Shown here: positions 1-64,000 of the stretch, in pieces | Layout of the letters: each line of letters opens with the position of its first letter | How positions within the stretch are numbered: the first letter of the stretch is position 1 | Origin: PVC group bacterium | GTDB taxonomy: Bacteria > Omnitrophota > Gorgyraeia > B26-G9 | NCBI GenBank assembly: GCA_024231215.1 | Contig: JAAEQR010000072.1 | Location: 129,210-193,209, forward strand | Reading direction: 5' to 3' | Length of the DNA stretch: 64,000 nucleotides | Notes under the pieces: generated by a model | Databases searched by the model: none | Told to the model about the DNA's origin: nothing | Seen by the model: the letters and a program-made list of their open reading frames with translations, nothing else | Program-made: the position numbers and the translations under genes

Positions 1-1
1 A

Positions 2-136
2 GAAAACGAAGAAGAGGATATAAAACGGATTACTGAACAGATCGCAAAAGTCATTGAATTGTATGTAAAAAAATATCCGCAGCAGTGGTTTATGTTTAGT
101 GAATTCTGGAATCCGGAAAAGGTGGAAATACTCTAA
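2..136 (+). CDS. 3' end of an LpxL/HtrB-family lipid A acyltransferase gene (5' truncated at window edge)
   Basis: Frame open from window edge to TAA at 134-136. The C-terminal peptide ...KYPQQWFMFSEFWNPEK resembles the conserved YPEQW-W C-terminus of lauroyl/myristoyl acyltransferases. Confidence 0.35.
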   Translation, partial: ENEEEDIKRITEQIAKVIELYVKKYPQQWFMFSEFWNPEKVEIL

Positions 137-139
137 GGG

Positions 140-808
140 ATGAAATACTGCGCGTTACTTCCCGCATATAATGAAGAGCAAACAATTGCCGAACTCGTAA
201 AAGATATCCGGGATTATGGACTGGATGTTATTGTGGTTGATGACGGATCGACTGATGATACGGTTGCGGTTGCACAAGAAAATAAAGCCGTTGTATTAAC
301 TCACAATAATAATTCGGGCAAAGGCAAAGCTTTACGTACGGGATTTGATCACATCATTGGCAAAGAATATGATGGTGTGATTATTATGGATGCTGATGGT
401 CAGCATTCTCCTTCGGAAATCAATGAATTCCTGAAGGCAGCAGGTGAATCTAAAGCGGGAATTATCCTCGGTAACCGTATGCAGCATCCAGAAGGCATGC
501 CGTTTGTAAGACGGATGACTAATAAACTTACTTCGTCTGTTGTATCTTCAATCCTTGGGTATGAAATTCCTGATAGTCAGTGCGGATTTAGGTTGATTAA
601 GACAGATGTGCTTAGGAAGCTTGATCTTTTTACGATAAAATATGATACAGAAACAGAAATTTTATTGGAAGCTAGCCGCAATGGATTTAATATTGAATCG
701 GTTCCGATAAGGACTGTTTATTTAAATCAAAAAAGCAAGATTAATCCGCTTATAGATACAATGCGTTTTTGGCTTTTAATTTTTAAGAACATACTTAGGA
801 AAAAATGA
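140..808 (+). CDS. family 2 glycosyltransferase (DPM1-like polyprenyl-phosphate glycosyltransferase)
   Basis: N-terminal LLPAYNEE...VIVVDDGSTDDT and a later DADGQH motif are typical of GT2 enzymes. 222 aa, no C-terminal transmembrane segments. Confidence 0.7.
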   Translation: MKYCALLPAYNEEQTIAELVKDIRDYGLDVIVVDDGSTDDTVAVAQENKAVVLTHNNNSGKGKALRTGFDHIIGKEYDGVIIMDADGQHSPSEINEFLKAAGESKAGIILGNRMQHPEGMPFVRRMTNKLTSSVVSSILGYEIPDSQCGFRLIKTDVLRKLDLFTIKYDTETEILLEASRNGFNIESVPIRTVYLNQKSKINPLIDTMRFWLLIFKNILRKK

Positions 809-1461
809 ATCTTAATTTTGAAACATTACGTAAGTCGATGGTTCAAGAACAAATTTGTAGACGTGGTATTACAGATGAACGTGTTCTGGATGCGTTTTCA
901 GATGTGGAAAGACACGAATTTGTCCCGGCTGAACTTGAAACTTCTGCTTATGAAGATTGTCCTCTTCCGATCGGTAGTGGACAGACTATTTCCCAGCCGT
1001 TTATGGTTGCATTGATGAGTGAACTGCTTGGTTTAAAAGGGTATGAGCGTGTATTGGAAATTGGTACGGGAAGTGGTTATCAGACGGCAATTTTAGCGCA
1101 TTTGGCCAAGGAGGTATATTCAATAGAAAGGATACCAAAGTTGGCATTAGCGGCAAAAGAACGTCTAAATGAGCGTGGATATTGTAATGTTTGGGTTGAA
1201 ACTGGTGATGGTACAGAGGGGCTTAATGTATATAGTCCGTATGATGCAATAATTGTTACGGCTGCGGCTCCGGATGTTCCGGCATCTTTATTAAGTCAGT
1301 TAAAACCTGGGGGGAAGATGGTGATTCCGGTGGGAGGCAGGCAGAGCCAGATGTTAACAATTTATGAAAAGAAAGAATCAGGTGTTTCAACCAGAGATGT
1401 ATGCGCTTGTGTTTTTGTGCCTCTATTGGGCAGGGAAGGATGGAAAGTTAACAATGAGTGA
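805..1461 (+). CDS. pcm: protein-L-isoaspartate O-methyltransferase
   Basis: ISQPFMVA...VLEIGTGSGYQTAILA SAM-binding motif. About 218 aa. Start overlaps the upstream stop. Confidence 0.85.
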   Translation: MNLNFETLRKSMVQEQICRRGITDERVLDAFSDVERHEFVPAELETSAYEDCPLPIGSGQTISQPFMVALMSELLGLKGYERVLEIGTGSGYQTAILAHLAKEVYSIERIPKLALAAKERLNERGYCNVWVETGDGTEGLNVYSPYDAIIVTAAAPDVPASLLSQLKPGGKMVIPVGGRQSQMLTIYEKKESGVSTRDVCACVFVPLLGREGWKVNNE

Positions 1462-1939
1462 AGTAATTATTGAGTTTTTTAAGACGCTTTTACCTCCTGA
1501 AGGGATGATCGTTGCGATTTCCGCAATGCCGGTTGTTGAGTTAAGATTAGCTATTCCCGTGGGGATTGTGATGGGGATGATTCCGTTAAAAGTTTTTTTT
1601 CTTTCAATTATCGGGAATCTAATACCGGTCTTGCCGTTATTATATATGCTTGAGCCTCTTTCAAATAAACTGCGTAAAATAGGAATATTTAAGAAGTTTT
1701 TTGACTGGTTGTTTGAGCGTACAAAAAAGCGGGCTAAGCTTGTGGAAAAGTATGAGTTATTGGGGCTTATTGCGCTTGTGGCTATTCCGTTGCCGATGAC
1801 CGGAGCCTGGACTGGATGTATGGCTGCTTCGTTGTTCGGCTTAGATAAAAAGCTTTCCTTTTTTGCGGTCACGGTTGGGGTTCTTATTGCCGGGGTGATC
1901 GTTTCTATTATTACTTTGGGGGTTAGGGGGATTTTTTAA
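1454..1939 (+). CDS. small multidrug-export-like (COG2426) membrane protein
   Basis: Internal ATG at 1454 overlaps the pcm stop. Multi-TM hydrophobic protein with an AIPLPMTGAWTG motif. The longer 1364 start would sit inside pcm. Confidence 0.45.
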   Translation: MSEVIIEFFKTLLPPEGMIVAISAMPVVELRLAIPVGIVMGMIPLKVFFLSIIGNLIPVLPLLYMLEPLSNKLRKIGIFKKFFDWLFERTKKRAKLVEKYELLGLIALVAIPLPMTGAWTGCMAASLFGLDKKLSFFAVTVGVLIAGVIVSIITLGVRGIF

Positions 1940-1948
1940 TTTTTTATT

Positions 1949-3961
1949 ATGTTTGTTCAAGTCACGGTAAATTTACCTTTAAAGAATATATTTGATTACT
2001 CTGTTCCGCAACATTTGGAAGATTCAGTGGATGTTGGTAAACGGGTATGGGTTCCTTTCCGTAATCGTGTTATTGTCGGCTGTATAATTAATATTAATTC
2101 CAACACAAATATTCGTAATACAAAAGCAATAAAAGAAGTTATTGATGAGACTCCACTTCTATCCGATGATATTCTGAGGTTAACTCATTGGATGGCTGAT
2201 TACTATTTTTGTTCCTGGGGAGAGGCGATAGAAGCGGCAATCCCCAGTCCGTTTAAAAAGGGAAAAACTTCAATCCGGACCAAGATAGCAGAATCTGATT
2301 TTTTAACTTCTGAACATCCAGATGATTTGGTGCGTGAGGATATGTTAACTCTGCATCAGAATAAAGCGCTTACCGAGATTATTAACCATATTAAGACCGG
2401 AGAGTACGGAGCATATCTTTTGCACGGGATCACAGCGAGCGGAAAAACAGAGGTGTATTTTCGGGCGATAGAGGCGGCATTAAAAAAAAATAAAACAGCA
2501 ATTGTTTTTGTGCCGGAAATAGCGCTTACCCCGCAGACGATCGAACGTTTTATTCACAGATTCGGCAAAGATGCAATTGCGATTACGCATAGCCGGTTAA
2601 GTAATAGTGAAAAATTCGTGGAATGGCAGAGGATAAAAAATGGTGAAGTAAAAATAATGATCGGGCCTCGTTCGGCTATTTTTAGTTCTTTGGAAAATAT
2701 CGGGGTGATTGTGGTGGACGAAGAGCATGAGAACACTTATAAACAGGAAGATGTTCCTCGTTATAATTTGGTAACCACAGCGATTAAACGTGCGCAGATC
2801 ACAAAAGCGGTAGTGATCTTAGGAAGTGCTACCCCTTCTTTGGAATCAACATATAAAGCTCAAACAGGAATCATTAAACGAATTGAACTTCCCGAACGGA
2901 TAAAGGGTAGTGATTTACCAACTGTGCAAATTGTTGATATGCGGGAGCAGTCCAGGATATTAAAACGCCGGCCGATAATCTCCAAGGTTATGGAAGATAA
3001 TATTAATCGCTCTTTACAGAAAAAAGAGCAGGTTATTCTTTTTCTTAATCGGAGGGGGTTTTCCACGTTTATACACTGTTCCAAGTGCGGCTATGTAGTG
3101 CATTGTAAACGCTGTAGCACAGCTTTGGTACATCATTTTGATAGAGAGAGTTTGATTTGTCATCATTGTGATTATAAAACATCTTTACCCAAGATGTGTC
3201 CGGAATGTAATGGCGATTATCTGCGTTATTTTGGGACAGGAACCCAAAAAGTAGAAAGTGAACTGCATCGCTTATTTCCAAATGCCAGGATTGGGCGTAT
3301 GGACTCAGATACCTTGGCGAAAAAAACAGCGCATTTTGAAGCATTTAAAGATTTTAAATCCAGAAAAATAGATGTTATGGTTGGGACTCAGGTGCTGGCC
3401 AAAGGACTTGATTTTCCTAATGTTACTCTGGTGGGTGTAATTTCTGCGGATGTAACTTTAAATATTCCTGATTTCAGAGCATCAGAGCGTACTTTTTCTT
3501 TGCTTACACAGGTGGCTGGAAGAGCGGGAAGAGGTAAAGCCCCGGGAAAAGTTATAATTCAAACATATACACCCGAGCATTATGCGATCCAGTGCGCACT
3601 TAAGCATGACTATGATAGTTTTTATGAGCAGGAAATGGTTTTTAGAAAACAATTGAAACTTCCACCGTATATCAATATGGCAGCTTTGAATTTGCGTTCG
3701 AAAAAAGAGCAGAGTGTAATAAAAACAGCTGAAGTCTTAGCAAATATGTTACGCAAGCATAATAAAGCGGATAAAATGATTATTATGGGGCCGTCACCGT
3801 TACCTATTTATAAATTGCGTGGTTATTTTCGCTGGTCGATAGTTGTTAAACATAGTGATGCTTTAACAATAAATAAATTTTTAAGAATGTGTCTTGGGCG
3901 ATGGAAGGTTCCGGCGCAGGTTAAGCTGGCGGTGGATGTAGATCCGAGAATGATTATGTAG
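1949..3961 (+). CDS. priA: primosomal protein N' (replication restart helicase)
   Basis: Walker A GITASGKTEV, DEEH box (VVDEEHE), double Cys4 zinc-binding cluster CSKCG...CKRCS...CHHCD...CPECN, and a C-terminal helicase domain. 670 aa. Confidence 0.85.
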   Translation: MFVQVTVNLPLKNIFDYSVPQHLEDSVDVGKRVWVPFRNRVIVGCIININSNTNIRNTKAIKEVIDETPLLSDDILRLTHWMADYYFCSWGEAIEAAIPSPFKKGKTSIRTKIAESDFLTSEHPDDLVREDMLTLHQNKALTEIINHIKTGEYGAYLLHGITASGKTEVYFRAIEAALKKNKTAIVFVPEIALTPQTIERFIHRFGKDAIAITHSRLSNSEKFVEWQRIKNGEVKIMIGPRSAIFSSLENIGVIVVDEEHENTYKQEDVPRYNLVTTAIKRAQITKAVVILGSATPSLESTYKAQTGIIKRIELPERIKGSDLPTVQIVDMREQSRILKRRPIISKVMEDNINRSLQKKEQVILFLNRRGFSTFIHCSKCGYVVHCKRCSTALVHHFDRESLICHHCDYKTSLPKMCPECNGDYLRYFGTGTQKVESELHRLFPNARIGRMDSDTLAKKTAHFEAFKDFKSRKIDVMVGTQVLAKGLDFPNVTLVGVISADVTLNIPDFRASERTFSLLTQVAGRAGRGKAPGKVIIQTYTPEHYAIQCALKHDYDSFYEQEMVFRKQLKLPPYINMAALNLRSKKEQSVIKTAEVLANMLRKHNKADKMIIMGPSPLPIYKLRGYFRWSIVVKHSDALTINKFLRMCLGRWKVPAQVKLAVDVDPRMIM

Positions 3962-4604
3962 CGGGTCTGATGTTGTTGAATCCTTCTTCTATTACACCCA
4001 GAGCCGCAATGTCTTTGAGAATATTTTCCGCTTGGAGATTGTTGGGAGTGATTTCTAAAATCATTCTTGCTGTAAGTGTAGCTTTTGAATAGTCTTTTTC
4101 TGAAAAATAGATGTTGGCAAGTAATATTAGGGTTTTGAGATGATTTCTATTAATAAGCATGACTTCTTCAAGCGCAGTTTTTGCATGTTTTGTTTTATTC
4201 TGTTGCATGAAAAATGTTGCTAATTTATAGAAAGCTGATGTATTATCAGGATTAAGCAGTATGATTTGTTCCTGAATGGAAATAATAGATTTTTTTTTGC
4301 TTAATAAGATAGCATAAGTAACTTCTACGTTTAAAATAAAGGTTTGGATTATTTCCTTTATAAACGTTATTATCGAGAAAGAAGAAGATTTCTTTTTTTC
4401 TCTGGCAGTTGTCCAGAGGTTATGCAGGCAGGGAGTGTAGTCAGGATTAGTTGATAAAACCTGTTGAAATAACTCAAGAGCATAAGCATAATTTTTTTTC
4501 TTTAAGGCGGAAATGCCTTTTTCGTAGAACTGATTATCCTGTGCAGAAAGCATAGTATTATTCATGATATATAGTATTGTAGAGGAAACAGCGGTAGTTG
4601 TCAA
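3954..4604 (-). CDS. TPR-repeat protein
   Basis: Only substantial minus-strand ORF in this region. Contains repeated A-x-x-x-F/Y...NP TPR-like units. No catalytic motif. Confidence 0.45.
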   Translation of the reverse strand: MTTTAVSSTILYIMNNTMLSAQDNQFYEKGISALKKKNYAYALELFQQVLSTNPDYTPCLHNLWTTAREKKKSSSFSIITFIKEIIQTFILNVEVTYAILLSKKKSIISIQEQIILLNPDNTSAFYKLATFFMQQNKTKHAKTALEEVMLINRNHLKTLILLANIYFSEKDYSKATLTARMILEITPNNLQAENILKDIAALGVIEEGFNNIRPAT

Positions 4605-4626
4605 TTAGATAGCAATAAGGATTATT

Positions 4627-5571
4627 ATGAAAATTGTTTTTTTTGGGTCTTCGGAATTTGCCGTAGCCAGTTTGAATATGTTATTTAAATCACATGATGT
4701 CATGGCTATTGTTACTCAGCCGGACCGGGAAAAAGGCCGTAAACTACAGTTAAGTAAAACCCCGGTTAAAATTTGTGCGCAAAAAAATGACATAGAGATA
4801 TATCAGCCGGAAGATATTTGTGCAGAAGAAGCAATATCTAAACTTAAGAGCTATAATGCCGATTTATTTGTGGTGGTAAGTTTTGGCAGGATTTTAACTA
4901 AAGAAGTTTTAGAAATTCCTAAACTCTATTGTATTAATGTTCATGCTTCTTTGCTGCCGCGTTGGCGGGGCGCTTCTCCAGTCAACCGGGCAATCATAAA
5001 TAAAGACCAGACCACCGGCGTTAGTATTATCAGAATGAATGAACTTATGGATGCTGGGGATATATTGCTAACTAAGAGCTTGGAGATTGACCCGGAAGAT
5101 GATGCGGTTATTCTTATGCAAAAACTAGGAGGGCTAGGGGCAGAGGCGCTTTTAGAGGCGGTTAAAGTAATAGAAGGTGAGAAGGTTAGTTTTATCCAGC
5201 AGGATGAGACTTTAGTTACTATTGCTCATAAATTAAAAAAAACAGATGGGTTGATTGATTGGCAGGAAGAAGCTGAGTGTATTCATAATAAAGTTCGTGG
5301 GTTACTTCCTTGGCCGTGTGCTTATACATATTATAAAGGAAAGTTTCTTAAAATTCTTAAAACAAGGGTTGTTTGTCCTACTTCTGAACAGAAAGAGTAT
5401 TCTTCGGGAGAAATAATAGTCGCGGATCAGAAAGAGGGGATAAGTGTGGCTACGGGTAAAGAAATAATTGTGATTGAAATGTTACAACCAGAAGGTAAAC
5501 GAGTTATGTCTGCACAGGATTTTTTATTGGGGCATAAGGTTATAGTAGGAGATAAATTATGCCAGAGTTAA
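4627..5571 (+). CDS. fmt: methionyl-tRNA formyltransferase
   Basis: N-terminal MKIVFFGS...F formyltransferase fold, a HASLLPRWRG motif, and a C-terminal Fmt domain. Confidence 0.85.
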   Translation: MKIVFFGSSEFAVASLNMLFKSHDVMAIVTQPDREKGRKLQLSKTPVKICAQKNDIEIYQPEDICAEEAISKLKSYNADLFVVVSFGRILTKEVLEIPKLYCINVHASLLPRWRGASPVNRAIINKDQTTGVSIIRMNELMDAGDILLTKSLEIDPEDDAVILMQKLGGLGAEALLEAVKVIEGEKVSFIQQDETLVTIAHKLKKTDGLIDWQEEAECIHNKVRGLLPWPCAYTYYKGKFLKILKTRVVCPTSEQKEYSSGEIIVADQKEGISVATGKEIIVIEMLQPEGKRVMSAQDFLLGHKVIVGDKLCQS

Positions 5572-6584
5572 GAAAAGATCCTGTGATCGGGCGCTGGGTA
5601 ATAATATCTACAGAACGCGCTAAAAGGCCGCATGATTTTGTAACCAAAAATGAGGAGGCAGAATCGTCGCAAGATGACTGTCCTTTTTGTGAGGGAAAAG
5701 AAGATAAAACTCCTTTGGAGATAACTGCCCTTAGAGATGCCGAGAGTTCTTCAAATGGTCCAGGGTGGAAGGTTCGAGTTGTTCCGAGCCTGGCACCGCT
5801 TTTACAGATTGAAGGAGATATGGGCCGTCGAGGTAAGGGGATGTATGATCTTATGAACGGAATTGGGGCGCATGAGATTATTATTGATACTCCTGAGCAT
5901 ATTGCGAATATCGCGAATTTAGAAGAAGAGCAGATTGCACGTGTTTTTGGTGTATATACTAAACGCATGGAAGATTTAAAAGGGGATGATCGAATAAAAT
6001 ATGTCCTTATTTTTAAAAACCACGGGATTATTGCTGGGGCTAGTTCGATCAAGCATTCACGAACTCAGCTTATCGCAATGCCGGTTAATCCACGCCGGGT
6101 AAAAGAAGAATTGATTGGAGCGCGGCGGTACTATGAATATAAAAAGCGTTGTATTTTTTGTGATATGATACAGCAAGAAATAAAGACAAATGCCCGAATT
6201 ATTGCCAGAGAGGGAGGGTTTATTGCTTTAACTCCGTTTGCTTCCCGTTTTCCTTTTGAGATCATGGTATTACCCGAAGAGCATTCCTGTGATTTTTATC
6301 AATTGAAAAATACAAAGGGATTGGCAAAAGTAATGCGATCAGTGCTAAAAAAGTTATCAATTGGACTTAAGAACCCGCCGTATAATTATATTATTCATAC
6401 TGCTCCGTTTAGGAGAATGGCCTCAGCTGGGTATTGGAAGACGATTGATCAGGATTATCATTGGCATATTGAAATTATGCCGCGGCTTACAAAAATGGCT
6501 GGATTTGAATGGGGCAGTGGATTTTATATTAATCCGACATCGCCGGAAGCTGCGGCGGATTACTTGAAAGGCGTGGAGATATAA
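5559..6584 (+). CDS. GalT-like HIT-superfamily nucleotidyltransferase (galactose-1-phosphate uridylyltransferase family), paralog 1
   Basis: CPFCEGKEDKTP zinc/HIT-like N-terminal motif and an HWHIEI histidine motif. Both motifs are shared with the downstream paralog. Confidence 0.55.
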   Translation: MPELRKDPVIGRWVIISTERAKRPHDFVTKNEEAESSQDDCPFCEGKEDKTPLEITALRDAESSSNGPGWKVRVVPSLAPLLQIEGDMGRRGKGMYDLMNGIGAHEIIIDTPEHIANIANLEEEQIARVFGVYTKRMEDLKGDDRIKYVLIFKNHGIIAGASSIKHSRTQLIAMPVNPRRVKEELIGARRYYEYKKRCIFCDMIQQEIKTNARIIAREGGFIALTPFASRFPFEIMVLPEEHSCDFYQLKNTKGLAKVMRSVLKKLSIGLKNPPYNYIIHTAPFRRMASAGYWKTIDQDYHWHIEIMPRLTKMAGFEWGSGFYINPTSPEAAADYLKGVEI

Positions 6585-7591
6585 TGCAGCAATTTCGAAG
6601 GGATCCTATTCTTGGTAGATGGATTATAGTTCAATACGATAGGGAACAGGGGCCACAAAATTATCAATCACAAGCAATACAAAAGCAGAACAACCAAAAA
6701 GTATGTCCTTTTTGTGTTGGACACGAAGATAAAACCCCGGATGAAATATATATAGATCGTACTCCTCAGGTTAATTCCGAGGGGGAGGCTTGGAGCTTAC
6801 GGGTTATTGAAAATAAATTCCCTGCTTTACGGACAGAGGGAATTCCCAGCCGGCAGGGGTTGGGTATTTATGATCAAATTAATGGAGTTGGTGCGCATGA
6901 AGTAATAATTGAAACAGCTAATCATGATAAAGATATCTCAGATTTGACCATAGAGGAAGTAAAAAGGATAATTCTGGCTTATAAACATAGATGTATAGAG
7001 TTAAAGCAAGACAAGCGCCTGGAGTATGTTCTGATATTTAAAAATCACGGCAAAGGTGCGGGGGCATCTTTAGAACATGCACATTCTCAGTTAATTGCTT
7101 TACCGATTGTTCCGAAAAAGGTAAAGGAGGCGATGCTTGGGGCACAGAAATATTATGAATATAAAGAAAGGTGTGTGTTTTGTGACATTATTCAACAGGA
7201 GATCGAGTCAAAAGAGCGTATAGTTTTGGAAAATGATCTTTTTATTGCTTTTGCACCGTTTGCTTCAAGTTCACCGTTTGAAACTTGGATTATTCCTAAA
7301 AAACATAGCTCTCATTTTCATGATATTTCTGAGCAAAGTATTGGATCTGCAGCAGATATGTTAAGAGAGGTTTTAATAAGATTAAAAAAAGTATTGACAG
7401 ACCCGCCATTTAATTTTATTATTAACACTGCTCCTATTCAGCATGATGAGGAGCTTAATTTTTATCATTGGCATATAGAGATAGTGCCAAAGTTGACTAG
7501 GGCTGCTGGGTTTGAATGGGGAACTGGTTTTTATATCAACCCCAGCCCGCCGGAAAAGACCGCAAAATGGTTGCGGGATGTGAGGATTTGA
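6584..7591 (+). CDS. GalT-like HIT-superfamily nucleotidyltransferase, paralog 2
   Basis: [12 protein letters not shown] and HWHIEI motifs, collinear with the upstream gene. Start overlaps the upstream stop. Confidence 0.55.
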
Positions 7592-7605
7592 AAGGAGGAA
7601 GTGTA

Positions 7606-8613
7606 ATGGGAGTACGTATTGGTATTAATGGTTTTGGAAGAATCGGTCGTCATGTATTTAAAGTAGCACTTGAAAAGGGTGATCTTGAGGTTGTTGGAAT
7701 TAATGATCTTACAGATGCTAAAACATTAGCGCATCTTTTAAAATATGATTCTATTTTTGGTAGATATTCTAAATCTGTCAGTGTTGACGGTGATGCGATT
7801 GTGGTTGACGGTAAGAAAATCAAGATTACCGCAGAAAGAGATCCGAAGAAACTGCCTTGGAAAGATCTGAAAGTAGATGTTGTTATTGAGTCTACAGGCG
7901 TATTTAGAACTAAAGAGCAGTGTATGTGGCATATCGAAGCCGGTGCAAAAAAAGTTATCTTGACTGTACCGTCAAAAGATAAAGTAGATAATACAATTGT
8001 ACTTGGTGTTAATGATGATGATTTAAAGGCAGAAGACATTGTTGTATCTAATGCTTCTTGTACAACTAACTGTTTGGCCCCGGTTGCTAAAGTACTTAAT
8101 GACAGCTTTGGTGTTATTGAGGGGTTAATGACGACAATCCATTCTTATACCAATGATCAGAAGATTTTGGATTTTCCGCATCCTGATTTAAGAAGAGCAC
8201 GTGCAGCAGCGCTTTCTATGATTCCTACGACAACTGGAGCAGCAAAGGCAGTAGGTCTGGTTATTCCGGAGCTTAATGGAAAGTTAAACGGTATGGCCAT
8301 ACGCGTTCCGACACCGACTGGTTCTTTGGTTGATTTGGTGGTGAGATTGGAAAAAGATGCTTCAGTAGAAGAGATCAATGCAGCAGTGAAGAAAGCTGCA
8401 GATGGTCCGATGAAGGGGATTCTTAGCTACTGCGAAGATCCGATTGTATCTGCTGATGTAATCGGTGATACGCATTCTTCGGTTTTTGATGCACTGAGCA
8501 CTATGAAATTGGGTAATGGGTTTGTTAAAGTGCTTTCTTGGTACGATAATGAATGGGGATATTCCAATCGCGTAGTTGATTTGATTGGGCTTATTGCCAA
8601 AAAAGGATTGTAA
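7606..8613 (+). CDS. gap: glyceraldehyde-3-phosphate dehydrogenase
   Basis: [18 protein letters not shown]-binding N-terminus and active-site [23 protein letters not shown] lies upstream of the ATG at 7606. Confidence 0.9.
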
Positions 8614-8635
8614 TATTAAGAAACTATAAATATCA

Positions 8636-8673
8636 AGCGGGGAGAAGATTTTAACTTTTCCCCGCTTTTTTTA
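8636..8673 (+). terminator. rho-independent terminator after gap
   Basis: Stem AGCGGGGA / TCCCCGCT followed by a T-run (TTTTTTT). Confidence 0.6.
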
Positions 8674-8737
8674 TTTAAATTTTACTGATCCAGAACCTAA
8701 CGTGTAATTCAACATACAGTTACCTCCCATATATTAC

Positions 8738-8766
8738 TTGACAACAATTACAATATATGCTATCGT
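8738..8766 (+). promoter_or_regulatory. candidate sigma70-type promoter for the secretin-assembly operon
   Basis: TTGACA, 17-nt spacer, TATCGT (or overlapping TATATG) located upstream of the 8890 ORF. Confidence 0.35.
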
Positions 8767-8889
8767 AAAATTGTTTAAAATGGGGGAGTACTATAGGCTC
8801 TTCCATAGGAAAAATTCTTGCCTTTTCCAGGGAAGGAACGTGTTTTATTTTTAAAAGGAGTTACTGTCTTAAATATTGAAGAGGTGAAC

Positions 8890-9135
8890 ATGGATGATAT
8901 TATGACCGCAATGGATGTGGTGAAAGAATTCAATATTTCTTATCAAACTTTAAATCACTATACCAATTTTGGTCTGCTTAATGCGGTTAAAAAAAGAGGC
9001 TTAGGGAATAAGCGCTTATATGCCGCATCCGAAGTAAAGAATAATCTTCAAAGAATCGATCAATTGAAAGAAAAAGGATATCCGTTAAAAATTATTGTCG
9101 AGATTCTAAAAGAGAATCATTCTGTTACTGTTTAG
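8890..9135 (+). CDS. MerR-like helix-turn-helix small protein
   Basis: MTAMDVVKEFNISYQTLNHYTNFGLL... matches the MerR-family HTH pattern (hydrophobic, x, E/K, x, x, G/N, I/V, S, x, x, T, L, R/N, x, Y). RBS GAGGTG lies before the ATG at 8890. Confidence 0.4.
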   Translation: MDDIMTAMDVVKEFNISYQTLNHYTNFGLLNAVKKRGLGNKRLYAASEVKNNLQRIDQLKEKGYPLKIIVEILKENHSVTV

Positions 9136-9171
9136 GGAGTTTATTTAAAGACCTTTTAAAAGGGGTAAATT

Positions 9172-10032
9172 ATGAGTTATTACAAAATTCTAGGTTTTGA
9201 TAAGGAACCGTTTTCCACAAGTCCTGATCCGTCATTTTTTTATGAATCACGTGAGCATGAGAGGGCGTTAACTAATTTGATGATTGAATTACGGCTTAAG
9301 CGTGGTTTGTCTGTGATTTTAGGAGACGTTGGGACGGGAAAAACTACTTTGAGCCGTAAACTCTATCAGCTTATCCAATCACAGGATGCATTCATCTGTC
9401 ATATGATTCTTGATCCGGTATATAATGACGAAGAGATATTTTTGACTTCTCTGGTAAGGAATTTTGAGGTGGAGCCGAATAATTTCGGGCCGGCAATCTT
9501 AAATCTAAAAGAAGCATTGGAGAAATTTCTTTATCAGAAAGGCGTTGAGCAAAATCAGACCGTTGTTTTAATTATCGATGAAGCACAAAAGCTTAATGAA
9601 GTAAGCTTAGAATGCTTGCGTGTTTTATTGAATTATGAAACAAACGAGTTTAAACTCTTGCAATTGGTTTTGCTCGGTCAAATGGAATTACATTCCAAAA
9701 TAATAAACATTCCTAATTTTATAGACAGAATTAGTTTTAAATATACTCTAAATCCTTTGGATGTAGAAGAAGTAAGAAGGATGATTGAATTTCGAATACG
9801 ACAGGCTGGTTATCAGTCTAATATTCAACTGTTTTTAGACCGGGCGATTAAGGAGATCCATCGTAATACCGGGGGATATCCGCGTCGTATCAACATGTTA
9901 TGTCATAAACTTCTTAAACAGTTGGTGATGAAAAATCAGTTTGTAGTTGATGAAGCATTGGTTAAAGAAGTAGTAGAAGAAGAATTGCGGCAGGGACTGC
10001 ACTGGGTAAGACAGCCTTCGGTAGTGGCTTAA
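9172..10032 (+). CDS. ExeA/GspA/MshM-family AAA ATPase (secretin assembly)
   Basis: Walker A GDVGTGKTTL, Walker B LIIDEAQ, and collinear with the AAA portion of ExeA/MshM. 286 aa. Confidence 0.7.
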   Translation: MSYYKILGFDKEPFSTSPDPSFFYESREHERALTNLMIELRLKRGLSVILGDVGTGKTTLSRKLYQLIQSQDAFICHMILDPVYNDEEIFLTSLVRNFEVEPNNFGPAILNLKEALEKFLYQKGVEQNQTVVLIIDEAQKLNEVSLECLRVLLNYETNEFKLLQLVLLGQMELHSKIINIPNFIDRISFKYTLNPLDVEEVRRMIEFRIRQAGYQSNIQLFLDRAIKEIHRNTGGYPRRINMLCHKLLKQLVMKNQFVVDEALVKEVVEEELRQGLHWVRQPSVVA

Positions 10033-10046
10033 ATAGGAAATGCGTT

Positions 10047-10724
10047 ATGGCCGATAAAAATGTTTCTCCGGAAAAACGTTTATTAAAGATAATTGAAGGG
10101 CAGCAGGATGAAGGGGCTGTGGCCTCAACGTTGAGGACCGGCAAGAAATATATGGCTCCTAGCAGTCTGAAGGGACGCTGGGCTTTTTTTAAAGAAAAAT
10201 TTAAAAAAGGCAACAAGACGGCAAAGAGGAAGTCTGCGCCTTGGGATATAAAAAAGGTTAATCAGGTCTTAAGTTTTAGTGTGGCATTGCTGTTTATAGG
10301 GTTTATATCTAGTATGCTTGTGGACTATTTTAATCTGAACAGCGATGATTTTGCAGTACCACAGATGGACTCAACTGCTCAGGCTACACCGATAAAGGGG
10401 CTTTCTTTGTTACAGCCTGAGGATCATTATTTACAGAAAGTAAGCGGACGCGATTTGTTCAAGTTTGGAGATATTGTAGTTGAGACGCCGGCTTTTCGTG
10501 AGGAGGATAAACCTCAGGTTTCGCGATTGCAAAGTTTAATGAAAGGGTTGAAACTAGTCGGGGTTTCCTGGGGGAAAGTTCCAGATGCGATTGTCGAGAA
10601 TGAAAGTGCAAATAAAACTTATTTTGTTAAAGCTGGATCGATGATTGAAGAAGCCACAGTAAAAAATATTTTTAAAGATAAAGTTGTTTTAGAACTTGAA
10701 GGAGAAGAGGCAGAGATAAGGTGA
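10047..10724 (+). CDS. bitopic membrane protein, GspC/PilP/GspB-like secretin-interacting component
   Basis: One TM segment (VLSFSVALLFIGFISSMLV). C-terminal ...LKLVGVSWGKVPDAIVEN...YFVKAGSMIEE..VKNIFKDKVVLE fits the PilP/GspC HR-domain beta-sandwich pattern. Position between the ExeA-like gene and the secretin. Confidence 0.4.
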   Translation: MADKNVSPEKRLLKIIEGQQDEGAVASTLRTGKKYMAPSSLKGRWAFFKEKFKKGNKTAKRKSAPWDIKKVNQVLSFSVALLFIGFISSMLVDYFNLNSDDFAVPQMDSTAQATPIKGLSLLQPEDHYLQKVSGRDLFKFGDIVVETPAFREEDKPQVSRLQSLMKGLKLVGVSWGKVPDAIVENESANKTYFVKAGSMIEEATVKNIFKDKVVLELEGEEAEIR

Positions 10725-12505
10725 AGCAGATCATCGGGGGGTTGATTATTGTTAGCATCTTATGTGCAACGGTTAGTTTGTTTGCGGAAGAGTTAGCGCA
10801 AGCTATATTGCCGCCACAGGCTACGACGGCACAGGTTGCTTTTTTACAAGAAGGTATATACGGTAGAATTTCTTTAGATCTGCGCCAGATTGATATCCAT
10901 GATGCATTGAAATACTTTTCATTAAAAAGTGGGTTGAATATTGTTACGTCAAAATCTGTAAGCGGAAGGGTCACTTTGATAGTGGAAGATGTTCCGGTTA
11001 AAGATGTATTTGACATAATGTTGAGATCTACGGGCTTGGCGTATGACAAAGTTGGCAGTATCTACAATGTAATGACTCAAGAAGAATATAAGATTCTTTA
11101 TGGTAAACGCTTTGCCGATATTCGTAAGGTTAAGGTTTTTCGTTTACAATATGCGGTTCCGGAACAGGCTTTTAGTTTGCTGGATACGATCAAAAGTGAA
11201 GTTGGACGTATCTTGGTTGATCCTGAGTCTGGTACTGTATTGTGTATGGATTCTCCGGAAAAAATAGAACAGATGCAGTCGGCACTGGATCAGTTTGAAC
11301 GAAAGGGAGTAACCCGGGTTTTTGATTTAAATTATGCGTTAGCTTCAGACATAGAAGAACATCTTAAAAGCAGGCTTGATGATAAAAAAGTAGGTTCAAT
11401 AAAAGCTGATGTAAGAGCAAACCAGGTTGTAGTTCATGCTTTGCCTAAAAGGATAGAAGAAATAGCAGAGCTGATAGAAATTTTGGATAAAAAAACAAAA
11501 GAAGTTTTGATTGAGGCCAAAATTTTAAAAATAAAATTGGGAAATAATTCAGAAGCCGGCGTAGAATGGGAAGGTATATTTAATGCTTCGGAAAATAATG
11601 GGTTGACTTATGTGGGGTCGTATCCTTTTAGCGCGGTGCAGGCGACGACTGATGAATGGAGATCAAGAAGTCAAGTTTGGAAGGATACAGGATATGTGGG
11701 GTCATATCCTTTTAGCGGAACAAGTTCTAACTATTCCGGAGGACGCTCATCTATTGGATTTGACAAAATGCATGTTGGGGTTGTAGGTTCCCATGATTTT
11801 GATTTTTTATTGAAATATTTGACAATTGAGAATGAAGCTAAGATTCTGTCTAATCCGAAAATTGCTGTGGTTAATAAGCAAGAAGCCAGGATTCATGTCG
11901 GAGAAAAACAGGCATATGTTACCACAACCACCACTAGCGGACAATCAACAAGTACTATTTCAGAAAACGTTACATTTATAGATATCGGGATTCAGCTTAA
12001 TGTGACTCCGACGATAAATGAAGATGATTTTGTGCGGTTACAGCTTAAGACAGAAGTAAGTAGTGTGGTGGATGTCTTACTTACTCCTACGGAGAATAAA
12101 ATCCCGATTGTGGACACATCGCTGGCTGAGACTGTAGTTTTAATCAAAGGAGGCAAAACAATTATTATTGCGGGGCTGCGGAAAGATGAAAAGTCAAAGA
12201 TAGTACGCCGAGTGCCGATCTTTAGTAAGATTCCGCTTTTAGGAAAACTATTTCAAACAAAAATAGATATTGTAAATCGCACAGAATTACTGATTATGGT
12301 CACTCCGCAGATTATTACCGGGGATGCTTTAGAAATGATGGATAGTAAGCCGATTGGAGCTCCGGATGTAAAAGATATTAAGGAGTATGGAGAACTGGAA
12401 AAAAGAAGAAAAGAATTAGAAACATATCAGCCGGTTGTAGAGGAATTAGGGGGTATGAAATTTAAAAATTTTAAAGTGTATGAAAAGATGCGGAATAAGG
12501 ATTAA
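10721..12505 (+). CDS. secretin (T2SS/T4P GspD/PilQ/MshL family)
   Basis: N0/N1-like N-terminal domains. C-terminal secretin signature NPKIAVVNKQEARIHVGEKQAYV...VVLIKGGKTIIIAGLRKDE...VPIFSKIPLLGKLFQTK...ELLIMVTPQII. Signal peptide present. Confidence 0.85.
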   Translation: MKQIIGGLIIVSILCATVSLFAEELAQAILPPQATTAQVAFLQEGIYGRISLDLRQIDIHDALKYFSLKSGLNIVTSKSVSGRVTLIVEDVPVKDVFDIMLRSTGLAYDKVGSIYNVMTQEEYKILYGKRFADIRKVKVFRLQYAVPEQAFSLLDTIKSEVGRILVDPESGTVLCMDSPEKIEQMQSALDQFERKGVTRVFDLNYALASDIEEHLKSRLDDKKVGSIKADVRANQVVVHALPKRIEEIAELIEILDKKTKEVLIEAKILKIKLGNNSEAGVEWEGIFNASENNGLTYVGSYPFSAVQATTDEWRSRSQVWKDTGYVGSYPFSGTSSNYSGGRSSIGFDKMHVGVVGSHDFDFLLKYLTIENEAKILSNPKIAVVNKQEARIHVGEKQAYVTTTTTSGQSTSTISENVTFIDIGIQLNVTPTINEDDFVRLQLKTEVSSVVDVLLTPTENKIPIVDTSLAETVVLIKGGKTIIIAGLRKDEKSKIVRRVPIFSKIPLLGKLFQTKIDIVNRTELLIMVTPQIITGDALEMMDSKPIGAPDVKDIKEYGELEKRRKELETYQPVVEELGGMKFKNFKVYEKMRNKD

Positions 12506-12509
12506 AAAT

Positions 12510-14894
12510 ATGAAAAGGAAAAGTATGCTTTATCAGAAAAAAATATGGGGAATAAGAATAGCGTGTGTAATTGTCATGTTTATTCTGGGGGGAAGTATTG
12601 CTGTCCAATCTGCGCCGGATTCTTATGTTACAAGTATTGTGGAAAAAATTGAACAGGATATGAATGCTTTGTCTAAAGAGTTGGAATTAAATAAGCAGGC
12701 TTACGAAAAATTGAAATCTGAACATGCGCAGAAACAACAGACATTGGTCGTTCGGGATAGAGAGATTGAAGTTTTGCATAAGAAAATTACGCAATCAAAG
12801 AAAGAGTTTTCAGAGAAACAACAGGCATTGGTCGTTCGGGATAGAGAGATTGAAGTTTTGCATAAGAAAATTACGCAATCAAAGAAAGAGTTTTCAGAGA
12901 AACAATATAAATTGAACCGGAAAGATGATGAAATTGCGAAGATTAAACAAGAGGCGAGTAGTTTAAAAAAAGAGGCACTGCAAAAAAACAAGATGGTGGC
13001 AAGCAAAGATGAAGAAATTACGGATTTGCAGGAACAGCTTAAAGATTTTGATGTTCTTCTGAAAAGTGCGCATGAAACTATAAATAAGTTGAGACATGAT
13101 GATTCTAATAAAGATATAGCTATAGAATCAGTTCGCGAAGAATTGCAAAAAACAGAAGATTCATTTTTGGATAAGATTCAGTCAGAGAGGGATTCTTTTG
13201 ATGAAAGGCTGGCTAAAGCTAATGAAGTAGCTGAAAAACTCAGGAATCAAAATAAAAAACAAGCACTTGAATATATACAGCAAATTCAGGAGAAAGAGGG
13301 ACAGATAAAAGTTTCTCAGAAAACTATTAATCAGAAGAATGAGATAGTAACAGGACTGAATAGTGAGCTGGATAAAGAAAGGTTGGCAAATGAAAATTTG
13401 CGTAGTCAGTATAATATCTCAGGAGACGAGAAGAAACAACTGTTGGCAACAATACATGAGTTGGAAACAGAGATAAGCAAGCAGTCTTTAAAGCTAAAAG
13501 CAAATCAGCAAAACCTGAGCAATGCAAATAAAGACCAGAGCACACTGAAACAGGATTATGATAAACTTCAAGAGGAACATGAAAAGATTCGTAATGAAAA
13601 GGAATTGTATTTAAGTAAAGTCTATTATTATGAAAAACAGCTAGAAGAAAAAGATAAGAAACTACAGGCATTACGTGACGATATACAGAGACAGGTGTCT
13701 TTATTGCATCATCAGCTGGGTGGGGTAGTTCAGGTTTCCCAGGAGACTGATTCTCAGGGGCAGCAGCTTAAGGATAAAAAAGCTGAGCTTGAACAGGTTA
13801 AATTGCAAACAAGACAGGCTGAACGTGATTTTCAGGAACAATTAGGAAAGATGAGCAAGGAAAATAAAAAATTGCTGGAACAGAGTAATAAGCTAGTTGA
13901 AGAAAAATTACAGATTCTAGCACATATGTTGCAGCTGGAAGAAGAGCAGACAATAGAAAGTGAGGCAGGGATTGCTCCGGATATAGAGCATGAGCTAGTG
14001 TATATAAAGAATGAGTTAATAAATCTAAGTGCGTCTTTAGATCAGAAAGGGCTTGAATTAACTAAACTACAAGAGGAAAATTATAAATTATTTAAAGAAA
14101 AAAATGAGCTGCGTAATATTCTTCATGAATATAATGAACAGCTGTTGGCCAAAGATAAAAAGTTTAAGCATGCACAGCAGATAATGAAACAGAAAGAAAA
14201 GTCTCAGGGTTCAAGATCTAAGGAAATTAAAAGAGATCTTGATGTCCAGATGCGGAAATTCAGAAAGGTCAATGCTGATTTTGAGAAAAAAAATGTTTTA
14301 TATGAAAAAGATATGAAGAAATATTTATCTCAGCTGAATGATTTAAGGGATAAATTAGCTATTTCTAGAGATCAATATGAGAGTGCGAAAAAGGATCGTG
14401 ATTCTTATGCTAAGCGTTTGAAGGATATTTACGCGGATGAGAGAGATTGGCAGAAAAAAGATGCACAACAATTAACGCTGTTAAGCAGTTATTCCAAAAA
14501 CATAGATGAATTGAATGCAAAGATACATACTCTTAATACGGATAATAAACGACTTAGTTTACTGCTTAAGACTATGCCGGAAAAATTGCAGACATTGGAA
14601 AATGACGTTGGTAATCTACGTAAGCAGAATGCCACATTGCATTATAATTTAGGTGTATTTCATACCCAGCGACAGGAATATACACAGTCTATAGCTGAGT
14701 TTAGTCAGGCTTTGAAGTTTAACTCTAGTGATGCTAGCACACATTATAATCTGGGTGTTATATATTCTCAATATTTAATTGATGAATCAAAGGCAGTAGT
14801 ACATTTTAAACATTACCTTGTTTTGGCTCCAAATGATAAGGATATACAAAGGGCAAAAGAGTATATTCTGCTTTGGGGGAATAGAGGTAGGTAA
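12510..14894 (+). CDS. long coiled-coil protein with signal-anchor N-terminus and C-terminal TPR repeats (MshN-like?)
   Basis: N-terminal hydrophobic segment, about 650 aa of heptad-rich K/E/Q sequence, then a C-terminal YNLGVFHT...YNLGVIY TPR pair. ATG at 12510 is preferred over the 12480 start, which overlaps the secretin. Confidence 0.6.
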   Translation: MKRKSMLYQKKIWGIRIACVIVMFILGGSIAVQSAPDSYVTSIVEKIEQDMNALSKELELNKQAYEKLKSEHAQKQQTLVVRDREIEVLHKKITQSKKEFSEKQQALVVRDREIEVLHKKITQSKKEFSEKQYKLNRKDDEIAKIKQEASSLKKEALQKNKMVASKDEEITDLQEQLKDFDVLLKSAHETINKLRHDDSNKDIAIESVREELQKTEDSFLDKIQSERDSFDERLAKANEVAEKLRNQNKKQALEYIQQIQEKEGQIKVSQKTINQKNEIVTGLNSELDKERLANENLRSQYNISGDEKKQLLATIHELETEISKQSLKLKANQQNLSNANKDQSTLKQDYDKLQEEHEKIRNEKELYLSKVYYYEKQLEEKDKKLQALRDDIQRQVSLLHHQLGGVVQVSQETDSQGQQLKDKKAELEQVKLQTRQAERDFQEQLGKMSKENKKLLEQSNKLVEEKLQILAHMLQLEEEQTIESEAGIAPDIEHELVYIKNELINLSASLDQKGLELTKLQEENYKLFKEKNELRNILHEYNEQLLAKDKKFKHAQQIMKQKEKSQGSRSKEIKRDLDVQMRKFRKVNADFEKKNVLYEKDMKKYLSQLNDLRDKLAISRDQYESAKKDRDSYAKRLKDIYADERDWQKKDAQQLTLLSSYSKNIDELNAKIHTLNTDNKRLSLLLKTMPEKLQTLENDVGNLRKQNATLHYNLGVFHTQRQEYTQSIAEFSQALKFNSSDASTHYNLGVIYSQYLIDESKAVVHFKHYLVLAPNDKDIQRAKEYILLWGNRGR
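12731..12898 (+). repeat. perfect in-frame 84-bp tandem duplication (2 units) inside the coiled-coil gene
   Basis: GAAACAACAG(A/G)CATTGGTCGTTCGGGATAGAGAGATTGAAGTTTTGCATAAGAAAATTACGCAATCAAAGAAAGAGTTTTCAGA occurs twice back to back, encoding ...LVVRDREIEVLHKKITQSKKEFSEKQQ twice. Confidence 0.85.
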
Positions 14895-14903
14895 AAAATC
14901 GAA

Positions 14904-16730
14904 ATGCAAAAGTCAAAAATGAAAAAAATAGAGATAGCTATTACCTTAATGATTCTTTTTGCGAGTGGTAGTTTTGTATGCGCCGAAGATGTTCAGCAAT
15001 ATGCGGCTTTGTCTTCTTCTGCTCCTACTCAAGGGGTAATATCTAATTTAGCTATTTCCAGAGAATGTATGTCGTTAGATTTAAGGGATATTGATGTGAA
15101 AGACGCTTTGAAATATTTAGCTTCAAGGGCAAATATGAATATTGTCCCGACTAATGATGTTTCCGGTCGGATTACGTTGATGATCAAAAATGCGCCTTTG
15201 TCAGATATTTTTGATATTGTTATCCGTTCTAATGGATTGGCATACGAGAAAATAGGTAGCATTTACAATGTTATGACAGATCAGGAATATGTAGATCGGT
15301 ATGGAAAAAAATTTGATGATATTCGTCAGCTTAAAGTGTTTCATTTAACATATGTGGTTCCTGAGCAGGCATTTGCGATTATTGATTCTATAAAGAGTAA
15401 TATTGGTACAGTATTGTTAAACTCAGAGTCTGGAACGATTGTAGTGTTGGATACTCCTGATATTATAGCGGAAATTGATATTGCTTTGCAATCGTTAGAA
15501 CGTAAAAACAGTATTCAGATATTTGATTTGAAATATGCAAACGCAAAAGATATCGCGAAACAGCTGAAAACACAACTGGATAAAAAGAAAGCGGGAAAGA
15601 TCAGAGCTGATCTTCGGACTAATCAGGTTGTTGTTGAGACATTGCCTGAAAGGATGAAGGATATCGCGCGTCTTATTAAGGGGCTGGATAAAAAAACCAA
15701 AGCGGTATTAATTGACGCGCGAATTATTCAGGTGAAGTTAAGTGATGATTTAAGTAGTGGGGTAGAGTGGGAAGGTTTGTTTGATGTTACTACTGCAGGT
15801 GGGGCGACTACTTATTTTGGCAGTACTCCAGTTGCTTCTATGCAAAGTCAGGTTGGCACTTGGCGTTCTCGGCAAACAGTACTTAGTGATACCGGGTATA
15901 TAGGTTCATATCCTTTTAGCGGGACGAGTACTGATTACGATTCTGGTACAAAAAAAGTACTTAGTGAAGAAATGCATGTCGGAGTTGTTGGTGAAAATGA
16001 CTTTGATGTTCTTATTACATATCTTAAGACCTTGGGTAAAGTGAAAATATTATCTAATCCTAAGTTATCGGTGACTAATAATCAGGAAGCACGAATACAT
16101 GTGGGAGAACGACAGGCATATATAACCTCTATTACTACTGCGGGGCAAACCACAACTACAGTGTCAGAAGAGGTGACTTTTCTTGATGTAGGTTTGCAGC
16201 TATTTCTCACGCCGTGCATAAACGATGAAGGATATGTAACTTTAAATATAAAACCGGAGATAAGCAGTGTGGTGGGATATTTGACTACTGCTCAGGAGAA
16301 TAAAATTCCGATAATTGATACTTCTACGGCTGAAACAACAGTTCTGGTAAAAGATGGGTCGACTGTGGCTGTGGGAGGATTGCGTCGGGATGAAAAAACA
16401 ATAAATTCAAAAGAAGTTCCTTTGTTAGGTAGAATTCCTTTTTTAGGAACTCTTTTTAAGTCAGAAGAAAATAAAAATAAACGCAGTGAATTATTAATTA
16501 TGGTTACAGCTCATATTGTAGAAGGTGATGAATTAACTACAGGAAGATCCAGCGAGTTTAAACATAAATTAGATAAGGAATATCAGGATTATCAATCGAT
16601 TAATAGGGAGTCCGGATTGACTGAATATGAAAAAGAAAAAAATATAACTATTCAACAAAAAATGTATCAAAAATATCCGGGGTATGATGAGGAAGAAGAA
16701 CTTCAGCCAACCATAAAACCATTAAGGTAG
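14904..16730 (+). CDS. secretin, paralog of the 10721 gene
   Basis: Same architecture and collinear similarity: DIDVKDALKYLASRANMNIV..., NPKLSVTNNQEARIHVGERQAYI..., TTVLVKDGSTVAVGGLRRDE..., VPLLGRIPFLGTLFKSE..., ELLIMVTAHIV. Confidence 0.85.
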   Translation: MQKSKMKKIEIAITLMILFASGSFVCAEDVQQYAALSSSAPTQGVISNLAISRECMSLDLRDIDVKDALKYLASRANMNIVPTNDVSGRITLMIKNAPLSDIFDIVIRSNGLAYEKIGSIYNVMTDQEYVDRYGKKFDDIRQLKVFHLTYVVPEQAFAIIDSIKSNIGTVLLNSESGTIVVLDTPDIIAEIDIALQSLERKNSIQIFDLKYANAKDIAKQLKTQLDKKKAGKIRADLRTNQVVVETLPERMKDIARLIKGLDKKTKAVLIDARIIQVKLSDDLSSGVEWEGLFDVTTAGGATTYFGSTPVASMQSQVGTWRSRQTVLSDTGYIGSYPFSGTSTDYDSGTKKVLSEEMHVGVVGENDFDVLITYLKTLGKVKILSNPKLSVTNNQEARIHVGERQAYITSITTAGQTTTTVSEEVTFLDVGLQLFLTPCINDEGYVTLNIKPEISSVVGYLTTAQENKIPIIDTSTAETTVLVKDGSTVAVGGLRRDEKTINSKEVPLLGRIPFLGTLFKSEENKNKRSELLIMVTAHIVEGDELTTGRSSEFKHKLDKEYQDYQSINRESGLTEYEKEKNITIQQKMYQKYPGYDEEEELQPTIKPLR

Positions 16731-16735
16731 AGAAG

Positions 16736-17719
16736 GTGAATAAAGTGAAATCAATAAAAGTTATAATTTTTATTTTGTTGACGGTGATGTTGATCCCGGG
16801 GTTTTTGCGAGCTCAAACGGCAGGAGATACTCCTACGTTAAAGGCGGAATACGAGAAACTATCTAAGGAATATGAGGCTATGGCAAAAGATAGGGATAAT
16901 TTGCGAGCACAGACAAAAATTCTTTTAAAGTATAAAAGTCAAATTGTAAAAGCAGAAGAACAGACTAATAAAATTGACATTGAGCGTAGTCAGTGGCAGA
17001 TTGAGAAGAAAGTATTGAGACACGAAAATGAGAAACTAAAAGGAGAGATTTCGCAGTTAAACGGTATGGTGGAAATGACAGAAAAATATCGGATGCAGTT
17101 AGAAGAAGAAAAAGATAAAATAAGAAAATCTTTGTCTAAGTCTAAGTCTGGATATATAATAGTAGAGGATTTAAAGCGAAAGGTTTCGAACGAAAAAAAA
17201 GAAAAAAATTATCTCAAAAAAGAGGCTGTACGGTTCCGAAGTAAAATAAAGAAGCTTGATAATTCATTGGCGAAAGCCGAGACCGTCGAAGAAGTTTTAC
17301 GCGATCAGATAACTGAGCTGAAAGAAAAGTATAAGGAAGCACAGAGAAGCAACGAGTTATTAGAGAAGAAGTTAAATGAAGAACCTAAACGCTATGCTGA
17401 AGTTGCTAGGGAAAACAAGGTTTTGCTTAAGCGTACTGCTTTAATGCATTATAATTTGGGGGTATTTTATACTAAGAATAAAGAATATCCTCGGGCGATA
17501 TCGGAATTCGAAAAAGCAATTGAATTAAATCCAAAAGATACTTATGCGTATTTTAACTTGGGTTACATCTATTCTGAATATTATGTGGATCGTCCGAAAG
17601 CAATTGAAAATTTTCGTAAGTATTTGTCTCTGGCAAAACAAGAGGACAATGATGTAGACTGGGTCAAAAGATATATACTTACTTGGCAGACATGGGAAGG
17701 TAAAGAGGTAATTAAATAA
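16736..17719 (+). CDS. coiled-coil protein with signal-anchor and C-terminal TPR repeats (paralog of the C-terminus of the 12510 gene)
   Basis: Hydrophobic N-terminus, K/E-rich heptads, and C-terminal HYNLGVFYTKNKEY...YFNLGYIYSEY TPR units similar to the end of the 804-aa protein. Confidence 0.55.
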   Translation: MNKVKSIKVIIFILLTVMLIPGFLRAQTAGDTPTLKAEYEKLSKEYEAMAKDRDNLRAQTKILLKYKSQIVKAEEQTNKIDIERSQWQIEKKVLRHENEKLKGEISQLNGMVEMTEKYRMQLEEEKDKIRKSLSKSKSGYIIVEDLKRKVSNEKKEKNYLKKEAVRFRSKIKKLDNSLAKAETVEEVLRDQITELKEKYKEAQRSNELLEKKLNEEPKRYAEVARENKVLLKRTALMHYNLGVFYTKNKEYPRAISEFEKAIELNPKDTYAYFNLGYIYSEYYVDRPKAIENFRKYLSLAKQEDNDVDWVKRYILTWQTWEGKEVIK

Positions 17720-17763
17720 TAGTAGGCTCTGCAAGGGCTGGAGTATTGAAGAGAGGAGAAAGT

Positions 17764-18348
17764 ATGAAGAAGGTTATTGGTGTTGTGCTTGTGATAATGA
17801 CTATTTTTGTTTTTTCTTTACAAGAAGGATATGCATTTTTTGGCAATAAAAAGAAGGCTGCTGATACTACTGAAGAAGAAACTATCCAGGAAGTAAGTAA
17901 AGCTCCGGAAAAAGAAGTCGAGAAACAGCCGGAGGTTAAAGTTGAAGAAAAAGCCCCAGCGATTGACAAGAAAATAGTTCAGATGAAAGCTATGAAGAAA
18001 AAGAAACGGGCACAGTTAAATAATACAATGTGGGATATTGAAGTTATCGATTTATCCTCTAAAACTAAGCAGAAAGCTGACGTGCTTGTTTTTGGAAAAG
18101 ATGGTTTTTATTCAGAAAATAAATCTGCAATTGATTTTGCTGCAACAAATTACACTTTAAATTTGCAAGACGATGGAAGTGTTACATGGGAAACAATGCA
18201 AAGCGGCAAAGACGGAGCAGTATTATTCTGGAAAGGTGAACTTGATAAGAAAATGACCAGCATGCGTGGTATTTTTAGTCATCAAGTTGCGGGGAAAACA
18301 GAAAATTATTCTTTTAACAGCACGGGGAAGAGACCTTTGAGAAAATAA
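17764..18348 (+). CDS. secreted hypothetical protein
   Basis: RBS GAGAGGAG, then an ATG. N-terminal signal peptide MKKVIGVVLVIMTIFVFSLQEGYA. No recognisable domain. Confidence 0.4.
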   Translation: MKKVIGVVLVIMTIFVFSLQEGYAFFGNKKKAADTTEEETIQEVSKAPEKEVEKQPEVKVEEKAPAIDKKIVQMKAMKKKKRAQLNNTMWDIEVIDLSSKTKQKADVLVFGKDGFYSENKSAIDFAATNYTLNLQDDGSVTWETMQSGKDGAVLFWKGELDKKMTSMRGIFSHQVAGKTENYSFNSTGKRPLRK

Positions 18349-18376
18349 AGACTAATAGTTATTAGAGGAATAGGTG

Positions 18377-19483
18377 ATGTTAAAGATATCTGATATTTTG
18401 AAAAAGGCAAGAGGCCAAGGCCGCCAGAAAAATAAGAAAAAAGCGGAAAAAACAAAACAAAATGAAACGCCAAAGCCTATATCTGAAACACCCCAATCGA
18501 AAGAAAAAAAACGGGATATTCCACCGGTTGATTTAGAAATAAAAAGTTCTAAAAATGAAGAAGAAATTGAGCCTGTTGTAAATTCCAAAGTTGCTCTGGG
18601 GGAAATAGCCAGCCTTTATCAGCAGGCAGTTGCTTTAGTTAAAGAGATATTGTCTCCGTTAGCTAAAAAAAAGAACTTGATTAGTAAAGCAGAGGAATTG
18701 GTCGATAAATTTGTAGACATAATTAAAAAAGATAGTACTACGTTATTAAAGTTCTTTTTTTGTGATTACGAGGTTTTGAATGAATATATGTATCAACATG
18801 CTGTTAATGTTTGTATTTTTTCTTTGGCGCTGGGGATCGGAATGCGTTATGATAATGCCCATCTTAAAAAACTAGGGGTGGGAGCATTGCTTCACGATGC
18901 TGGATTAGGAAAATTCGATTCTATTATTAATAAACCAAGGAAGCTTGAGCCGGGTGAGCTTGAAGAAGTAAAAAGACATCCTGCCGAAGGGAAAGAAGTA
19001 TTAAAAAAATATGCAAAATATCTGGATTTTAAAATATTCGATATTGTGTATCAGGAACATGAACGCATTAATGGCAGTGGATATCCTCAAGGGTTAAAAA
19101 ACGATATGATTGATGAGGATGCTAAGCTTATCGGCTTAGTAGATGTATATGAAGCAATTATCCATTCTCGGCCACATAGACCAAAGTTTAGTTGTCAGGA
19201 CGCTATACAGCTTATTTTGAACGAAAAGAAAGCATTTGAATATAAATTCATAAAAAATTTGATTGATACCATTGGGATTTATCCTATAGGGACATTGGTT
19301 GAATTAAATACTCGGGAAGTAGGTGTGGTTCTAAAACAGACCCCCAAAATGCCGTTTAGGCCGAGTATTGATATAACGCATAATAGTAATAGACAAAAAA
19401 TGACAGAGTCTAAACACGTTGATTTATCAAGCAATTTTTCAATATATATTAAACATTGTTTTAGTGAATTTCAAAAACAGTAA
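18377..19483 (+). CDS. HD-GYP domain protein (c-di-GMP phosphodiesterase family)
   Basis: ALLHDAGLGK ... HHERINGSGYPQGL matches the HD-GYP signature (HD ... HHE ... GYP). Confidence 0.7.
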   Translation: MLKISDILKKARGQGRQKNKKKAEKTKQNETPKPISETPQSKEKKRDIPPVDLEIKSSKNEEEIEPVVNSKVALGEIASLYQQAVALVKEILSPLAKKKNLISKAEELVDKFVDIIKKDSTTLLKFFFCDYEVLNEYMYQHAVNVCIFSLALGIGMRYDNAHLKKLGVGALLHDAGLGKFDSIINKPRKLEPGELEEVKRHPAEGKEVLKKYAKYLDFKIFDIVYQEHERINGSGYPQGLKNDMIDEDAKLIGLVDVYEAIIHSRPHRPKFSCQDAIQLILNEKKAFEYKFIKNLIDTIGIYPIGTLVELNTREVGVVLKQTPKMPFRPSIDITHNSNRQKMTESKHVDLSSNFSIYIKHCFSEFQKQ

Positions 19484-19515
19484 TTAGGGATAACCCAGTC
19501 TGAAGATTAAGGATA

Positions 19516-21357
19516 ATGCTAAAATTCAATAAAATACTTATTGTTTTGTTTTGTGGACTACTGGTCTCAAGCGGATATATTGTCTACCGTTTTAGAGCAA
19601 CGATAAAAGAGGTAGGCGAATTAAAAACCTATAACAGAACGTTGTCTAAGAAAAAGGATATGTTGGAAGGGCAACTGACAACAGAAAAAAAGAACAAAAA
19701 TGTGGAAATCGAGAAACTTAAGGAGAAGCTTACAGGGCTAAAGGATACCCGGAAAATACAGGAATTATTTACGGATGCTCAAGGCAAAATCAAAAATTTT
19801 GATGCAAAATTTCAAGAATTGCAAAAAGAAAATATATATTTAGAGCAAACAAATAGAGCGATTAATGGACGTTTTAATAATTTAACGAAAGATTTTATTA
19901 AGACACTTGATATTTTAAAACAGACCCGTCAACATCTTACTGAAGCACGTAATAGTAAAGCGTTGCGTTTACATGAAAAAGAAACAAAGAAGTTGAATTC
20001 TAATCTAAAAAAGAAGGAAAACTTAGTTGTTAAGCTGAGTAAAGATATTAAACGGTTGCAGAAGGATAATGATAACTCATCAAAGAATAATAAATTATTA
20101 GTCGATGAAATTGGTAAATTAAAAAAGAATAAACAGTCTTTAGAATTGCGTTATGAAAAGATTAGAGAAAAGCTGAAACAAAGTGAGCAGGAAATAAAAG
20201 AGACAAGCAATAAATTTGTTAAAGAGAAATCAGTTGAGAAGAAACCAGTTAGACAAAAAGATGATGGATTAAGAAGGCAGCTGAAGGAACTCAAAGGGGA
20301 ACTGGCAGACAAAGAAAAACAACAGCGCACATTAAAGCGTTTTCTTGAACAGGAAAAACAGCGCCGAAAGATTACAGAAAATAAGCTTGAGCAATATCAG
20401 AAACGATTAAAAGTAGTAAGTGAACAGACAAGGGATGACCTTGCTTCAGCCAGGAAAGCAATTAGAAAATATGATATGGTTAAGTCCGAAAGAGATTCTC
20501 TTGAAAAGGCACTTAAGAAGGCCGAAGAAGAAATAAAAGAGAAGGCTGAGTTTGTTAAGGGGTTGGAAAAAAAAGTAGATGATATTAATAAAAAGCTGAC
20601 TAAAAGAGAAGAAGAAAAGGAGGCAATGTCAAAGGATATTGCCAAACTTAAGAAGACAAGAATCCCGATAGGTTCCGGCCTAGCCTCAGATATGGCACAG
20701 ATTGACGAAGGAGCGGGGGTAGAAGCCCCTGATGCAAGGAAGATGCAGGATAATTTAAATAAGGTATATGCGCTTTATGACACAGCTAAGGCTCAAGTTG
20801 TGAAATTTTCCGAACTTTTAATGCAAAAGGAGTTAAAGTTAGAAAAGAGTAAACAGAAGCTAGACTCTTTAGAGCAGGAAATAAAGATGCTTAGGGGCGG
20901 GGTAATTACTCCCGGATCGGGCGAGGTTCCAGGCCAAGTTGCGGTATTAAATATGAAAAAATTAAAAATTGAAGAAAAGTTTAAATATGAAAAACAAAAA
21001 TATGAAGATATAAATGAGTTATATGTTAATTTAAAGAGCCAAGTGGTTCAGGTAACTTCTCTTTTGACCAGACGAGAGACTGAATTAGAGGATAAAACTA
21101 GAGAAATTATAAATCTAAAGAGAGAATTAGCAAAGGCGCAGCAGCAGTATTCTTTGGCTCAGCAGGAATTGAATGATGTTCGACAGAGACAGAGAAGAAC
21201 TTTGGATGATTTGTCTCGTACTACACGGTTGAATGCTACGTTACAGGAAAATATGATGTATAATGAACATAGTAATGATAATACACGGAAAGAACAGAAA
21301 AAGGCGGAAGAACTAAAGAAAGAGCTTGAGGCTTTCTTAGGAAATAGAATAGAATGA
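19516..21357 (+). CDS. N-terminally membrane-anchored long coiled-coil protein
   Basis: TM segment ILIVLFCGLLVSSGYIVY, then about 580 aa of K/E/Q-rich heptad sequence. Its stop overlaps the start of the Wza-like gene (ATGA). Confidence 0.5.
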   Translation: MLKFNKILIVLFCGLLVSSGYIVYRFRATIKEVGELKTYNRTLSKKKDMLEGQLTTEKKNKNVEIEKLKEKLTGLKDTRKIQELFTDAQGKIKNFDAKFQELQKENIYLEQTNRAINGRFNNLTKDFIKTLDILKQTRQHLTEARNSKALRLHEKETKKLNSNLKKKENLVVKLSKDIKRLQKDNDNSSKNNKLLVDEIGKLKKNKQSLELRYEKIREKLKQSEQEIKETSNKFVKEKSVEKKPVRQKDDGLRRQLKELKGELADKEKQQRTLKRFLEQEKQRRKITENKLEQYQKRLKVVSEQTRDDLASARKAIRKYDMVKSERDSLEKALKKAEEEIKEKAEFVKGLEKKVDDINKKLTKREEEKEAMSKDIAKLKKTRIPIGSGLASDMAQIDEGAGVEAPDARKMQDNLNKVYALYDTAKAQVVKFSELLMQKELKLEKSKQKLDSLEQEIKMLRGGVITPGSGEVPGQVAVLNMKKLKIEEKFKYEKQKYEDINELYVNLKSQVVQVTSLLTRRETELEDKTREIINLKRELAKAQQQYSLAQQELNDVRQRQRRTLDDLSRTTRLNATLQENMMYNEHSNDNTRKEQKKAEELKKELEAFLGNRIE

Positions 21358-22514
21358 CATTTTTTAGAAAATATCTAACCCACATTATTATGAGTGCGGT
21401 TATTTTTTTATCCATAATGAATCTCTCTTACGCGCAAGCAGAAATAAAACAAAAAGCCGATGAACATTATAAGAAGGGATTATTGCTGTACCATGATGGG
21501 GAATACGAAAAGGCGCAGGCAGAATTCTTGAAAGCAAAGAAGTTGATCGACAAGGTAAAAAAACAGAAGGTTGATCCTAAGAAGACAATGGCTGTTGTCA
21601 ATGAACACTATCAAAAAGGATTGACTGAACATTATAAGAAGGGATTATTGCTGTACCATGATGGGGAATACGAAAAGGCGCAGGCAGAATTCTTGAAAGC
21701 AAAGAAGTTGATCGCTGAGGTAAAAAAACAGAAGGCTGATCCTGAGAAAACAAAGGCTGTTGCCAATGAACACTATCAAAAAGGATTGACTTTATATTAC
21801 CAAGGTGAATATGAAAAAGCTAAAGAAGAATTTTTAAAGGCAAAAGTCTTAGCTGGGGCAAGTGTGCATAAAGAACAAACAGTTATTAGTAAAGAAGTAA
21901 AGCCGGAGAAAAAGAAAAAATCTTTTGAATATATTATTGGCGAAGGCGATGTCTTGGCTGTTTCGGTATGGGAAAATGACGACCTTGATGCTGAAGTTAT
22001 GGTTCGTCCAGATGGGAAAGTTTCTTTTGCTTTAGTAGGAGATGTTCTGGCTGTTGGTTTTACTATTGAGCAATTTCGTCAGGACTTGACAGCGCTTTTA
22101 AAAGAATATATACGTTATCCTCAGGTGTCTGTTTCTATTAAGGTAGTCGGAGGAGAAAAAGTAATTGTCTTAGGCCATGTAAGAAGTCCGGGTGTGTATG
22201 AAATAACCGGAAGGAAAACTATTTTAGAAGCTATTGGGAAAGCAGGAGGTTTTACGCGTGATGCAGTGCTTAAGAGTATTATCGTTGTCAAGGGAGGCCT
22301 TGAGACTCCGGTGCCTAAAAAGCTTAATCTAACCAGAGCTTTGAAAAAAGGAGAGGTTATTGAGAATATTGTCTTAGAATCAGAAGATATTATATATGTA
22401 CCCAGCCGGGTTATTGCCGATGTCAGCTACTTTATGCGTACTATTCTTTCCCCAATAACACAAAGTGTTTCTACAACACAGGATATTAACGATATCCGTG
22501 ACTGGAACAACTAA
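21354..22514 (+). CDS. Wza/KpsD-like polysaccharide export protein (Poly_export + SLBB) with N-terminal TPR-like repeats
   Basis: Signal peptide. C-terminal FEYIIGEGDVLAVSVWENDDL...VRPDGKVSFALVGDVLAVGFT..QFRQDL and VIVLGHVRSPGVYEI...ILEAIGKAGG match the Poly_export/SLBB pattern. The N-terminus carries a duplicated 55-aa unit. Confidence 0.65.
   Translation: MTFFRKYLTHIIMSAVIFLSIMNLSYAQAEIKQKADEHYKKGLLLYHDGEYEKAQAEFLKAKKLIDKVKKQKVDPKKTMAVVNEHYQKGLTEHYKKGLLLYHDGEYEKAQAEFLKAKKLIAEVKKQKADPEKTKAVANEHYQKGLTLYYQGEYEKAKEEFLKAKVLAGASVHKEQTVISKEVKPEKKKKSFEYIIGEGDVLAVSVWENDDLDAEVMVRPDGKVSFALVGDVLAVGFTIEQFRQDLTALLKEYIRYPQVSVSIKVVGGEKVIVLGHVRSPGVYEITGRKTILEAIGKAGGFTRDAVLKSIIVVKGGLETPVPKKLNLTRALKKGEVIENIVLESEDIIYVPSRVIADVSYFMRTILSPITQSVSTTQDINDIRDWNN
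21462..21791 (+). repeat. in-frame 165-bp tandem repeat (2 units) in the Wza-like gene
   Basis: GAACATTATAAGAAGGGATTATTGCTGTACCATGATGGGGAATACGAAAAGGCGCAGGCAGAATTCTTGAAAGCAAAGAAGTTGATCG is identical at 21462 and 21627. The remainder of each unit diverges by a few substitutions. Confidence 0.8.
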
Positions 22515-22547
22515 CCAGAATACTAATTCTAGGAGGATGTAAGGAAT

Positions 22548-23846
22548 ATGGAAGATATGAAACTTATAACCAACAATATGCGTAATTTTGTATCTAAAAA
22601 AGAGATGGATGATGTTTTTCGTCCGATGAAGCTTATTCACGGAGCGTTAAAGAAAAAAGAATGTCCGGGTAATGACTTTGTTGGTTGGTTGGACTTACCA
22701 TCTACAATACCGTTAGCTTTGGTCAAAGACATTGAACAGACAGCAGCTAAAATACGTAAGCAGGCAGATGTATTCATAAGTTTGGGTATTGGTGGTTCAT
22801 ATCTGGGGGCAAAAGCGACAATAGAGTTTTTGAAACCAGCGTTTGCTAATGAATTAAAAAGTGAAAAACCAAAGGTTTACTTTGCCGGACATAACTTAAG
22901 CGCGGATTATCTGACGGATTTATTTGCTGTGTGTAAAAATAAAAAAGTTGTAATTAACGTAATATCTAAATCAGGTACAACTACAGAAACCGCTGTAGTT
23001 TTTAGAATTATTAAACAGTATTTAGAAAAGATATATGGTAAGAAAAAAATAAAAGATAAGATTGTTTGCACTACGGATGAATCCAGAGGGGCATTGCGTA
23101 AGATGGCGGATGAAGAAGGGTATAAAACTTTTATTATCCCGGATGATGTTGGGGGAAGATTTTCCGTACTTACTCCGGTTGGCCTCTTACCGATTGCGGT
23201 AGCTGGGATTGATATTCGTGCTCTTATAAAAGGTGCGGCTGATTTTGAGAAGAAATGTAACAATGTAACTTTAAATTCTAACCCAGCTTACAAATACGCG
23301 GCGATTCGGCATCTATTGTATAAAAAAGGTAAAGTTATTGAAATATTGTCTTCGTTTCATCCTTCATTACAATATGTTAGTGAATGGTGGAAACAGCTAT
23401 ATGGAGAGAGTGAAGGAAAAAATAAAAAAGGGGTATTTCCTGCATCGTGTAACTTTACTACAGATTTACATTCTTTGGGTCAGATTATCCAGGACGGAAG
23501 ACGAAATATGTTTGAGACATTTTTGGTAGTTGATAAGTCTGCTTCCCGGCAAAGCGTTCCGAAAGTCAAAGATAATCTTGACGGATTAAACTATTTGGCC
23601 GGTAAAGACATGGAATTTATAAATCGTAAAGCATATGAAGCTACATCTAGCGCACATTATGAGGGTGGAGTTCCTAATATGACCATTTTCATTCCGAAAC
23701 GAAATCCCTATTATCTTGGACAACTGTTTTATTTTTTTGAGAAGGCAGTAGCTATGTCTGGATTGCTTTTAGGGGTTAATCCGTTCAACCAACCGGGAGT
23801 AGAAGCTTATAAAAAGAAAATGTTTAAGCTCTTGGGTAAACCTTGA
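22548..23846 (+). CDS. pgi: glucose-6-phosphate isomerase
   Basis: SLGIGGSYLGAKA and FxGESEGKN-type motifs of the PGI family. 432 aa. Confidence 0.8.
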   Translation: MEDMKLITNNMRNFVSKKEMDDVFRPMKLIHGALKKKECPGNDFVGWLDLPSTIPLALVKDIEQTAAKIRKQADVFISLGIGGSYLGAKATIEFLKPAFANELKSEKPKVYFAGHNLSADYLTDLFAVCKNKKVVINVISKSGTTTETAVVFRIIKQYLEKIYGKKKIKDKIVCTTDESRGALRKMADEEGYKTFIIPDDVGGRFSVLTPVGLLPIAVAGIDIRALIKGAADFEKKCNNVTLNSNPAYKYAAIRHLLYKKGKVIEILSSFHPSLQYVSEWWKQLYGESEGKNKKGVFPASCNFTTDLHSLGQIIQDGRRNMFETFLVVDKSASRQSVPKVKDNLDGLNYLAGKDMEFINRKAYEATSSAHYEGGVPNMTIFIPKRNPYYLGQLFYFFEKAVAMSGLLLGVNPFNQPGVEAYKKKMFKLLGKP

Positions 23847-23893
23847 GAGATTCCATGAACGAAGTGAAGTGCAACCCCGGTGTCTGTTAAAGT

Positions 23894-24058
23894 ATGGATT
23901 GTAAAGAATGCAAGAAATTAATAGCCAAATTTTTGGATGAACAATTAGATCCAAAACAGCAGGAATTGATGGAAAAACATCTAAGCAGTTGTCCTAACTG
24001 TGTGCGTGGACTTGAGTCTCTGGACAAAATGGTTGCTTTAATGCGCAACTTATCTTAA
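23894..24058 (+). CDS. 54-aa zf-HC2 (anti-sigma-factor-type zinc finger) mini-protein, not in the ORF track
   Basis: MDCKECKKLIAKFLDEQLDPKQQELMEKHLSSCPNCVRGLESLDKMVALMRNLS fits the C-x-E-x4-L-x2-[FY]-[LV]-D-x-x-L ... HL-x2-C-x2-C pattern of RsrA/ChrR-type anti-sigma N-domains. Confidence 0.45.
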   Translation: MDCKECKKLIAKFLDEQLDPKQQELMEKHLSSCPNCVRGLESLDKMVALMRNLS

Positions 24059-24086
24059 AGAGTAAACCCTTCTTTATAAATATTCC

Positions 24087-24116
24087 TTGACATTCCACAC
24101 GTTTGTGTGGTATTAT
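24087..24116 (+). promoter_or_regulatory. lexA promoter (TTGACA ... TATTAT) carrying the candidate operator
   Basis: TTGACA at 24087-24092 and TATTAT at 24111-24116. The spacer contains the palindrome CCACAC-GTTT-GTGTGG. Confidence 0.5.
24095..24110. promoter_or_regulatory. candidate LexA operator (inverted repeat CCACAC N4 GTGTGG)
   Basis: Perfect 6-bp inverted-repeat arms sit exactly between the -35 and -10 hexamers of lexA's own promoter, the usual position of an autoregulatory SOS box. Confidence 0.45.
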
Positions 24117-24170
24117 GTTATTCGACGTAGTATTTCTATATACATTTGTTATTTTGAGAGGGGGAAAGAT

Positions 24171-24755
24171 ATGCTTACCGCGAAGCAGAAAAATGTGTTG
24201 ATATTTTTAAGGCAAAGGATTCGTAGCGGCTTACCACCAACAATCAGAGAAATTGCTCAGGAATTCAAAGTATCTTCGACCGGAACAGTCAGAGACTATC
24301 TTAAGGCTTTATGTACCAAGGGATATATTATTTTATCTGAGAAGAAGTCGCGTGCTATTGAATTAACTGAAAAGGCAATGTTAAATATTCCGATAATTGG
24401 CCAAGTTCCTGCAGGTGTTCCGGTATTAGCTGTGGAAAATGTGGAAGATTATTTTAATGTAGATAAGTTATTTGCTCAACAGGATGAGTTGTTTTTTCTA
24501 CGGGTAAAAGGGGATAGTATGATCGGAGTGGGAATTATGCCGGATGACTTGGTTCTGGTTAAAAAACAGCCGATTGCCCGGGACGGAGATATGGTGGTTT
24601 GTCGGATAGACGGAGAAGTTACTGTAAAAACCCTGAGAAATAAAGATAAATGTTTTTATTTACAGCCGGAGAATAAGAATTATTCGATCATACCTTTAAC
24701 TGAAAACTCACAGATAGTTGGCAAGGTTATTACTGCGGTTAGAAAATATGTTTAG
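24171..24755 (+). CDS. lexA: LexA repressor
   Basis: N-terminal winged HTH (TIREIAQEFKVSSTGTVRDYLKALCTKGYI). C-terminal S24 peptidase with Ser (GDSM) and Lys (VTVKTL) catalytic dyad. RBS GAGGGGGAAAG lies before the ATG at 24171. The 24087 start from the ORF track is rejected. Confidence 0.85.
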   Translation: MLTAKQKNVLIFLRQRIRSGLPPTIREIAQEFKVSSTGTVRDYLKALCTKGYIILSEKKSRAIELTEKAMLNIPIIGQVPAGVPVLAVENVEDYFNVDKLFAQQDELFFLRVKGDSMIGVGIMPDDLVLVKKQPIARDGDMVVCRIDGEVTVKTLRNKDKCFYLQPENKNYSIIPLTENSQIVGKVITAVRKYV

Positions 24756-26112
24756 GTTAATAGCATTAAACATTTTATTGATTGTTTTTGTTTTCAATGT
24801 TTGTAGTTATGCGCAACTGCCAGAGGATGCGGATGATTATGATCAGTTGATTGCTCAAGTTCAGGAAGCTCTCAAGATAAATCCTTATGATCCCAATTTG
24901 AAAGAGCAGTTAGCTGTTTTATATCATAATCAAGGGGTTAAATTATCAGAAAATGGACAATGGGCGGATGCGATTTTGATTTTGGAGCAGGCGTATGACT
25001 TGCGCCCACAAGAAGCCGTGATAAAAACAACCTTAGCTAGTTTATATAACGCTTATGGCTTGGAACTAAGAGATCAGAGAAGATTAACAGAAGCCTTAAG
25101 TAAATTGAAATCTGCGTTGGAGTATGCTCCGGAAGAATTGCAGATAAAAAAGAACCTTGCGGTTGTCTACCTTGATCTTGCGCACAAGGCTTTTGAAGAC
25201 CATGAATATGATAACTGTAGCAGATTTTTACACCAGGCGGTTTTTCTTGACGCAAATAATCCTTATGTACATATGCTTTTTGGCGAACTTGCCTATAAAA
25301 AAGATGATTATTTTCAGGCGGAAACAGCATGGAATAAAGCGTTGGACTTAGAACCTACATTATATGAATTACGTGTGCGTCTTGAGAAACTAAAAGCAGA
25401 AAAGCAACAAGAGCAAAATTTTAGTTATCGGGAAATTGATAATTTTAAACTAAAGTTTGAGGGACTTGATAAACAGGAATTAGCAGATTCTGCCGCACAG
25501 ATTCTTAGGGATGCTTACCGGGAGGTAGGACAGGATTTTAATTTATACCCTAATTCAGTTATTCCGGTAATTATTTATCCGATGACAACTTTAAAGAAAC
25601 TGGACTATTTTCCCGACTGGGCTGCAGGTGTGTATGATGGGAAAATAAGGATAGGCGATGGATTTAGCAAAAATAAAGCTTATATGAAGGCAGTACTTTA
25701 TCACGAGTATACCCATGTTTTGGTTCGTATTTTAGGCCATGATAATGTTCCTCTTTGGCTCAATGAGGGAATAGCTGAATATGAAGCTAAAAGAGTGAAA
25801 AAAGTTTGGCAGCGTAAAGCTAGGAAGCAAATGTTACTTAAGGCAGTAAGAAAAAATGTGCTTTTTTCATTTGATGATCTGGCAAATATGACTTTGGTCA
25901 GGATGAATCAGCTTTCTGCAGCTAGAATAGAATTGATATATGCACAGTCTGAATCTTTTGTCACCTATCTTATTGAGAGATATTCTGTATATGATATTAG
26001 AAATGTTTTGGTTGGGCTGGGAAAAGGTGCGAATATCTATAAATCGATAAAAAAATCTTTGTATGTCGATCTGGATGTACTAATAAAAGACTGGCAGAAC
26101 GAATTCAAATGA
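24748..26112 (+). CDS. TPR-repeat protein with C-terminal peptidase-MA-like (HExxH ... E) domain
   Basis: Signal or TM N-terminus, several TPR units, then YHEYTHVL (HExxH) and NEGIAEYEA (third Glu ligand). Confidence 0.5.
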   Translation: MFRLIALNILLIVFVFNVCSYAQLPEDADDYDQLIAQVQEALKINPYDPNLKEQLAVLYHNQGVKLSENGQWADAILILEQAYDLRPQEAVIKTTLASLYNAYGLELRDQRRLTEALSKLKSALEYAPEELQIKKNLAVVYLDLAHKAFEDHEYDNCSRFLHQAVFLDANNPYVHMLFGELAYKKDDYFQAETAWNKALDLEPTLYELRVRLEKLKAEKQQEQNFSYREIDNFKLKFEGLDKQELADSAAQILRDAYREVGQDFNLYPNSVIPVIIYPMTTLKKLDYFPDWAAGVYDGKIRIGDGFSKNKAYMKAVLYHEYTHVLVRILGHDNVPLWLNEGIAEYEAKRVKKVWQRKARKQMLLKAVRKNVLFSFDDLANMTLVRMNQLSAARIELIYAQSESFVTYLIERYSVYDIRNVLVGLGKGANIYKSIKKSLYVDLDVLIKDWQNEFK

Positions 26113-27248
26113 TCCCGCTAGGTATATATCTTCATATCCCTTTTTGTATCAAGAAATGTCTTTACTGTGATTTTAACTCTGTAGAGTTGAAGCAACGCAA
26201 GGAGATAGATCAATATATTGCTGCGTTGAAAGAGGAAATTTATTTTTGCAGTAAAGATGTTTTCTCCCGAACAGTAAAGAGTATATATTTTGGAGGAGGA
26301 ACGCCGTCTTTATTAACAGAGGAAGATGTAAATTGTCTTGTTGCTGCAATAAAAGAAAAATTTTCACTTTTACCGGAAGCAGAGATAACTTTAGAAGCTA
26401 ATCCAGCTACAATTTGCTATGAACAGCTTCTTGGATATAAAAATGCCGGGATAAACAGGATTAGTCTAGGGGTTCAGTCTTTCCAGGATAAATATTTAAA
26501 GATATTAGGACGAATTCATACCGGCAAAGATGCCCTGGAATCGATAGAGTTACTACGTCGGGCGGGTTTTTCCAATATTAGTATTGATCTTATGTATGGG
26601 TTACCTGGACAGGATTTAAAGGGCTGGACAGATGATTTGGCTCGATTTATATCTTTGGGGCTTGAACATATCTCTTTTTATGACCTAAAGATAGAAAAAA
26701 ACACACCGTTTTATCCTATGAGGGATGAATTATTTTTACCTAAGGATGAGCTTCAGATTGATATGTATAAAAGGGGGATTGAAAAACTAAAAAAAGCCGG
26801 GTATCGGCATTATGAAATATCTAGCTTTGCTAAAGAGGGGAAAGAGTCAAAGCATAATCTTGTTTATTGGGAAAACAAGGAATATTTGGGGATTGGGGCA
26901 GGGGCTTACTCCTATTTGAAAGGAACAAGATTCAGGAGGCATAAATCTATAAATACATACCTAGAAGAGGCAGCGAAAACTGATTTTAAGGGTTATGATC
27001 AGGAAAATTTAGATATAGGGAGGAGCATCAGGGAAACTATAGCTTTAAATCTCAGGATTTTAGATGGAGTCTCCTTGACTAAGATTGCGAAAGAAAGAGG
27101 AATAACAATAGATAATGGTCTTTTAGATAGATTTAACCATTTGCAAGCTCAAGGGTTAATTGATATAGAGGGGGAGCAATACCGGCTTACCCAGAGGGGT
27201 ATATTATTTTATGATACAGTGGCAGGGGAGATATTAGTGTTAGATTAA
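26109..27248 (+). CDS. hemW: radical SAM heme chaperone HemW / oxygen-independent coproporphyrinogen-III oxidase-like
   Basis: LYLHIPFCIKKCLYCDFNS radical-SAM CxxxCxxC N-terminus and HemN-like C-domain. 379 aa. Confidence 0.7.
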   Translation: MIPLGIYLHIPFCIKKCLYCDFNSVELKQRKEIDQYIAALKEEIYFCSKDVFSRTVKSIYFGGGTPSLLTEEDVNCLVAAIKEKFSLLPEAEITLEANPATICYEQLLGYKNAGINRISLGVQSFQDKYLKILGRIHTGKDALESIELLRRAGFSNISIDLMYGLPGQDLKGWTDDLARFISLGLEHISFYDLKIEKNTPFYPMRDELFLPKDELQIDMYKRGIEKLKKAGYRHYEISSFAKEGKESKHNLVYWENKEYLGIGAGAYSYLKGTRFRRHKSINTYLEEAAKTDFKGYDQENLDIGRSIRETIALNLRILDGVSLTKIAKERGITIDNGLLDRFNHLQAQGLIDIEGEQYRLTQRGILFYDTVAGEILVLD

Positions 27249-27290
27249 CCCTTGATATTTTTTTTAGTTCATGGTATAAAATAGCAGAAT

Positions 27291-27377
27291 GCGGAGATGG
27301 TGGAATTGGCAGACACGCTAGCTTGAGGGGCTAGTGGGAGCAATCTCATGAGGGTTCAAGTCCCTCTCTCCGCACCA
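27291..27377 (+). tRNA. tRNA-Leu (anticodon GAG)
   Basis: Acceptor stem GCGGAGA/TCTCCGC. Anticodon stem CTAGC/GCTAG with loop TTGAGGG. Long variable arm, T-loop GGTTCAAGTCC, encoded CCA. Confidence 0.85.
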
Positions 27378-27434
27378 AGTTCTTCTTTGATCCCCTCCAG
27401 ATACAAGTATTTTCCAGTTTTTTCCCTGTGCCCC

Positions 27435-27463
27435 TTGCAAAGTCAAAATAGTTGTGGTATATT
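27435..27463 (+). promoter_or_regulatory. candidate promoter upstream of repeat copy 1
   Basis: TTGCAA, 17-nt spacer, TG-extended TATATT. Confidence 0.4.
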
Positions 27464-27494
27464 TTATTTGTTTATCTTCTCTAAGGGGCAGCAT

Positions 27495-27606
27495 AAATAT
27501 TAAATATAAATTTGGGGATACGAAGTGAAACGTCCTTATTTCTCCATATAAGGCGTTAATAAGAAGACCCCTACTTCCCCCGTTCTTCGTATCCCCTTTT
27601 TTTTGT
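27495..27606 (+). repeat. structured terminator-like repeat element, copy 1
   Basis: AAATTTGGGGATACGAAG ... CCCCTACTTCCCCC ... CTTCGTATCCCC followed by TTTTTTTT. The 12-bp closing stem is perfect. Confidence 0.6.
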
Positions 27607-27610
27607 TAGA

Positions 27611-27639
27611 TTGAAAAATGGCTCAAGATATGATATAAT
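27611..27639 (+). promoter_or_regulatory. candidate promoter between the two repeat copies (leader of the 27854 gene)
   Basis: TTGAAA, 17-nt spacer, TGaTATAAT (extended -10). Confidence 0.5.
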
Positions 27640-27724
27640 TTCAATGTAATATGTATGGGCTGAAGCAAAAAAAGAGGGAGGAAGGGGTTTTTCTATTCTC
27701 TTAAAGTAAAGCAATTAAAAAAGT

Positions 27725-27826
27725 TATATAAAATTTTTAAATTTGGGATGCGAAGATTAGATTCGCCTTATCCCCTAAGGCGATTATTGGCCCCTACTTC
27801 CCCCTATCTTCGTATCCCCTTTTTTA
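27725..27826 (+). repeat. structured terminator-like repeat element, copy 2 (possible attenuator in the leader of the 27854 gene)
   Basis: AAATTTGGGATGCGAAGA ... CGCCTTATCCCCTAAGGCG ... CCCCTACTTCCCCC ... TCTTCGTATCCC followed by CTTTTTT. 12-bp stem with one G-U pair. Ends 28 nt before the RBS/TTG of the next gene. Confidence 0.6.
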
Positions 27827-27853
27827 TACCCATTTCTTTGGGGGGAGCTTAAT

Positions 27854-29494
27854 TTGACAGATTTTTATAAGAAATTACAATATGCCAGCCTAATTTTGAT
27901 CATCTTTTCATGTATTTCCCCCGTAAGTGCCCAAGAAGAGACATTTCTAAAAACCAAAATTGAAAAAATTGGTAATTCTAAGCGAAGTGAAATTAATCAG
28001 ATAAATCAGGTATTACGTAATCTGGATATTCCCAAAGAAATAGGTATGGTTAAAGAAACTTATATGCCTCGCAGTCCGAAGGCTAATCTTATTATTACAA
28101 TTCAGGATTTACATTGCCATTATCAAGCCCAAAAAAACATTGCTGCTATACTAAATTATCTTACTAATAATTTTGCGTTAAAACTTATCAGTATTGAAGG
28201 GGGCGCAGGTCCGATCGATACGGTGTTTTACCGTGAGTTGCCGGATGAAAGAATCAAAGAACAGGTAGCAGAATATTTTTTAAAAGAAGCTCGTATTAAC
28301 GGTACAGAGTATTTTGCGATAACGACAAATAAAGAAATTGCGCTTTATGGAGCTGAAGATTCTAAATATTATGATTGGAATTTAGAGGCGTTTTTAGATG
28401 CTTTGCCGAAACGGGAAAAAATACTTAAAGATGTTGCGGTTTTAGAAAATGCACTGAATATCTTGAAAGATCGTATATATAATAAGCGGTTAAAAGAATT
28501 AGATAATTATATAGTTGCTTATGAAAATAAAACGATATCATTTGAAGACTATATTTTAAATATAGAAAAACAGTATTCTAAGACTAAACTAATTAGAGAT
28601 TTTAAGCAGGTTGCTCAACTTGCCGAAAGTATTCATATAAAAAGAGAAGTTAATTTGGTAGCAGCAGAAAAACAACGAGGTGAATTAATTGATTATTTAT
28701 CAACAAAATTGCCCAGGAGAGAATTAGAAGAATTTTTACGAATCACTTTAGAGTTTAAGACCAAGACGGTAAAGGCATCGGAGTATCATAGTAAACTGAA
28801 AGAACTTTATGAGAAGACTATTGAAAAAACAAAGACTTTTGAACAGAATTGGCCGGATCTTAGTGAATATATCGTTTATTTGGATAAATATGAGACGTTG
28901 GATGATATTGAGCTTTTTAATGAAATAGATAAAGCTTTGGATGGAATAAAAAATAGTCTATATACAAGTTATACTCAAAAAAAGTTAGACCGAAATTTAA
29001 CAATAATACGCTTAGCGAGAAACCTTTTCTCCACAAAATTACTGCCACGGGATTTGCCGATAATCGATAAATATCGTAATGAGTTCAATGCGAAAAAAAT
29101 GGCTAAATTTATTAAACGTCAATCAAGAAGATTAACCCTTGATTTGCCGGTTCCAGCAGAATTAGAAGATATAGAAGATACTTTGCCGATGGTGGAAGAT
29201 TTTTATTATTATGCTTCACAGCGTAATGAAATTTTAGTAGACAATACTCTGGCATATATGAAGAAAGAAAACCAAGATGTGGGAATATTAATAACCGGTG
29301 GTTTTCATACCGATGGGATAACCGAGGATTTACGCGATAAACGTATTCCGTATGTTGTAGTAATTCCTCAAATAGATGCTCTTGAAGAGAATGATACTCG
29401 TTATATTGATGCCCTGAAGGGAAAAAAGACCCGTTTTGAAACAATGTTGGAAGGGGCAACTGATTCTGTACGAGATTTCTATTTTGGGAAGTAA
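27854..29494 (+). CDS. exported TraB/GumN/TIKI-family protein (putative)
   Basis: TTG start preceded by GGGGGAG. Signal peptide present. C-terminal VGILITGGFHTDGITEDLRDKRIPYVVV resembles the TraB/GumN GxxHLxG...V motif. Confidence 0.35.
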   Translation: MTDFYKKLQYASLILIIFSCISPVSAQEETFLKTKIEKIGNSKRSEINQINQVLRNLDIPKEIGMVKETYMPRSPKANLIITIQDLHCHYQAQKNIAAILNYLTNNFALKLISIEGGAGPIDTVFYRELPDERIKEQVAEYFLKEARINGTEYFAITTNKEIALYGAEDSKYYDWNLEAFLDALPKREKILKDVAVLENALNILKDRIYNKRLKELDNYIVAYENKTISFEDYILNIEKQYSKTKLIRDFKQVAQLAESIHIKREVNLVAAEKQRGELIDYLSTKLPRRELEEFLRITLEFKTKTVKASEYHSKLKELYEKTIEKTKTFEQNWPDLSEYIVYLDKYETLDDIELFNEIDKALDGIKNSLYTSYTQKKLDRNLTIIRLARNLFSTKLLPRDLPIIDKYRNEFNAKKMAKFIKRQSRRLTLDLPVPAELEDIEDTLPMVEDFYYYASQRNEILVDNTLAYMKKENQDVGILITGGFHTDGITEDLRDKRIPYVVVIPQIDALEENDTRYIDALKGKKTRFETMLEGATDSVRDFYFGK

Positions 29495-29704
29495 GTTCTG
29501 CGATAATCTGCTCAAAATTTGACCTATTAGTGTAACGAGTTGAAATAAAAAGAGTTACTGCCGAATTTTTTATTCAAAAACCTCCTGTATAGTATTGAAA
29601 ATAATATAAATATATGATATACTTTAATATCTTTTTTAACTTCGAAGAAAAAGTTCCTAACATGTTTATTTTATTTGAGTTAACTGTTTAGCAGAAATAA
29701 GGTT

Positions 29705-30451
29705 ATGAAATTAGTCCAAAATAGAAAATTTAGCTGGGTTCTCAGATTTAGCGTAATGCTGCTTATCCAGGCAGTGTTGACGGTAAATACTGTCTGGGCA
29801 AGTTTGGACAGTAATACCTTGGCACCTAGACTTGCGGTTAATATAGAAAGTTTTAAAGAGAAAATAGCAGTTTCTAGAATAACTTTAGATAAGTATTTAC
29901 AAAAAGAAGAGAAGCGAAGGGTACGGGCAGAAAAGCGTCAGAGAGAAAAGCTGGAGAGGAAAAAAGAAGCTGCCGAACTTAAAGGTGAGTATGAAAAATA
30001 TAAAAAATATACTATTGGTGATCTTAGAAAAAAACTTAAGCTGGGTAAGGAAATATTAGTATCGAATTTTCAGATAGTTCCGGGCATAGGTAATATTCGA
30101 GCAGCTGTTATTGGCAATGAAGTATTACTTAGAAGTCAGAATGCAACATTATGGCTTACATTTCGGTATGATGGGACAGAGATTTTTATCGGAGGTAAAA
30201 AGTTTTACAGAATTGAGAATGAAAATGTTTTGGTAGATGATGACAATTATGAAAATAGAATAAAACTGGAACAAGTTGGAAATCGACTTATTCTTGATTT
30301 AGATAAAATAACTGGGAATAAAGATATAGATAGATTTTTTGGACGAAAGAAACAAAAAGCAACAACTGAATTATCAGAAGGATTAATTAAAGATAGGATC
30401 CCGGATACACCTGAGGAGTTGTTAGGTTTATTGCTGGAACAGGCGATATAG
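29705..30451 (+). CDS. exported hypothetical protein
   Basis: Signal peptide ...VMLLIQAVLTVNTVWAS shares the MLIQ..T.NTVWA core with the next gene. No known domain. Confidence 0.4.
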   Translation: MKLVQNRKFSWVLRFSVMLLIQAVLTVNTVWASLDSNTLAPRLAVNIESFKEKIAVSRITLDKYLQKEEKRRVRAEKRQREKLERKKEAAELKGEYEKYKKYTIGDLRKKLKLGKEILVSNFQIVPGIGNIRAAVIGNEVLLRSQNATLWLTFRYDGTEIFIGGKKFYRIENENVLVDDDNYENRIKLEQVGNRLILDLDKITGNKDIDRFFGRKKQKATTELSEGLIKDRIPDTPEELLGLLLEQAI

Positions 30452-30471
30452 TTGGTTAATAGTGAGAGTAG

Positions 30472-32652
30472 TTGATAGTTATGAATAGAAATTCCAGAAT
30501 AATAGTTAAATTAGTGATTATCATGCTTATACAGATGATGATGACGGGGAATACTGTCTGGGCTTTGTCTCCTCATATACAAGTGCAAAATGCAGAGATG
30601 AGAAATGTATTTACTGACTCTGCTATTGATCAGGCACTTGAATATGAAAGAAAAATTCATGAAGAACTCAAACAAGAATTTGACAAGTCAAGAATTTGCA
30701 ATTTACCTAATAGGCAAAGATTTTTAGAAGATTTAGTCGAGGATCTGGATCAGGGGAAAAAGATTCAGGCGGTATATCTTAATATTCAAAATTTCAAGGG
30801 GGAATTTAATGATTTTGGGGATGCTTTGGATGAACTGGCAAAGTGGTATAAACAGGATAAAATGAGTGTTATTGGACATGAATTTGGCGATTTTGGGATT
30901 CAGGCTGTTGCTGAGTATTTGACAACATCGTTAAGGCAGATGCTGGGACAGACAGGGAATAGTAATGTCACATTCAAGATTTATAATGATGCAAAAAGTT
31001 TCTGGGTTATATTTGAGGATTTACCGGACTGGTTTGATGCTAAAGAAATTTTAGTTAAACTTCTGTCAGATGATTTTGCTTTTAAAAGTAATGTGGTTAA
31101 GAGAATTAAACAACGTATGGAAGAAAGAATTCAAAACAAAGAGCAAACAGGAGAAGTTGATTTAGTAAAAGCTAAAAAATTGAGAAATAGAATGAAAGAA
31201 TTTAATGAAAATAATTTTAATATCTATGCAGGTGTTTCCCAATTATTTACTCGCCAGAAAAATCAGAGTATTATTGCTACAGCTCATACTATAGATTCAC
31301 AGGTTCTTTTAGCTGCAAAATTTGCGCAGTTTAATTTGATAAATCATGATTTGGCAGCTGAGCAGAAAAAAAGGGTTAATGATGAAGAAGGACTGAAACA
31401 GTGGTTGAGGGGGGTTGTAGCAGAGTGTCGTGAGGCAAGAAAAAGCCGGGTAGAATCGTTTAACTTGGACTTGAGAAAGAAAGTGAGATTATACAAAAAA
31501 TATGGTCAAAGAGAAGAGTTGGAATCGATTTATACCCCTATTAAACAAGTATACGATGATGCCAATACTTATAAAAAACTTATGCAGAGATATGAAGCAG
31601 CATTGGAGACTAAAGATATTAATTTGATAAAAGAAGTTAAAAAAAATGCTTTCTGGAAGATGGTTGTATATCCTTTGGGTGATTTTTTAGATGGAATTGC
31701 AGCCAGACCAATATTCTCAGGAAATCAGAGAGTTGCGGATATGATAAATCATATAGTATTAAATCAGCCAGACCGGAATTGGTCAGGTACGTTTAAAATT
31801 GGTGGGGATGAATTTGTTAAGATAGTATGGGAAGCTGGAGAAGATAGATTATATAGTTATATTTACAGTTTTGATGTGAATAATTTAGGTCGAACTAATA
31901 TTCAATGGGGGGTAAGAGTTGGCGATATGCTTTTAGATACTATGGTCTGGCTGTTTGATGAACTGGAAAACCCAGATATGGAATATATCTATAAGTTTTT
32001 CCGGAACGAGAATAAAAAAGTAAAGAATTTTCGTGATTTAAATGTAGAGATTACAGCGAATGACTATGCATATCTTAGGGTGATGATGTCGGAAAATGGC
32101 AGAGATATTGAGGACTATACTTATACTAGAGATGGTAAGTACTATTTAGAACAAATACCTCCGGTACGGGTAGAAGTAGAAGATGAAAAGACAGGTGAAA
32201 TGACAGAGTATTATTCTACGCCTTTTGCGGCAATAGGTATGGTTCATGTTGATACGAAAGTAGTGCACAGGGCAAAATTAAGTAATGCTGAACCATTTAA
32301 TATCTACAGAAATTACGGTCCGGTACGTGGTCGTGCTGATAGTGCTTCATTAAGGGTAAAGGAATTTATAAAAAAATATCAACTTTATAATGGCGGAAAT
32401 GTTTCTCCTGATGCTCTTAAGAAAGCGAAAAGAAGGATGGAAGCTGACGCTTTGGAAGAAAAAGCTATTATTACGTTTAAAGAAGAAAAAATGTCGTTAT
32501 TGCAAAGAGAATTAGCAGAGTTTATTTTTGCACATTATGTTGAGCTTTCTGACCCGAGCAATAGTTCAAGAGATCAGGATGCGAATATTATTACCCAGGA
32601 TCATTTAAACGGGATGGAAGTGTCGTCTGAGTTGTGTGAACAGGCGATTTAA
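30472..32652 (+). CDS. large exported or membrane-anchored hypothetical protein containing a literal GGDEF motif
   Basis: Signal/anchor ...IIMLIQMMMTGNTVWAL. Internal ...GNQRVADMINHIV...FKIGGDEFVKIV and an earlier NIQNFKGEFNDFGDALDEL segment weakly resemble GGDEF-domain blocks. Confidence 0.35.
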   Translation: MIVMNRNSRIIVKLVIIMLIQMMMTGNTVWALSPHIQVQNAEMRNVFTDSAIDQALEYERKIHEELKQEFDKSRICNLPNRQRFLEDLVEDLDQGKKIQAVYLNIQNFKGEFNDFGDALDELAKWYKQDKMSVIGHEFGDFGIQAVAEYLTTSLRQMLGQTGNSNVTFKIYNDAKSFWVIFEDLPDWFDAKEILVKLLSDDFAFKSNVVKRIKQRMEERIQNKEQTGEVDLVKAKKLRNRMKEFNENNFNIYAGVSQLFTRQKNQSIIATAHTIDSQVLLAAKFAQFNLINHDLAAEQKKRVNDEEGLKQWLRGVVAECREARKSRVESFNLDLRKKVRLYKKYGQREELESIYTPIKQVYDDANTYKKLMQRYEAALETKDINLIKEVKKNAFWKMVVYPLGDFLDGIAARPIFSGNQRVADMINHIVLNQPDRNWSGTFKIGGDEFVKIVWEAGEDRLYSYIYSFDVNNLGRTNIQWGVRVGDMLLDTMVWLFDELENPDMEYIYKFFRNENKKVKNFRDLNVEITANDYAYLRVMMSENGRDIEDYTYTRDGKYYLEQIPPVRVEVEDEKTGEMTEYYSTPFAAIGMVHVDTKVVHRAKLSNAEPFNIYRNYGPVRGRADSASLRVKEFIKKYQLYNGGNVSPDALKKAKRRMEADALEEKAIITFKEEKMSLLQRELAEFIFAHYVELSDPSNSSRDQDANIITQDHLNGMEVSSELCEQAI

Positions 32653-32768
32653 TGCTTCGACAAACTCACCACTAGAATATCTATGATTAATCAATCCATA
32701 TAACACATATATTTGTCTTGCCTTATGATTTCTAAATGTTAGAATATGTTTTGTAAGGGGGAAAGTAT

Positions 32769-34931
32769 ATGCCTATTTATAATTCTAGACAGAAAATAAA
32801 ATCAGGAATGACGCTTGGCGGTATTGGTGCAGGCAAGCTGGAAATCACTCCTTACGGAACCATAGATTATCTGACTCTCCAGAACAATTGGACTAATCCG
32901 CTAAAAAATCAAACCAATCAGGAAAAAGCAAAAGCACAGGGAGTGGCTGGTTTTCATTTTGCGTTGCATGTTAATACGCAGGCTGCGGTTGTCTGTAAGC
33001 TCTTACAGACAGAAAAAATCCAGGATTACAATACAATTAAACATATAGATTTTAATGCAAAGTTTCCGTTTGCCAATCTTACTTATAAAGATGATAATCT
33101 TCCGGTGGAGATATCCCTTTGTGCATATTCTTTTTTAATCCCCGGAGATGTTAAACATTCCAGCCTTCCGGCCGTGGTATTTGAATTCCAGATAAAAAAT
33201 AAGATTCATAAGGAAATAGAAGTAGGATTATTATCTATAGGCAGAAATATTATAAGCTGTAATTCGGTAGGTCGTTTTAATGCTTTGCGGAAGGAAGGTA
33301 AGCTTATAGGCATAGAATTTTCTCATGAAAAACCTTTGGCACATGATACAACTGCGGGAGATATGTTTATGGCTGTGCCTAAGAAGAGTGGAGAGATTAG
33401 TTTTTGGAGCCAGTGGAATATGCAGCGTGAGAAGTTTTGTTTTGAGCCGAATGTTGGGCTTGATGCTTTCGAGTATTTTGAAAAAGAAGGTTGTTTGCCG
33501 AATATAACTTCACATAAACCGACAGAAAGTCAGAGTGTTGAGCTCGGTGCTGCTTTGGCGGTAAATTCTACCCTTAAACCGCATGAACAGAAAAAAATAC
33601 CCTTTATTCTAACCTGGAATTTTCCGCGGCATTTTCAGGGACATTTTTATGAACGCGGTTTTAATAAAAGTCGGGATACTGCAGTTTATATATCAAAAAA
33701 CTTAGATAATTTAAAAGGTTCTACGACACAGCTGCCGATGATTTTAAATGAAATGGAGACTCCTGACTGGCTTAATGATGCTTTGATGAATAATTTATAT
33801 CCATTATTTTCTTCTACATGGTTTACCCGAAAGTCTGATTTTACGATGTATGAAGCACCGTTGTGTTGTCCTTTGATGGGAACTCTGGATGTGTATTTTT
33901 ATGCTTCTGTAGCTGTGGGATTTCTTTTCCCGGGGTTAGATAAACGTGCGCTTATGCTTTTTAAAAAGAATATGCGTAAATCAGGATATGTGCCGCACGA
34001 TATTGGCTATGAACGTATTGATTTACCGTCTAACGGGACAACTACTCCATTGTGGAAGGATCTTAATTCTAAACTTATTTTGCTTGTATATAAGGCGTAT
34101 TTAGGTTCAGGAGATCTAAAGTTTTTAAAAGAAATGTATCCAGCCCTTAAGAGAGCATTTGTATTCAGTCTGACGTATGATAAAAACGGAGATGGGTTAC
34201 CTGATAATGAAGGATTTGATACAACGTTTGATACTTGGGGCTTTACCGGAGCTAGTTCCTATAATGGCGGGGTGTTTTTAGTCGGACTTTTGGCGCTTAA
34301 ACGTATTGCAGAGATATTGAATGATAAAAAAACAGCTTTAAAATGTGTGCAGAGCTTTATGCGGGGAAGAAAGACAATGGAAGAAACGCTTTGGAACGGA
34401 AAATACTATATTACTGCTCTAAGCGATAATAAGAAATATGATTCATGCATGGTTGCCCAGCTTTTCGGGCAATGGTACGCATATCTTTTAGGATTGGGTC
34501 GAATGTTTCCGGAAGAAAATATCAAAAATTCAATTAGTTGGATATTTAAGTTAAATAATAACGATTCTCCGTTTGGAGCTACGAATTCTGTGTTTTTAAA
34601 CCGAAAGCGTGATGAACAGTACTATCACTCACGTAATATCTGGCCTGGAGTATGTTATTCTTTTGCCGCACTGGCTATCCATGAAGGTTTTGTAAAAGAA
34701 GGACTGAAATTAACGAAGAAAGTCTGGGATACTTTGAGTGTGAAAAATAAGAATCCCTGGAATCAGCCGGATGTAATAATTGCAAAAGACGGGAGTTTTG
34801 GGTTTGGTGATTATTATATGAGAAATATGGTGATCTGGGCGGTTCTTTTGGCTTTAGCGGAAAAAGATAAAAAAGTCAGAAGAGGGTTGGAAAAGATAAA
34901 AGAATTAGTGAATTCTCACATCACGCCTTAA
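32769..34931 (+). CDS. glycoside hydrolase family 116 (GBA2-type beta-glucosidase/glucosylceramidase family)
   Basis: N-terminal ...GMTLGGIGAGKLEITPYGTI...NNW matches the GH116 N-domain start. C-terminal (alpha/alpha)6-like region with DGLPDNEGFDTTFDTWGFTGASSYNGG. Confidence 0.65.
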   Translation: MPIYNSRQKIKSGMTLGGIGAGKLEITPYGTIDYLTLQNNWTNPLKNQTNQEKAKAQGVAGFHFALHVNTQAAVVCKLLQTEKIQDYNTIKHIDFNAKFPFANLTYKDDNLPVEISLCAYSFLIPGDVKHSSLPAVVFEFQIKNKIHKEIEVGLLSIGRNIISCNSVGRFNALRKEGKLIGIEFSHEKPLAHDTTAGDMFMAVPKKSGEISFWSQWNMQREKFCFEPNVGLDAFEYFEKEGCLPNITSHKPTESQSVELGAALAVNSTLKPHEQKKIPFILTWNFPRHFQGHFYERGFNKSRDTAVYISKNLDNLKGSTTQLPMILNEMETPDWLNDALMNNLYPLFSSTWFTRKSDFTMYEAPLCCPLMGTLDVYFYASVAVGFLFPGLDKRALMLFKKNMRKSGYVPHDIGYERIDLPSNGTTTPLWKDLNSKLILLVYKAYLGSGDLKFLKEMYPALKRAFVFSLTYDKNGDGLPDNEGFDTTFDTWGFTGASSYNGGVFLVGLLALKRIAEILNDKKTALKCVQSFMRGRKTMEETLWNGKYYITALSDNKKYDSCMVAQLFGQWYAYLLGLGRMFPEENIKNSISWIFKLNNNDSPFGATNSVFLNRKRDEQYYHSRNIWPGVCYSFAALAIHEGFVKEGLKLTKKVWDTLSVKNKNPWNQPDVIIAKDGSFGFGDYYMRNMVIWAVLLALAEKDKKVRRGLEKIKELVNSHITP

Positions 34932-34943
34932 AATGGGGTTAAA

Positions 34944-34972
34944 TTGCAAATCCTGCCTGTATATGCTATACT
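34944..34972 (+). promoter_or_regulatory. candidate smpB promoter
   Basis: TTGCAA, 17-nt spacer, TATACT, 9 nt upstream of the smpB ATG. Confidence 0.4.
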
Positions 34973-34980
34973 AACAAGCT

Positions 34981-35436
34981 ATGGAAAATAAGGTTATTGC
35001 GAGGAATAAAACGGCATTCCATCGCTACGATATCATTGAAAAAATCGAAGCAGGTATTGCTCTTAAAGGCACGGAAGTGAAGTCGCTTCGTAAGCATAAT
35101 GTTGATTTAAAAGACAGTTATGCCAGGGTCTCTAACGGTGAAGTATTTATTCACAATATGTATATAACTCCTTATGAAGAAGCTAGTTATAACAATGAAG
35201 AACCGCGACGTATTCGTAAGCTTTTATTGCATAAAAGAGAAATAGACAAACTCCTGGGTAAAGTACACCAGAAGAGCCTGACTATAATTCCGTTAAGCTT
35301 GTATTTTAATAATAAAGGAAAAGCTAAAATTGAACTGGCTGTGGCTAAAGGCCGGAAGATATATGACCAAAGGGAAAAGATAAAGAAGAAGGAAGTAGAA
35401 ATACAGTTACGCAAAGTCCAGAGTTTTAGAAAATAA
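34981..35436 (+). CDS. smpB: SsrA-binding protein
   Basis: Collinear with SmpB (…FHRYDIIEKIEAGIALKGTEVKSLR…). 151 aa. Immediately upstream of the tmRNA. Confidence 0.9.
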   Translation: MENKVIARNKTAFHRYDIIEKIEAGIALKGTEVKSLRKHNVDLKDSYARVSNGEVFIHNMYITPYEEASYNNEEPRRIRKLLLHKREIDKLLGKVHQKSLTIIPLSLYFNNKGKAKIELAVAKGRKIYDQREKIKKKEVEIQLRKVQSFRK

Positions 35437-35522
35437 TAGGTTCTTTGAAATCACAATACCTTTTTATATTAATTACGTTTTTTGGATTTTATTTTGTTGT
35501 TAATTTGTAATTTTTGTATTGG

Positions 35523-35954
35523 GGGGGTGAAAGGTTTCGACTTAGGTTAATTTAGTAAGAGCAGCATGTCGAGGTGGTCGGGAGGCCTCGTAAAACACCT
35601 GACAAACACATAAACGCTGAAAGTAAAATTCCAGCTAGCGTAGATTCACTCATTTCAAAAATTGGTGAGGGTATTTCTCATCCGGTTTTTGGAGGAATGG
35701 CTCTAAGCCCAAGTGTTGCTTTAAGATAAAGCAACCCGCTTTTTAGTGAGTGTCTGTGGCATTAAAAAGCGTCATAAGCAGGCTCGTTAAATATGGTTAG
35801 TTTTTGACATATTTGATTAAACATTTCAAAAGCTGCCTTTGCAAGTATCTTGTTTGTCGGAGACTTGTTGAGAAAGATTAAATGACAGACTAAACATGTA
35901 GATACTCTTATTGGTTTCTTAAGGACGCGGGTTCAATTCCCGCCACCTCCACCA
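35523..35954 (+). ncRNA. ssrA: tmRNA (ssrA)
   Basis: 5' GGGGGUG pairs with 3' CACCUCC-ACCA, with a G3-U70 wobble. 3' tRNA-like end GGACGCGGGTTCAATTCCCGCCACCTCCACCA. Candidate resume codon GCU at 35616. Confidence 0.85.
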
Positions 35955-36008
35955 TTCGACGTGGTTGCTCATGGTGAACCAGATTACAGTAGTTTTTGAA
36001 GGAATTTC

Positions 36009-37097
36009 ATGTTGGCTAGAAAACAGCGTTGCGATATAGTTATATGTTTTTTTATTTGTAGCCTGTTGATAAGCGGGTGTGCTTCATCAAAGGCGTTGAA
36101 GAGGACAGATGGAGCACAGCTTAGAATAGACAAAAAACATTATTTGAAACTTACTGATGTTTGTTCAGAACATGGGGTATCATGGCAATGGGACGGATTT
36201 TCTGATATTGTTATCGTTAAAAAGCTTAATCGAGAAATAAGATTATACCCCGGAAGTTCTTTGATACTGCATAACGGCCAGATTCAGGACATGTATATGC
36301 CGGTACAAATTAGTAAAGGGTTGATATTGGTCCCCATATCTTTTTTGAATTTGGTTGCAGATGGGCCTAAGGACTTCATTGATCAGGAAAAGGAATATAC
36401 TCTTGGCATAGAGAGAGTTGTTATTGACCCTGGCCACGGAGGTAAAGATCCTGGAGCAAGTAGTAATGGTATACAGGAAAAAAATATTGCTTTAGATGTT
36501 GCACAACGTTTAAAACAGGAGCTGGTTAAGCAGGGAATTCAGGTCATTATGACTCGTGATACAGATGTGTTCATTCCGTTACATGAACGCGCTGAGATTG
36601 CTAACCGGGCAAAGGCGGATTTTTTTATTAGTATACATGTGAATGCTTCTACTTCTAGTACTCCACATGGCTTTGAGGCGTTTTATTTATCAGATAAATA
36701 TGATAATTTTTCTAAAGCAGTACAAATAAGAGAAAATGCGGTTGTTAAATTAGAGAAAGGAAGCGAGCATAAATATACTACGGATTTAAATGCAACACTT
36801 TGGGATATGATTTTAGCTGAAAACCGGATTGAATCAATTGAAATGGCTTATGCGATTTCCGAAAAAATGGAAAGAATGTTACATTTAAAAACACGATATA
36901 TTAAAGGTGCTAATTTTTATGTATTAAAAGGCACTTGTGTCCCGGCAGTATTATTGGAAATCGGTTATCTGACAAATGGTACAGAAGGGGCAAGGCTTAA
37001 TAATGTTTATTATCGGCAGATGATTGCAGAAACAATTGCTGCGGGTATTGTTGGTTATAAAGAGCGTTTTGAACTAACGAATGGATTTAGCAGATGA
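36009..37097 (+). CDS. N-acetylmuramoyl-L-alanine amidase (Amidase_3 family)
   Basis: VVIDPGHGGKDPGA ... FISIHVNAS Amidase_3 zinc-site motifs, a lipoprotein-like N-terminus, and an upstream AMIN-like region. Confidence 0.75.
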   Translation: MLARKQRCDIVICFFICSLLISGCASSKALKRTDGAQLRIDKKHYLKLTDVCSEHGVSWQWDGFSDIVIVKKLNREIRLYPGSSLILHNGQIQDMYMPVQISKGLILVPISFLNLVADGPKDFIDQEKEYTLGIERVVIDPGHGGKDPGASSNGIQEKNIALDVAQRLKQELVKQGIQVIMTRDTDVFIPLHERAEIANRAKADFFISIHVNASTSSTPHGFEAFYLSDKYDNFSKAVQIRENAVVKLEKGSEHKYTTDLNATLWDMILAENRIESIEMAYAISEKMERMLHLKTRYIKGANFYVLKGTCVPAVLLEIGYLTNGTEGARLNNVYYRQMIAETIAAGIVGYKERFELTNGFSR

Positions 37098-37903
37098 AAA
37101 CTTCAAGACCGATTGGTATTTTTGATTCCGGGATGGGTGGGTTAACTGTTGTTAAAGAGATTACCCGTATTTTACCGCAGGAAGACATTGTTTATTTTGG
37201 TGATACAGCAAGAGTTCCTTATGGGCCTAAGTCTGAGGAAACAGTAATTCGTTTTTCTATCGAAAATATTCTTTTTCTATTAAAATATAATGTTAAATTA
37301 ATTGTTGTAGCTTGTAACACTGCTTCGAGTGTTGCGTTACCTACACTGAAAAAACATTTTAAAATTCCGCTTTTAGGTGTGATTGAGCCAGGGGCGGAAA
37401 AGGCAGTTGGTATTACAAAAAATAGAAAAGTAGGAGTTATTGGTACCAAGACTACAATTAAAAGTGGAGCGTATAAGCGGAATATAAAAGAAAATGCTGC
37501 GGATGTGAATGTGTACAGTGCTTCTTGTCCGCTTTTTGTGCCATTGGTGGAGGAGGGCTGGTTTAATCATCCGATAACAAAGAAGATTGCTTATGAATAT
37601 CTGGATCCGCTTAAGGCTAAAGGCATAGATAGTGTTGTTTTAGGATGTACGCATTATCCTTTGCTTAAACCAGTGATCAGGCAGGTATTGGGTAAGAATG
37701 TTGCTTTGATTGATTCTGCGAAGCAGGTTGCTCAGCAGTCAAGGTTGATCTTGGAGCAGAATAACTTAATTAGAAAGAGGAATAAATCTCAAGTAGCTAA
37801 GGTTAGATTTTTTGTTAGTGATGAACCGGAAAACTTTGCCCGACAGGGGAGTAAATTTCTCGGGGTTCCATTGCACGATGTGAGGAAGGTGTCTAATGTT
37901 TGA
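37094..37903 (+). CDS. murI: glutamate racemase
   Basis: IGIFDSGMGGLTV ... VVACNTAS ... LGCTHYP catalytic Cys motifs. Confidence 0.85.
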   Translation: MKTSRPIGIFDSGMGGLTVVKEITRILPQEDIVYFGDTARVPYGPKSEETVIRFSIENILFLLKYNVKLIVVACNTASSVALPTLKKHFKIPLLGVIEPGAEKAVGITKNRKVGVIGTKTTIKSGAYKRNIKENAADVNVYSASCPLFVPLVEEGWFNHPITKKIAYEYLDPLKAKGIDSVVLGCTHYPLLKPVIRQVLGKNVALIDSAKQVAQQSRLILEQNNLIRKRNKSQVAKVRFFVSDEPENFARQGSKFLGVPLHDVRKVSNV

Positions 37904-38264
37904 AATAAGTGTTGTCTCAAATTTTAGTGCGGCACATAATTTGCTTAATTATAAGGGTAAGTGTGAGAATTTACACGGTCATAATTGGCAGGTCGAAGCA
38001 GTGTTTGGCGCAGAAGAGTTGGATAAAAGTGAAATGGTTATGGATTTCAAAGATGCCAAAAAGATCTTGAAAAATATTTTAAGATCTTTTGATCATAGTT
38101 ATATAAATGATACAGAGCATTTTAAAAAGATGAGTCCTACTTCGGAAAACATTGCTCGCTTTATTTTTAAGTGTTTGGTTGAAAAAACAAAACATCGTAA
38201 ATATCGGGTATTAAGAGTTAGTGTTTGGGAAACCCCTGGAAGTAAGGCTACTTACTATGAATGA
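37896..38264 (+). CDS. queD: 6-carboxy-5,6,7,8-tetrahydropterin synthase
   Basis: FSAAHNL...CENLHGHNWQVE PTPS/QueD motif. 122 aa. Confidence 0.85.
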   Translation: MFEISVVSNFSAAHNLLNYKGKCENLHGHNWQVEAVFGAEELDKSEMVMDFKDAKKILKNILRSFDHSYINDTEHFKKMSPTSENIARFIFKCLVEKTKHRKYRVLRVSVWETPGSKATYYE

Positions 38265-39004
38265 ACAAAGGGGGTTCCGCGAACGAAGTGAAGCGCTACT
38301 TCCGGGCAATAAAGCAACATATTATGAATAAGAAATTAGGAATGAAGAAGCGGGCAGTGGTGTTATTGTCGGGAGGGTTGGATTCGGCAACAACACTCTA
38401 CTTTGCCCGAAAAAAAGGGTATGAAATATTCTGTCTTTGCTTTGATTATGGGCAGCGGCATAAGAAAGAAATAAAATTAGCGCAGAAGTTAGCGTGTGTT
38501 TCAGGAAGTAAATGGCAAATGGTTAAGTTTAGTATGCCCTGGACAAGTTCTTCGTTATTGGATAAAAAAAGATTGGTACCTAAAGATCGTGATTTTAATG
38601 GAGAAATTCCATCGACATATGTGCCGGCAAGAAATATTGTGTTTTTAAGTTTCGCTGCATCTTTTGCCGAAGCTGTTGGTGCAAGAGTTGTTTTTATCGG
38701 AGCAAATCAAATTGATTATTCCGGATATCCAGACTGTAGGGATGATTTCCTGAAAGCTTTTGAGCAAGCTTTACGCAAAGGAACGAAGAGCGGGGTGGAA
38801 GGCCGGAAGAAGATATCGATTATAGCGCCTTTGGTAAATAAAAATAAAGCCCAGATAATAAAAATGGCAAAAAAATTAGGAGTACCTCTTGAGCTTACGT
38901 GGTCTTGCTATAATGGCGGTAAATCACCTTGCGGTGTTTGTGATAGCTGTCGTCTTCGCAGTCATGGTTTTGAAAAAGCAAAAAGTAAAGATCCTGTGCA
39001 ATGA
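38261..39004 (+). CDS. queC: 7-cyano-7-deazaguanine synthase
   Basis: VVLLSGGLDSATT PP-loop and C-terminal CGVCDSCRLR zinc cluster. ATGA overlap with queD. The true start may be the internal ATG near 38339. Confidence 0.85.
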   Translation: MNKGGSANEVKRYFRAIKQHIMNKKLGMKKRAVVLLSGGLDSATTLYFARKKGYEIFCLCFDYGQRHKKEIKLAQKLACVSGSKWQMVKFSMPWTSSSLLDKKRLVPKDRDFNGEIPSTYVPARNIVFLSFAASFAEAVGARVVFIGANQIDYSGYPDCRDDFLKAFEQALRKGTKSGVEGRKKISIIAPLVNKNKAQIIKMAKKLGVPLELTWSCYNGGKSPCGVCDSCRLRSHGFEKAKSKDPVQ

Positions 39005-39687
39005 AGCTAACTGAGGGTAAAATTTCTGAGGTTTTTTTTAGTATACAAGGGGAAGGTCTTTATACTGGTACGCCGCATATTTTTGTTCGTTTTTTTGGCT
39101 GTAATATAGATTGTTCTTATTGCGACACGAAATTAACCAAATATAATATATATAATATCCGTTCATTGAAAAAGGCGGTAGATGCTTTAAAGCAAAGGTA
39201 TAACGCCAGATATATAAGTTTGACTGGTGGTGAGCCGTTGTTGCAGAACGACTTTATTTATAAGTTTTTAGGTCAAGTGGGTTTTAAAAAACAGTTTGTT
39301 TATCTGGAGACAAATGGTATACTATATCACAATTTCCAACTGATAAAAGACAGGGTTGATATAGTGGCTATGGATATAAAACTTCCGGATGCTGTAAATA
39401 AACAGGAGTTTTGGCCGGAGCATAAGAAGTTCTTAAAGTTGTGTTTAGATAAAGAAGTATTTGTGAAAATAGTAGTTACAGTATCAACTAAGCTGGCAGA
39501 TATAAAAAAGGCAGTTACGCTGATTAAAGAGGTTGATGAAAATATTCCATTAGTACTGCAGCCTAATTACTCAGAATGGACAGAAAAATTAATACGCAAA
39601 TGTAAGGAATTGCAAACAACAGCTTTGCATGATTTAAAAGATGTGAGGGTAATCCCTCAGATGCATAAAATAATGGGGTTAAGATAA
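39001..39687 (+). CDS. queE: 7-carboxy-7-deazaguanine synthase (radical SAM)
   Basis: IFFSIQGEGLYTGTPHIFVRFFGCNIDCSYCDT matches the QueE CxxxCxxC N-terminus. Confidence 0.85.
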   Translation: MKLTEGKISEVFFSIQGEGLYTGTPHIFVRFFGCNIDCSYCDTKLTKYNIYNIRSLKKAVDALKQRYNARYISLTGGEPLLQNDFIYKFLGQVGFKKQFVYLETNGILYHNFQLIKDRVDIVAMDIKLPDAVNKQEFWPEHKKFLKLCLDKEVFVKIVVTVSTKLADIKKAVTLIKEVDENIPLVLQPNYSEWTEKLIRKCKELQTTALHDLKDVRVIPQMHKIMGLR

Positions 39688-40100
39688 TGAGCCAAAAAGC
39701 TAAGAAAAAAAAGACAAATAGTGACTACGAAGGGTTGCAGAAATCAATTCGAAAATTAAAAACTCCGGAAATCGAAGTGTGGGAAAACCAGTATTGTGAT
39801 AAAGATTACTGGATAGAAATGGATGTCCCGGAATTTACCTGTATTTGTCCAAAGACAGGCTTGCCTGATTTTGCGATTATAAACATCGACTATCGTCCAA
39901 ATAAATACTGTATTGAGCTGAAATCATTCAAGTACTACATAAATAGCTATCGTAGTGTAGGAGTATTTCATGAACATGTTATAAATAAAATATTGGAAGA
40001 TTTTATAAAGGCAAGTAAGCCTCGGCAGGTGGTAATTACCGGCGAATTCAACTTGCGCGGAGGAATAAAAACTACAGTTTGCGCGGAATATAAAAAATAA
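39687..40100 (+). CDS. queF: NADPH-dependent 7-cyano-7-deazaguanine reductase (type I)
   Basis: EFTCICPKTGLPDF and SFKYYINSY motifs. 137 aa. Confidence 0.85.
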   Translation: MSQKAKKKKTNSDYEGLQKSIRKLKTPEIEVWENQYCDKDYWIEMDVPEFTCICPKTGLPDFAIINIDYRPNKYCIELKSFKYYINSYRSVGVFHEHVINKILEDFIKASKPRQVVITGEFNLRGGIKTTVCAEYKK

Positions 40101-40939
40101 TGAGAAAAATATCAGCAAAATTAATAAGTGAAACAGTTGATAAACTTGTGATTAAAGCAAATATGTCTTTAAGGCCGGATGTGCTTAAGGCCCTAAAGAC
40201 AGCTTTATCTCAGGAGAAAACAAATGCTGCGCGAAATGCTTTATCTGCTATTATTAAAAATGCATCAATTGCAAAAAAAGAAAAACTTGCTATCTGCCAG
40301 GATACCGGGATACCGATTATATTTGTAGAAATAGGTAATCGGGTGGTTGTAGGCGGTAATATTAGCGATATTATAAATGTTGCGATTGCGAAATCATACA
40401 GCAAAGCTTATTTAAGAGCTTCGATTCAGGCAGACCCTGTGTTTAGAAGTAAGAAACCTTCGTATACTCCAGGTATTGTGCATACAGATATTGTTGCAGG
40501 GGATAAGATGAGAATTACTATTTTACCCAAAGGTTTTGGTAGTGAAAATAAAGCCAGGGTAAAAATGCTGAATCCTACGGCTTCAATAAAGCAGATTGAG
40601 GATTTTATTGTTGATTCAGTAAGGATTGCCGGAGCCAATGCTTGTCCTCCATATATTATTGGAGTGGGGATAGGAGGAACACAGGATTTGGCCGGGTTAT
40701 TGGCTAAGAAGGCATTATTGCGTTCTATTGCAAAGGGAAACAGGGATAAAAAAATAGCATTATTAGAAAAGGGAATATTAGAAAAAATAAACGCGTTAAA
40801 AATTGGGCCGTTTGGGCTAGGCGGGAAGAATACTGCTTTAGCGGTAAATATACAGACTTATCCAACCCATATTGCCGGGTTACCAATAGCTGTGAATATT
40901 AGCTGTCATGCTTTGCGCAGTGCAAGCGAGATATTATGA
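40100..40939 (+). CDS. class I Fe-S fumarate hydratase (tartrate/fumarate hydro-lyase), alpha/N-terminal subunit
   Basis: ICQDTGIPIIFVEIG catalytic-region motif. Pairs with the downstream beta subunit. Confidence 0.75.
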   Translation: MRKISAKLISETVDKLVIKANMSLRPDVLKALKTALSQEKTNAARNALSAIIKNASIAKKEKLAICQDTGIPIIFVEIGNRVVVGGNISDIINVAIAKSYSKAYLRASIQADPVFRSKKPSYTPGIVHTDIVAGDKMRITILPKGFGSENKARVKMLNPTASIKQIEDFIVDSVRIAGANACPPYIIGVGIGGTQDLAGLLAKKALLRSIAKGNRDKKIALLEKGILEKINALKIGPFGLGGKNTALAVNIQTYPTHIAGLPIAVNISCHALRSASEIL

Positions 40940-41460
40940 AAAAACTGAACGGAATATTAGCAAAAAATAAAATTAAAGATTTGCGTTGTGGGCAGGAAGT
41001 ATTATATACAGGGATGATATATACAGCTCGTGATCAGGCACACAAACGTTTTAGTGAGATGTTGCGTAAAGGTAAAAAGTTGCCGGTGGATATAAAGGAA
41101 CAAATCATTTATTATTGCGGACCGAATCCTGCTGCAAAGGGAAAGGTTATTGGATCTTGCGGGCCGACAACATCAAGTCGCATGGATGAATTAACTCCGG
41201 TATTATTGAAAAACGGATTAAGAGCAATGATTGGCAAGGGGGAGCGTTCTAAAGAAGTAGTTGCGGCAATAAAACAATATAAAGCAGTTTATTTTACGAC
41301 CTATGCAGGGTGTGGAGCATTACTATCTGGCCGTGTGAAAAAGAAAAAAACTGTTTGTTTTAAAGATTTGGGAGCAGAGGCAGTATTTGCTTTAGAAGTC
41401 GAAGATTTTCCGTTGATTGTAGCGATTGATGCTTGTGGAGGTAACATTTATGACAAATAG
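40936..41460 (+). CDS. class I fumarate hydratase, beta/C-terminal subunit
   Basis: [15 protein letters not shown] ... YYCGPNPA pattern of FumA C-domain / TtdB. 174 aa. Stop overlaps the alpha-subunit gene. Confidence 0.75.
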
Positions 41461-42172
41461 AAGTTCAGATACATTAAGAGAAGTAAAAATCACCAGAAAT
41501 TTCATGAAACATGCTGATGGATCATGTTTAATTGAGATAGGTGATACCCGGGTAATTTGTACCGCAACTTGTGAAAATAAAGTCCCGCCTTTTTTAAAGG
41601 ATCAGGGAGTTGGATGGGTTACTGCAGAATATGGAATGTTACCAGGATCTTGTAAGGGCCGAATTCCTCGAGAATCAAGCCGGGGTAAAGTAGGAGGCAG
41701 AACGCAGGAAATTCAAAGGTTGATTGGCAGGTCATTGCGGGCGGTGATTGACTTTGAGAAATTAGGAGAAAGAACAGTTTGGATAGATTGTGATGTGATC
41801 CAGGCTGATGGCGGGACTCGTACGGCATCGATAACTGGCAGTTTTATTGCCTTAGTTGATGCTTTAGTTTCTTTGCAGCAAAATGGTAAGATAACTGTTT
41901 TGCCGGTGAAAGAATTTGTAGCTGCAACTAGCGTGGGTATTGTAAAGGGAGAGCCGGTGTTAGATCTGGATTATTCCCTTGATTCAACTGCTGATGTTGA
42001 TATGAATATAGTTATGACTTCGACCGGAAAGTTTATAGAAATTCAGGGGACGGCTGAAAAAGAACCTTTTGACCAAAAGCGTTTAAGGGAATTATTAGAC
42101 TTGGCCCAAAAAGGTATCAGCGAATTAATAGAGCAGCAGAGAAAAGTTTTAGACGGTATAAAGATAGGTTAA
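41450..42172 (+). CDS. rph: ribonuclease PH
   Basis: [31 protein letters not shown], collinear with RNase PH. ATG at 41450 overlaps the fumB stop. Confidence 0.85.
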
Positions 42173-42175
42173 ATT

Positions 42176-42778
42176 ATGGAAGTTGTTGTTTCCACTAGAA
42201 ATAAAGATAAGTTTAGAGAAATTAGCGAGATATTAGAGGACTCAAGTATTAAAACCGTAAGTCTTGAAGATTTTCCAGATGCTCCGATGGTAGAAGAAGA
42301 TGGTGATACCTTTGCGGATAACGCGGCTAAAAAAGCATTGGTGTTGGCTCGTTTTACTAAACGTTTTACTGTAGCAGATGATTCTGGACTTGAAGTTGAT
42401 TATTTAAACGGAGCTCCCGGAGTATATTCAGCTCGTTTCTCAGGAGTTGGGGCAACTTATCAAAGTAATAATGAGAAACTATTGCAAAGTTTAGAAGGAG
42501 TATCTGAGGAACAAAGAAAAGCTCGTTTTGTCTGCTGTGTTGCAATTGCAGATGAGCATGGTATAGTGGGGATTGTGGAAGGGGAGTCTCGCGGGATTAT
42601 AGATACGCAGCAAAGGGGAGATAACGGATTTGGATACGACCCTTTATTTATTAGTTTTGATTATAATCGGACATTTGCTGAATTGGATCCTTCCGAAAAA
42701 AACAAAATAAGTCATAGAGCAAAAGCTTTTGCCAAGGCAAAAGATGTTATTTTAAAATATATTAAGGAGAATTCATGA
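42176..42778 (+). CDS. rdgB: dITP/XTP pyrophosphatase (Ham1/RdgB)
   Basis: VVVSTRNKDKFREI ... DDSGLEVDYLNGAPGVYSARF ... FGYDPLF motifs. Confidence 0.85.
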   Translation: MEVVVSTRNKDKFREISEILEDSSIKTVSLEDFPDAPMVEEDGDTFADNAAKKALVLARFTKRFTVADDSGLEVDYLNGAPGVYSARFSGVGATYQSNNEKLLQSLEGVSEEQRKARFVCCVAIADEHGIVGIVEGESRGIIDTQQRGDNGFGYDPLFISFDYNRTFAELDPSEKNKISHRAKAFAKAKDVILKYIKENS

Positions 42779-44562
42779 AGCTTTACTTCAGATTGATTTC
42801 ATTTTTAAAACCTCATGCATTTGTTTTATTTCTGGCCGTGATTTTCATGCTTTTAGCTGCAGTTTTTGATAGTGTTTCTTTTACGGTACTTGTTCCTTTG
42901 AGTGATATTGTGCTTGGTCAGAATAAAATCATTTTTAATAAGCAGCTTCCGGCAGGTATAACAGCTATAGTAGAGAAAATGAACGAAATTCCACCGTTAA
43001 CGATGTTGAATATTATTGTGCCTATTTTACTGGTGGCATTTGTGTTAAAAGGGCTGTTTTTCTTTGCTCGTACGTATTTAACGACTAAACTTAGCCAAAT
43101 TGTTATTCGTGATATAAGAGATAAATTATATAATAAGATTCAAAATTTTTCTCTGGATTATTTTACCCAGAGTGCTACCGGGCATCTGGTTTCCCGGATT
43201 ACATATGATGTAGAAGTAATAAAGGGAGCGATATCAGTTGGTTTAACAGATATTGTATATCAAACATCTCTTTTAGTTTGTTTTTCGGTAATAGTTTTTT
43301 ACATAAACTGGAAGTGGGCATTGATGTCTATTGGGATATTGCCCTTAGTTATATACCCGATTTATAGTATTGGTAGAGTTATAAAAAAAATTAGTACTCA
43401 GGCTCAGGAAAAGATGGCTGAGTTAAACCGTAAATTGTTTGAGACGATTTCCGGAGTACGGATTGTAAAAGCTTTTTCCATGGAAGATTCGGAAATTAAA
43501 AAAGTAGCTGAACAGAATCATAGCTTTTACAAGATTATGATGCGTCTTCAGAAACGGGCGATAGTATTAGGTCCTCTTACACAGTTTATCGGGGCTTGCG
43601 GTGGAATACTGGTATTATATTACGGAGGCAGAGAGGTCATAAATCAACACATATCGTTTGGTATGTTTGTGCTTTTCTTAGGGGCATTGCTTTCATTAGT
43701 ACGTCCTTGTCGACGGTTAAGTGAAGTTTACGGGATCAATCAACAGGCAATAGCTGCGGCAAAAAGAATTTTCAATGTACTTGATACTCCCATAAAGGTG
43801 GTGGAATCTGAAGGGGCGGTTGATATTCCATTACTTAAAGATAGGATTGTTTTTGAAAATGTTGGATTTGGTTATGGCGATGAACTTGTTTTAAAAGATA
43901 TAGATTTAAAAATTAAAAAAGGAGAAGTTGTTGCTTTAGTAGGTGCAAGCGGTGTAGGCAAAACTAGTTTAGTCAATTTGATTCCGCGTTTTTATGATCC
44001 TACGAGTGGAAAAGTAGAGATTGACGGAATAGACATAAAAGATGTTAGCTTCAAATCTTTAAGAAAGCAGATTGGAATAGTTACGCAGGATCTGGTGCTT
44101 TTTAATACTACAGTTAAAAAGAACATTGCCTATGGTCGGGAAGATGCAAATGATGAGGATATTATTAAGGCCGCAAAAACCGCGGAGGCGCATGAATTCA
44201 TCATGGATTTACCGGAAGGGTATGATACGATAATTGGTGATATGGGGATGAAACTCTCTGGCGGGCAGAAACAGCGTTTAGCCATTGCTAGGGCTATTTT
44301 AAATAATCCCCCGATATTGATTTTAGATGAAGCGACCTCTCAATTGGATGCTGAATCAACTCGATTAGTGCAGGAAGCTTTGGATCATTTACTCGTAAAT
44401 AGAACGGGTTTTATTATCGCCCATCGTTTGGCTACCGTAAAGAAAGTTTCCCGGATTGTTGTTCTAGAAGGAGGACGCATTGTTGATCAAGGGACCCACG
44501 AGGAACTTCTGGTAAAATGTGATTTGTATAAGAGGCTTTCTAAACTTGAATTTCTAATTTAA
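42775..44562 (+). CDS. ABC transporter permease/ATPase fusion, MsbA-like lipid exporter
   Basis: Six-TM N-domain. Walker A GASGVGKTS, ABC signature LSGGQKQR, Walker B ILILDEATS. Confidence 0.8.
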   Translation: MKLYFRLISFLKPHAFVLFLAVIFMLLAAVFDSVSFTVLVPLSDIVLGQNKIIFNKQLPAGITAIVEKMNEIPPLTMLNIIVPILLVAFVLKGLFFFARTYLTTKLSQIVIRDIRDKLYNKIQNFSLDYFTQSATGHLVSRITYDVEVIKGAISVGLTDIVYQTSLLVCFSVIVFYINWKWALMSIGILPLVIYPIYSIGRVIKKISTQAQEKMAELNRKLFETISGVRIVKAFSMEDSEIKKVAEQNHSFYKIMMRLQKRAIVLGPLTQFIGACGGILVLYYGGREVINQHISFGMFVLFLGALLSLVRPCRRLSEVYGINQQAIAAAKRIFNVLDTPIKVVESEGAVDIPLLKDRIVFENVGFGYGDELVLKDIDLKIKKGEVVALVGASGVGKTSLVNLIPRFYDPTSGKVEIDGIDIKDVSFKSLRKQIGIVTQDLVLFNTTVKKNIAYGREDANDEDIIKAAKTAEAHEFIMDLPEGYDTIIGDMGMKLSGGQKQRLAIARAILNNPPILILDEATSQLDAESTRLVQEALDHLLVNRTGFIIAHRLATVKKVSRIVVLEGGRIVDQGTHEELLVKCDLYKRLSKLEFLI

Positions 44563-44582
44563 TCCTTTTTTATAAAAAACAC

Positions 44583-44610
44583 TTGAAATATAAAAATAGT
44601 ATGGTATATT
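44583..44610 (+). promoter_or_regulatory. candidate rpsB promoter
   Basis: TTGAAA, 16-nt spacer, TGgTATATT. Confidence 0.35.
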
Positions 44611-44628
44611 ATTATGATAATTTTATAT

Positions 44629-44653
44629 ATGGGCGGACGCACGGTCCGCCCAT
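44629..44653 (+). promoter_or_regulatory. GC-rich 10-bp hairpin in the rpsB leader
   Basis: ATGGGCGGAC-gcacg-GTCCGCCCAT. No following U-tract. Lies about 40 nt upstream of the rpsB start. Confidence 0.35.
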
Positions 44654-44694
44654 ACAATAAATAATAATGAATTGTTTTCGAAAGGAGGACAAAA

Positions 44695-45555
44695 TTGACA
44701 GTGGTTTCCATTAAACAGCTATTAGAAGCGGGGGTTCATTTTGGTCACCAGACAAGGCGCTGGAATCCGAAAATGGCGAAGTATATTTTTGGTGAGCGTA
44801 ACGGTATTTATATCATAGACTTGGAAAGGACAGAGCAGGAACTTGATCAGGCGTACCAGTTCTTAAGCAAAACTGTTTCCAAAGGCGGATATGCACTATT
44901 TGTCGGGACTAAAAAACAAGCACAACAAGCAATTGTTAACGAGGCTACCCGCTGTGAAATGTTCTATGTTGAACAGCGCTGGTTAGGAGGGACCCTGACC
45001 AATTTTGAAACTATACGTAAGAGTGTTAAACGTCTTGATGAACTAGAAAAGATGAGAGATGACGGCACTTTTGATAAGTTGACTAAAAAGGAAGTGACTT
45101 TACTCAAGAAAGAAATGTCTAAATTAATAAAGAATTTGGGCGGGATAAGAAAAATGAATAAACTTCCCGGGGCTGTCTTTGTTGTTGATGTAAAGAAAGA
45201 AGAGACAGCGGTAAAAGAAGCTCGCAGACTGAAAATTCCGGTTATTGGAATTGTTGATACCAATTCTGATCCGGACGTCATTGATTATGTAATACCAGGT
45301 AATGATGATGCAATTAAATCCATTAGATTGATTTGTTCGGCTATGGCTGAAGCAGTGCTTACTGGAAAGAAAAATATTAAAGCGCCAGAACCGGCAGCAG
45401 AAGAGAAAGCAGTGGCACCGGCAGTAACTGATGCAAAGAAAGATAAGGTTACCAAGGAAACTAAAAAACCTGTAATTAAGGCTAAAAGTAATAAGGAAGA
45501 AAAAAGTACGGATGCTAAAAAAGCATCAAAAAGCAAACGAAAGGAAGTAAAATGA
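44695..45555 (+). CDS. rpsB: 30S ribosomal protein S2
   Basis: [29 protein letters not shown] start, 6 nt after AAAGGAGG. Confidence 0.9.
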
Positions 45556-46145
45556 CGGTTTCTGCGGAACTTGTAAAACAATTAAGAGATAAAACAAATG
45601 CTGGATTTATGGATTGTAAAAAAGCTTTGGCTGAGACCAAAGGTGATCTGGACAAAGCAGTTGATATTTTGCGTAAAAGAGGAGTTGCGGTAGCGGCTAA
45701 AAAGTCAAGTCGTACAGCAAAAGATGGGTTGGTTCAGTCATATATCCATATGGGTGGTAAAATAGGAGTATTAGTTGAAATTAACTGTGAAACTGATTTT
45801 GTAGCTAGAAATGAAAGTTTTCAGCAGTTTGTAAAAGATGTTGCAATGCATGTAGCTGCAGCTAATCCACAGTATCTTAAGCCAGAAGATGTTCCGGCTG
45901 AAATCATCGAAAAAGAAAAAGAAATTATGGCGGGACAGGCTCCGGATAAACCAGCACACATTTTAGAAAAAATGCTTGTTGGGAAATTAAATAAATTTTA
46001 TGCGGAAGTTTGCCTTTTAGAGCAGCCGTTTGTTAAAGATGATAAGATGAAGATAAAAGATTATCTTAATTCTGTAATTGCCAATATCGGAGAAAATATT
46101 TTAATTAGAAGATTTACCCGTTATCAGTTAGGGGAGGAGCTTTAA
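45552..46145 (+). CDS. tsf: elongation factor Ts
   Basis: [23 protein letters not shown]-like N-terminus of EF-Ts. 197 aa. Confidence 0.9.
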
Positions 46146-46147
46146 TC

Positions 46148-46867
46148 TTGAAGAAGAAACCGGCTTACCGTCGTGTAGTTTTAAAACTTAGTGGTGAGGC
46201 TCTTCAGAATGTAAAAACAGGATTTGGTATAGACGCTGGCGTTCTTTTATCTATTGGAAAACAGCTTAAAGAAATCAAGGAATTGGGTTTAGAAATCGCC
46301 ATTGTTGTTGGCGGAGGTAATATATTTCGCGGGACCTCAACTATAGGTAGAGCAATTGACCGTTCCACAGCAGATTATATGGGAATGCTGGCGACAGTTA
46401 TTAATAGTTTAGCATTACAGGATGCATTAGAAAAACTTGGTGTTCGTACCCGAGTGCAAACAGCGATTGAATTGAAAGCATTAGCAGAACCGTATATTCG
46501 CAGACGCGCAGTACGACACTTGGAAAAAGGCAGGATAATAATTTTTGCTGCAGGGACGGGTAACCCTTATTTTACGACAGATACAGCTGCGGCTCTAAGG
46601 GCAGTAGAAATTAATGCTGACGTAATTTTGAAGGCAACTAAGGTTGATGGTGTGTATTCGGACGACCCGATAAAGAATAAAAAAGCAAAAAAATTCAAAA
46701 AGCTTAATTACATTGATGTTTTACATAAGAATTTAAAAGTTATGGATGGGACAGCAATTGCGCTGTGCCGGGATAACAATTTGCCGATTATTGTGTTTAA
46801 CCTGTTTAAAAAAGATAATATTAAAAAAGTTATCTTAGGTGACCACATCGGTACATTAGTCGAATAA
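46148..46867 (+). CDS. pyrH: UMP kinase
   Basis: [13 protein letters not shown] ... [11 protein letters not shown] motifs. TTG start. Confidence 0.9.
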
Positions 46868-46886
46868 GATATAGGAGATTAGTGGA

Positions 46887-47447
46887 ATGAGTGCAAAAGA
46901 GATACTTACTAAGTCAGAAGATAAGATGGGGAAATCTGTTGAAGTATCAACCAGGGAGTTTAGTACTATAAGAACCGGCAGGGCAAGTGCGGCGTTGGTA
47001 GAAGGTATTCGAGTGGATTATTATGGAACTCCGACTCCTTTAAAACAGCTAGCTGGTGTTTCTACTCCGGAAGCGCGTTTGATTGTAATTCAGCCATGGG
47101 ATCCATCTTGTATTGGCGATATTGAGAAAGCTATTTTAAAGTCAGAATTGGGTATTACTCCATCTAATGATGGGAAAGTAATTCGTTTAAGTGTACCGCC
47201 CTTGACTAAAGAACGCAGAGCGGAGCTGGTTAAGGTTGTTCATAAGCTAACTGAGGAAGGCCGTATTTCGATACGTGGTGTTAGACGAGAGGCAAATGAA
47301 CAGATAAAGCAGGAAGAAAAAAAGAGTAGTATTACCGAAGACGAAAGTTTTAAAGCTCAGGAAGATGTCCAAAAGCTTACGGATAAATATATAAAGCAGT
47401 TAGAAGATTTTTCAAAGAAAAAAGAATCTGAAATAATGGAAGTTTAA
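46887..47447 (+). CDS. frr: ribosome recycling factor
   Basis: Collinear with RRF (…EFSTIRTGRASAALVEGIRVDYYG…). 186 aa. Confidence 0.9.
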   Translation: MSAKEILTKSEDKMGKSVEVSTREFSTIRTGRASAALVEGIRVDYYGTPTPLKQLAGVSTPEARLIVIQPWDPSCIGDIEKAILKSELGITPSNDGKVIRLSVPPLTKERRAELVKVVHKLTEEGRISIRGVRREANEQIKQEEKKSSITEDESFKAQEDVQKLTDKYIKQLEDFSKKKESEIMEV

Positions 47448-47453
47448 ATGTGT

Positions 47454-47529
47454 GGGCCGCTAGCTCAGTTGGCAGAGCATCGCCCTTTTAAGGCGGGTGT
47501 CGAAGGTTCGAGCCCTTCGCGGCTCACCA
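47454..47529 (+). tRNA. tRNA-Lys (anticodon TTT)
   Basis: Acceptor GGGCCGC/GCGGCTC. Anticodon stem TCGCC/GGCGG with loop CTTTTAA. T-loop TTCGAGC. Encoded CCA. Confidence 0.85.
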
Positions 47530-47683
47530 TATTAATACTTCCAAGGGTTCGAATCGAAGTTGAACGCCGAGCAAGTGCGAGGAAAAGCGAGCAGGACTGT
47601 GAGCGGCAGTGAAACGAGGCGGGCCTGCGCAGCTCTCAACAGGAAGTTGTGAGCGTAGTAGGCGAGCCCTTCGCGGCTCACCA
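47530..47683 (+). repeat. tRNA-associated GC-rich element X (copy 1, ~133 nt) plus 21-nt duplicate of the tRNA-Lys 3' end (positions 56-76)
   Basis: CGAGCCCTTCGCGGCTCACCA(TA) occurs at the end of tRNA-Lys and again at 47663-47683. The intervening sequence is about 90% identical to the element after tRNA-Val. Confidence 0.8.
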
Positions 47684-47696
47684 TACATTCTGTTGC

Positions 47697-47774
47697 GTCC
47701 CCATCGTCTAGCCAGGTCTAGGACAGTAGATTTTCGATCTACCGACAGGGGTTCAAATCCCCTTGGGGACGCCA
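47697..47774 (+). tRNA. tRNA-Glu (anticodon TTC)
   Basis: Acceptor GTCCCCA/TGGGGAC + G. Anticodon stem GTAGA/TCTAC with loop TTTTCGA. T-loop TTCAAATCC. Collinear with typical bacterial tRNA-Glu. Confidence 0.8.
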
Positions 47775-47782
47775 AAAAATTA

Positions 47783-47812
47783 AGGTCACTCGAAAGAGTG
47801 GCCTAATTTTTT
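47783..47812 (+). terminator. rho-independent terminator after the tRNA-Lys/tRNA-Glu cluster (A-tract upstream, possibly bidirectional)
   Basis: AGGTCACTC-gaaa-GAGTGGCCT followed by AATTTTTT. Confidence 0.6.
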
Positions 47813-47984
47813 GTTCGGACACAAGGGGATGGTCAAAAGGGTCTACGGGGAAAAGACTGTTTTTCCCGTTCGGCGTACTGGAGCCCAAAACGGAAAGAAA
47901 AGGAACAGCGACCGAAGGGAGCGATAGGGAAAAACCATAAGGGTTTTTCTCTATGGAGTGATCTCGCCAAAGGCGGGAGAACGA

Positions 47985-48062
47985 CTCCCCTGGGGACGTT
48001 GATTGCTTATTGCGAAATCACGACGTTCAAATCCCCTTGCGACACGACCCCCTGGGGACGTC
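47985..48062 (+). repeat. scattered partial duplicates of the tRNA-Glu 3' end
   Basis: CTCCCCTGGGGACG and GTTCAAATCCCCTT...CCCCTGGGGACGTCA match the tRNA-Glu T-arm/acceptor (GGGGTTCAAATCCCCTTGGGGACGCCA). Confidence 0.6.
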
Positions 48063-48301
48063 AAAATTACATGTGATGCTTTTAAGTTTCATCTTAACCA
48101 TTGACTTTTACGACGACTAATCATAAAATAAACTTAAATTATGTTAAACCCGAACTATGCATTAGGCTGCGGCGAATAGCATTAATCTTTGCCATACCAC
48201 AGAGGGGATGCCTGTATTTTTTGTAAGTATTTTATCTCAAAAATCTTAGCACTCTTCATCCGCCTTCTAATACATAATCCGGGTTAATAAAGAGGTAAGT
48301 T

Positions 48302-49258
48302 ATGGGTATTATGGACGAAAGTTATATAATGGATCAAATCCCCGTAAATATTACGCTTGCTTTAGGCGGGGGTGGTGTTCGCGGTCTTGCTCATATCGGA
48401 GTAATTAGAGCATTAGAAAAGATTACTCCAATTAATATGATTTCCGGGACAAGTATGGGCGCAATTGTTGGAGCGATGTATGCACTTAATCCGGACATTG
48501 AGAGGGTCGAAGAATTATTGATGACGCTTCTTGATAAAAAAGAGGTTAAGGAGATTGAACGATTGATTAGCGGGCATACTCCGGTAGAAGAGAAAAAACT
48601 AATTGTCCAGGGACTGCTTACCTTTGTAAAAAAGATGTATTTACTTAATTTGCGGGCGATAAAGAGATGGGTATTTAGTGGTAAAGAAATAACATCAATG
48701 TTTGGAGACCTGGGGCTGGATACTGATTTTAAACATGCTAAGATACCGATTTCCTGTGTAAGTGTGGATTTGCGTACCGGAGATGAAATAGTATTGAGTA
48801 AGGGGGCGATTATGGAGGCAGTACTAGCCTCGGTATCTTTACCCGGAGTTTTTCCTCCGGTGAAAAAAGGAAAACGTCTTTTAGTTGATGGTGGAATAAT
48901 CAGCAGTGTACCGGTAGATGCAGCAAGGAAGTTGGGAGGAGATATAGTTATTGCCATTGGGGTGGAAGCACAGGTTGATTATAATAAGAAGCTGGGGAAT
49001 GGATTTGATATAATGTTTCAGGCAGATGCGATAAGAGCTCGCAAATTAGCTGAAATAAAATTAGCTCAAGCGGATCTCGCTATCTGTCCCAAGGTGGGGG
49101 CGATTGGCTGGGCTAGTTTTTCGCGGGCAACTGAATGTATCGAGGCTGGGGAAAAAGCAGTTGAAAAAGCAAAGCCGAAAATCCTAGAGTTAATTAAGAA
49201 AAAGAGACGGGAAAAGTTTTGGAAAGGATTTTTCTCTTTTCCTAATTATAAAGAGTAG
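48302..49258 (+). CDS. patatin-like phospholipase
   Basis: LALGGGGVRGLAHIGV (Gly-rich oxyanion loop), GTSMGA (GxSxG serine) and DGG (catalytic Asp). Confidence 0.75.
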   Translation: MGIMDESYIMDQIPVNITLALGGGGVRGLAHIGVIRALEKITPINMISGTSMGAIVGAMYALNPDIERVEELLMTLLDKKEVKEIERLISGHTPVEEKKLIVQGLLTFVKKMYLLNLRAIKRWVFSGKEITSMFGDLGLDTDFKHAKIPISCVSVDLRTGDEIVLSKGAIMEAVLASVSLPGVFPPVKKGKRLLVDGGIISSVPVDAARKLGGDIVIAIGVEAQVDYNKKLGNGFDIMFQADAIRARKLAEIKLAQADLAICPKVGAIGWASFSRATECIEAGEKAVEKAKPKILELIKKKRREKFWKGFFSFPNYKE

Positions 49259-49264
49259 TTTTGA

Positions 49265-50953
49265 TTGCTGAGGGAGGAAATAATGATTAAAAAAATATTA
49301 CTAAGTATTTTAATACTGTGGATTATAGTTATTATTAGCGGATTTATCTATTTAAATAAAGTGTACATTCCTCAAAAACTTAAACCTCTTGTAATCGAAA
49401 ATGTGGAAAAAGCTTTAGATAAAAAGATGACGATTGACCATGCCCAGTATTATCCGATGAAAGGTGTTTCTTTTTCGGGAATTAATATAGTTAATCAGGA
49501 TGATTCCCAGTTTATAGCTGTTAAATCAGCTTCACTTAAACTTAGATCATTTCCGAAAATCAGTAAAGATAAAGTGGTTGTAAATGCAAAACTTATTGTT
49601 GATCAGGCCTATGTGCAGCAAGATCAGATTTTAGTTGAAGTTGAAGGGATGGCACTGGATATTAATGCTAATGTAAAGGGTAAAGAGGATGTTAGTTTAA
49701 AAGGAAATCTATCTTTAAAGGGCATTAATTTAAAAGGCCTGCCGGCAATTCAAGATATAATGACTTTAAAAGGAACTATAGATTTTACGCAAGATTCATT
49801 TAACTCTAATGACTTATCATTACAGATAAACAAGGAACCAATGACACTTGCTGTTAATGGTACTTTTAGTCCGGAAGATTTAAATATAGCAAAATTTTCA
49901 GCTGTTTACGGAAAGACAAATTTAGATTGTTCGGCTAAAGTTTTTGAGTTAAAAAATCCGCAGCTTGATGCGACAATATCCGGAGCGATTGATTTAGAAA
50001 GCATAGGTAAAATATTAAAAGATATAACTTTGCCGATAATGTCTGGAGTATGTAACTTTACGTTTAAAGCAGATGGAAGTGCGGGGGATTTAAGTGCCTT
50101 AAAGGCAAAAGGAAATATTAATTTTCCACAGGGTGAGATAGAGAAAATAAAGTTCTCCCAGCTTACGGCTGATATATTGCTGGAAAAAGGAATAGTTTAC
50201 TGTAATCCATTTAAATGTGTTTTTTATGAAGGCAGGATTGATGGTAATGCTGAGGCCGGGATTATTGATGTTCTTTTGCCGATAAAATGTGCAATAGATA
50301 TAGATGGAATTAATATCGAACCATTGATTACAGATGTAGCTGGTTACGATGTAGGTGGAGGAAAGCTTGCTGCGCATGCAGCTATATCTGGAAGTGCAAC
50401 AGATTTAAATTCTTTAGATGGCACCGGGTGGTTTAAACTTACTGAGGCAAAAGTGCAAATACCCTCAAAATTTGAGAAGCTAGCAACGATGTTTCAATTA
50501 AATCAACTCTCAAGTATGTTGATCAATGAAGCTTCGGCCAGTTTTACTATTGCAGAAGGAAAAATTGATACCCAGGATTTACAGATCCTGGCTGATTTAG
50601 CAACATTTACAGCCAAAGGATATGCCACATTTACACAGTATATAGATTTTATCATTGAAATAAGTGTTGCAGAAAGTTTTAAAGATAGTTTTGCTGGAAA
50701 TATAACTTCATTCATTCGTAAAGTTCAAGTTCATGGACAGGGGCCGAACGGTATAAAATATAAACCGCTGATTGAAGAATCTGTTAAAGCAGCAGTTGTC
50801 GAGCAGGTAAAGGAAAAAGGGCTAGATGCTTTAAAAGGTCTGTTGGGCGGCGGAGACAATAGCGGTGGGGCAGAAGGATCCGAACAGCCACAGGGTGATG
50901 GAGATATTAAGGATCAAATAAAAAAAGGTTTAGAAGGTTTGTTTGGTAGGTAG
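49265..50953 (+). CDS. AsmA-like/DUF-type envelope biogenesis protein (putative)
   Basis: N-terminal TM anchor, then a long beta-rich periplasmic-type region. Architecture resembles the AsmA family. Weak call. Confidence 0.3.
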   Translation: MLREEIMIKKILLSILILWIIVIISGFIYLNKVYIPQKLKPLVIENVEKALDKKMTIDHAQYYPMKGVSFSGINIVNQDDSQFIAVKSASLKLRSFPKISKDKVVVNAKLIVDQAYVQQDQILVEVEGMALDINANVKGKEDVSLKGNLSLKGINLKGLPAIQDIMTLKGTIDFTQDSFNSNDLSLQINKEPMTLAVNGTFSPEDLNIAKFSAVYGKTNLDCSAKVFELKNPQLDATISGAIDLESIGKILKDITLPIMSGVCNFTFKADGSAGDLSALKAKGNINFPQGEIEKIKFSQLTADILLEKGIVYCNPFKCVFYEGRIDGNAEAGIIDVLLPIKCAIDIDGINIEPLITDVAGYDVGGGKLAAHAAISGSATDLNSLDGTGWFKLTEAKVQIPSKFEKLATMFQLNQLSSMLINEASASFTIAEGKIDTQDLQILADLATFTAKGYATFTQYIDFIIEISVAESFKDSFAGNITSFIRKVQVHGQGPNGIKYKPLIEESVKAAVVEQVKEKGLDALKGLLGGGDNSGGAEGSEQPQGDGDIKDQIKKGLEGLFGR

Positions 50954-50956
50954 AGA

Positions 50957-52060
50957 ATGATTGCTAAAGATGAAAGAAGCCTTTTAATTTATAATACGCG
51001 CTTAATTGAGGGCGACAGGATTAAAAAAAAATCCTGGATTTTATTAAAAAACGGTAAAATAAAACAATACGGCGACGGGAAGAAGAAAGCACCTAAAGCC
51101 GTAAAATCTATAAATGCCCGCAATTGTTATCTTGCTCCCGGTTTTATTGATTTGCATATTCACGGAGAAATAGATACGATTTCCCGAAATCAGATTAAAT
51201 ATGGAACCACCGCATTTTTACATGCCTTGTATGCAAATAGACCTGCTAAGCTTTGCGAATTAATTAAGTTAAACAAACAAATAAAATTATCGGGTGCAAA
51301 ATGTTTAGGTTTTAATATCGAAGGGCCTTTTTTAAACCGACAGATGGCTGGAGCACAACCCAAAGCTGGGATTATTAAGCCGGATATTAGACAGTTAAGT
51401 AAGTTATTAAAATATGCAGGTAAAAATATAAAAATAATGACACTTGCCTGCGAATTAAACGGTAGTGATAAAGTTATAGGAATATTGAAAAAAAACAGGG
51501 TTATTCCGGCTTTAGGACATACGAAGGCTGATTTCGAACAGGCAATTGAGGCGATGAATGCTGGAGCAAATTACGGAACCCATGTGTTTAATCGCATGGG
51601 TGATTTATCGTCGAAGGATCCGGACATAATAACGGCAATGCTCATAAATGATTTAGTAACAATCGAAGTGATTGCTGACGGTAAACATGTACACCCCATG
51701 CTATTAAAGCTTTTAGTTAACAATAAACCGCAGGAACGTATTGTACTAGTAACAGATTCTGTGGCAGGGATGAAGACAATCAAAATGAAGAAAGAGGGAG
51801 GCGTATATACCCTGCTAGACGGTACAATTGCCGGAAGCAATCTTAATATGGCACAAGCAGTTAGAAATATGGTAAAATATTGCAATGTCAGTATCCCTGT
51901 GGCAGTAGGCATGGCTAGTACTAATCCAGCCAAGGTTTTAGGGATATGTAACCGTAAAGGTACTATAGCGGTAGGCAAGGATGCTGACTTAGTTATTTTT
52001 GATAATAAATTTAAGATAAAGTTTACGTTAATAAGCGGAAAAATCAAGTATAAGAATTAA
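50957..52060 (+). CDS. nagA: N-acetylglucosamine-6-phosphate deacetylase
   Basis: APGFIDLHIHG, NIEGPFLN, ALGHTKA and THVFNRM correspond to NagA metal/active-site motifs. Confidence 0.8.
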   Translation: MIAKDERSLLIYNTRLIEGDRIKKKSWILLKNGKIKQYGDGKKKAPKAVKSINARNCYLAPGFIDLHIHGEIDTISRNQIKYGTTAFLHALYANRPAKLCELIKLNKQIKLSGAKCLGFNIEGPFLNRQMAGAQPKAGIIKPDIRQLSKLLKYAGKNIKIMTLACELNGSDKVIGILKKNRVIPALGHTKADFEQAIEAMNAGANYGTHVFNRMGDLSSKDPDIITAMLINDLVTIEVIADGKHVHPMLLKLLVNNKPQERIVLVTDSVAGMKTIKMKKEGGVYTLLDGTIAGSNLNMAQAVRNMVKYCNVSIPVAVGMASTNPAKVLGICNRKGTIAVGKDADLVIFDNKFKIKFTLISGKIKYKN

Positions 52061-52077
52061 ACAATAGAGGTGAGAGT

Positions 52078-54048
52078 ATGTGTGGAATAGTTGGATATAT
52101 TGGAAAAAAGAATGCAGTGCCGATTTTAATGGATGGTTTAAGCAGCCTTGAATATCGAGGATATGATTCAGCTGGCATAGCTGCAATGGATAAAGGCCAG
52201 CTTTGCATGTCAAAACGAGCAGGTAAGTTAAAGATTTTAGCCGAATGCCTTAAGAAAAATCCGGTAAAAGGAGCGATTGGGATAGGTCATACGCGCTGGG
52301 CTACGCATGGTGAGCCCAACGAAATAAATTCACATCCCCACTATAGCTGTAAGAGTGATTTTGTAATCGTGCACAACGGGATTATTGAAAACCATCATGA
52401 ACTAAGAGAAAAGCTAAAAAAAGAAGGGCATAAATTTCGTTCTCAAACAGATACTGAAGTTGTTGTCCATTTGATTGAAAAGCTTTATAAAGGTAATTTG
52501 CTCAAAGCAGTTTGTGCGGCAATTCGGCAGCTGCACGGTAGCTTTGCTTTGGGAGTAATCAGTACGCATCACCCGGATATGCTGGTTGCTGCACGTAAAG
52601 ATAGTCCGCTTATTGTGGGCGTAGGTAAAGGAGAGAATTATATAGCTTCTGATGTGCCGGCAATATTGAAATATACAAGAGAAGTTATTTATCTTGATAA
52701 TAACGAAGTTGCGGTTTTAACACGTGACAAGGTTGCTTTATATAACACTAAAGAAGCGCCGATAAAGAAAAAAACGGCAAAGATTAAATGGGATTCAGCT
52801 AGTGCTGAAAAAGCCGGATATCCTCATTTCATGATCAAGGAAATCAACGAACAGCCGCAAGTATTAAAAACCATCTTAAATCACAGGATAAAAGGTAATC
52901 GTGTAGTTTTCGAGAAATTCAATATCTCAGAAGCAAAATTAAAAAAAATTAATAATATTCAGATTGTTGCTTGTGGCACAGCTTATCACGCGGGCTTATG
53001 CGGTAAATATATTTTAGAAAAATTGCTTAGGTTACCTATTAATGTGGATACATCAAGTGAATTTCGTTATCGTGATCAGATTATCACAAAAGGCAGGACA
53101 TTGATTATTGTGGTAAGCCAGTCAGGAGAAACAGCAGATACCTTAGCTAGTTTAAGAGAAGCGAAGAAAAAAGGCGCAGTAGTTGCTTCTATTTGCAATG
53201 TTGTAGGTAGTTCTATTGCTCGGGAATCAGATGGAGTGATTTATACCTTAGCTGGTCCGGAGATCGCCGTGGCGTCGACTAAAGCCTATACAGCTCAGTT
53301 AACTACATTTTATCTTCTAGGTATTTATCTAGGGCGTATTTATGGTACAGTTAGTGATAAAGCAACAAAGAAATTGTTGGGGGAACTGGCCAAAGTTCCT
53401 GGACTGATGACCCAGAGTCTTAAAGAACATAAAAAAGTCAAAAAAGTTGCTGATCAGTATATTAGAAGGTATGACTATAGATTAGCTGAGCAGTTAATGT
53501 TTTTAGGGGATGAAATTTGGCGGTTTAAAGATCCTAAAAAAGCGCTTGCATTTGCTCAACAATGTGCTAAAAAATCACATTCTGCTTATGGTAAGCGGTT
53601 CGGAGATTTTCCTTTCTTGTACCTTGGACGGAACGTTAACTATCCTAGTGCCTTAGAAGGAGCCTTAAAACTTAAAGAAATAACCTATATTAGTGCAGAA
53701 GGCTATGCTGCCGGAGAGATGAAGCATGGACCGATTGCACTTATCGACGAATTTCCACTGGTTGTATGTATTACTCCTCAGTCTGCAGTTTATGAAAAGA
53801 TGCTTTCGAACATTAAAGAGATTCGGGCGAGAAAAGGTGTAGTTTTATCTGTAGCCACAGAAGGGGATAAGGAAATCAGGAAAAAAGAATACTCTGATTA
53901 TGTTATAGAGATTCCAAAAATTGATGAATTCTTCTCCCCGTTGCTAGTAGCATTACCGTTACAGTTATTGTCCTATTATATTGCGGTGGGTTTAAAATGT
54001 GACGTAGACCAGCCGCGAAATCTAGCTAAGAGCGTTACTGTAGAATAG
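52078..54048 (+). CDS. glmS: glutamine--fructose-6-phosphate aminotransferase
   Basis: MCGIVGYIG Ntn-amidotransferase start, two SIS domains, and a C-terminal ...KSVTVE. Confidence 0.9.
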   Translation: MCGIVGYIGKKNAVPILMDGLSSLEYRGYDSAGIAAMDKGQLCMSKRAGKLKILAECLKKNPVKGAIGIGHTRWATHGEPNEINSHPHYSCKSDFVIVHNGIIENHHELREKLKKEGHKFRSQTDTEVVVHLIEKLYKGNLLKAVCAAIRQLHGSFALGVISTHHPDMLVAARKDSPLIVGVGKGENYIASDVPAILKYTREVIYLDNNEVAVLTRDKVALYNTKEAPIKKKTAKIKWDSASAEKAGYPHFMIKEINEQPQVLKTILNHRIKGNRVVFEKFNISEAKLKKINNIQIVACGTAYHAGLCGKYILEKLLRLPINVDTSSEFRYRDQIITKGRTLIIVVSQSGETADTLASLREAKKKGAVVASICNVVGSSIARESDGVIYTLAGPEIAVASTKAYTAQLTTFYLLGIYLGRIYGTVSDKATKKLLGELAKVPGLMTQSLKEHKKVKKVADQYIRRYDYRLAEQLMFLGDEIWRFKDPKKALAFAQQCAKKSHSAYGKRFGDFPFLYLGRNVNYPSALEGALKLKEITYISAEGYAAGEMKHGPIALIDEFPLVVCITPQSAVYEKMLSNIKEIRARKGVVLSVATEGDKEIRKKEYSDYVIEIPKIDEFFSPLLVALPLQLLSYYIAVGLKCDVDQPRNLAKSVTVE

Positions 54049-54097
54049 GGGTTGACAAACAAAAAGAAATATTGTAAACTTTAAACTCTAACTACAA

Positions 54098-54174
54098 GGG
54101 CGCGTGGCACAGTTGGTTAGAGCACCTCCCTTACAAGGAGGGGGTCGTAGGTTCGAGTCCTACCGCGCCCACCA
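54098..54174 (+). tRNA. tRNA-Val (anticodon TAC)
   Basis: Acceptor GGGCGCG/CGCGCCC. Anticodon stem CCTCC/GGAGG with loop CTTACAA. T-loop TTCGAGT. Encoded CCA. Confidence 0.8.
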
Positions 54175-54326
54175 TGAGTTTACCTGACGGACTCGAATCG
54201 AGTTGAGCGCCGAGCAGGTGCGAGGAAAAGCGAGCAGGACTGTGAGCGAAAGCGAAACGAGGCGGGCCTGCGCAGCGAACAACAGGAAGTTGTGAGTGTA
54301 GTAGGCGAGTCCTACCGCGCCCACCA
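54175..54326 (+). repeat. tRNA-associated GC-rich element X (copy 2) plus 21-nt duplicate of the tRNA-Val 3' end (positions 56-76)
   Basis: CGAGTCCTACCGCGCCCACCA(T) occurs at the end of tRNA-Val and again at 54306-54326. The core ...TCGAATCGAGTTGAGCGCCGAGCAGGTGCGAGGAAAAGCGAGCAGGACTGTGAGCG... is shared with copy 1. Confidence 0.8.
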
Positions 54327-54376
54327 TTTTCCCAGTAAGGGGAAATAGTTCGATACAAATATAAGACTAAATTTTT

Positions 54377-54454
54377 GGAGCCGTAGTTCAGCTGGTTTAG
54401 AACGTCGGACTGTCGATCCGAAGGTCGCGGGTTCGAACCCCGTCGGCTCCGCCA
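54377..54454 (+). tRNA. tRNA-Asp (anticodon GTC)
   Basis: Acceptor GGAGCCG/CGGCTCC. Anticodon stem TCGGA/TCCGA with loop CTGTCGA. T-loop TTCGAAC. Encoded CCA. Confidence 0.8.
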
Positions 54455-54462
54455 TAAATATA

Positions 54463-54491
54463 CCTTCATCCGAAAGGATGAGGGTTTTTTC
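54463..54491 (+). terminator. rho-independent terminator after tRNA-Asp
   Basis: CCTTCATCC-gaaa-GGATGAGGG followed by TTTTTT. Confidence 0.65.
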
Positions 54492-54497
54492 TTATTA

Positions 54498-54526
54498 TTG
54501 ACAGTAGCTATTGTCCATAGTATTAT
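54498..54526 (+). promoter_or_regulatory. candidate promoter of the aldolase gene (with ~140-nt leader)
   Basis: TTGACA, 17-nt spacer, TATTAT. Confidence 0.5.
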
Positions 54527-54669
54527 CTATAGTATCTTATTTAAAAGGAAGTTCGGGCACAAAAAGAGTAAGGGGGTACCCTACAGTGCTACGGACATAA
54601 TTCGCAGACGGTCTAATGGCCTATAATTTACGTAACCGTAAATTATCTGCTTATTGAAGGAGAATTATT

Positions 54670-55464
54670 ATGGACTGGGGAATGAAAAACCGCTTAAGCC
54701 AGCTTTTCAAAAAAGACGGACATTGTTTTTTCTTACCGATTGATCACGGATATTTTCAGGGTCCGACTCGCTGTTTAGAAAAACCAGCAGAAACAATTAA
54801 GCCTTTATTACCTTATTGTGATGCATTGTTTGTTACCAGGGGTGTTTTGCGTGCATGTGTAAAGCCGATCGGTAGTAAGCCAATTATCCTGAGAGTTTCA
54901 GGCGGCACGAGCATGGTGGGCAATGACTTGGCGAATGAGGTTCTTACTACAGCTATCGAAGATATCATCAGGCTTAATGCTTCGGCAGTCGGGGTGTCTG
55001 TTTTTATCGGTAGTGATTATGAAAAGCAAACTTTATCTAATCTAGCTGATTTAGTTAATGAATGTGAAGATTACGGGATTCCGGTGATGGCAGTTACTGC
55101 GGTAGGTAAGGAAATAGAGAAAAGAGAGGCACGTTATTTAGGTTTGTGCTGTCGTATCGCAGCTGAATTAGGTGCTAAAGTAGTAAAGACATACTGGTGT
55201 GATAAAGATTTCGATAAGGTAGTCAAAGGATGCCCTGTGCCGGTAGTTATGGCTGGTGGTCCTAAATGTAAAACAGAGAAGGAAGTATTTGAGTTTGTTT
55301 ATTCTGGTATGCAGGATGGAGCTGTAGGTATAAATTTAGGCAGGAATGTATGGCAGAGTCCTTATCCGGTGGCTGTAGCGGCCGCATTACAGGCGATCAT
55401 CCATAAGAAAGCGAATGTAAAAGATGCTTGTAAAATATTTGATGAAATGAAAAAAAAGATTTAA
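54670..55464 (+). CDS. class I aldolase of the DhnA/FbaB (DeoC/LacD-superfamily) type
   Basis: FFLPIDHG ... AVGVSVFIGS ... KVVKTYW (Schiff-base Lys region), collinear with archaeal-type class I FBP aldolase / ADH synthase. Confidence 0.55.
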   Translation: MDWGMKNRLSQLFKKDGHCFFLPIDHGYFQGPTRCLEKPAETIKPLLPYCDALFVTRGVLRACVKPIGSKPIILRVSGGTSMVGNDLANEVLTTAIEDIIRLNASAVGVSVFIGSDYEKQTLSNLADLVNECEDYGIPVMAVTAVGKEIEKREARYLGLCCRIAAELGAKVVKTYWCDKDFDKVVKGCPVPVVMAGGPKCKTEKEVFEFVYSGMQDGAVGINLGRNVWQSPYPVAVAAALQAIIHKKANVKDACKIFDEMKKKI

Positions 55465-55533
55465 GATTAACACAAAAGAGAATTTTTGTGAGCTATACAA
55501 AGAACAGTATATTAAAGGGATGGTTTTATTAAC

Positions 55534-56511
55534 ATGCAAGTAGCAGTTTATTATAGTAATGATGATATTCGCTTGGAAGAGCGACCGGTTCCTGAGATAG
55601 AAGAGGGAGAGATATTGATTAAGGTACTGGCTAGTGGTATTTGCGGTACAGATGTTATGGAATGGTACCGGATAAAAAAAGCACCGCGTATATTAGGACA
55701 TGAGATTACAGGTGAGATTGTCGAGTCTAAATCTGATAAATATAAAGTTGGGCAAAGAGTTTTTGTAAGTCATCACGTACCTTGTAATAAATGCAAATAT
55801 TGTTTAGCTGATAATCATACTGCCTGTGAAACTTTGCATAAAGGTAATTATGATCCGGGTGGATATAGTGAATTTATCCGTGTGCCTAAAATAAATGTAG
55901 ATATTGGTACATACATATTGCCGGCTAATGTTTCTTTGGAAGAGGGGACTATGATCGAGCCCTTAGCTTGTGTTGTAAGAGGGCAGAGGCTTATTAACCT
56001 AAAAGAAGGCCAGACAGTTTTAATTTTAGGTAGTGGGGTTTCCGGATTATTGAATATTAAGATGGCAAAATTGCATGGAGCAAAAGTTATTGCTACAGAT
56101 GTTAACGAATACAGATTGAACAAAGCCAAAGAATACGGAGCAGACCAGGTAATAAACGCAAAAGAAGGTGTTTATTTAACGGCAGATAAAGTAATTGTTT
56201 GTACCGGAGCAATGTCTGCTATAGAGCAAGCATTTGAATGTGTAGACAGAAAAGGCATCATTTTATTTTTTGCTATTCCCCATAGAGATATCCCTGTGCC
56301 TACAGTTGATTTCTGGCGTAATGAGATTACAATGATCTCTTCTTACGGAGCTGCGCCAGCTGATCTGGTTGAGGCTCTGGATATTATAACCCGCAAACAA
56401 GTCGATATAAAATCACTTATAACTCATACCCTTCCTTTAACGGACATTCAAAAAGGATTCAAGCTGGTTGCTGAAGCTAGAGAATCTTTAAAAGTTGTTC
56501 TAACCGCCTGA
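55534..56511 (+). CDS. zinc-dependent alcohol dehydrogenase, MDR family (threonine/sorbitol dehydrogenase-like)
   Basis: GICGTDV catalytic zinc motif, structural zinc Cys cluster CNKCKYCLADNHTAC, and GSGVSGL NAD-binding motif. Confidence 0.75.
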   Translation: MQVAVYYSNDDIRLEERPVPEIEEGEILIKVLASGICGTDVMEWYRIKKAPRILGHEITGEIVESKSDKYKVGQRVFVSHHVPCNKCKYCLADNHTACETLHKGNYDPGGYSEFIRVPKINVDIGTYILPANVSLEEGTMIEPLACVVRGQRLINLKEGQTVLILGSGVSGLLNIKMAKLHGAKVIATDVNEYRLNKAKEYGADQVINAKEGVYLTADKVIVCTGAMSAIEQAFECVDRKGIILFFAIPHRDIPVPTVDFWRNEITMISSYGAAPADLVEALDIITRKQVDIKSLITHTLPLTDIQKGFKLVAEARESLKVVLTA

Positions 56512-56618
56512 TATCAAATAAGATATATTCCGCATCCAGACTTGCATTATCTTATCGATCATGGTATACTTAATTACCTTTTTTAACCATAACACTTTCA
56601 AAGTAAAAGAGATCGAAG

Positions 56619-59090
56619 ATGAAGACTGTTTCAGACAGTAAAAAATCAATTAAAATAATAGCATTTGTGCTCATACAAACGATTCTATTTTCTAATGGAG
56701 CATTTTGTCTGGAATCTATTTCTAGCCAAAGAGAGTCTAATGATTTATTATCTCCATCGGTACATATCAGTATAGAATCAATTAAAAGCTCTTTTCAAGG
56801 AATGGATACATCACCCCACATTATTTTCAATAAAAAGCAGATGCAGGAATTAAAAGATTACTTAAAAACTATTCCTTTGGCAGCAGAATCATCGATAAAG
56901 CTAGTTATCTTTGATTGGGGAAATGTGATTCATAATTTTACCTATGAAATTCCTGCTCAACGGTTAGCTGAAGATTTTAAGGTTGAGCCGCAAAAAGCGT
57001 TTAATTTTTTTAAGAAAAGAAATGAAGATCCCAATAATCCTGTGTATAGATATGAAAATGGGATGATTAATCAGAATGAATTGCTATTTGAGATGCGCAG
57101 GTGGTTAAAATCTAATAGCTATGTAAATGAAAATAATTTAACTCATAAAAAATTAGAAGACTTGTTAAACAGTATCTGGATACAACAGATACCCGAAACC
57201 GTAGCTTTAATTCAAGAGTTATATAAAAAGGGATATAAGGTTCGTGTTTTATCAACCACAAATGATATACATTATCGGTTTTTTAGAGATGTGTTGAACC
57301 GACCGGGCAAGGATCAGATACTGGTTGATCCTGATAAGAATTTTTATGGTTCTCATATGATGGAAGATCCGAAGCCGCATCCGAAAAGTTATTTACAGGT
57401 GATCAAAGAGGCGGGAGAGGTTTCTGAAAGTGCAGTATTTATTGATGATAGAGTAGATTCCTGCAATGGAGCAATAAAAGCTGGCGTGGGAGCAGCGGTG
57501 TTATTTGATCCCATATATGCTCTTGAGAGCATTAGGACAACAATGCAGATATTATTAGAAGCTGCATCCGAGAATAAGTTAAGAAAATTACAAGCAAGAG
57601 ATATGATCAATCCCCAAGAGAGTAAGGCATCTATTCAACAAGAAATAACCCGGATGGTTACTCCTTTGCCAGAACAGGATAAACACACTAGTCTATTAAA
57701 TGAAAGTATAAAACGATATCATAATATAACTATTGATCAAAAAGCCTTGGATCGATTTAAAGATATTTGGCAGGTAGACACATTGGATATCGGTACGATG
57801 TGGAAATTGATGCTGGAGCTTACAAACTTACCACTTTTGTCTAAGATAGAAAAGATAGTGGGAGGAGAAAAGCATCATCAGTTATTACATGTAAAAGGGA
57901 CGGTTGATTCGTTAGCCGAGATAAATAAATATAGAAAGGGCACTGCTACAGAAGATGATGTAATTGAGTTTTTAAAGCCAGGATATAAAAATAATCATAT
58001 TTCTCCGGGATGTATTCAGCCGATGTTAGAGCGCTATAATCAGATTGATTCGAAAAAATTAAAAGTTTTAGCTTTGGCTGTGATTTTGCACGATTATGGT
58101 AAGCTGATAGCCTGGTCGAATGAGGGGATAGCGGGAGAAGCCATAGTTTATCATTTTCTGGATAAATTCAGGGAAGCTGGAGTTATTACAGCAGAAGAAA
58201 TGTATTTGACCTTATGTATAACCGTATTACATCTGGATCTTGGCATATTACATTTTATGGAGAGTGTTCCGACAGATATATTGCCCTATCTTGAAAAACA
58301 AAAGACAAAGTTAAAAATATTGAATCCTGAATTTGATGGAAAATCTTTTGAAAGAGATTATTTTCAGCTAGCTTCGATTTTGTATTTTGTTGATTTTTCT
58401 AATATTGGGATGCCAGTAGCAACAGATAATCATATTCGAGATGCGGATTTTTTAGGAGTTAGAGAGAATGTAGAGAAATTACTAAATCCGGAATTATTTG
58501 GACCAGCCAGATTATGGCTAGGTATTTTAGGCGCAGGTCGAGAAGTGGTTGTTTTAGAGGACATGGATAAACAATATGAGAGGAATTTTATAGCTGAGAC
58601 AGAATTGCAAAAGTTCACCTTAGAAGAAAAAGACTATTTATATAATACATTTTTAAAATATGCTGGATTACGAGGTCTTTTGATTTATATATTCAGGCAG
58701 ATGAAAGAGACAAATCCGGAGAATGTGATTAAGTTTGTATATTTATTAATGAAGTTATATGAAAAATGCGGGGCCGAAGAAGTAATAAAAATAGTAGATT
58801 CTTTCCCTGTTAATTTTGTAGAAGATGCTGAATTTATGAATAACTGCATTAATTCTAATTCCGATAAATTAAATATTCCAGCGTTAAGGGAACTATTTGA
58901 AACAAGGTTAACAGAGGAAAAAATGATTAAAGTGATTAACTCCTTAGGCATCCCTATTGTTCGAAATGGAAAAAAGATAACAATTAATTTCAAGTCTCGT
59001 CAGCAGCATTCTCAAGTTGACTTACTAGGGGGTGGGGAGTTGCAGCAGTCTTCTTTTTCAAATGTTACAATTCTAGAACATTCTATTTGA
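56619..59090 (+). CDS. exported HAD-hydrolase-like / HD-domain-like fusion protein (hypothetical)
   Basis: Signal peptide. HAD motifs LVIFDWGNVIHNF (motif I-like) and VFIDDRVDSCNGAIKAGV (motif IV). A later LALAVILHDYGKL resembles an HD-domain metal site. Confidence 0.35.
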   Translation: MKTVSDSKKSIKIIAFVLIQTILFSNGAFCLESISSQRESNDLLSPSVHISIESIKSSFQGMDTSPHIIFNKKQMQELKDYLKTIPLAAESSIKLVIFDWGNVIHNFTYEIPAQRLAEDFKVEPQKAFNFFKKRNEDPNNPVYRYENGMINQNELLFEMRRWLKSNSYVNENNLTHKKLEDLLNSIWIQQIPETVALIQELYKKGYKVRVLSTTNDIHYRFFRDVLNRPGKDQILVDPDKNFYGSHMMEDPKPHPKSYLQVIKEAGEVSESAVFIDDRVDSCNGAIKAGVGAAVLFDPIYALESIRTTMQILLEAASENKLRKLQARDMINPQESKASIQQEITRMVTPLPEQDKHTSLLNESIKRYHNITIDQKALDRFKDIWQVDTLDIGTMWKLMLELTNLPLLSKIEKIVGGEKHHQLLHVKGTVDSLAEINKYRKGTATEDDVIEFLKPGYKNNHISPGCIQPMLERYNQIDSKKLKVLALAVILHDYGKLIAWSNEGIAGEAIVYHFLDKFREAGVITAEEMYLTLCITVLHLDLGILHFMESVPTDILPYLEKQKTKLKILNPEFDGKSFERDYFQLASILYFVDFSNIGMPVATDNHIRDADFLGVRENVEKLLNPELFGPARLWLGILGAGREVVVLEDMDKQYERNFIAETELQKFTLEEKDYLYNTFLKYAGLRGLLIYIFRQMKETNPENVIKFVYLLMKLYEKCGAEEVIKIVDSFPVNFVEDAEFMNNCINSNSDKLNIPALRELFETRLTEEKMIKVINSLGIPIVRNGKKITINFKSRQQHSQVDLLGGGELQQSSFSNVTILEHSI

Positions 59091-59189
59091 CCCCCCTAGC
59101 AATGGATGCCTAATGCGGCCTGAGAAGTCTGATTTACCGACGAGAAATACAATTTCTTCGACCCCTCTAAAATCACTTTAGATATATAC

Positions 59190-59218
59190 TTGCAATGCAA
59201 TGGGTATTTTGCTATAAT
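59190..59218 (+). promoter_or_regulatory. candidate pckG promoter
   Basis: TTGCAA, 17-nt spacer, TATAAT. Confidence 0.55.
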
Positions 59219-59267
59219 CAGGGACTAATATATGAAAAACAATTAACAGAAAGATAGGGAGGGATTT

Positions 59268-61142
59268 ATGTCAGAAACGATAATGTCTTTATTACAGGAT
59301 AAGTGTGGACAAGATAATTTCAAGAAATTAGCTGATCTTAATAATCCAGCTGTTTTAGAGTTTCTTGGTCAATATGTTGAATTATGCAATCCTGATTCAA
59401 TTTTTGTGAGAACTGATGCTGCTGAAGATATTGCTTATTTAAGAAATAGAGCAATTGAGTTAAGGGAAGAAACTTCTCTTAATATAGAAGGTCATACTTA
59501 TCACTTTGACGGAATGAAAGATCAGGCTAGAGACAAGGCGAACACTAAATTCTTAGCAACTGCGGATATGAAGTTTGGTGCCGGGATTAATACTACCGAA
59601 AGAGAAGCTGGTTTAGCAGAGGTTAAAGATATTTTAAAAGGTAGCATGACTGGTAAACAGATGTATGTAATGTTTATGTGTTTAGGACCGGTTAACTCTG
59701 AATTTTCTGTTTATGCGGTACAAATAACAGATTCTACTTATGTAGCACATTCCGAGGATATCCTTTATCGTCCGGCATATGAGGCTTTTAAGAGTAAAGG
59801 ACAAGCTATTGAGTTTTTTAAATATGTCCATTCTGCGGGAGAGCTCCAGAGCAATGTTAGTAAGAATGTGGATAAACGTAGAGTATATATGGATTTGATT
59901 GATGGTATTGTTTTTAGTACAAATACTCAGTATGCAGGAAATACGGTTGGTCTTAAGAAATTGTCTTTACGGTTGGCTATTCAGAAAGCTGACAAAGAAG
60001 GCTGGTTAGCAGAGCATATGTTTGTAATGAGAGTTAATGGGCCGCAAAACAGAGCTACATATTTTACCGGAGCATATCCTAGTTCATGCGGAAAAACTTC
60101 TACCTGTATGGTAAAAGGTGAAAACATTGTTGGCGATGATATTGCTTATTTAAGAAAAAGAGACGGTGTTGTCTATGCGGCAAATGTAGAGCGCGGAATT
60201 TTTGGTATTATCAAAGATGTAAATCCTGATGATGATCCTTTGATCTGGGAACTTCTTAATACTCCGGGTGAAGTTATCCGGTCAAATATCTTAATTAAAG
60301 ATGGCGAGGGGTATTGGCTGGGAAGTGGACAGGATGTGCCGGAAAGCGGAATTAATTATTCAGGAGAATGGCAAAAAGGCAAGACAGATGAAAATGGTAA
60401 GCCGATAAGCTTTGCTCATAATAATGCCCGTTATACAATTCCAATAGCACCATTGAAAAATTGTGACCCAGCTTTGGAAGATCCGAAAGGTGTTCCAGTT
60501 GACGGTATTATTTATGGCGGACGTGATTCAGATACTTGGCCTCCGGTTTTTCAGACTTTGGATTGGGCGCATGGAGTTGTTACAACAGCATGCTCTTTAG
60601 AATCTGAAACTACTGCGGCAACTTTAGGCCAGCAGGGGGTTAGAGTATTCAATCTTATGGCTAACATTGATTTTCTTTCTATTCCAGTTGGTAAATATAT
60701 CCAAAATCATTTAGGCTTTACTGATGATTTAAAGAAAAAGCCGCTTATTTTTGGAGCTAATTACTTTTTGAAAGACAGCGAAGGTAATTATTTAACCGAT
60801 AAGCAAGATAAAAGAGTTTGGCTTAAATGGATGGAGCTTAAGGTTCATGGTGATGTTGAAACTATAGAAACTCCAATAGGTTTATTACCTAAATATGAAG
60901 ATATTAAAAAATTATTTAAAGATGTTATGGATAAAGATTACTCGGAAGAACGATATGTTAAGGAGTTTTCAATAAGAGTAAAAGAAAACATAGCTAAAAT
61001 AGATAGAATTGTTGAGGTCTATAAAACTAAAGTAACTGATACTCCGGCAATTTTGTTTGAGATTTTGGAGCAGCAAAAAGTTCGCCTTACTGAAGCTCAG
61101 GCAAAATTAGGGGATGTTATTGCTCCTTCACAATTTGTTTAA
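59268..61142 (+). CDS. pckG: phosphoenolpyruvate carboxykinase (GTP)
   Basis: AYPSSCGKTSTCM (kinase-1a) and GDDIAYL motifs. About 620 aa, typical of GTP-dependent PEPCK. Confidence 0.85.
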   Translation: MSETIMSLLQDKCGQDNFKKLADLNNPAVLEFLGQYVELCNPDSIFVRTDAAEDIAYLRNRAIELREETSLNIEGHTYHFDGMKDQARDKANTKFLATADMKFGAGINTTEREAGLAEVKDILKGSMTGKQMYVMFMCLGPVNSEFSVYAVQITDSTYVAHSEDILYRPAYEAFKSKGQAIEFFKYVHSAGELQSNVSKNVDKRRVYMDLIDGIVFSTNTQYAGNTVGLKKLSLRLAIQKADKEGWLAEHMFVMRVNGPQNRATYFTGAYPSSCGKTSTCMVKGENIVGDDIAYLRKRDGVVYAANVERGIFGIIKDVNPDDDPLIWELLNTPGEVIRSNILIKDGEGYWLGSGQDVPESGINYSGEWQKGKTDENGKPISFAHNNARYTIPIAPLKNCDPALEDPKGVPVDGIIYGGRDSDTWPPVFQTLDWAHGVVTTACSLESETTAATLGQQGVRVFNLMANIDFLSIPVGKYIQNHLGFTDDLKKKPLIFGANYFLKDSEGNYLTDKQDKRVWLKWMELKVHGDVETIETPIGLLPKYEDIKKLFKDVMDKDYSEERYVKEFSIRVKENIAKIDRIVEVYKTKVTDTPAILFEILEQQKVRLTEAQAKLGDVIAPSQFV

Positions 61143-61155
61143 AAATTAAGGGAGG

Positions 61156-62049
61156 ATGATTATGACTAATAATATAATTTCAACAATAGAATTACCGGGA
61201 ATTAAATTTTTCAAGCGGGGAAAAGTAAGAGAGATATATTACATAGATGATGATAAGCTGCTTATTATCTCATCGGATAGAATATCCTGTTTTGATGTAA
61301 TATTGCCTACACCAATTCCGGCTAAAGGGGAAGTATTGACCCAAATTTCCGGATTTTGGTTTGACTTTACTAAAGATATTATCGGAAATCATCTGATTAC
61401 TTCGGACGTGGATCAATATCCGGAACAGCTACAGCCGTTTAAAGATAAATTGCGTGGTCGGTCTATGCTGGTAAAAAAGACAGAGCCTTTACCGGTTGAG
61501 TGTGTTGTGAGAGGTTATCTGTCTGGATCCGGATGGAAAGATTATGGCAAGACACAGTTAGTGTGTGGGATAAAGCTTCCGGAAGGTTTAAAACAGTCTG
61601 ATAAATTGCCAGAGATTATATTTACTCCGTCGACTAAAGCAGATGTTGGCCATGATGAGAATGTAACTCAAGAATACATAGAAAACTTAATTGGTAAAGA
61701 AACAGCGGATCGTTTAAAAGAAGTAAGTATTGCTATTTATAAAAAAGCAAGTGATTATGCCCGGGAAAAAGGGATTATAATCGCGGATACAAAATTTGAG
61801 TTTGGTAAAATCGGTGATGATATTATCCTAATTGACGAGGTTCTTACGCCTGATTCTTCACGTTTCTGGCCAGAGTCAGAGTATGCTCCCGGCGGGGCAC
61901 AGCCAAGCTTTGATAAGCAGTTTGTAAGAGATTATCTGGAAACACTAGACTGGGATAAAACACCACCTGGGCCGGAATTACCACAGGAAATTACAGAAAA
62001 GACAACTCAAAAATATAAGCAGGCATTGGAAATAATTACTCAAAGCTAA
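61156..62049 (+). CDS. purC: phosphoribosylaminoimidazole-succinocarboxamide synthase (long form)
   Basis: GKVREIYYIDDDKLLIISSDRISCFDV ... SAICAR synthetase motifs. Confidence 0.8.
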   Translation: MIMTNNIISTIELPGIKFFKRGKVREIYYIDDDKLLIISSDRISCFDVILPTPIPAKGEVLTQISGFWFDFTKDIIGNHLITSDVDQYPEQLQPFKDKLRGRSMLVKKTEPLPVECVVRGYLSGSGWKDYGKTQLVCGIKLPEGLKQSDKLPEIIFTPSTKADVGHDENVTQEYIENLIGKETADRLKEVSIAIYKKASDYAREKGIIIADTKFEFGKIGDDIILIDEVLTPDSSRFWPESEYAPGGAQPSFDKQFVRDYLETLDWDKTPPGPELPQEITEKTTQKYKQALEIITQS

Positions 62050-62080
62050 ATATCCTGACATAATGTTGTGTTAAAATCAA

Positions 62081-62113
62081 AATACTACCGTTTTTTAACG
62101 GTAGTATTTTTTT
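62081..62113 (+). terminator. rho-independent terminator after purC
   Basis: AATACTACCGTT-tttt-AACGGTAGTATT followed by TTTTT. Confidence 0.7.
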
Positions 62114-62174
62114 ATGCAGGCATTTTGTGTTTAGTATGATATAATATAATACAAATTATAATCTTTAATAGGAG

Positions 62175-62519
62175 TTGCTGGAAGTGAGACATAAATTACG
62201 GGATAGATGTTGGGAATATATGCGTTGTGGGGAGGAGAAGGCATGTCCGGCCTATCCGGATCATGGCGAAGAATGCTGGTTTCATGCGGGAACGATGAGC
62301 ACCTCAACTGCAGAAAGAAGGTTGGATTTTATACGCAAACGCGCTATGGAAGAAGGAAAAGACATGGATTCTCCGGATTTAATGTATCTTCAACCAATGA
62401 AAAAAAAGAAACGGTGTAAATTTATAGAACGCTATGGAATGTGTCAGTGTTGTCCATATTACCAGTATATGGAGAGAATGAAAAGGCAAATGGGTGGCAG
62501 TAAAAATGTGCAATTTTAG
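62175..62519 (+). CDS. small Cys-rich hypothetical protein (8 Cys, 2 His clusters)
   Basis: RCWEYMRCGEEKACPAYPDHGEECWFHAG ... RCKFIERYGMCQCCPYY. Start ambiguous: TTG 62175, GTG 62184 or ATG 62220. Own promoter-like AT-rich region and the upstream purC terminator. Confidence 0.35.
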   Translation: MLEVRHKLRDRCWEYMRCGEEKACPAYPDHGEECWFHAGTMSTSTAERRLDFIRKRAMEEGKDMDSPDLMYLQPMKKKKRCKFIERYGMCQCCPYYQYMERMKRQMGGSKNVQF

Positions 62520-63073
62520 TTAAAGATTCGCAGGATGTTTTTCAGTTTATCTAAAGGTAATCCTACCACGTTGTAATAATCTCCTACTATTTTTTTTACT
62601 AGTATATCATTACTGTCTTGAACCGCATATGCGCCGGCTTTATCATGATTTTTTTGTGCCAGCATAGTTATTTGGGAAGAAGTAAGTTTGCGGGCAAATA
62701 TGGTAGATTTATCGATATCCACTATTCTTTTACCGGTTTTTGCATTGACTACTGCGATTGCTGTATATACATGGTGTACTGTGTTACTTAACGTAGATAA
62801 GATGTGTTTTGCATCAGCATGATTTTTAGGCTTGCCGAAAATTTTGTTTTGGAATACGACAATAGTGTCTGCTCCGATAACCAGCCCTTGTTTAAGATTT
62901 TTGGCGACTGCTTCTGCTTTAGCTAAGGCGAGTAGGAGGGCATATTGTGCTGGCGAATGATGATTTTTTAAGGACTCAGATATGTTGCTGGGGATTACTT
63001 TGCAGGTAATCCCCAGTTTTTTTAGTAATTGTATTCTTCTTGGAGAACGCGATGCTAAGATTACTGTTTTCAC
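62516..63073 (-). CDS. maf: Maf-like nucleoside-triphosphate pyrophosphatase / septum formation protein
   Basis: VILASRSPRRIQLL ... IGADTIVV motifs of the Maf family. 185 aa. Confidence 0.8.
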   Translation of the reverse strand: MKTVILASRSPRRIQLLKKLGITCKVIPSNISESLKNHHSPAQYALLLALAKAEAVAKNLKQGLVIGADTIVVFQNKIFGKPKNHADAKHILSTLSNTVHHVYTAIAVVNAKTGKRIVDIDKSTIFARKLTSSQITMLAQKNHDKAGAYAVQDSNDILVKKIVGDYYNVVGLPLDKLKNILRIFN

Positions 63074-64000
63074 GGGAGTTTGTTTTTCTCCTCATAGCTG
63101 ACTGGATTAGCTGTCTGTTTTAGTTTTTCAAACCACTTATTTAGATATTCATTACGTTTTTTAGCTAGTATTTTTTCCCGGTATTTTTCTTTTTCAGTTT
63201 CGAATAATGCTTCATCAATAGGGGTAATTGTTTTTAAACTTAAGATACAAAAGCCACGGGAAGTATTAACAAGTTCGGAAACTTTCTGAGGAGGGAGGCT
63301 AAATGCTGTTTTAGTAAAATCCTCGGCAAATCCCAGCTCTTTAATGTATCCGTTTCGGGTGAAATTTTCTGCGGTTTTTAAATCGAGTTTTAGTTGTTTT
63401 GCTGCGTCTTCAAAACTTAAACTTTTGTTTTGCATCGAATCTTTCAGGTTTTTCAGAATTTCTCCAGCTTCTTTTTCCGCTAAAACTTTAGATTCTGTTT
63501 GTTGATATGCTTGCTTGACCTGATCTTTGACAACAGAATATTCGGCAACATATGGCTCTATTTTTTTAATTGGTTTTAAAATATAATAAGCACTGGGAGA
63601 TTTTATTATCTCGCTTATATCTCCTGTTTGCAGAGAAAAAGCAGTTTTTAAAAACTGGAAGTTTAATCCTATGCCGGGAATTTCTTTGGCCATGGAAAAA
63701 GGGCCGGTTTGTTGAACAGTTAATCCGTTTTGCTGCGCTGCTTTGCCAAGATTGGCATCAGCATAAAGTGCATGCAATATCTTACGGGCTTTTTCAGAGG
63801 CAAGATTATTCATCTCTTTTTCTACTAACTTATTTTTTATCGAATCTTTTACCTCTGCCAACAGTTTGTATTTTGTTTTTGGTTCTTCTTTGGGCGTTTC
63901 GGCTGATTCATCATCTTTATCTTTTTTCTCTTCGGCGGCGATAACATAATCTTCTTTATTATTTTCATAATATCTGTCTATGCGTTCGTCATTTATTACA
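63070..64000 (-). CDS. periplasmic chaperone of the PpiD/SurA type (C-terminal part; gene continues beyond the window edge)
   Basis: Minus-strand frame stays open from 63070 to the window end (no upstream stop found by manual translation). K/E-rich chaperone-like sequence. Weak similarity only. Confidence 0.4.
   Translation of the reverse strand, partial: VINDERIDRYYENNKEDYVIAAEEKKDKDDESAETPKEEPKTKYKLLAEVKDSIKNKLVEKEMNNLASEKARKILHALYADANLGKAAQQNGLTVQQTGPFSMAKEIPGIGLNFQFLKTAFSLQTGDISEIIKSPSAYYILKPIKKIEPYVAEYSVVKDQVKQAYQQTESKVLAEKEAGEILKNLKDSMQNKSLSFEDAAKQLKLDLKTAENFTRNGYIKELGFAEDFTKTAFSLPPQKVSELVNTSRGFCILSLKTITPIDEALFETEKEKYREKILAKKRNEYLNKWFEKLKQTANPVSYEEKNKLP

What the first reader, a model, noticed from the sequence alone, without database searches (positions are those of the whole stretch)
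8890..17719. ExeA/MshM-like ATPase + GspC/PilP-like protein + two tandem secretin / coiled-coil-TPR modules, with no pilins or T2SS/T4P ATPases in the window
Two paralogous secretins (10721 and 14904) are each followed by a long signal-anchored coiled-coil protein ending in a similar TPR pair (12510 and 16736). Both follow an ExeA-type assembly ATPase and a PilP/GspC-like bitopic protein under one promoter. MshM (ExeA-like) and MshN (TPR) are known accessory components of MSHA pili. Here the TPR partner is fused to roughly 250-650 aa of coiled coil and the secretin/TPR pair is duplicated. That suggests an outer-membrane channel system with a periplasm-spanning coiled-coil tether, not a canonical T2SS or T4P. 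Both secretins carry an internal duplicated Y(V/I)GSYPFSG beta-hairpin motif.
Basis: partly seen in the sequence, partly recalled or inferred. Interest (0 to 1): 0.65.

Follow-up and report, generated by a model that had tools for sequence, protein, structure and literature searches.

The report
Omnitrophota secretin operon, T2SS outer half
This is a gene cluster conserved across the uncultured phylum Omnitrophota that most likely builds the outer-membrane half of a type II secretion-like machine, using two old secretin copies and partner proteins (coiled-coil/TPR and a new small domain) that nobody has described.

Summary
At 8818-17719 (+) lie a MerR-like HTH, an AAA_22 (GspA/MshM-type) ATPase, a bitopic protein whose C-terminal domain has the GspC-HR/PilP fold, and two secretins 48% identical to each other. 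Each secretin is followed by a secreted coiled-coil protein ending in a related 3-TPR domain. The window holds no pilins, GspE/PilB ATPases or platform proteins.

It adds a 200-aa protein with a domain unknown to Pfam and the PDB, an HD-GYP protein, another coiled-coil protein and a Wza-like polysaccharide export protein.

The cluster was found only in Omnitrophota: 119 species genomes, 82 loci examined. The secretin duplication is ancient, and many lineages carry a single module.

The "not a T2SS/T4P" reading is only partly supported. In an early-branching relative (L085), MerR-ATPase-GspC-like-secretin sits directly after a gspE-F-G-H-I-J-K-L-M operon. In another contig (L083), gspE-F-G-H follows the cluster. 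So this is most likely the detached outer-membrane and assembly half of a T2SS-like machine.

The coiled-coil/TPR partners, the new domain and the paired secretins are undescribed. The first partner varies from 376 to 1628 aa, which argues against a fixed periplasm-spanning tether.

The parts
8635..8667 (+). terminator-like hairpin after the upstream GAPDH gene; it marks the likely 5' boundary of the unit
   Evidence: 13-bp stem with 7 GC pairs followed by a T run
8818..9135 (+). small MerR-like HTH protein (likely ATG start at 8890, about 81 aa). It is the first gene of the cluster in nearly all related loci, and a second copy precedes secretin 2 in one clade.
   Evidence: MerR_1 E 2.3e-9; synteny; also present in L085 (MerR_1 E 5e-15)
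9172..10032 (+). soluble AAA+ ATPase of the GspA/ExeA/MshM/TIGR03015 family (paralogue type A1)
   Evidence: AAA_22 E 1.2e-19; TIGR03015 188 bits, below cutoff; no hydrophobic segment; no PDB relative by sequence; tree
10047..10724 (+). bitopic inner-membrane protein. It has a conserved cytoplasmic N-terminal motif (SPEKRLLKIIEG), one TM segment, and a C-terminal GspC-HR/PilP-fold domain predicted to bind the secretin N0 domain.
   Evidence: alignment A2; AF2 model; top 8 Foldseek PDB hits are GspC-HR/PilP; T2SSC E 1.1e-4
10721..12505 (+). secretin 1 (the 'first' orthologue group): N0/STN, two N domains, secretin core, and a 62-aa C-terminal tail
   Evidence: Pfam; NCBIfam PilQ 251 bits against a 284 cutoff; PDB best hits are PilQ; tree; tails
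12480..14894 (+). long secreted coiled-coil protein ending in a 3-TPR domain (partner of secretin 1; likely start at 12510). It contains an in-frame 84-bp tandem duplication at 12730-12905.
   Evidence: TPR_11 E 2.9e-11; C-terminus 39% identical to the short partner; orthologues range from 376 to 1628 aa; tandem repeat
14904..16730 (+). secretin 2 (the 'second' orthologue group), with a 69-aa C-terminal tail carrying conserved KEYQxY ... YQxYP ... LKPxK motifs
   Evidence: Pfam; 48% identical to secretin 1; PDB best hit PilQ 6ve2, E 1e-40
16736..17719 (+). short secreted coiled-coil protein (two helices of about 100 residues with a hinge) ending in a nearly invariant 3-TPR domain (partner of secretin 2)
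   Evidence: 372 homologues, all named ones from Omnitrophota; alignment A1; AF2 model pLDDT 82.6; Foldseek finds CTPR3 and CHIP-type peptide-binding TPRs
17746..18348 (+). p200: signal peptide, a Lys/Glu-rich linker, and a conserved C-terminal domain of about 110 aa (...vWETMQ...FWRGE...) with no known relatives. It always follows the short partner.
   Evidence: no Pfam or NCBIfam hit; no PDB hit with a profile; 726 cluster representatives at E <= 1e-3; synteny
18374..19483 (+). HD-GYP-type phosphodiesterase domain protein, likely c-di-GMP-related (HD...GYP residues can be read in the sequence)
   Evidence: HD_5 E 1.9e-19; conserved position in two-secretin loci
19516..21357 (+). 613-aa protein with an N-terminal hydrophobic segment followed by a long coiled coil
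   Evidence: no Pfam hit, only SMC-like coiled-coil noise; hydrophobic residues 1-19; conserved position
21354..22514 (+). outer-membrane polysaccharide export (OPX/Wza-like) protein with an N-terminal TPR region. It is the last conserved gene of the two-secretin form and contains an in-frame 165-bp duplication at 21461-21791.
   Evidence: Poly_export E 3.9e-21, SLBB_2 E 2.9e-13; tandem repeat; in L084 it is followed by Wzc-like, Wzy_C and ABC-2 genes

Best explanation
The region encodes the outer-membrane and assembly half of an Omnitrophota-specific type II secretion-like machine (type IV filament superfamily).

Proposed mechanism:
- A cytoplasmic GspA/MshM-type AAA+ ATPase docks on the conserved cytoplasmic N-terminus of a bitopic inner-membrane protein (inferred).
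- That protein's periplasmic GspC-HR/PilP-fold domain binds the N0 domain of a PilQ/GspD-type secretin in the outer membrane (fold shown; binding inferred from the GspC-GspD and PilP-PilQ complexes).
- Each of the two anciently duplicated secretins has its own secreted partner, a coiled coil ending in a 3-TPR domain. The TPR domain probably clamps the secretin's conserved C-terminal tail. This would take the place of the pilotin, S-domain or MshN/TadD function in helping the secretin assemble, localise or stay stable (inferred).
- p200, and in other lineages a SurA-like/cyclophilin chaperone, are further periplasmic assembly factors (inferred).
- The motor (GspE), platform (GspF, L, M) and pseudopilins (GspG-K) that would push cargo through the channel are encoded elsewhere in most genomes.
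- The downstream HD-GYP, coiled-coil and Wza-like genes link the unit to c-di-GMP control and polysaccharide export (co-location shown; coupling inferred).
For: 1. Component homology.
- AAA_22/TIGR03015-family ATPase.
- GspC-HR/PilP fold in the bitopic protein.
- Secretins closest to PilQ and then GspD.

2. Gene neighbourhood in relatives.
- L085 carries GspE (TIGR02533, 620 bits), GspF, GspG (98.8 bits, above its cutoff), H, I, J, K-like, a PilM+PilN fusion and a GspM-like protein. These are followed directly by MerR, the ATPase (56% identical), the GspC-like protein with the same N-terminal motif, and a secretin.
- The L085 ATPase branches as sister to all A1 ATPases of the Omnitrophota clusters.
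- L083 has the complete two-secretin cluster followed by MshEN-T2SSE, T2SSF, a GspG-like pilin and a minor pseudopilin.
- The L083 and L085 GspE proteins are each other's closest relatives in the metagenome collection.

3. Conservation.
- The core MerR-ATPase-GspC-like-secretin-CC/TPR-p200 keeps its order in 82 loci.
- 'First', 'second' and 'single' secretins form separate clades.

4. Candidate TPR ligand.
- The TPR domain is nearly invariant and resembles peptide-binding 3-TPR domains.
- Secretin tails carry group-specific conserved motifs.

5. Published context. Omnitrophota are reported to encode type IV filament machinery widely (PMC10066038).
Against: - In 82 of 84 cluster loci, and in the 64-kb window, no motor, platform or pilin gene lies within about 10 kb. 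One adjacency (L083) among about 80 loci is no more than chance would give.
- The taxonomic origin of L085 is unknown. Its secretin has a TonB-C-like end instead of the tail. Its locus is cut before any partner gene, so it shows only that the 4-gene core belongs to a T2SS, not the coiled-coil/TPR or p200 parts.
- The secretins fall below every NCBIfam equivalog cutoff (GspD, PilQ, MshL).
- A T2SS normally has one secretin, and only one GspC-like gene serves two secretins here.
- The ATPase lacks the TM segment and peptidoglycan-binding domain of GspA/ExeA.
- The partners have no lipobox, so they are not classical pilotins.
- TPR-tail binding and ATPase docking are untested.
Confidence: 0.6

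Rival explanations
1. The secretins are the PilQ channels of the type IVa pili that Omnitrophota commonly encode, or one secretin serves T4aP and the other the T2SS-like machine. They would simply be encoded apart from pilMNO and pilBC. This is the same kind of role as the best explanation, with a different filament.
For: - The best solved relatives are PilQ of P. aeruginosa, V. cholerae and M. xanthus.
- The PilQ subfamily model scores highest (251 and 248 bits).
- T4aP genes are reported as complete in many Omnitrophota (PMC10066038).
- Two secretin orthologue groups could match two machines.
Against: - Both scores are below the PilQ cutoff of 284.
- There are no AMIN domains, and no pilM/N/O/P genes nearby in any locus.
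- The only motor operons found next to the core are GspG/J/K-type, i.e. T2SS-like.
Confidence: 0.17
2. One reading: a self-contained outer-membrane channel system, not part of any T2SS or T4P. Coiled-coil/TPR proteins would tether the secretins across the periplasm, and the AAA_22 ATPase would be the only energy source.
For: - No motor or pilin genes in the window or in 82 of 84 loci.
- The operon has its own cytoplasmic, inner-membrane, periplasmic and outer-membrane parts and is conserved across the phylum.
Against: - The core lies inside a T2SS operon in L085 and next to one in L083.
- The first partner varies 4-fold in length.
- The N-termini look like cleavable signal peptides.
- GspA-type ATPases are known as assembly factors, not translocation motors (established knowledge of ExeAB/GspAB).
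Confidence: 0.1
3. An envelope complex dedicated to exporting or displaying polysaccharide or large surface proteins. The secretins would work with the Wza-like OPX protein, the coiled-coil proteins and nearby glycosylation or giant-protein genes.
For: - An OPX gene ends every two-secretin cluster.
- In L084 it is followed by Wzc-like, Wzy_C and ABC-2 genes.
- GT2, PMT_2 and STT3 genes, or 1500-2700-aa Ig-domain proteins, flank single-module loci.
- An HD-GYP gene is present.
Against: - No known polysaccharide pathway uses a secretin.
- OPX and HD-GYP are absent next to single-module clusters, so they are not part of the core.
- The flanking genes differ between lineages.
Confidence: 0.08
4. 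A DNA uptake or export channel. This is suggested by the MerR-type HTH protein, a DNA-ATPase-like AAA_22 fold, HofQ-like secretins and, in other lineages, a p200-domain protein fused to an IS200/Y1-transposase-like domain.
For: - MerR_1 HTH at the head of the operon.
- HofQ models hit the secretins, though far below cutoff.
- One p200-family member carries Y1_Tnp, E 1.4e-5.
Against: - No ComEA, ComEC or competence pilin genes nearby.
- The HTH protein is more simply a regulator.
- The HofQ scores only reflect the shared secretin core.
Confidence: 0.03

Closest known systems
Type II secretion system outer-membrane complex with its assembly factors (GspD secretin, GspC, GspA/GspB = ExeA/ExeB)
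   Same: - A secretin with N0 plus N domains.
- A bitopic inner-membrane protein with an HR-fold domain.
- An AAA_22 ATPase encoded just upstream of that bitopic protein, as in gspAB/exeAB.
- In L085 the core follows gspE-M.
   Different: - The ATPase has no TM segment or peptidoglycan-binding domain.
- The HR protein has no PDZ or coiled-coil end, but has a long conserved cytoplasmic N-terminus.
- There are two secretin paralogues.
- There is no GspS-type lipoprotein pilotin. Instead there are secreted coiled-coil/3-TPR partners and the p200 protein.
- The cluster is unlinked from gspE-M in most genomes.
MSHA pilus accessory set MshK-MshL-MshM-MshN (Vibrio)
   Same: A secretin, an ExeA-like soluble ATPase and a TPR protein are encoded side by side. 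MshM is a mandatory marker of MSH systems, and MshN is homologous to the Tad pilotin TadD (PMC6668835).
   Different: - The MshL model scores 153 and 178 bits, below its 250 cutoff.
- The TPR protein is fused to 200-1500 aa of coiled coil and has only 3 repeats.
- No mshA, mshE or mshG genes are in the locus.
Type IVa pilus secretin PilQ with PilP and the TPR pilotin PilF/PilW/Tgl
   Same: The best sequence matches to solved structures are PilQ. The HR domain matches PilP. A TPR protein is needed for PilQ assembly in those systems.
   Different: - No AMIN domains.
- The partner is not a lipoprotein and has 3 rather than about 6 TPRs.
- No pilMNO genes nearby.
XrtA/PEP-CTERM exopolysaccharide loci (TIGR03015 ATPase, PrsT TPR lipoprotein, Wza-like exporter)
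   Same: The best NCBIfam hit of the ATPase is TIGR03015. A TPR protein and a Poly_export/SLBB exporter are in the same operon.
   Different: The ATPase score is 188 against a 324.5 cutoff. The window has no exosortase and no PEP-CTERM proteins. Those loci do not contain secretins.

Membership tests
Type II secretion system (Gsp) | GspD secretin (NCBIfam TIGR02517 equivalog) | tested here: not met
   232.0 and 232.8 bits against a cutoff of 351.35. Pfam Secretin, Secretin_N and STN domains are present.
Type II secretion system (Gsp) | GspC-type inner-membrane protein with an HR domain that binds secretin N0 | tested here: met
   The C-terminal domain of the AF2 model matches GspC-HR in complex with GspD (3oss_C, TM 0.77, rmsd 1.3 A), LspC, PulC-HR and PilP. 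The Pfam T2SSC match is below cutoff. No PDZ domain.
Type II secretion system (Gsp) | GspE ATPase, GspF platform, GspG-K pseudopilins and GspL/M in the same genome | not testable with these tools
   Absent from the 64-kb window. Present next to the homologous core in L085 and L083. The rest of the window's genome could not be read.
GspA/GspB (ExeA/ExeB) secretin-assembly pair | AAA_22 ATPase with a TM segment and a periplasmic peptidoglycan-binding domain, paired with a bitopic partner | tested here: not met
   AAA_22 is present and the bitopic partner lies directly downstream, but the ATPase has no hydrophobic segment and no peptidoglycan-binding domain. It resembles soluble MshM more than ExeA.
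MSHA (MSH) pilus | MshL secretin (TIGR02519 equivalog) | tested here: not met
   153.4 and 178.4 bits against a cutoff of 250.2.
MSHA (MSH) pilus | mandatory mshA, mshE, mshG and mshM (PMC6668835) | tested here: inconclusive
   An MshM-family ATPase is present. No pilin, MshE or MshG is in the window. The MSH model allows scattered loci, so the genes could lie elsewhere in the genome.
Type IVa pilus | PilQ secretin (TIGR02515 subfamily) with AMIN domains | tested here: not met
   251.1 and 248.3 bits against a cutoff of 284.35. No AMIN domain in Pfam. PilQ is nevertheless the closest solved relative.
Type IVa pilus | TPR lipoprotein pilotin (PilF/PilW/Tgl) | tested here: not met
   PilW and Tgl models give only weak generic TPR hits (E 1e-7 and 1.5e-4, far below cutoff). 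No Cys or lipobox at the N-terminus in 28 homologues.
XrtA/PEP-CTERM system | TIGR03015 ATPase above cutoff, together with an exosortase | tested here: not met
   188.2 bits against a cutoff of 324.5. No exosortase among the window's ORFs.
OPX (Wza-like) polysaccharide exporter (gene 21354-22514 only) | Poly_export domain followed by SLBB domain(s) | tested here: met
   Poly_export 75.4 bits and SLBB_2 50.1 bits, both above cutoff. Only one SLBB domain. An outer-membrane helix was not tested.

The most novel reading that the evidence does not exclude
The long partner of secretin 1 may not be an assembly factor. It could be a secretin-docked fibre: its invariant 3-TPR end would hold the secretin tail, while its fast-evolving 300-1500-aa coiled coil (in-frame repeat gains, no head domain) is threaded through or displayed from the channel. 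That would be a non-pilus surface appendage used by these ultra-small, probably host-dependent bacteria to reach other cells. Secretin 2 with its fixed-length partner would keep the ordinary secretion role.
Probability: 0.1. Interest if true: 0.8.

Novelty: new variant of a known kind. Interest (0 to 1): 0.5.

Why it matters
Omnitrophota are widespread, uncultured, ultra-small bacteria thought to live as predators or parasites. How they secrete proteins or touch hosts is unknown.

This work defines a phylum-wide operon that public records annotate only as 'hypothetical', 'AAA family ATPase' or 'TPR protein'. It ties that operon to a T2SS-like machine and gives three concrete new parts to test:
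- a coiled-coil/3-TPR secretin partner, a candidate replacement for lipoprotein pilotins;
- a new periplasmic domain of about 110 aa;
- a stable pair of secretin paralogues.

It also matters for automated secretion-system calls such as TXSScan, which may count these secretins as the PilQ or GspD of scattered systems.

Tried and rejected
- **Exact look-ups of window proteins in the contig index** failed for three proteins. The source record could be named only through protein accessions MCP4649082-91, locus tags GY853_032xx, on a 708-kb contig of a 'PVC group bacterium' MAG.
- **Literature.** No paper links Omnitrophota to secretins or describes this cluster.
- **Word-indexed homologue searches** for the GspC-like protein and p200 returned only 9 and 2 proteins. 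The p200 domain therefore could not be modelled with a useful alignment.
- **p200 profile searches** against the PDB and Pfam found nothing. Cluster look-ups of p200 relatives gave no taxon names.
- **Fold search of the short partner** returned only generic designed or consensus TPRs and CHIP/OGT, with no link to PilF, TadD or BamD.
- **Metagenome scan seeded with the L083 GspE.** Of 80 loci, 79 were unrelated T2SS/T4P loci from other bacteria (42-49% identity, mixed GC). Only L085 was informative.
- **Rfam.** No riboswitch or other RNA element lies in or before the cluster.
- **Prophage or filamentous-phage origin of the secretins: rejected.** The cluster sits in the same housekeeping context (GAPDH upstream, PGI downstream) in several genera and contains no phage genes.
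- **Recent tandem duplication of the secretin/partner pair: rejected.** The tree shows separate old clades for the first and second copies.

Full report
**What is in the window.**
The window has about 37% GC and strong positive GC skew, and almost all genes lie on the + strand. A 13-bp-stem terminator (8635-8667) follows a GAPDH gene. After it, twelve tightly spaced + strand genes run to 22514, with gaps of at most 36 nt or small overlaps:

| Coordinates | Gene |
|---|---|
| 8818/8890-9135 | MerR-like HTH |
| 9172-10032 | AAA_22 ATPase |
| 10047-10724 | bitopic GspC-like protein |
| 10721-12505 | secretin 1 |
| 12480/12510-14894 | long coiled-coil/TPR protein |
| 14904-16730 | secretin 2 |
| 16736-17719 | short coiled-coil/TPR protein |
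| 17746-18348 | 200-aa secreted protein ('p200') |
| 18374-19483 | HD-GYP protein |
| 19516-21357 | 613-aa coiled-coil protein |
| 21354-22514 | TPR + Poly_export/SLBB (Wza-like) protein |

The rest of the window is housekeeping: PriA, Fmt, GalT-like genes, PGI, LexA, queuosine genes, ribosomal protein S2/EF-Ts, GlmS, PEPCK, tRNAs and tmRNA. No six-frame translation contains a prepilin-type N-terminus.

**Check of the observation.**
- The two secretins are 48% identical end to end.
- The two partners share a C-terminal 126-aa region at 39% identity, E 1e-26.
- The ATPase has intact Walker A and B motifs and belongs to the GspA/MshM/TIGR03015 family, though below the TIGR03015 cutoff.
- The 225-aa protein has one TM segment. 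An AF2 model built on 9 homologues has a confident six-stranded C-terminal domain whose eight best PDB matches are all GspC-HR or PilP domains.
- The YxGSYPFS motif is exactly duplicated only in secretin 1. It is a family trait of the beta-lip region and is not an extra insertion relative to PilQ.
- The partners' N-termini look like cleavable signal peptides in the alignment, not anchors.

**Distribution and anatomy across relatives.**
- The short partner has 372 detectable homologues. All named ones are from Omnitrophota or 'PVC group' MAGs, they are 310-360 aa long, and their last 110 residues or so are almost invariant.
- A scan of one genome per species found 119 loci. All of the 80 kept are Omnitrophota, although a few bins are labelled Planctomycetia or Deltaproteobacteria.
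- BLAST-based synteny over 82 loci shows a fixed core: MerR - ATPase - GspC-like - secretin - CC/TPR - p200.
- About half of the lineages have one secretin/partner module. The others have two and then continue with (ATPase paralogue A2) - HD-GYP - coiled coil - OPX.
- In a neighbour-joining tree of 106 secretins, 'first', 'second' and 'single' copies form separate clades. The duplication is therefore old and both copies have been kept.
- The first partner ranges from 376 to 1628 aa (median 756). The second ranges from 310 to 471 aa (median 325) and the single-module partner from 333 to 413 aa.
- In the window the long partner carries a 98%-identical in-frame 84-bp duplication.
- Other recurrent neighbours, absent from the window, are a SurA-like/cyclophilin chaperone, a PAS/GAF histidine kinase with a REC-only regulator, glycosylation genes (GT2, PMT_2, STT3) and 1500-2700-aa Ig-domain proteins.

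**New parts.**
- The p200 C-terminal domain has no Pfam, NCBIfam or PDB relative, yet it has 726 cluster representatives in an exhaustive search. In single-module lineages it occurs in 2-3 paralogues per locus. One of these is fused to an IS200/Y1-transposase-like cytoplasmic domain.
- The short partner is predicted as two helices of about 100 residues joined by a conserved hinge, followed by a 3-TPR domain with a capping helix (pLDDT 82.6). That domain resembles peptide-binding TPRs.
- The secretins end in 55-70-aa tails with group-specific conserved motifs. I propose these as the TPR ligand. This is inference only.

**Which machine it belongs to.**
None of the 82 species-genome loci, nor the window, has a GspE/PilB Walker A motif or a pilin N-terminus within about 10 kb. 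Two metagenomic contigs change the picture.
- L083 carries the full two-secretin cluster, followed after the OPX gene by MshEN-T2SSE, T2SSF, a GspG-like pilin and a minor pseudopilin.
- Using that GspE as a probe, its closest relative in the metagenome collection (L085, 55% identity, GC 0.39) heads this operon: GspE - GspF - GspG (above the NCBIfam cutoff) - H - I - J - K-like - PilM/PilN fusion - GspM-like. It is followed 27 nt later by MerR - ATPase (56% identical to the window's) - a GspC-like protein with the same N-terminal motif - a secretin.
- The L085 ATPase is sister to all A1 ATPases of the Omnitrophota clusters.

The 4-gene core is the A/C/D part of a T2SS-type operon. In crown Omnitrophota that part became detached and gained the CC/TPR and p200 partners.

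Caveats:
- A single adjacency (L083) among about 80 loci is at chance level on its own.
- L085 is unplaced taxonomically. Its secretin ends in a TonB-C-like domain, and its locus is cut before any partner gene.
- The window's own genome could not be searched beyond 64 kb.

**Mechanism and rivals.**
The best-supported model (about 0.6) is a trans-envelope chain: ATPase - bitopic HR protein - secretin N0. The CC/3-TPR proteins would act as paralogue-specific periplasmic secretin partners, replacing lipoprotein pilotins, and the channel would serve a T2SS-like pseudopilus encoded elsewhere.

Rival explanations:
- The secretins serve T4aP instead of, or as well as, the T2SS-like machine (0.17). 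PilQ is the closest solved relative, and T4aP is reported as common in the phylum.
The 4-fold length variation of the first partner and the L085/L083 neighbourhoods weigh against it.
- A polysaccharide or surface-protein export complex (0.08), based on OPX and on the Wzc/Wzy genes in L084.
- A DNA channel (0.03).

**Novelty.**
No paper in the searchable library mentions secretins in Omnitrophota or a coiled-coil/TPR secretin partner. GenBank names the proteins 'hypothetical', 'AAA family ATPase' or 'tetratricopeptide repeat protein'.

The secretins, ATPase and HR protein are members of known superfamilies but fall below all equivalog cutoffs. I rate this a new variant of a known kind: a T2SS-like outer-membrane module with undescribed accessory proteins and a conserved secretin pair. 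It is of moderate interest, mainly because it gives testable parts for the secretion and contact biology of an uncultured, probably host-dependent phylum.

Noticed in passing
window 35523-35954 (+), next to smpB at 34981-35436: A full-length tmRNA (Rfam RF00023, 182.8 bits) lies directly downstream of SmpB. ARAGORN did not report it.
   Followed up: no
window 12730-12905 and 21461-21791: Two recent in-frame tandem duplications: 84 bp x 2.1 at 98% identity in the long coiled-coil protein, and 165 bp x 2.0 at 95% in the TPR region of the Wza-like protein. They show ongoing length change by repeat gain.
   Followed up: partly
L050, L062, L066, L072 (e.g. L066:14018-15442; L072:10305-11738): In single-secretin lineages, a 400-480-aa protein joins an N-terminal IS200/RayT-like (Y1 transposase-like) cytoplasmic domain to a TM segment, a coiled coil and a periplasmic p200 domain. 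One family member hits Pfam Y1_Tnp at E 1.4e-5.
   Followed up: partly
L085:10164-12109: The secretin that follows the T2SS operon in this relative carries a C-terminal TonB_2/TonB_C-like domain (23.7 bits, above cutoff) where the window's secretins have a short conserved tail.
   Followed up: partly
related loci L002, L016, L017, L025-L027, L030-L036, L038-L040, L043, L044, L048, L049, L065, L083, L084: A second, deeply diverged paralogue of the ATPase (A2) sits between p200 and the HD-GYP gene. Some lineages have both A1 and A2, some only A2, and the window only A1.
   Followed up: partly
window 27854-32652 (+): Three consecutive ORFs of 546, 248 and 726 aa after tRNA-Leu have no meaningful Pfam match. 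They were not examined further.
   Followed up: no
window 5559-6584 and 6584-7591 (+): Two adjacent paralogous GalT/HIT-family (galactose-1-phosphate uridylyltransferase-like) genes lie upstream of GAPDH. The GalT-GAPDH-cluster-PGI arrangement recurs in the closest relatives.
   Followed up: no
single-module loci, e.g. L057:13489-20881, L069:12501-18753, L074:13551-20878: A 140-170-aa secreted protein followed by a 1500-2700-aa protein with Kre9_KNH Ig-like and other beta domains lies downstream of the cluster in about 19 loci. These could be cargo or surface proteins.
   Followed up: partly

Follow-up and report, generated by a model that had tools for sequence, protein, structure and literature searches.

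The LexA box of Gram-positive bacteria (Firmicutes/Actinobacteria), also called the Cheo box, is CGAAC-N4-GTTCG, and the corresponding boxes of Fibrobacter succinogenes and of the Verrucomicrobia are TGCNC-N4-GTGCA and TGTTC-N4-GAACA, respectively. The gene coding for this repressor can also be linked to mutagenesis functions, the known cassette of this kind being lexA-imuA-imuB-dnaE2. Omnitrophota is an uncultured phylum whose members are often ultra-small-celled; a literature search returned no description of an Omnitrophota LexA box or SOS response, nor of any CCACAC-type LexA motif. In E. coli, a LexA dimer acting on CTGT-N8-ACAG represses its own promoter, the translesion polymerase genes and recA (PMC8565304). 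A total of 17 LexA motifs had been reported by 2021, and as a rule LexA regulates its own gene by way of a palindrome in the lexA promoter (PMC8565304).

The locus described here lies in a 64-kb stretch of DNA from a metagenome-assembled genome (MAG), hereafter the window. Its lexA gene (24171..24755, + strand) codes for a 194-aa protein that NCBI likewise names LexA, and that contains the LexA_DNA_bind (PF01726, E 3.7e-16) and Peptidase_S24 (PF00717, E 2.1e-32) domains. The top matches of this protein in the PDB are LexA entries (3K2Z, 7B5G, and 1JHH; E about 1e-32), and the cleavage site Ala81-Gly82 and the Ser116/Lys153 dyad are kept in comparison with 3K2Z and 1JHH/3JSO, these residues aligning with A84-G85, S119, and K156 of E. 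coli LexA. The recognition helix is S36-TGTVRDYL-44. A Shine-Dalgarno sequence, GAGAGGGGGAAAG, is found upstream of the gene, the start of which is preceded by GGGGGAAAG. Judged from its sequence, the product is a canonical self-cleaving repressor.

The promoter scan assigned to lexA a promoter scoring 11/12, composed of the −35 hexamer TTGACA (24087..24092, + strand), an 18-nt spacer, and the −10 hexamer TATTAT (24111..24116, + strand). Within the spacer lies a perfect 6-4-6 dyad, CCACAC-GTTT-GTGTGG (CCACACGTTTGTGTGG; 24095..24110, strandless), which starts 2 nt past the −35 hexamer, ends where the −10 hexamer begins and is followed by lexA 61 nt downstream; the TG that precedes the −10 hexamer (24108-24109) is inside its right arm. 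An earlier note on this DNA had pointed out that this palindrome differs from the well-known LexA boxes, an observation that holds for a list of 11 motif classes drawn in part from PMC8565304 (CTGT-N8-ACAG, CGAAC-N4-GTTCG, GTTC-N7-GTTC, TGTTC-N4-GAACA, RGTAC-N3-DGTWCB, TGCNC-N4-GTGCA, TTAC-N3-GTAA, GGTT-N10-AACC, TTAG-N6-TACTA, TTTG-N5-CAAA, and CCT-N10-AGG). With one mismatch at most, none of them occurs in positions 23847-24171, except for a chance-level match to the 8-base pattern TTAC-N3-GTAA at 24055.

Like the Cheo box, the palindrome has dyad symmetry around an A/T-rich spacer of 4 nt, shows AC-N4-GT at its centre, is situated in or next to the promoters of lexA, recA, and dinB-type genes, and is associated with a canonical LexA combining a wHTH and an S24 domain. 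Unlike the Cheo box, its half-site is CCACAC instead of CGAAC, so that 2-3 specificity positions differ, and CGAAC-N4-GTTCG has no match upstream of lexA in the window at one mismatch or fewer. With the boxes of F. succinogenes and of the Verrucomicrobia, the latter being members of the PVC neighbourhood to which NCBI also assigns this MAG, it has in common the N4 spacing and a non-proteobacterial host, and the inner CAC-N4-GTG is shared with the Fibrobacter box. However, the outer bases differ from both, neither pattern is found upstream of lexA in the window, and the consensus in Omnitrophota extends further (7-2-7, or perhaps 9-2-9 if TA flanks are counted).

A single palindrome is not improbable by chance, at least one of such type (two mismatches or fewer) being present in 42 of 100 shuffles of the window; its significance therefore rests on conservation in other genomes. 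No second site was found in the 64-kb window at up to 2 or 3 mismatches. Independently of the motif, 16 lexA loci were gathered by LexA homology alone (54-100% LexA identity), the named ones being Omnitrophota, and the palindrome is located in the −35/−10 spacer of all 16 lexA promoters, with 188 of 192 core bases identical. Among 10 Omnitrophota loci recovered from LexA peptide patterns, it stands between TTGAC(A) and a −10 hexamer starting with TA in the 9 that have enough upstream DNA. The same arrangement between TTGAC(A) and the −10 hexamer is seen at three loci obtained from protein identity (L186, L187, and L188), and the palindrome is present in the lexA promoters of L191 (as a degenerate site), L192, and L193 despite LexA proteins only 54-57% identical. 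TTGAC is found 1-2 nt 5′ of the palindrome in most orthologous promoters and TA directly 3′ of it in 31 of 32 sites, while the remainder of the flanks and the distance to the lexA ATG (52-507 nt) vary among loci. The family consensus is CCACACA-NN-TGTGTGG, possibly extending to TACCACACA-NN-TGTGTGGTA (9-2-9, with TA flanks); the window deviates from it by a G in place of the consensus A at spacer position 1. L090 has a second, imperfect operator immediately in front of lexA and L008 has one adjoining its first operator, and in about 340 kb of related SOS loci extra imperfect sites were found only next to lexA. On the protein side, the helix-3 signature STG(T/S)(V/A/T)RD(Y/H)L is common to every motif-linked LexA whose N-terminal domain was read.

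Such conservation also bears on the idea that the palindrome functions in the RNA, folding into a small hairpin that terminates or stabilises the transcript of pgi and of the small ORF upstream of lexA. The terminator scan does flag CCACACGTTTGTGTGG together with TATTATGTTA, and the hairpin is present in the MFE fold, but the stem has just 6 pairs, the T tract is poor and interrupted, the z-score of the fold (−1.65) is not significant and there is no Rfam match. Moreover, no compensatory changes accompany the sequence conservation of the arms across the 16 loci, a pattern characteristic of protein-binding sites, and the upstream genes differ between loci, unlike the −35 hexamer, the −10 hexamer and the downstream lexA, which are constant. 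An RNA element was rejected for want of an Rfam match, a significant fold and covariation, and we give this possibility almost no weight.

A second set of sites was obtained from metagenomes by exact matching to CCACACA-NN-TGTGTGG, which yielded at least 120 loci, 120 of them listed. Since identity of the core was the criterion by which these sites were chosen, independent evidence comes only from their flanks and from the genes around them. Among the 120 matches listed, 22 are just upstream of SOS-type operons; lexA lies within 1.2 kb downstream in 16 of the 120, against an estimated chance expectation of about 0.1, and a Y-family polymerase gene follows at 13-26 nt in 5 and a DUF6504-like gene in 1. 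The operons behind the listed sites are of several types, namely lexA, lexA-small protein-dinB, lexA-recA (L106), dinD-like-lexA, and lone Y-family polymerases (L093, L117, L131, L134, and L180). Over all loci, gathered with or without the motif, a dinD-like gene is found in L164 and L193, and dinB is part of the motif-headed lexA operon in many. Pfam identified genes behind these sites as IMS (E 2.6e-29 and 2.1e-19) and Bro-N (E 9e-6). Some motif carriers, L106, L117, and L178 among them, are high-GC contigs. As for viruses, none of 54 viral matches to the motif is near lexA, and these matches are mostly chance occurrences or sites of other repressors in unrelated phages; two of them, L031 and L027, have the same promoter layout as the lexA site.

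Could the palindrome be the operator of a factor other than LexA, for instance a regulator encoded elsewhere that controls both lexA and the dinB operons? LexA is designated as the binder by position and association, and in a few matches the same promoter layout precedes genes unrelated to DNA damage, coding for an NYN-like protein (L079), a DUF6625 protein (L090) and phage proteins (L031). In L079 and L090, however, the operon continues from the odd gene into lexA, and no other gene accompanies the motif as consistently as lexA does, both at the 16 independent loci and in 16 of the metagenome matches listed. Furthermore, LexA is the sole DNA-binding protein of these operons, its recognition helix is conserved across all motif carriers, and control of its own promoter through a palindrome is what is expected of this repressor (PMC8565304). 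A non-LexA factor thus appears very improbable. From the observed conservation, position and gene associations of the palindrome, we infer that LexA binds it and that the genes behind it are induced by DNA damage. The proposal of the earlier note that CCACAC-N4-GTGTGG serves as the SOS operator of the lineage is accordingly strengthened by its presence in 16/16 lexA promoters and its recurrence before dinB-type, recA, dinD-like, and lexA operons, and the palindrome before lexA is very probably the SOS operator of Omnitrophota.

In the mechanism that we propose, a LexA dimer sitting on 24095-24110 would occupy the whole promoter spacer, and since the bound dimer would fill the space between the −35 and −10 hexamers, RNA polymerase would be excluded, as in classical negative autoregulation. 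Upon DNA damage, RecA-stimulated self-cleavage at Ala81-Gly82 by means of the Ser116/Lys153 dyad would release repression; the recA gene of this MAG lies outside the window. At the window locus, the operator would control lexA and possibly also the overlapping downstream gene described below; in relatives, the same operator would control lexA together with a DUF6504-like protein of about 100 aa and dinB, and at other loci its targets would be recA, a dinD-like gene, and stand-alone Y-family polymerases. The scheme resembles that of E. coli in that a LexA dimer would repress its own promoter, translesion polymerase genes and recA, and in that the Ala-Gly cleavage site and the Ser/Lys dyad are conserved. 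On the other hand, motif and spacing are unrelated to CTGT-N8-ACAG, one operator here fills the −35/−10 spacer, and E. coli LexA reads SPNAAEEHL at the positions aligned to the STGTVRDYL helix.

Downstream of lexA, the window departs from its relatives. A TPR/peptidase-MA gene (24747..26112, + strand; Pfam Peptidase_MA_2 and TPR), the ATG of which overlaps the end of lexA, stands where relatives have a DUF6504-like gene and dinB. Its orthologue in L001 (13733-15109) comes after lexA-DUF-dinB, and no dinB or DUF6504-like match was found in the window. The organism of the window has lost the small-protein gene and dinB downstream of lexA. Comparison with the lexA-imuA-imuB-dnaE2 cassette reveals that relatives likewise join lexA to the genes for a small accessory protein and for a Y-family polymerase, in what appears to be a single transcription unit. 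Nonetheless, their polymerase is DinB-like (IMS, IMS_HHH, and IMS_C, with the DxD kept), dnaE2 was not seen and the small protein is DUF6504-like, not ImuA, whereas the window has neither small protein nor polymerase. The conserved small protein located between lexA and dinB has apparently been the subject of no prior study. We put forward only tentatively, as a package somewhat more apt to fail than to hold as a whole, that CCACACA-NN-TGTGTGG is an undescribed LexA motif by which the SOS system is defined in Omnitrophota as well as in one or more high-GC lineages, that lexA, the DUF6504-like protein of about 100 aa and dinB form the core of this system, and that the small protein serves SOS/Pol IV as a new and obligatory accessory factor.

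Upstream of lexA, the left anchor of a syntenic block running from pgi to lexA is pgi itself (22548..23846, + strand), which codes for glucose-6-phosphate isomerase (Pfam PGI, E 2.3e-25) and the orthologues of which (69-79% identity) lie upstream of lexA in L001, L002, L004-L006, and L008-L010. Between both genes is a mini-ORF coding for 54 aa (23894..24058, + strand; MDCKECKKLIAKFLDEQLDPKQQELMEKHLSSCPNCVRGLESLDKMVALMRNLS), which the earlier note had taken for an unannotated, standalone protein fitting the anti-sigma zinc-finger pattern with no ECF sigma nearby. The pattern is well founded, since the match to zf-HC2 (PF13490) is significant (E 7e-10; 39.3 bits for a cutoff of 22.2) and the zinc ligands C3, H29, C33, and C36, which make up the signature C...H-x3-C-x2-C, do not vary when the protein is aligned with 14 relatives. 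The lack of a neighbouring sigma factor was also corroborated: tblastn searches of the window with 4 ECF sigmas from the orthologous position found nothing, and Pfam detected no sigma domain in 18 window ORFs of 150-260 aa. The mini-ORF is unannotated with respect to the ORF track only, since NCBI holds an identical protein, "zf-HC2 domain-containing protein [PVC group bacterium]," and the term standalone is apt as a description and not as the mark of a new family, since relatives have a full-length anti-sigma at this place.

The AF2 model of the mini-ORF product is confident over residues 1-40 and predicts 3 helices (3-15, 20-30, and 34-51). Its best fold match is RsiW (TM 0.74, rmsd 1.9 Å), RslA also superposes, and the family profile matches residues 1-71 of RsiW 5WUQ at E 2.6e-11. 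The zf-HC2 signature is shared with RsiW of Bacillus subtilis (5WUQ) and with the ZAS factors RsrA (5FRF), RslA (3HUG), and ChrR (2Q1Z). Like RsiW, the full-length relatives combine the same architecture with an adjacent ECF sigma; unlike RsiW and the ZAS factors, the mini-ORF product has no helix 4, transmembrane segment, extracytoplasmic domain or partner sigma; the profile and RsiW run about 17 residues further, through a PPxDF...V..RL helix that it lacks. The TAA stop is followed in frame by "-R-V-N-P-S-L-*" (24056..24079, + strand), and when full-length anti-sigmas are aligned by tblastn, the match continues past the stop as far as 24070; the segment may be what is left of the V(N/D)PP stretch located after helix 3 in the full-length proteins.

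Comparison of loci accounts for the short form. At the position of the mini-ORF, L002, L005, L009, and L010 have anti-sigmas of 287-370 aa, each after an ECF sigma, L186 has an ECF sigma and a 297-aa anti-sigma, and L188, the closest relative (88% LexA identity), has a 328-aa anti-sigma directly after pgi and directly before lexA; the first 53 aa of the anti-sigmas of these six loci align with the mini-ORF. Other states of decay are a C-terminal relic in L008 and nothing at all in L004, L006, and L187. L001, like the window, has a short form; LexA identities among the window, L188, and L001 are 88, 87, and 86%, values compatible with a single truncation event as well as with two. On these comparative grounds, the mini-ORF is best described as a truncation product that retains only the N-terminal head, with its three helices and zinc-binding residues, of an RsiW-like anti-sigma factor. 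In the ancestor, the block would have been pgi - ECF sigma - anti-sigma - variable cargo genes - lexA, from which the window would have lost the sigma gene and all of the anti-sigma past helix 3 of its domain. The mini-ORF would then adjoin lexA because the intervening genes were deleted, and not through a functional link. A functional tie between both was rejected, since homologues are either absent or located at 0.1-6.9 kb from lexA, separated from it by 0-4 unrelated genes.

Whether the peptide still has a role is a separate matter. It could be a functional, selected mini-ZAS, i.e., a soluble zinc- or redox-sensitive peptide that still binds a partner, such as region 4 of an ECF sigma whose gene lies elsewhere. 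Its frame is intact and all four zinc ligands (C3/H29/C33/C36) are kept, its model can be overlaid on RsiW and RslA, both binders of sigma region 4, and further short zf-HC2 proteins (57-88 aa) are known elsewhere. Between the window and the short form of L001, pN is 0.23-0.25 and pS about 0.75 (saturated), and the resulting pN/pS of about 0.3 is in keeping with ongoing purifying selection, provided that the truncation is old, but this low ratio could predate the truncation. In addition, helix 4 of the anti-sigma domain is missing, the 64 kb contain no ECF sigma and the ATG is preceded by no good Shine-Dalgarno sequence, in contrast to that of lexA. A word-index search with the mini-ORF returned the self-match only, and an exhaustive search of 1.84 billion representatives gave six matches at E ≤ 1e-10, of which only the window and L001 forms are short, while the closest relative is full length and several decay states coexist at the same locus. 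We consequently regard a functional mini-ZAS as unlikely. Most likely, the mini-ORF no longer works as an anti-sigma factor and would be either inert or a leftover small zinc-binding peptide. For the combined reading, in which the palindrome is a LexA operator and the mini-ORF is the truncation product of an RsiW-like membrane anti-sigma factor, we estimate a probability of about 0.82.

For the discovery of small ORFs, this locus is a caution: a very small ORF that stands alone and gives a clean domain match may be what remains of a longer gene, a history that only synteny in relatives reveals. LexA is a textbook example of a regulator whose binding motif has changed repeatedly, and the palindrome adds a data point to this record, suggesting how N4-spaced LexA boxes may diverge: here the outer bases have changed, whereas AC-N4-GT at the centre persists. 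Should the tentative lexA-small protein-dinB core be real, the organism of the window would represent a natural minimal case, in which an autoregulated lexA is fused to a TPR-peptidase operon without dinB and the small protein. More broadly, a defined operator would make the SOS regulon of the whole Omnitrophota phylum computable from MAGs.

In the window, which has a GC content of 37% and nearly all of its genes on the + strand, lexA (24171-24755, +) codes for a protein, also annotated in NCBI, that bears both LexA domains in Pfam and an intact cleavage machinery: Ala81-Gly82 aligns with the cleavage site, and Ser116 and Lys153 with the catalytic dyad, of E. coli LexA. Upstream lie pgi (22548-23846, +) and a 54-codon mini-ORF (23894-24058, +), separated from lexA by an intergenic region of 112 nt; downstream, the ATG (24747) of a TPR/peptidase-MA gene (24747-26112, +) overlaps the lexA stop; this gene precedes a HemN/HemW-like radical-SAM gene (26109-27248). 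Four + strand ORFs of 200-546 aa (10047-10724, 17746-18348, 27854-29494, and 29705-30451) had no Pfam match at E ≤ 1e-4. A promoter scan identified TTGACA-18 nt-TATTAT with a TG extension (score 11/12) before lexA. The perfect palindrome CCACAC-GTTT-GTGTGG (24095-24110) lies between these hexamers, inside the spacer as the earlier note had claimed, starting 2 nt past the -35 hexamer and ending at the first -10 base. A single palindrome of this type in the window is statistically unremarkable alone.

Loci carrying lexA were gathered independently of the motif in three rounds (handles L001-L193 denote loci fetched for comparison, in their own coordinates). In the first round, LexA peptide patterns searched against one genome per species yielded ten Omnitrophota MAG loci (LexA 76-87% identical), one of which was left out because the contig end cuts off its upstream DNA; CCACAC-N4-GTGTGG (≤1 mismatch) was present in 9/9 loci with enough upstream DNA, each time with a TTGAC(A/G) -35 element immediately 5′ and a -10 element starting with TA immediately 3′. 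The second round, by protein identity (83-88%), added L186, L187, and L188, with the same promoter arrangement (3/3). Three distant Omnitrophota LexA loci (54-57% identical) formed the third round and carry the palindrome at the same promoter position, with one spacer mismatch each in L192 and L193 and a degenerate site, CCGCACGCATGGGTGG, in L191. Over the 16 motif-independent lexA promoters, 188/192 arm positions are identical, while flanks, upstream gene and operator-to-ATG distance (52-507 nt) vary; this 16/16 conservation rules out a chance origin. The spacer begins with A and ends with T in nearly all sites, hence the consensus CCACACA-NN-TGTGTGG; the window site departs from it in that its spacer begins with G. 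Sites that no -35 hexamer abuts carry TA at either end, pointing to a putative 20-bp element, TACCACACA-NN-TGTGTGGTA.

Having been flagged by a terminator scan, the palindrome could be taken for a terminator or RNA hairpin; however, its stem is only 6 bp with a poor T tract, its fold z-score is -1.65, and Rfam gave no match. Sequence rather than pairing is conserved, and since the arms are invariant and show no covariation across sites, they look like a protein-binding site rather than an RNA hairpin. Some promoters have a second imperfect operator (L090) or an extra right arm, ...GTGTGG, 9-15 nt past the first site (L008, 9479-9509; L188, about 1130-1165). Several relatives have a gap of 145-507 nt from operator-promoter to lexA start (L003 3213-3356; L006 9683-10000; L008 9495-10000; L009 9799-10000; L186 about 9800-10000), and in L003, L007, and L008 the ribosome-binding site is immediately preceded by short TAAC-type repeats, e.g., GTAACTCATAACTCATAACT.

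JGI metagenome contigs were scanned for the consensus, with all 14 of its specified bases required, which gave at least 120 loci. Among the 120 matches listed, 22 have an SOS-type gene downstream: lexA in 16 (starting no more than about 1.2 kb away, mostly at 22-90 nt), a Y-family DNA polymerase gene in 5 (13-26 nt; Pfam IMS E 2.6e-29 and 2.1e-19) and, directly downstream, a ~100-aa DUF6504-like gene in 1. We estimate that about 1 in 1000 random positions would lie no more than about 1 kb upstream of lexA, i.e., about 0.1 expected vs. 16 observed sites among the matches listed; as an internal control, 0/54 matches in viral contigs were near lexA. The motif is associated with lexA, dinB, recA, and dinD-like genes, in the operons lexA-DUF6504-like-dinB (L066, L092, L130, L154, L160, L085), lexA-recA (L106, 67% GC), Bro-N/dinD-like-lexA (L164; also L193), NYN-like-lexA (L079), and DUF6625-lexA (L090, with one site, 153-168, before the DUF6625 gene and an imperfect second, GCACACATTTGTGTGG, 1254-1269, just before the lexA ribosome-binding site). 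A regulator other than LexA could in principle bind the palindrome, but lexA is the gene that constantly goes with it, and these operons contain no other DNA-binding gene. Every motif-linked LexA whose N-terminal domain was read has the helix-3 signature STG(T/S)(V/A/T)RD(Y/H)L, the aligned residues of E. coli LexA being SPNAAEEHL.

Classical SOS autoregulation is the best-supported reading of the palindrome. LexA would bind it as a dimer, filling the -35/-10 spacer and blocking RNA polymerase; upon DNA damage, RecA-ssDNA filaments would trigger LexA self-cleavage and the promoter would fire. The proposal that the palindrome is the SOS operator of the lineage draws support from comparative evidence (16/16 lexA promoters; SOS-gene contexts), which favors a putative LexA operator of previously undescribed sequence, in Omnitrophota as well as in some high-GC lineages (L106, L178, L117, L131). 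The exact motif with TA flanks occurs on 57-69% GC contigs before lexA-recA, lexA and 444-469-aa Y-family polymerase genes (L106 7306-9346; L178 568; L117 8750; L131 1327; L093; L134; L128), and its range may extend beyond the low-GC Omnitrophota family. Two viral contigs share the layout of the lexA promoters: L031 (37% GC; 10024-10039, minus strand) has TTGACGTT-CCACACATTTGTGTGG-TATACT, followed by a small ORF and the terminase genes, and L027 (435-450) has TTGACTA-palindrome-TATAAT. These may be phages with genes under host LexA control.

The mini-ORF matches Pfam zf-HC2 (E 7e-10, over the curated cutoff), in line with the pattern first noticed. It had been called unannotated, which holds only for the ORF track of that first reading: an identical protein is in NCBI ("zf-HC2 domain-containing protein [PVC group bacterium]", 708-kb contig). 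A tblastn search with its 54 aa detected homologues at 45-59% identity in five related loci, in each case between pgi and lexA. Extended to the stop, 4/5 are 287-370 aa long, with a zf-HC2 head, a PPxDF...V..RL helix, a hydrophobic segment and a long C-terminal region. Upstream of each of the four is a translationally coupled gene whose 201-211-aa product is an ECF sigma factor (domains Sigma70_r2, r4_2, and ECF). L186 (LexA 83% identical) has the same sigma/anti-sigma pair; in the closest relative, L188 (LexA 88%), an anti-sigma of 328 aa is flanked directly by pgi and lexA, and there is no sigma gene; L001/L190 retain a 60-aa stump and L008 only a C-terminal anti-sigma fragment; no homologue lies between pgi and lexA in L004, L006, and L187. 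When 1.84 billion representatives were searched exhaustively, six hits came out at E ≤ 1e-10, and the only short ones were the window and L001 proteins, the next hits (50-60% identity over residues 1-52) being 187-436 aa long. The family profile matches the cytoplasmic domain of the B. subtilis anti-sigma factor RsiW (5WUQ; E 2.6e-11, residues 1-71), whose matched region includes a fourth helix that the mini-ORF stops short of. The AF2 model of the mini-ORF has three helices (pLDDT 79.6), its best fold matches being RsiW, RslA, and ChrR (TM 0.69-0.75; Foldseek E-values are weak at such length). Past its stop codon the frame reads R-V-N-P, resembling the V(N/D)PP after helix 3 of full-length proteins.

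On this evidence the mini-ORF is a truncation product, an anti-sigma stump, and with a probability of about 0.65 a relic devoid of anti-sigma function. A functional miniature zinc-binding anti-sigma (ZAS) is rather doubtful: the frame is intact with all four zinc ligands and pN is about 0.24 vs. L001 (pS saturated), but helix 4 is missing, the Shine-Dalgarno sequence is unconvincing, the pgi-lexA locus exists in many decay states, and no partner sigma lies within the 64-kb window, in agreement with the earlier note. Its place beside lexA results from deletions in the pgi-lexA interval, which is hypervariable. From 0 to 4 large, unrelated enzymes are encoded in the gap that separates lexA from pgi or from the anti-sigma gene (radical SAM, HD, Kdo-transferase-like, GT2, a 2372-aa giant; L002 5833-9858; L004 4865-9883; L008 1895-7857; L009 4778-9750; L010 4340-9867; L003 265-3158; L187 2772-9890). 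All have signal-peptide-like N-termini with an "LSP..I" segment next, and the C-terminus of almost all reads ...(E/N)Q(A/S)I; these common ends may serve as a sorting tag specific to the lineage, or the enzymes may form the regulon of the neighboring ECF sigma.

In the window's close relatives, lexA is followed by the DUF6504-like gene and then dinB, so that the candidate operator would control a translesion polymerase there. Neither gene has a tblastn match in the window, and the TPR-peptidase gene that follows dinB in L001 comes directly after lexA here (window 24747-26112 vs. L001 10581-13733); at this locus the circuit would be reduced to lexA, with the downstream genes that overlap it as possible further members. 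L187 also lacks both genes and L009 has dinB fragments only, so SOS polymerase loss recurs in the group. The conserved ~90-104-aa protein whose gene separates lexA from dinB in the majority of Omnitrophota lexA operons (L001 10581-10847; L186 10578-10862; L188 1785-2066; L066 8317-8625; L128 10148-10432), which the window does not have, matches Pfam DUF6504 only weakly (E 5e-4 to 2e-3), and its gene has its own operator-promoter copy in L128. It is a candidate SOS or Pol IV accessory protein; a literature search found no paper mentioning DUF6504.

By 2021, 17 LexA motifs had been reported (PMC8565304). The motif list compared here was taken in part from that source and in part from general background. 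With ≤1 mismatch, none of the listed motifs occurs upstream of the window lexA except a chance-level TTAC-N3-GTAA-like match at 24055, which bears out the dissimilarity to familiar LexA boxes noted earlier. The Omnitrophota motif has in common with the Gram-positive box CGAAC-N4-GTTCG a 4-nt A/T-rich spacer and an inner AC...GT, and with the Fibrobacter box an inner CAC...GTG; it looks like another derivative of this series. Full-text search of an incomplete literature collection found no paper combining LexA with Omnitrophica/Omnitrophota. The Omnitrophota operator would be a useful addition to the well-known LexA motif series, and the conserved small protein of the lexA-dinB operon is a further lead.

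Follow-up and report, generated by a model that had tools for sequence, protein, structure and literature searches.

Two paralogous structured RNAs with an invariant C-rich internal loop at a tRNA-Leu(GAG) locus conserved in Omnitrophota

Two related elements between tRNA-Leu(GAG) and gene X

The analyzed stretch of DNA (64 kb, referred to below as the window) carries two related elements on the + strand. They lie between a tRNA-Leu(GAG) gene (27291-27377, + strand; ARAGORN; Rfam tRNA, 53.7 bits), which is a conserved upstream neighbour and thus context rather than part of the RNAs, and gene X (27854-29494, + strand; 546 aa). The elements, designated type A and type B (copies 1 and 2 of an earlier note on this DNA), were delimited by fold, covariation and CM. 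Both comprise a closing stem of 12-13 bp (P1), an inner hairpin (P2), an unpaired CCCCUACUUCCCCC tract (the C-tract) and a U-run.

Type A (27514-27604) is preceded by a promoter identified by consensus scan at 27435-27463, with a -35 box TTGCAA (27435-27440), a 17-nt spacer, and TGg directly ahead of a -10 box TATATT (27458-27463). Its P1 is formed by GGGGATACGAAG (27514-27525) and CTTCGTATCCCC (27585-27596) and encloses P2 (27529-27539/27548-27557, with a 1-nt bulge), a possible P3 (GAAG 27563-27566 / CUUC 27574-27577) and the invariant C-tract (27568-27581); a U-tract of eight T (27597-27604) follows. A second promoter (27611-27639; consensus scan, 11/12), composed of a -35 box TTGAAA (27611-27616), a 17-nt spacer, and TGa directly ahead of a -10 box TATAAT (27634-27639), opens the leader of gene X. 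This leader contains a G/U-rich tract (GAGGGAGGAAGGGG followed by UUUUU; 27674-27692) complementary to the C-tract, a conserved AUUUUAAAAG-type box (here ATTAAAAAAG; 27714-27723) located 20-30 nt upstream of B, and type B itself (27745-27825). The P1 core of type B pairs GGGATGCGAAG (27745-27755) with CTTCGTATCCC (27808-27818), and its fuller extent is 27745-27757/27806-27818(19). Within it lie P2, a perfect hairpin of TCGCCTTA and TAAGGCGA around TCCCC (27763-27770/27776-27783; the UCCCC loop, 27771-27775, is invariant), and the C-tract (27791-27804), which is invariantly CCCCUACUUCCCCC apart from one shorter ortholog copy. Six T (27820-27825), not conserved in the orthologs, come next, and the Shine-Dalgarno sequence (SD) of gene X, GGGGGGAG (27840-27847), with its TTG start codon at 27854, occupies 27840-27856. 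All the sequence features that the earlier note had described for the two copies are present where it had placed them.

A repeat finder reported a 35-nt direct repeat (94%) together with both inverted repeats, and the 14-nt C-tract occurs twice in the 64 kb, compared to 0.26 occurrences expected. The predicted folds of type A (-31.2 kcal/mol, z = -6.0) and type B (-29.3 kcal/mol, z = -5.3) were each matched by 0 of 200 shuffled sequences. In the P1 + P2 core of 27 aligned sequences, 96.9% of the cells were paired and 8 pairs had changed on both sides; none of 500 shuffles reached the observed values, and slid controls gave 41-54% paired. P1 of type A (13 sequences) was 99.4% paired, with 5 of its 12 pairs changed on both sides. 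Its score and percentage paired were reached by 0 of 500 shuffles, and two pair/type counts by 2-3 of 500. For P2 of type B (14 sequences), 100% of the cells were paired and 11 pairs had changed on both sides (0/500 shuffles). The strand was indicated by the CM: with CM R1, type A of the window scored 90.4 bits on the + strand versus 30 bits on the - strand and type B scored 101 bits, and across the family the + strand scored 72-102 bits and the - strand no more than 35 bits.

The two elements are real structured RNAs, and chance is excluded as their origin. Fold, covariation and CM agree with the earlier note in making them paralogous and placing them on the + strand. Its description of them as terminator-like in essence did not hold, since P1 covaries and the C-tract and P2 are conserved far beyond the needs of a terminator. 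In the predicted, covariation-supported structure, the C-tract occupies a one-sided internal loop that is displayed by P1 and P2 together, and the C-rich motifs are unpaired: the C-tract in this internal loop and, in type B, the UCCCC motif in the loop of P2.

Distribution and conservation of the family

The phylum Omnitrophota is uncultivated and consists mostly of ultra-small bacteria that possibly depend on a host. One A and one B were found at the same syntenic place in ∼19 diverged Omnitrophota genomes or metagenome contigs, in the order HemW, tRNA-Leu(GAG), A, [gene], B, gene X. A motif scan of the whole genomes of 185,579 species representatives identified the element in 10 Omnitrophota MAGs and in 1 MAG labelled Planctomycetia, with 1-2 matches per genome, every one of them at the syntenic locus. 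A metagenome scan in which the C-tract was left unconstrained added 5 further contigs. Three loci were fetched only through orthologs of protein X; in all of these, A follows tRNA-Leu(GAG) and B lies just before X, and the CM scores were 85-100 bits. Of the 14 orthologous loci with a type A element that were scanned, 13 have the tRNA-Leu(GAG) gene upstream of it; the exception (L009) is cut close to its element and shows no tRNA.

The RNA cores are on average 77% (A) and 89% (B) identical, compared to 51% for the B leader, and the HemW proteins of element-bearing genomes share 47-58% identity. The 14-nt C-tract is invariant except in L024, whose B copy is one C shorter, and this invariance extends to the loci fetched without reference to the C-tract.

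The family has no counterpart in Rfam. At the gathering threshold of Rfam 15, only tRNAs and tmRNA passed in the 64 kb, and no credible match was obtained for 27200-27950 at E values up to 10. The best non-tRNA match, Yfr17, reached 26.7 bits (threshold 50) and lay on the opposite strand; the Rfam comparison suggested in the earlier note thus yielded no matching family for either copy. The adjacent tRNA-Leu made a T-box leader a candidate, which was rejected: no T-box match appeared at E values up to 10, and a promoter of its own separates the element from the tRNA. A search of the literature by phylum name and motif sequence retrieved no regulatory RNA for Omnitrophota or for this motif. Types A and B constitute a hitherto undescribed family that is absent from Rfam 15 and strongly conserved in Omnitrophota, and it appears to be restricted to one lineage of Candidatus Omnitrophota.

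These data also bear on the simplest reading, according to which A and B are ordinary intrinsic terminators or REP/MITE-like inverted repeats duplicated by chance. A long inverted repeat followed by a T-run, present in two copies in one intergenic region, is what such sequences would look like. However, only two copies were found in 64 kb and 1-2 per genome, always in synteny; a search for further copies, proposed in the earlier note, thus came down on the side of a single-locus family, and the dispersed REP-like repeat which that note had named as grounds for refutation is excluded by the presence of one A and one B per genome. Moreover, neither copy directly follows a gene needing a terminator, both lie downstream of conserved promoters, the interior (P2 and the C-tract) is better conserved than the stem, and A and B are each maintained across genomes that differ by ∼50% in protein sequence. 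A scan of viral contigs gave two chance matches, which were rejected by the CM, and no family member. This reading, which we consider barely credible, is effectively refuted.

Transcription units and the leader of gene X

The type A promoter (cTTGnAA-N17-TGnTATAyT) is conserved upstream of 13/13 aligned copies and in 3 further loci, and the B/X leader promoter (aTTGAAA-N17-TATGgTATAAT) in 13 of the 14 aligned loci and in 3 more, so that the location of each copy downstream of a promoter, noted earlier, extends to the orthologous loci. Transcript ends for A and the B leader were set from promoter and terminator consensus alone, which puts the start sites near 27470 (A) and near 27646 (B/X leader).

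Type A has the architecture of a complete unit: a conserved extended -10 promoter, a variable 5' leader, the element, and an end formed by P1 and a U-tract. A P1 of 12 bp followed by 6-9 T, with a fresh promoter downstream, was found in the window and in 12 of the 13 aligned type A copies. The U-tract is clear in 15 of 16 copies; L009 has AAA ahead of the T-run, and the tract of L035 is weaker. Thus, a stem and U-tract of the intrinsic terminator kind stand at the end of the unit, and conserved sequence signals give it both its own promoter and its own terminator. After this terminator comes the fresh promoter of the next gene or, directly, the B promoter. A simple terminator scan called neither element, because their stems enclose ∼60 nt rather than a loop of 3-8 nt. 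No small ORF is conserved in the A and B transcripts. Type A is thus, as predicted from its signals, a stand-alone small RNA, and the earlier proposal that copy 1 gives rise to one is sustained as a putative promoter-to-terminator unit of ∼135 nt in the window.

Type B forms the 3' domain of a conserved leader of ∼190 nt that continues into the SD and the start codon of gene X. The length of this leader is constant, with 183-201 nt between the -10 box and the end of B. Its most conserved block, in alignments of 13-14 loci, is the AUUUUAAAAG-type box. RNAalifold found no conserved helix in the whole leader beyond P1 and P2, and no conserved leader peptide follows the G tract.

Gene X encodes a secreted-protein candidate with an N-terminal signal peptide, annotated from TTG 27854 in the public record (P0001), and is preceded by B in most genomes. 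Orthologs of X (44-63% identity, several cut by the end of the locus) follow B in 10 loci, and three more B-X loci were fetched through X orthologs. The family gave nothing significant in Pfam or NCBIfam, and the AlphaFold model of the protein (pLDDT 83.5) had no PDB fold match below E = 0.05. The label "TraB/GumN-like", given to this gene in the earlier note, was not upheld, as neither database returned a TraB/GumN match and no fold match was significant. An erythromycin-esterase-like structure (3b55) was also rejected, being only rank 7 with a TM of about 0.2. The window genome carries an X paralog (P0003). In other MAGs, the X paralog loci (L026 and L036) have neither element nor G/U tract, and distant X homologs (28-32% identity) are found within pgsA-pgpA operons, which leave no intergenic space there, and likewise lack the element. 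Conversely, genomes without X at the locus retain both A and B, and the C-tracts and U-tracts of these are intact.

The earlier note had seen in copy 2 the geometry of a transcription attenuator. This may hold for the window, but not in general: at least 5 T directly after P1 of type B were found in only 2 of the 14 X-bearing loci (the window and L002), the U-tract being missing or weak in most X-bearing orthologs. The two X-less loci L006 and L009 have 8 T at this position. Since X-bearing loci do not conserve the U-tract of B, attenuation by termination is not the general mode of control, and the attenuator geometry is, at most, specific to the lineage of the window.

A related possibility is that A and B are tandem riboswitch or attenuator units, i.e., ligand-sensing aptamers whose P1 doubles as a terminator for control in cis. 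Covarying stems do frame a highly conserved internal loop, the short distance between B, within its 5' leader, and the SD of X is fixed, P1 is followed by a U-run in both window copies, and the alternative pairing of the G tract could serve as an antiterminator. However, A is followed by a terminator and a fresh promoter and hence controls nothing in cis, and B persists without X and mostly lacks a U-tract where X is present; the riboswitch expression platform suggested for copy 2 is unlikely for these reasons as well. The element does not recur in cis upstream of functionally related genes: a single gene family lies downstream, and the distant homologs and paralogs of X are devoid of it. Furthermore, the conserved part of the loop is a C-rich strand on one side that faces no conserved strand on the other, which sets it apart from known aptamer cores, and no Rfam family matched. 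We regard the riboswitch reading as very unlikely.

The C-tract, its G/U-rich partner and relation to known RNAs

The antiterminator pairing put forward in the earlier note joined the C-tract to the 5' GGGGA of P1, and both of these sides are invariant. The C-tract has a longer partner in the conserved G/U-rich tract of the leader (27674-27692). Every X-bearing locus has conserved two G-runs and a U-run here; in L006 and L009, which lack X, the tract has degenerated or is missing. It is complementary to the C-tract and, in type A, also to the purine run preceding the C-tract, and on both flanks its match to type A is better than that to type B. In the window, the duplex of the G/U tract with the internal-loop strand of A has an energy of -27.2 kcal/mol, which makes the tract the joint best site for A among 12,792 + strand windows of the 64 kb; it is not an outlier, as a coding site at 48356 ties with it, and for the strand of B it ranks about 8th. 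Across the loci, the A duplexes range from -25 to -34 kcal/mol. A exceeds B in duplex energy in 10 of 12 loci, a comparison that favours A because its internal-loop strand is 3-4 nt longer.

The in-silico folding of alternative structures that had been suggested gave a divided answer. In minimum-energy folds of the whole leader, the G-tract:C-tract helix replaces P1 in 5 of 13 loci, including the window, but the RNAalifold consensus keeps only P1 and P2. Because the C-tract is invariant, no compensatory changes can appear in its pairing with the G/U tract; it pairs with any G-rich tract, and the middle of the G tract varies freely. A possible leader hairpin (AAAGAAG/CUCUUUUU) would present the G tract, in a part of the leader where the alignment is unreliable. 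Other sites complementary to the C-tract lie in coding sequence of the window, at 1917-1935 before priA and at 14865-14880 before a secretin gene. In the window, the SD of gene X is also complementary to CUUCCCCC of the C-tract. The two can form 8 bp, one of them G-U, and the duplex energy of -15.1 kcal/mol ranks third among 50 gene starts of the window, but this complementarity is inconsistent across the orthologs.

On these sequence data, A and B may be sibling C-rich sRNAs that act by base pairing and for which the X leader is a target in cis and in trans, a reading to which we give roughly even chances. The exposed C-rich strands would act as base-pairing seeds for G-rich targets, similarly to anti-SD-like C-rich sRNAs, and the G/U tract of the X leader would be one such target. 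It could be bound in trans by A and in cis by the C-tract of B; the cis pairing would compete with P1, since the two helices cannot coexist across a linker of 3 nt. The partner occupying the G/U tract would then decide whether P1 of B forms. In the window, P1 and the U-run of B would terminate transcription before X, and in most relatives P1 would instead reshape the region beside the SD. The model thus predicts opposite outcomes, termination in the window and SD access in the relatives. As A and B are retained in X-less genomes, further trans targets must exist under this model.

A more specific form of the base-pairing model, which we put forward as speculative and rather unlikely, is a switch by sibling mimicry, in which the competing arm within the X leader would be a domesticated paralog of the RNA that regulates this leader. 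The leader would hold the G/U tract as a "receiver" and, ∼100 nt downstream, a built-in copy of the seed domain (B). During transcription, the receiver would capture the C-tract of B and block P1. When free A is abundant, it would take the receiver instead, displacing B because A matches better on both flanks, and the released B would fold P1 and P2, altering termination or SD access for X.

The strongest competitor of the base-pairing model assigns the same conserved parts to a protein: a conserved RNA-binding protein (e.g., a pyrimidine binder of the KH, cold-shock or S1 type) would recognize the C-tract, the UCCCC loop and the P2 stem, with B tying X to this protein and A acting as a decoy or sponge. 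The stem sequence of P2, CGCCUUA/UAAGGCG, is more conserved than the scaffold requires, which fits recognition by a protein at least as well as base pairing. Sequence conservation reaches into the helices, with 5 of the 8 P2 pairs of type B never varying; the C-tract is unchanged in all loci but L024, even in those fetched without constraining it, and both RNAs persist where X is absent. However, no candidate protein is linked to the locus, whose neighbours are HemW, a TPR peptidase and proteins without assigned function, and protein binding alone leaves the X-linked complementarity of the G/U tract unexplained. Protein binding strikes us as an improbable account.

The comparative support at the locus is unusually clean, combining covarying helices, an invariant 14-nt seed, conserved promoters and an adjacent conserved candidate target. 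The A/B family could be entered in RNA family databases and serve in the annotation of MAGs, and it offers a concrete testable case of sibling RNAs, one free and one embedded in an mRNA leader. If true, the competition model would represent a new kind of connection between an sRNA and its target; should it be false, the invariant C-rich loop still marks a conserved partner, RNA or protein, in this lineage.

Compared to intrinsic terminators and attenuators, the elements share a G+C-containing stem and a U-run, in A (15/16) and in the B of the window, as well as an upstream complementary tract that could act as an antiterminator. In contrast, the A/B stem encloses a conserved domain of 60 nt rather than a short loop, and the U-run of B is not conserved where the downstream gene is present.

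The closest parallels are the base-pairing sRNAs with C-rich "UCCC motifs" of Firmicutes, RsaE/RoxS and LhrC1-5, the latter a multicopy family of Listeria. These are short, independently transcribed RNAs with an intrinsic terminator, whose C-rich loops or single-stranded motifs pair with G-rich SD regions, and the LhrC genes include adjacent sibling copies, each with its own promoter. Judged by its signals, A resembles them as a short independent unit with a terminator, and the present pair shares with them the C-rich motifs and the adjacent siblings with promoters of their own. However, there is no homology in sequence or structure (the Rfam scan, which includes RsaE, gave no match). Here, the 12-bp helix that closes the internal loop with the 14-nt seed strand doubles as the terminator stem, an mRNA leader incorporates one of the siblings, and the host belongs to a different, uncultivated phylum. 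At most, A and B are a separate family of a similar kind to RsaE/RoxS and LhrC.

In Alphaproteobacteria, CcsR1-4 and the "cuckoo"/alpha-r14 RNAs are tandem sibling anti-SD sRNAs whose CCUCCUCCC-like loops mimic the anti-SD. They are likewise repeated siblings, but consist of simple hairpin repeats co-transcribed with the upstream gene, whereas A and B are diverged paralogs with their own promoters and a different architecture. GlmY and GlmZ are a homologous sRNA pair in which one mimics the other and both compete for the protein RapZ. Similarly, the two paralogs described here share a recognition surface and could compete for a common partner, although the only candidate identified is an RNA tract in a leader. 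Finally, SreA and SreB of Listeria are trans-acting sRNAs derived from riboswitches in leaders, and the B element of the X leader could likewise act in trans when its transcript is terminated.

Two related elements and their relatives

All sequence features that the earlier note had claimed for the two copies were found in place. In copy 1 (27514-27604), the closing stem P1 is formed by GGGGATACGAAG (27514-27525) and CTTCGTATCCCC (27585-27596), encloses 59 nt, including the C-rich 14-mer CCCCTACTTCCCCC (27568-27581; the C-tract), and is followed directly by eight T residues. In copy 2 (27745-27825), GGGATGCGAAG (27745-27755) pairs with CTTCGTATCCC (27808-27818), a perfect inner hairpin (P2), TCGCCTTA-TCCCC-TAAGGCGA, occupies 27763-27783, the same 14-mer lies at 27791-27804, and six T residues are found 3' of the stem. 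The direct and inverted repeats of both copies were recovered by a repeat finder, the 14-mer occurs within the 64 kb only in the two copies (0.26 matches expected), and the predicted folds are much more stable than those of shuffled sequences (z = -6.0 for copy 1 and -5.3 for copy 2). A simple terminator scan of the window did not call either of them, since each stem surrounds a domain of 60 nt and not a short loop.

Relatives were recovered in three independent searches. The first, for the 14-mer followed by a T-run in one genome per bacterial or archaeal species, returned 20 loci, 11 of them with full-length relatives (ten MAGs labelled Candidatus Omnitrophota and one labelled Planctomycetia); the other nine were bare chance matches. 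The second was performed on metagenomes with a pattern derived solely from the hairpin and 5' stem of copy 2, leaving the C-tract free, and identified five contigs, all carrying the same C-tract (shorter by one C in one case). Three further loci were fetched solely through orthologs of protein X, encoded by gene X (27854-29494, + strand) 3' of copy 2, and all three contain both elements with an unchanged C-tract. With a covariance model built from 27 sequences, the window yielded its two copies and no others, and the related loci one element of each kind; + strand scores were 72-102 bits, and no - strand score exceeded 35 bits. The Rfam scan proposed in the earlier note gave no matching family in Rfam 15, and a description of this RNA was not found in the searchable literature. 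The elements are a real, well-supported and previously undescribed RNA family.

The Planctomycetia-labelled locus, L002 (CAZAPE010000102.1, from a MAG labelled 'uncultured Planctomycetia bacterium'), has the Omnitrophota-type arrangement in full (HemW, tRNA-Leu, A, gene, B, X), pointing either to mislabelling of the bin or to a broader distribution within the PVC group.

Two conserved types, their synteny and structure

The copies represent two types, each conserved across genomes. In type A (copy 1), P2 is bulged and its loop varies, and the C-tract is flanked by the purine run GAAGA on its 5' side and GUU on its 3' side; the U-tract of this type is present in 15 of 16 copies, the locus L035 having a weak one. 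In type B (copy 2), P2 is 8 bp long and its loop, UCCCC, is invariant; UUAUUGG lies 5' of the C-tract, and P1 is longer by 2-3 pairs. The gene order is also conserved: a TPR/peptidase-MA protein, a HemW-like radical-SAM protein, tRNA-Leu(GAG), A, sometimes one gene, B, and gene X. Mean identity of the RNA core is 77% for A and 89% for B (51% for the B leader). Conservation of each type across genomes whose HemW proteins are only 47-58% identical indicates that the A/B duplication is older than the split of these lineages and that strong purifying selection acts on both types.

The comparative alignment supported P1 and P2 by covariation. In the joint alignment of all 27 sequences, 96.9% of the cells of the 17-pair P1 + P2 core are paired and 8 pairs changed on both sides (0/500 shuffles), with 7 of the 12 P1 pairs changed in this way; sliding the 3' partners as a control reduced pairing to 41-54%. 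Among 13 type A sequences, 99.4% of the P1 cells are paired, with changes on both sides at 5 of the 12 pairs, as are 94.6% of the cells of P2 (10 bp and a 1-nt bulge), with such changes at 2 pairs. The corresponding values for 14 type B sequences are 100% for P2 (2 pairs) and 86.1% for P1 plus extensions (9 pairs), that is, 11 pairs in total. The shuffle control, calculated per alignment, gave 0/500 on every measure for type B; for type A it gave 0/500 on score and percentage paired, and 2-3/500 on two pair/type counts. A third hairpin, GAAG/CUUC, may form in type A: it is pairable in every copy but unable to covary, one side lying within the invariant tract. No conserved partner for the C-tract was found within the element.

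The search for further copies yielded one A and one B per related locus, at a fixed place, which disposes of the REP-like dispersed repeat that the earlier note had named as a refutation of its own reading. With covarying P1 and P2 and a conserved interior, a plain terminator is excluded as well. A rival reading, in which A and B are protein-binding elements, is plausible given that P2 is conserved in sequence.

The genes 3' of X (29705-30451 and 30472-32652) encode proteins without known family, as do the genes inserted between A and B elsewhere (L004, 7171-; L011, 5196-6269; L014, 2684-; L018, 5277-6509; coordinates of the element-oriented loci). An 'LIQ(A/T)' motif, common to the N-terminal hydrophobic segments of both sets, may be a lineage-specific sorting signal. 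Further downstream, a GH116 glycoside hydrolase gene (32769-34931) precedes smpB (34981-35436, +), directly 3' of which lies a long tmRNA gene of 432 nt (35523-35954, +; 182.8 bits). Nearly all ORFs of at least 120 aa over positions 1-64000 are on the + strand, and every 2-kb bin shows a strongly positive GC skew (+0.12 to +0.37; G+C 33-42%), suggesting an extreme leading-strand gene bias across the whole window.

Transcription signals, the leader and gene X

Both promoters claimed for the copies were called by a consensus scan as promoter-like sites, each with a TG extension. Upstream of type A, cTTGnAA-N17-TGnTATAyT was found in 13/13 aligned copies, 99-182 nt from the element's end (285 nt in one copy), and the genes 3' of A, where present, have their own promoter of the same type. 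By these conserved signals A would be a promoter-to-terminator unit, of about 135 nt in the window, in agreement with the ~140-nt sRNA predicted for copy 1.

Upstream of B, aTTGAAA-N17-TATGgTATAAT is present in 13/14 loci (27611-27639 in the window), and its -10 box lies a near-constant 183-201 nt before the end of B. Sequence conservation extends through the leader in between, which includes an AAAGAAGUUA-like block, a tract with a U-run and AUUUC after two G-runs (the G/U tract; 27674-27692 onward in the window), and an AUUUUAAAAG box (27714-27723). The SD and start of gene X lie within ~10-25 nt 3' of B. By these features, B is the 3' domain of a conserved ~190-nt leader.

The extended -10 consensus, cTTGnAA-N17-TGnTATA(A/C/T)T, is lineage-wide, preceding RNAs and neighbouring protein genes (27435-27463 and 27611-27639; also 3' of type A in L001, L002, L011, L018 and L025), and could serve to annotate transcription starts in these MAGs. 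Another promoter-like site, TTGACA-16-TACAAT (11/12; 27854-27881), begins exactly at the TTG start codon of X and could be a chance match or an internal promoter.

The window's protein X has an identical public record, 'hypothetical protein GY853_03295 [PVC group bacterium]', encoded on a 708-kb contig, and has a signal peptide; it matched no family in Pfam or NCBIfam, and its confident structure model had no significant PDB neighbour. Orthologs (44-63% identity, several matches being cut by the locus end) are encoded 3' of B in 10 loci found by DNA pattern, which with the three fetched via X orthologs and the window make 14 X-bearing loci. The RNA is absent beside X paralogs (PilZ context) and distant homologs (pgsA-pgpA operons). 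The location of the latter in phospholipid operons is a hint that the X family may function in connection with the envelope; the paralogs in L026 (14168-17076), and in L026 and L036 generally, have PilZ-domain genes and giant ORFs as neighbours, including an ORF annotated at 11,887 aa.

X is missing from L009, with a GH116 gene 3' of B, and from L006 (and L023, a duplicate of it), with another gene. An eight-T run follows B exactly in these loci, where the leader G tract is absent or reduced to GGG; the tract is present in every X-bearing locus. Among the latter, a clear U-run directly after P1 of B occurs only in the window and L002, so termination at B before X is not the conserved function; in the window it may be a lineage-specific feature. 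The attenuator geometry proposed for copy 2 would be confined to this lineage at best. A riboswitch or attenuator is unlikely for A, and for B such a device is not conserved.

A complementary tract and the proposed role of the RNAs

The leader G/U tract is complementary to the C-tract, its G-runs lying opposite the two C-runs and a variable internal loop separating the paired parts. The match extends further with A than with B, with the U-run opposite GAAGA of A and, in one clade, AAC 5' of the G-run opposite GUU of A. The predicted duplex with the A internal-loop strand reaches -25 to -34 kcal/mol in X-bearing loci, compared to -10 and -2 kcal/mol in the X-less L006 and L009, and is stronger for the A strand than for the B strand in 10/12 loci. 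In the window, the leader tract is the joint-best site for the A strand among 12,792 + strand segments (-27.2, against a mean of -7.9, sd 4.0), tied by one coding site. Minimum-energy folds of the full leader have G-tract:C-tract pairing instead of P1 in 5/13 loci, the window included; with a spacing of just 3 nt between the C-tract and the 3' strand of P1, the full G:C helix and P1 should be mutually exclusive. Pairing with CUUCCCCC is also predicted for the SD of X in the window, GGGGGGAG; SD complementarity to the C-tract is weak in several X orthologs.

Two further G-rich sites complementary to the C-tract, GGGGGAAUAGAGG (14865-14880) just 5' of a secretin gene (14904) and GGGGGUUAGGGGG with a U-run (1917-1935) just 5' of priA (1949), both fall within the coding sequence upstream, at its 3' end, and are possibly trans targets or chance matches. 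The terminator tail of A, UCCCCUUUUUUUUG (27592-27605), is complementary to CAAAAAAAGAGGGA (27666-27679) at the start of the leader G tract, so a read-through A transcript could pair with the B leader in cis.

The best-supported reading is that A and B are sibling C-rich regulatory RNAs. A would act as a free small RNA, B would be its paralog built into the X leader, and the G/U tract would be a conserved pairing partner in cis or trans; since both RNAs persist where X is absent, both would have further trans partners beyond this leader. The family, structure, strand, signals, synteny and complementarity are observed; that the RNAs act by base pairing, that this pairing competes with P1 and that X is affected at all is inferred. 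A switch based on sibling mimicry at A, B and the X leader is possible.

The nearest systems in kind are the C-rich, anti-SD-like sRNAs RsaE/RoxS, the multicopy LhrC family, CcsR and the 'cuckoo' RNAs, and sibling pairs such as GlmY/GlmZ. A and B fall outside all of these: they have no Rfam match, their architecture differs in that the terminator stem closes the internal loop carrying the seed, and one of the two siblings forms part of a leader.
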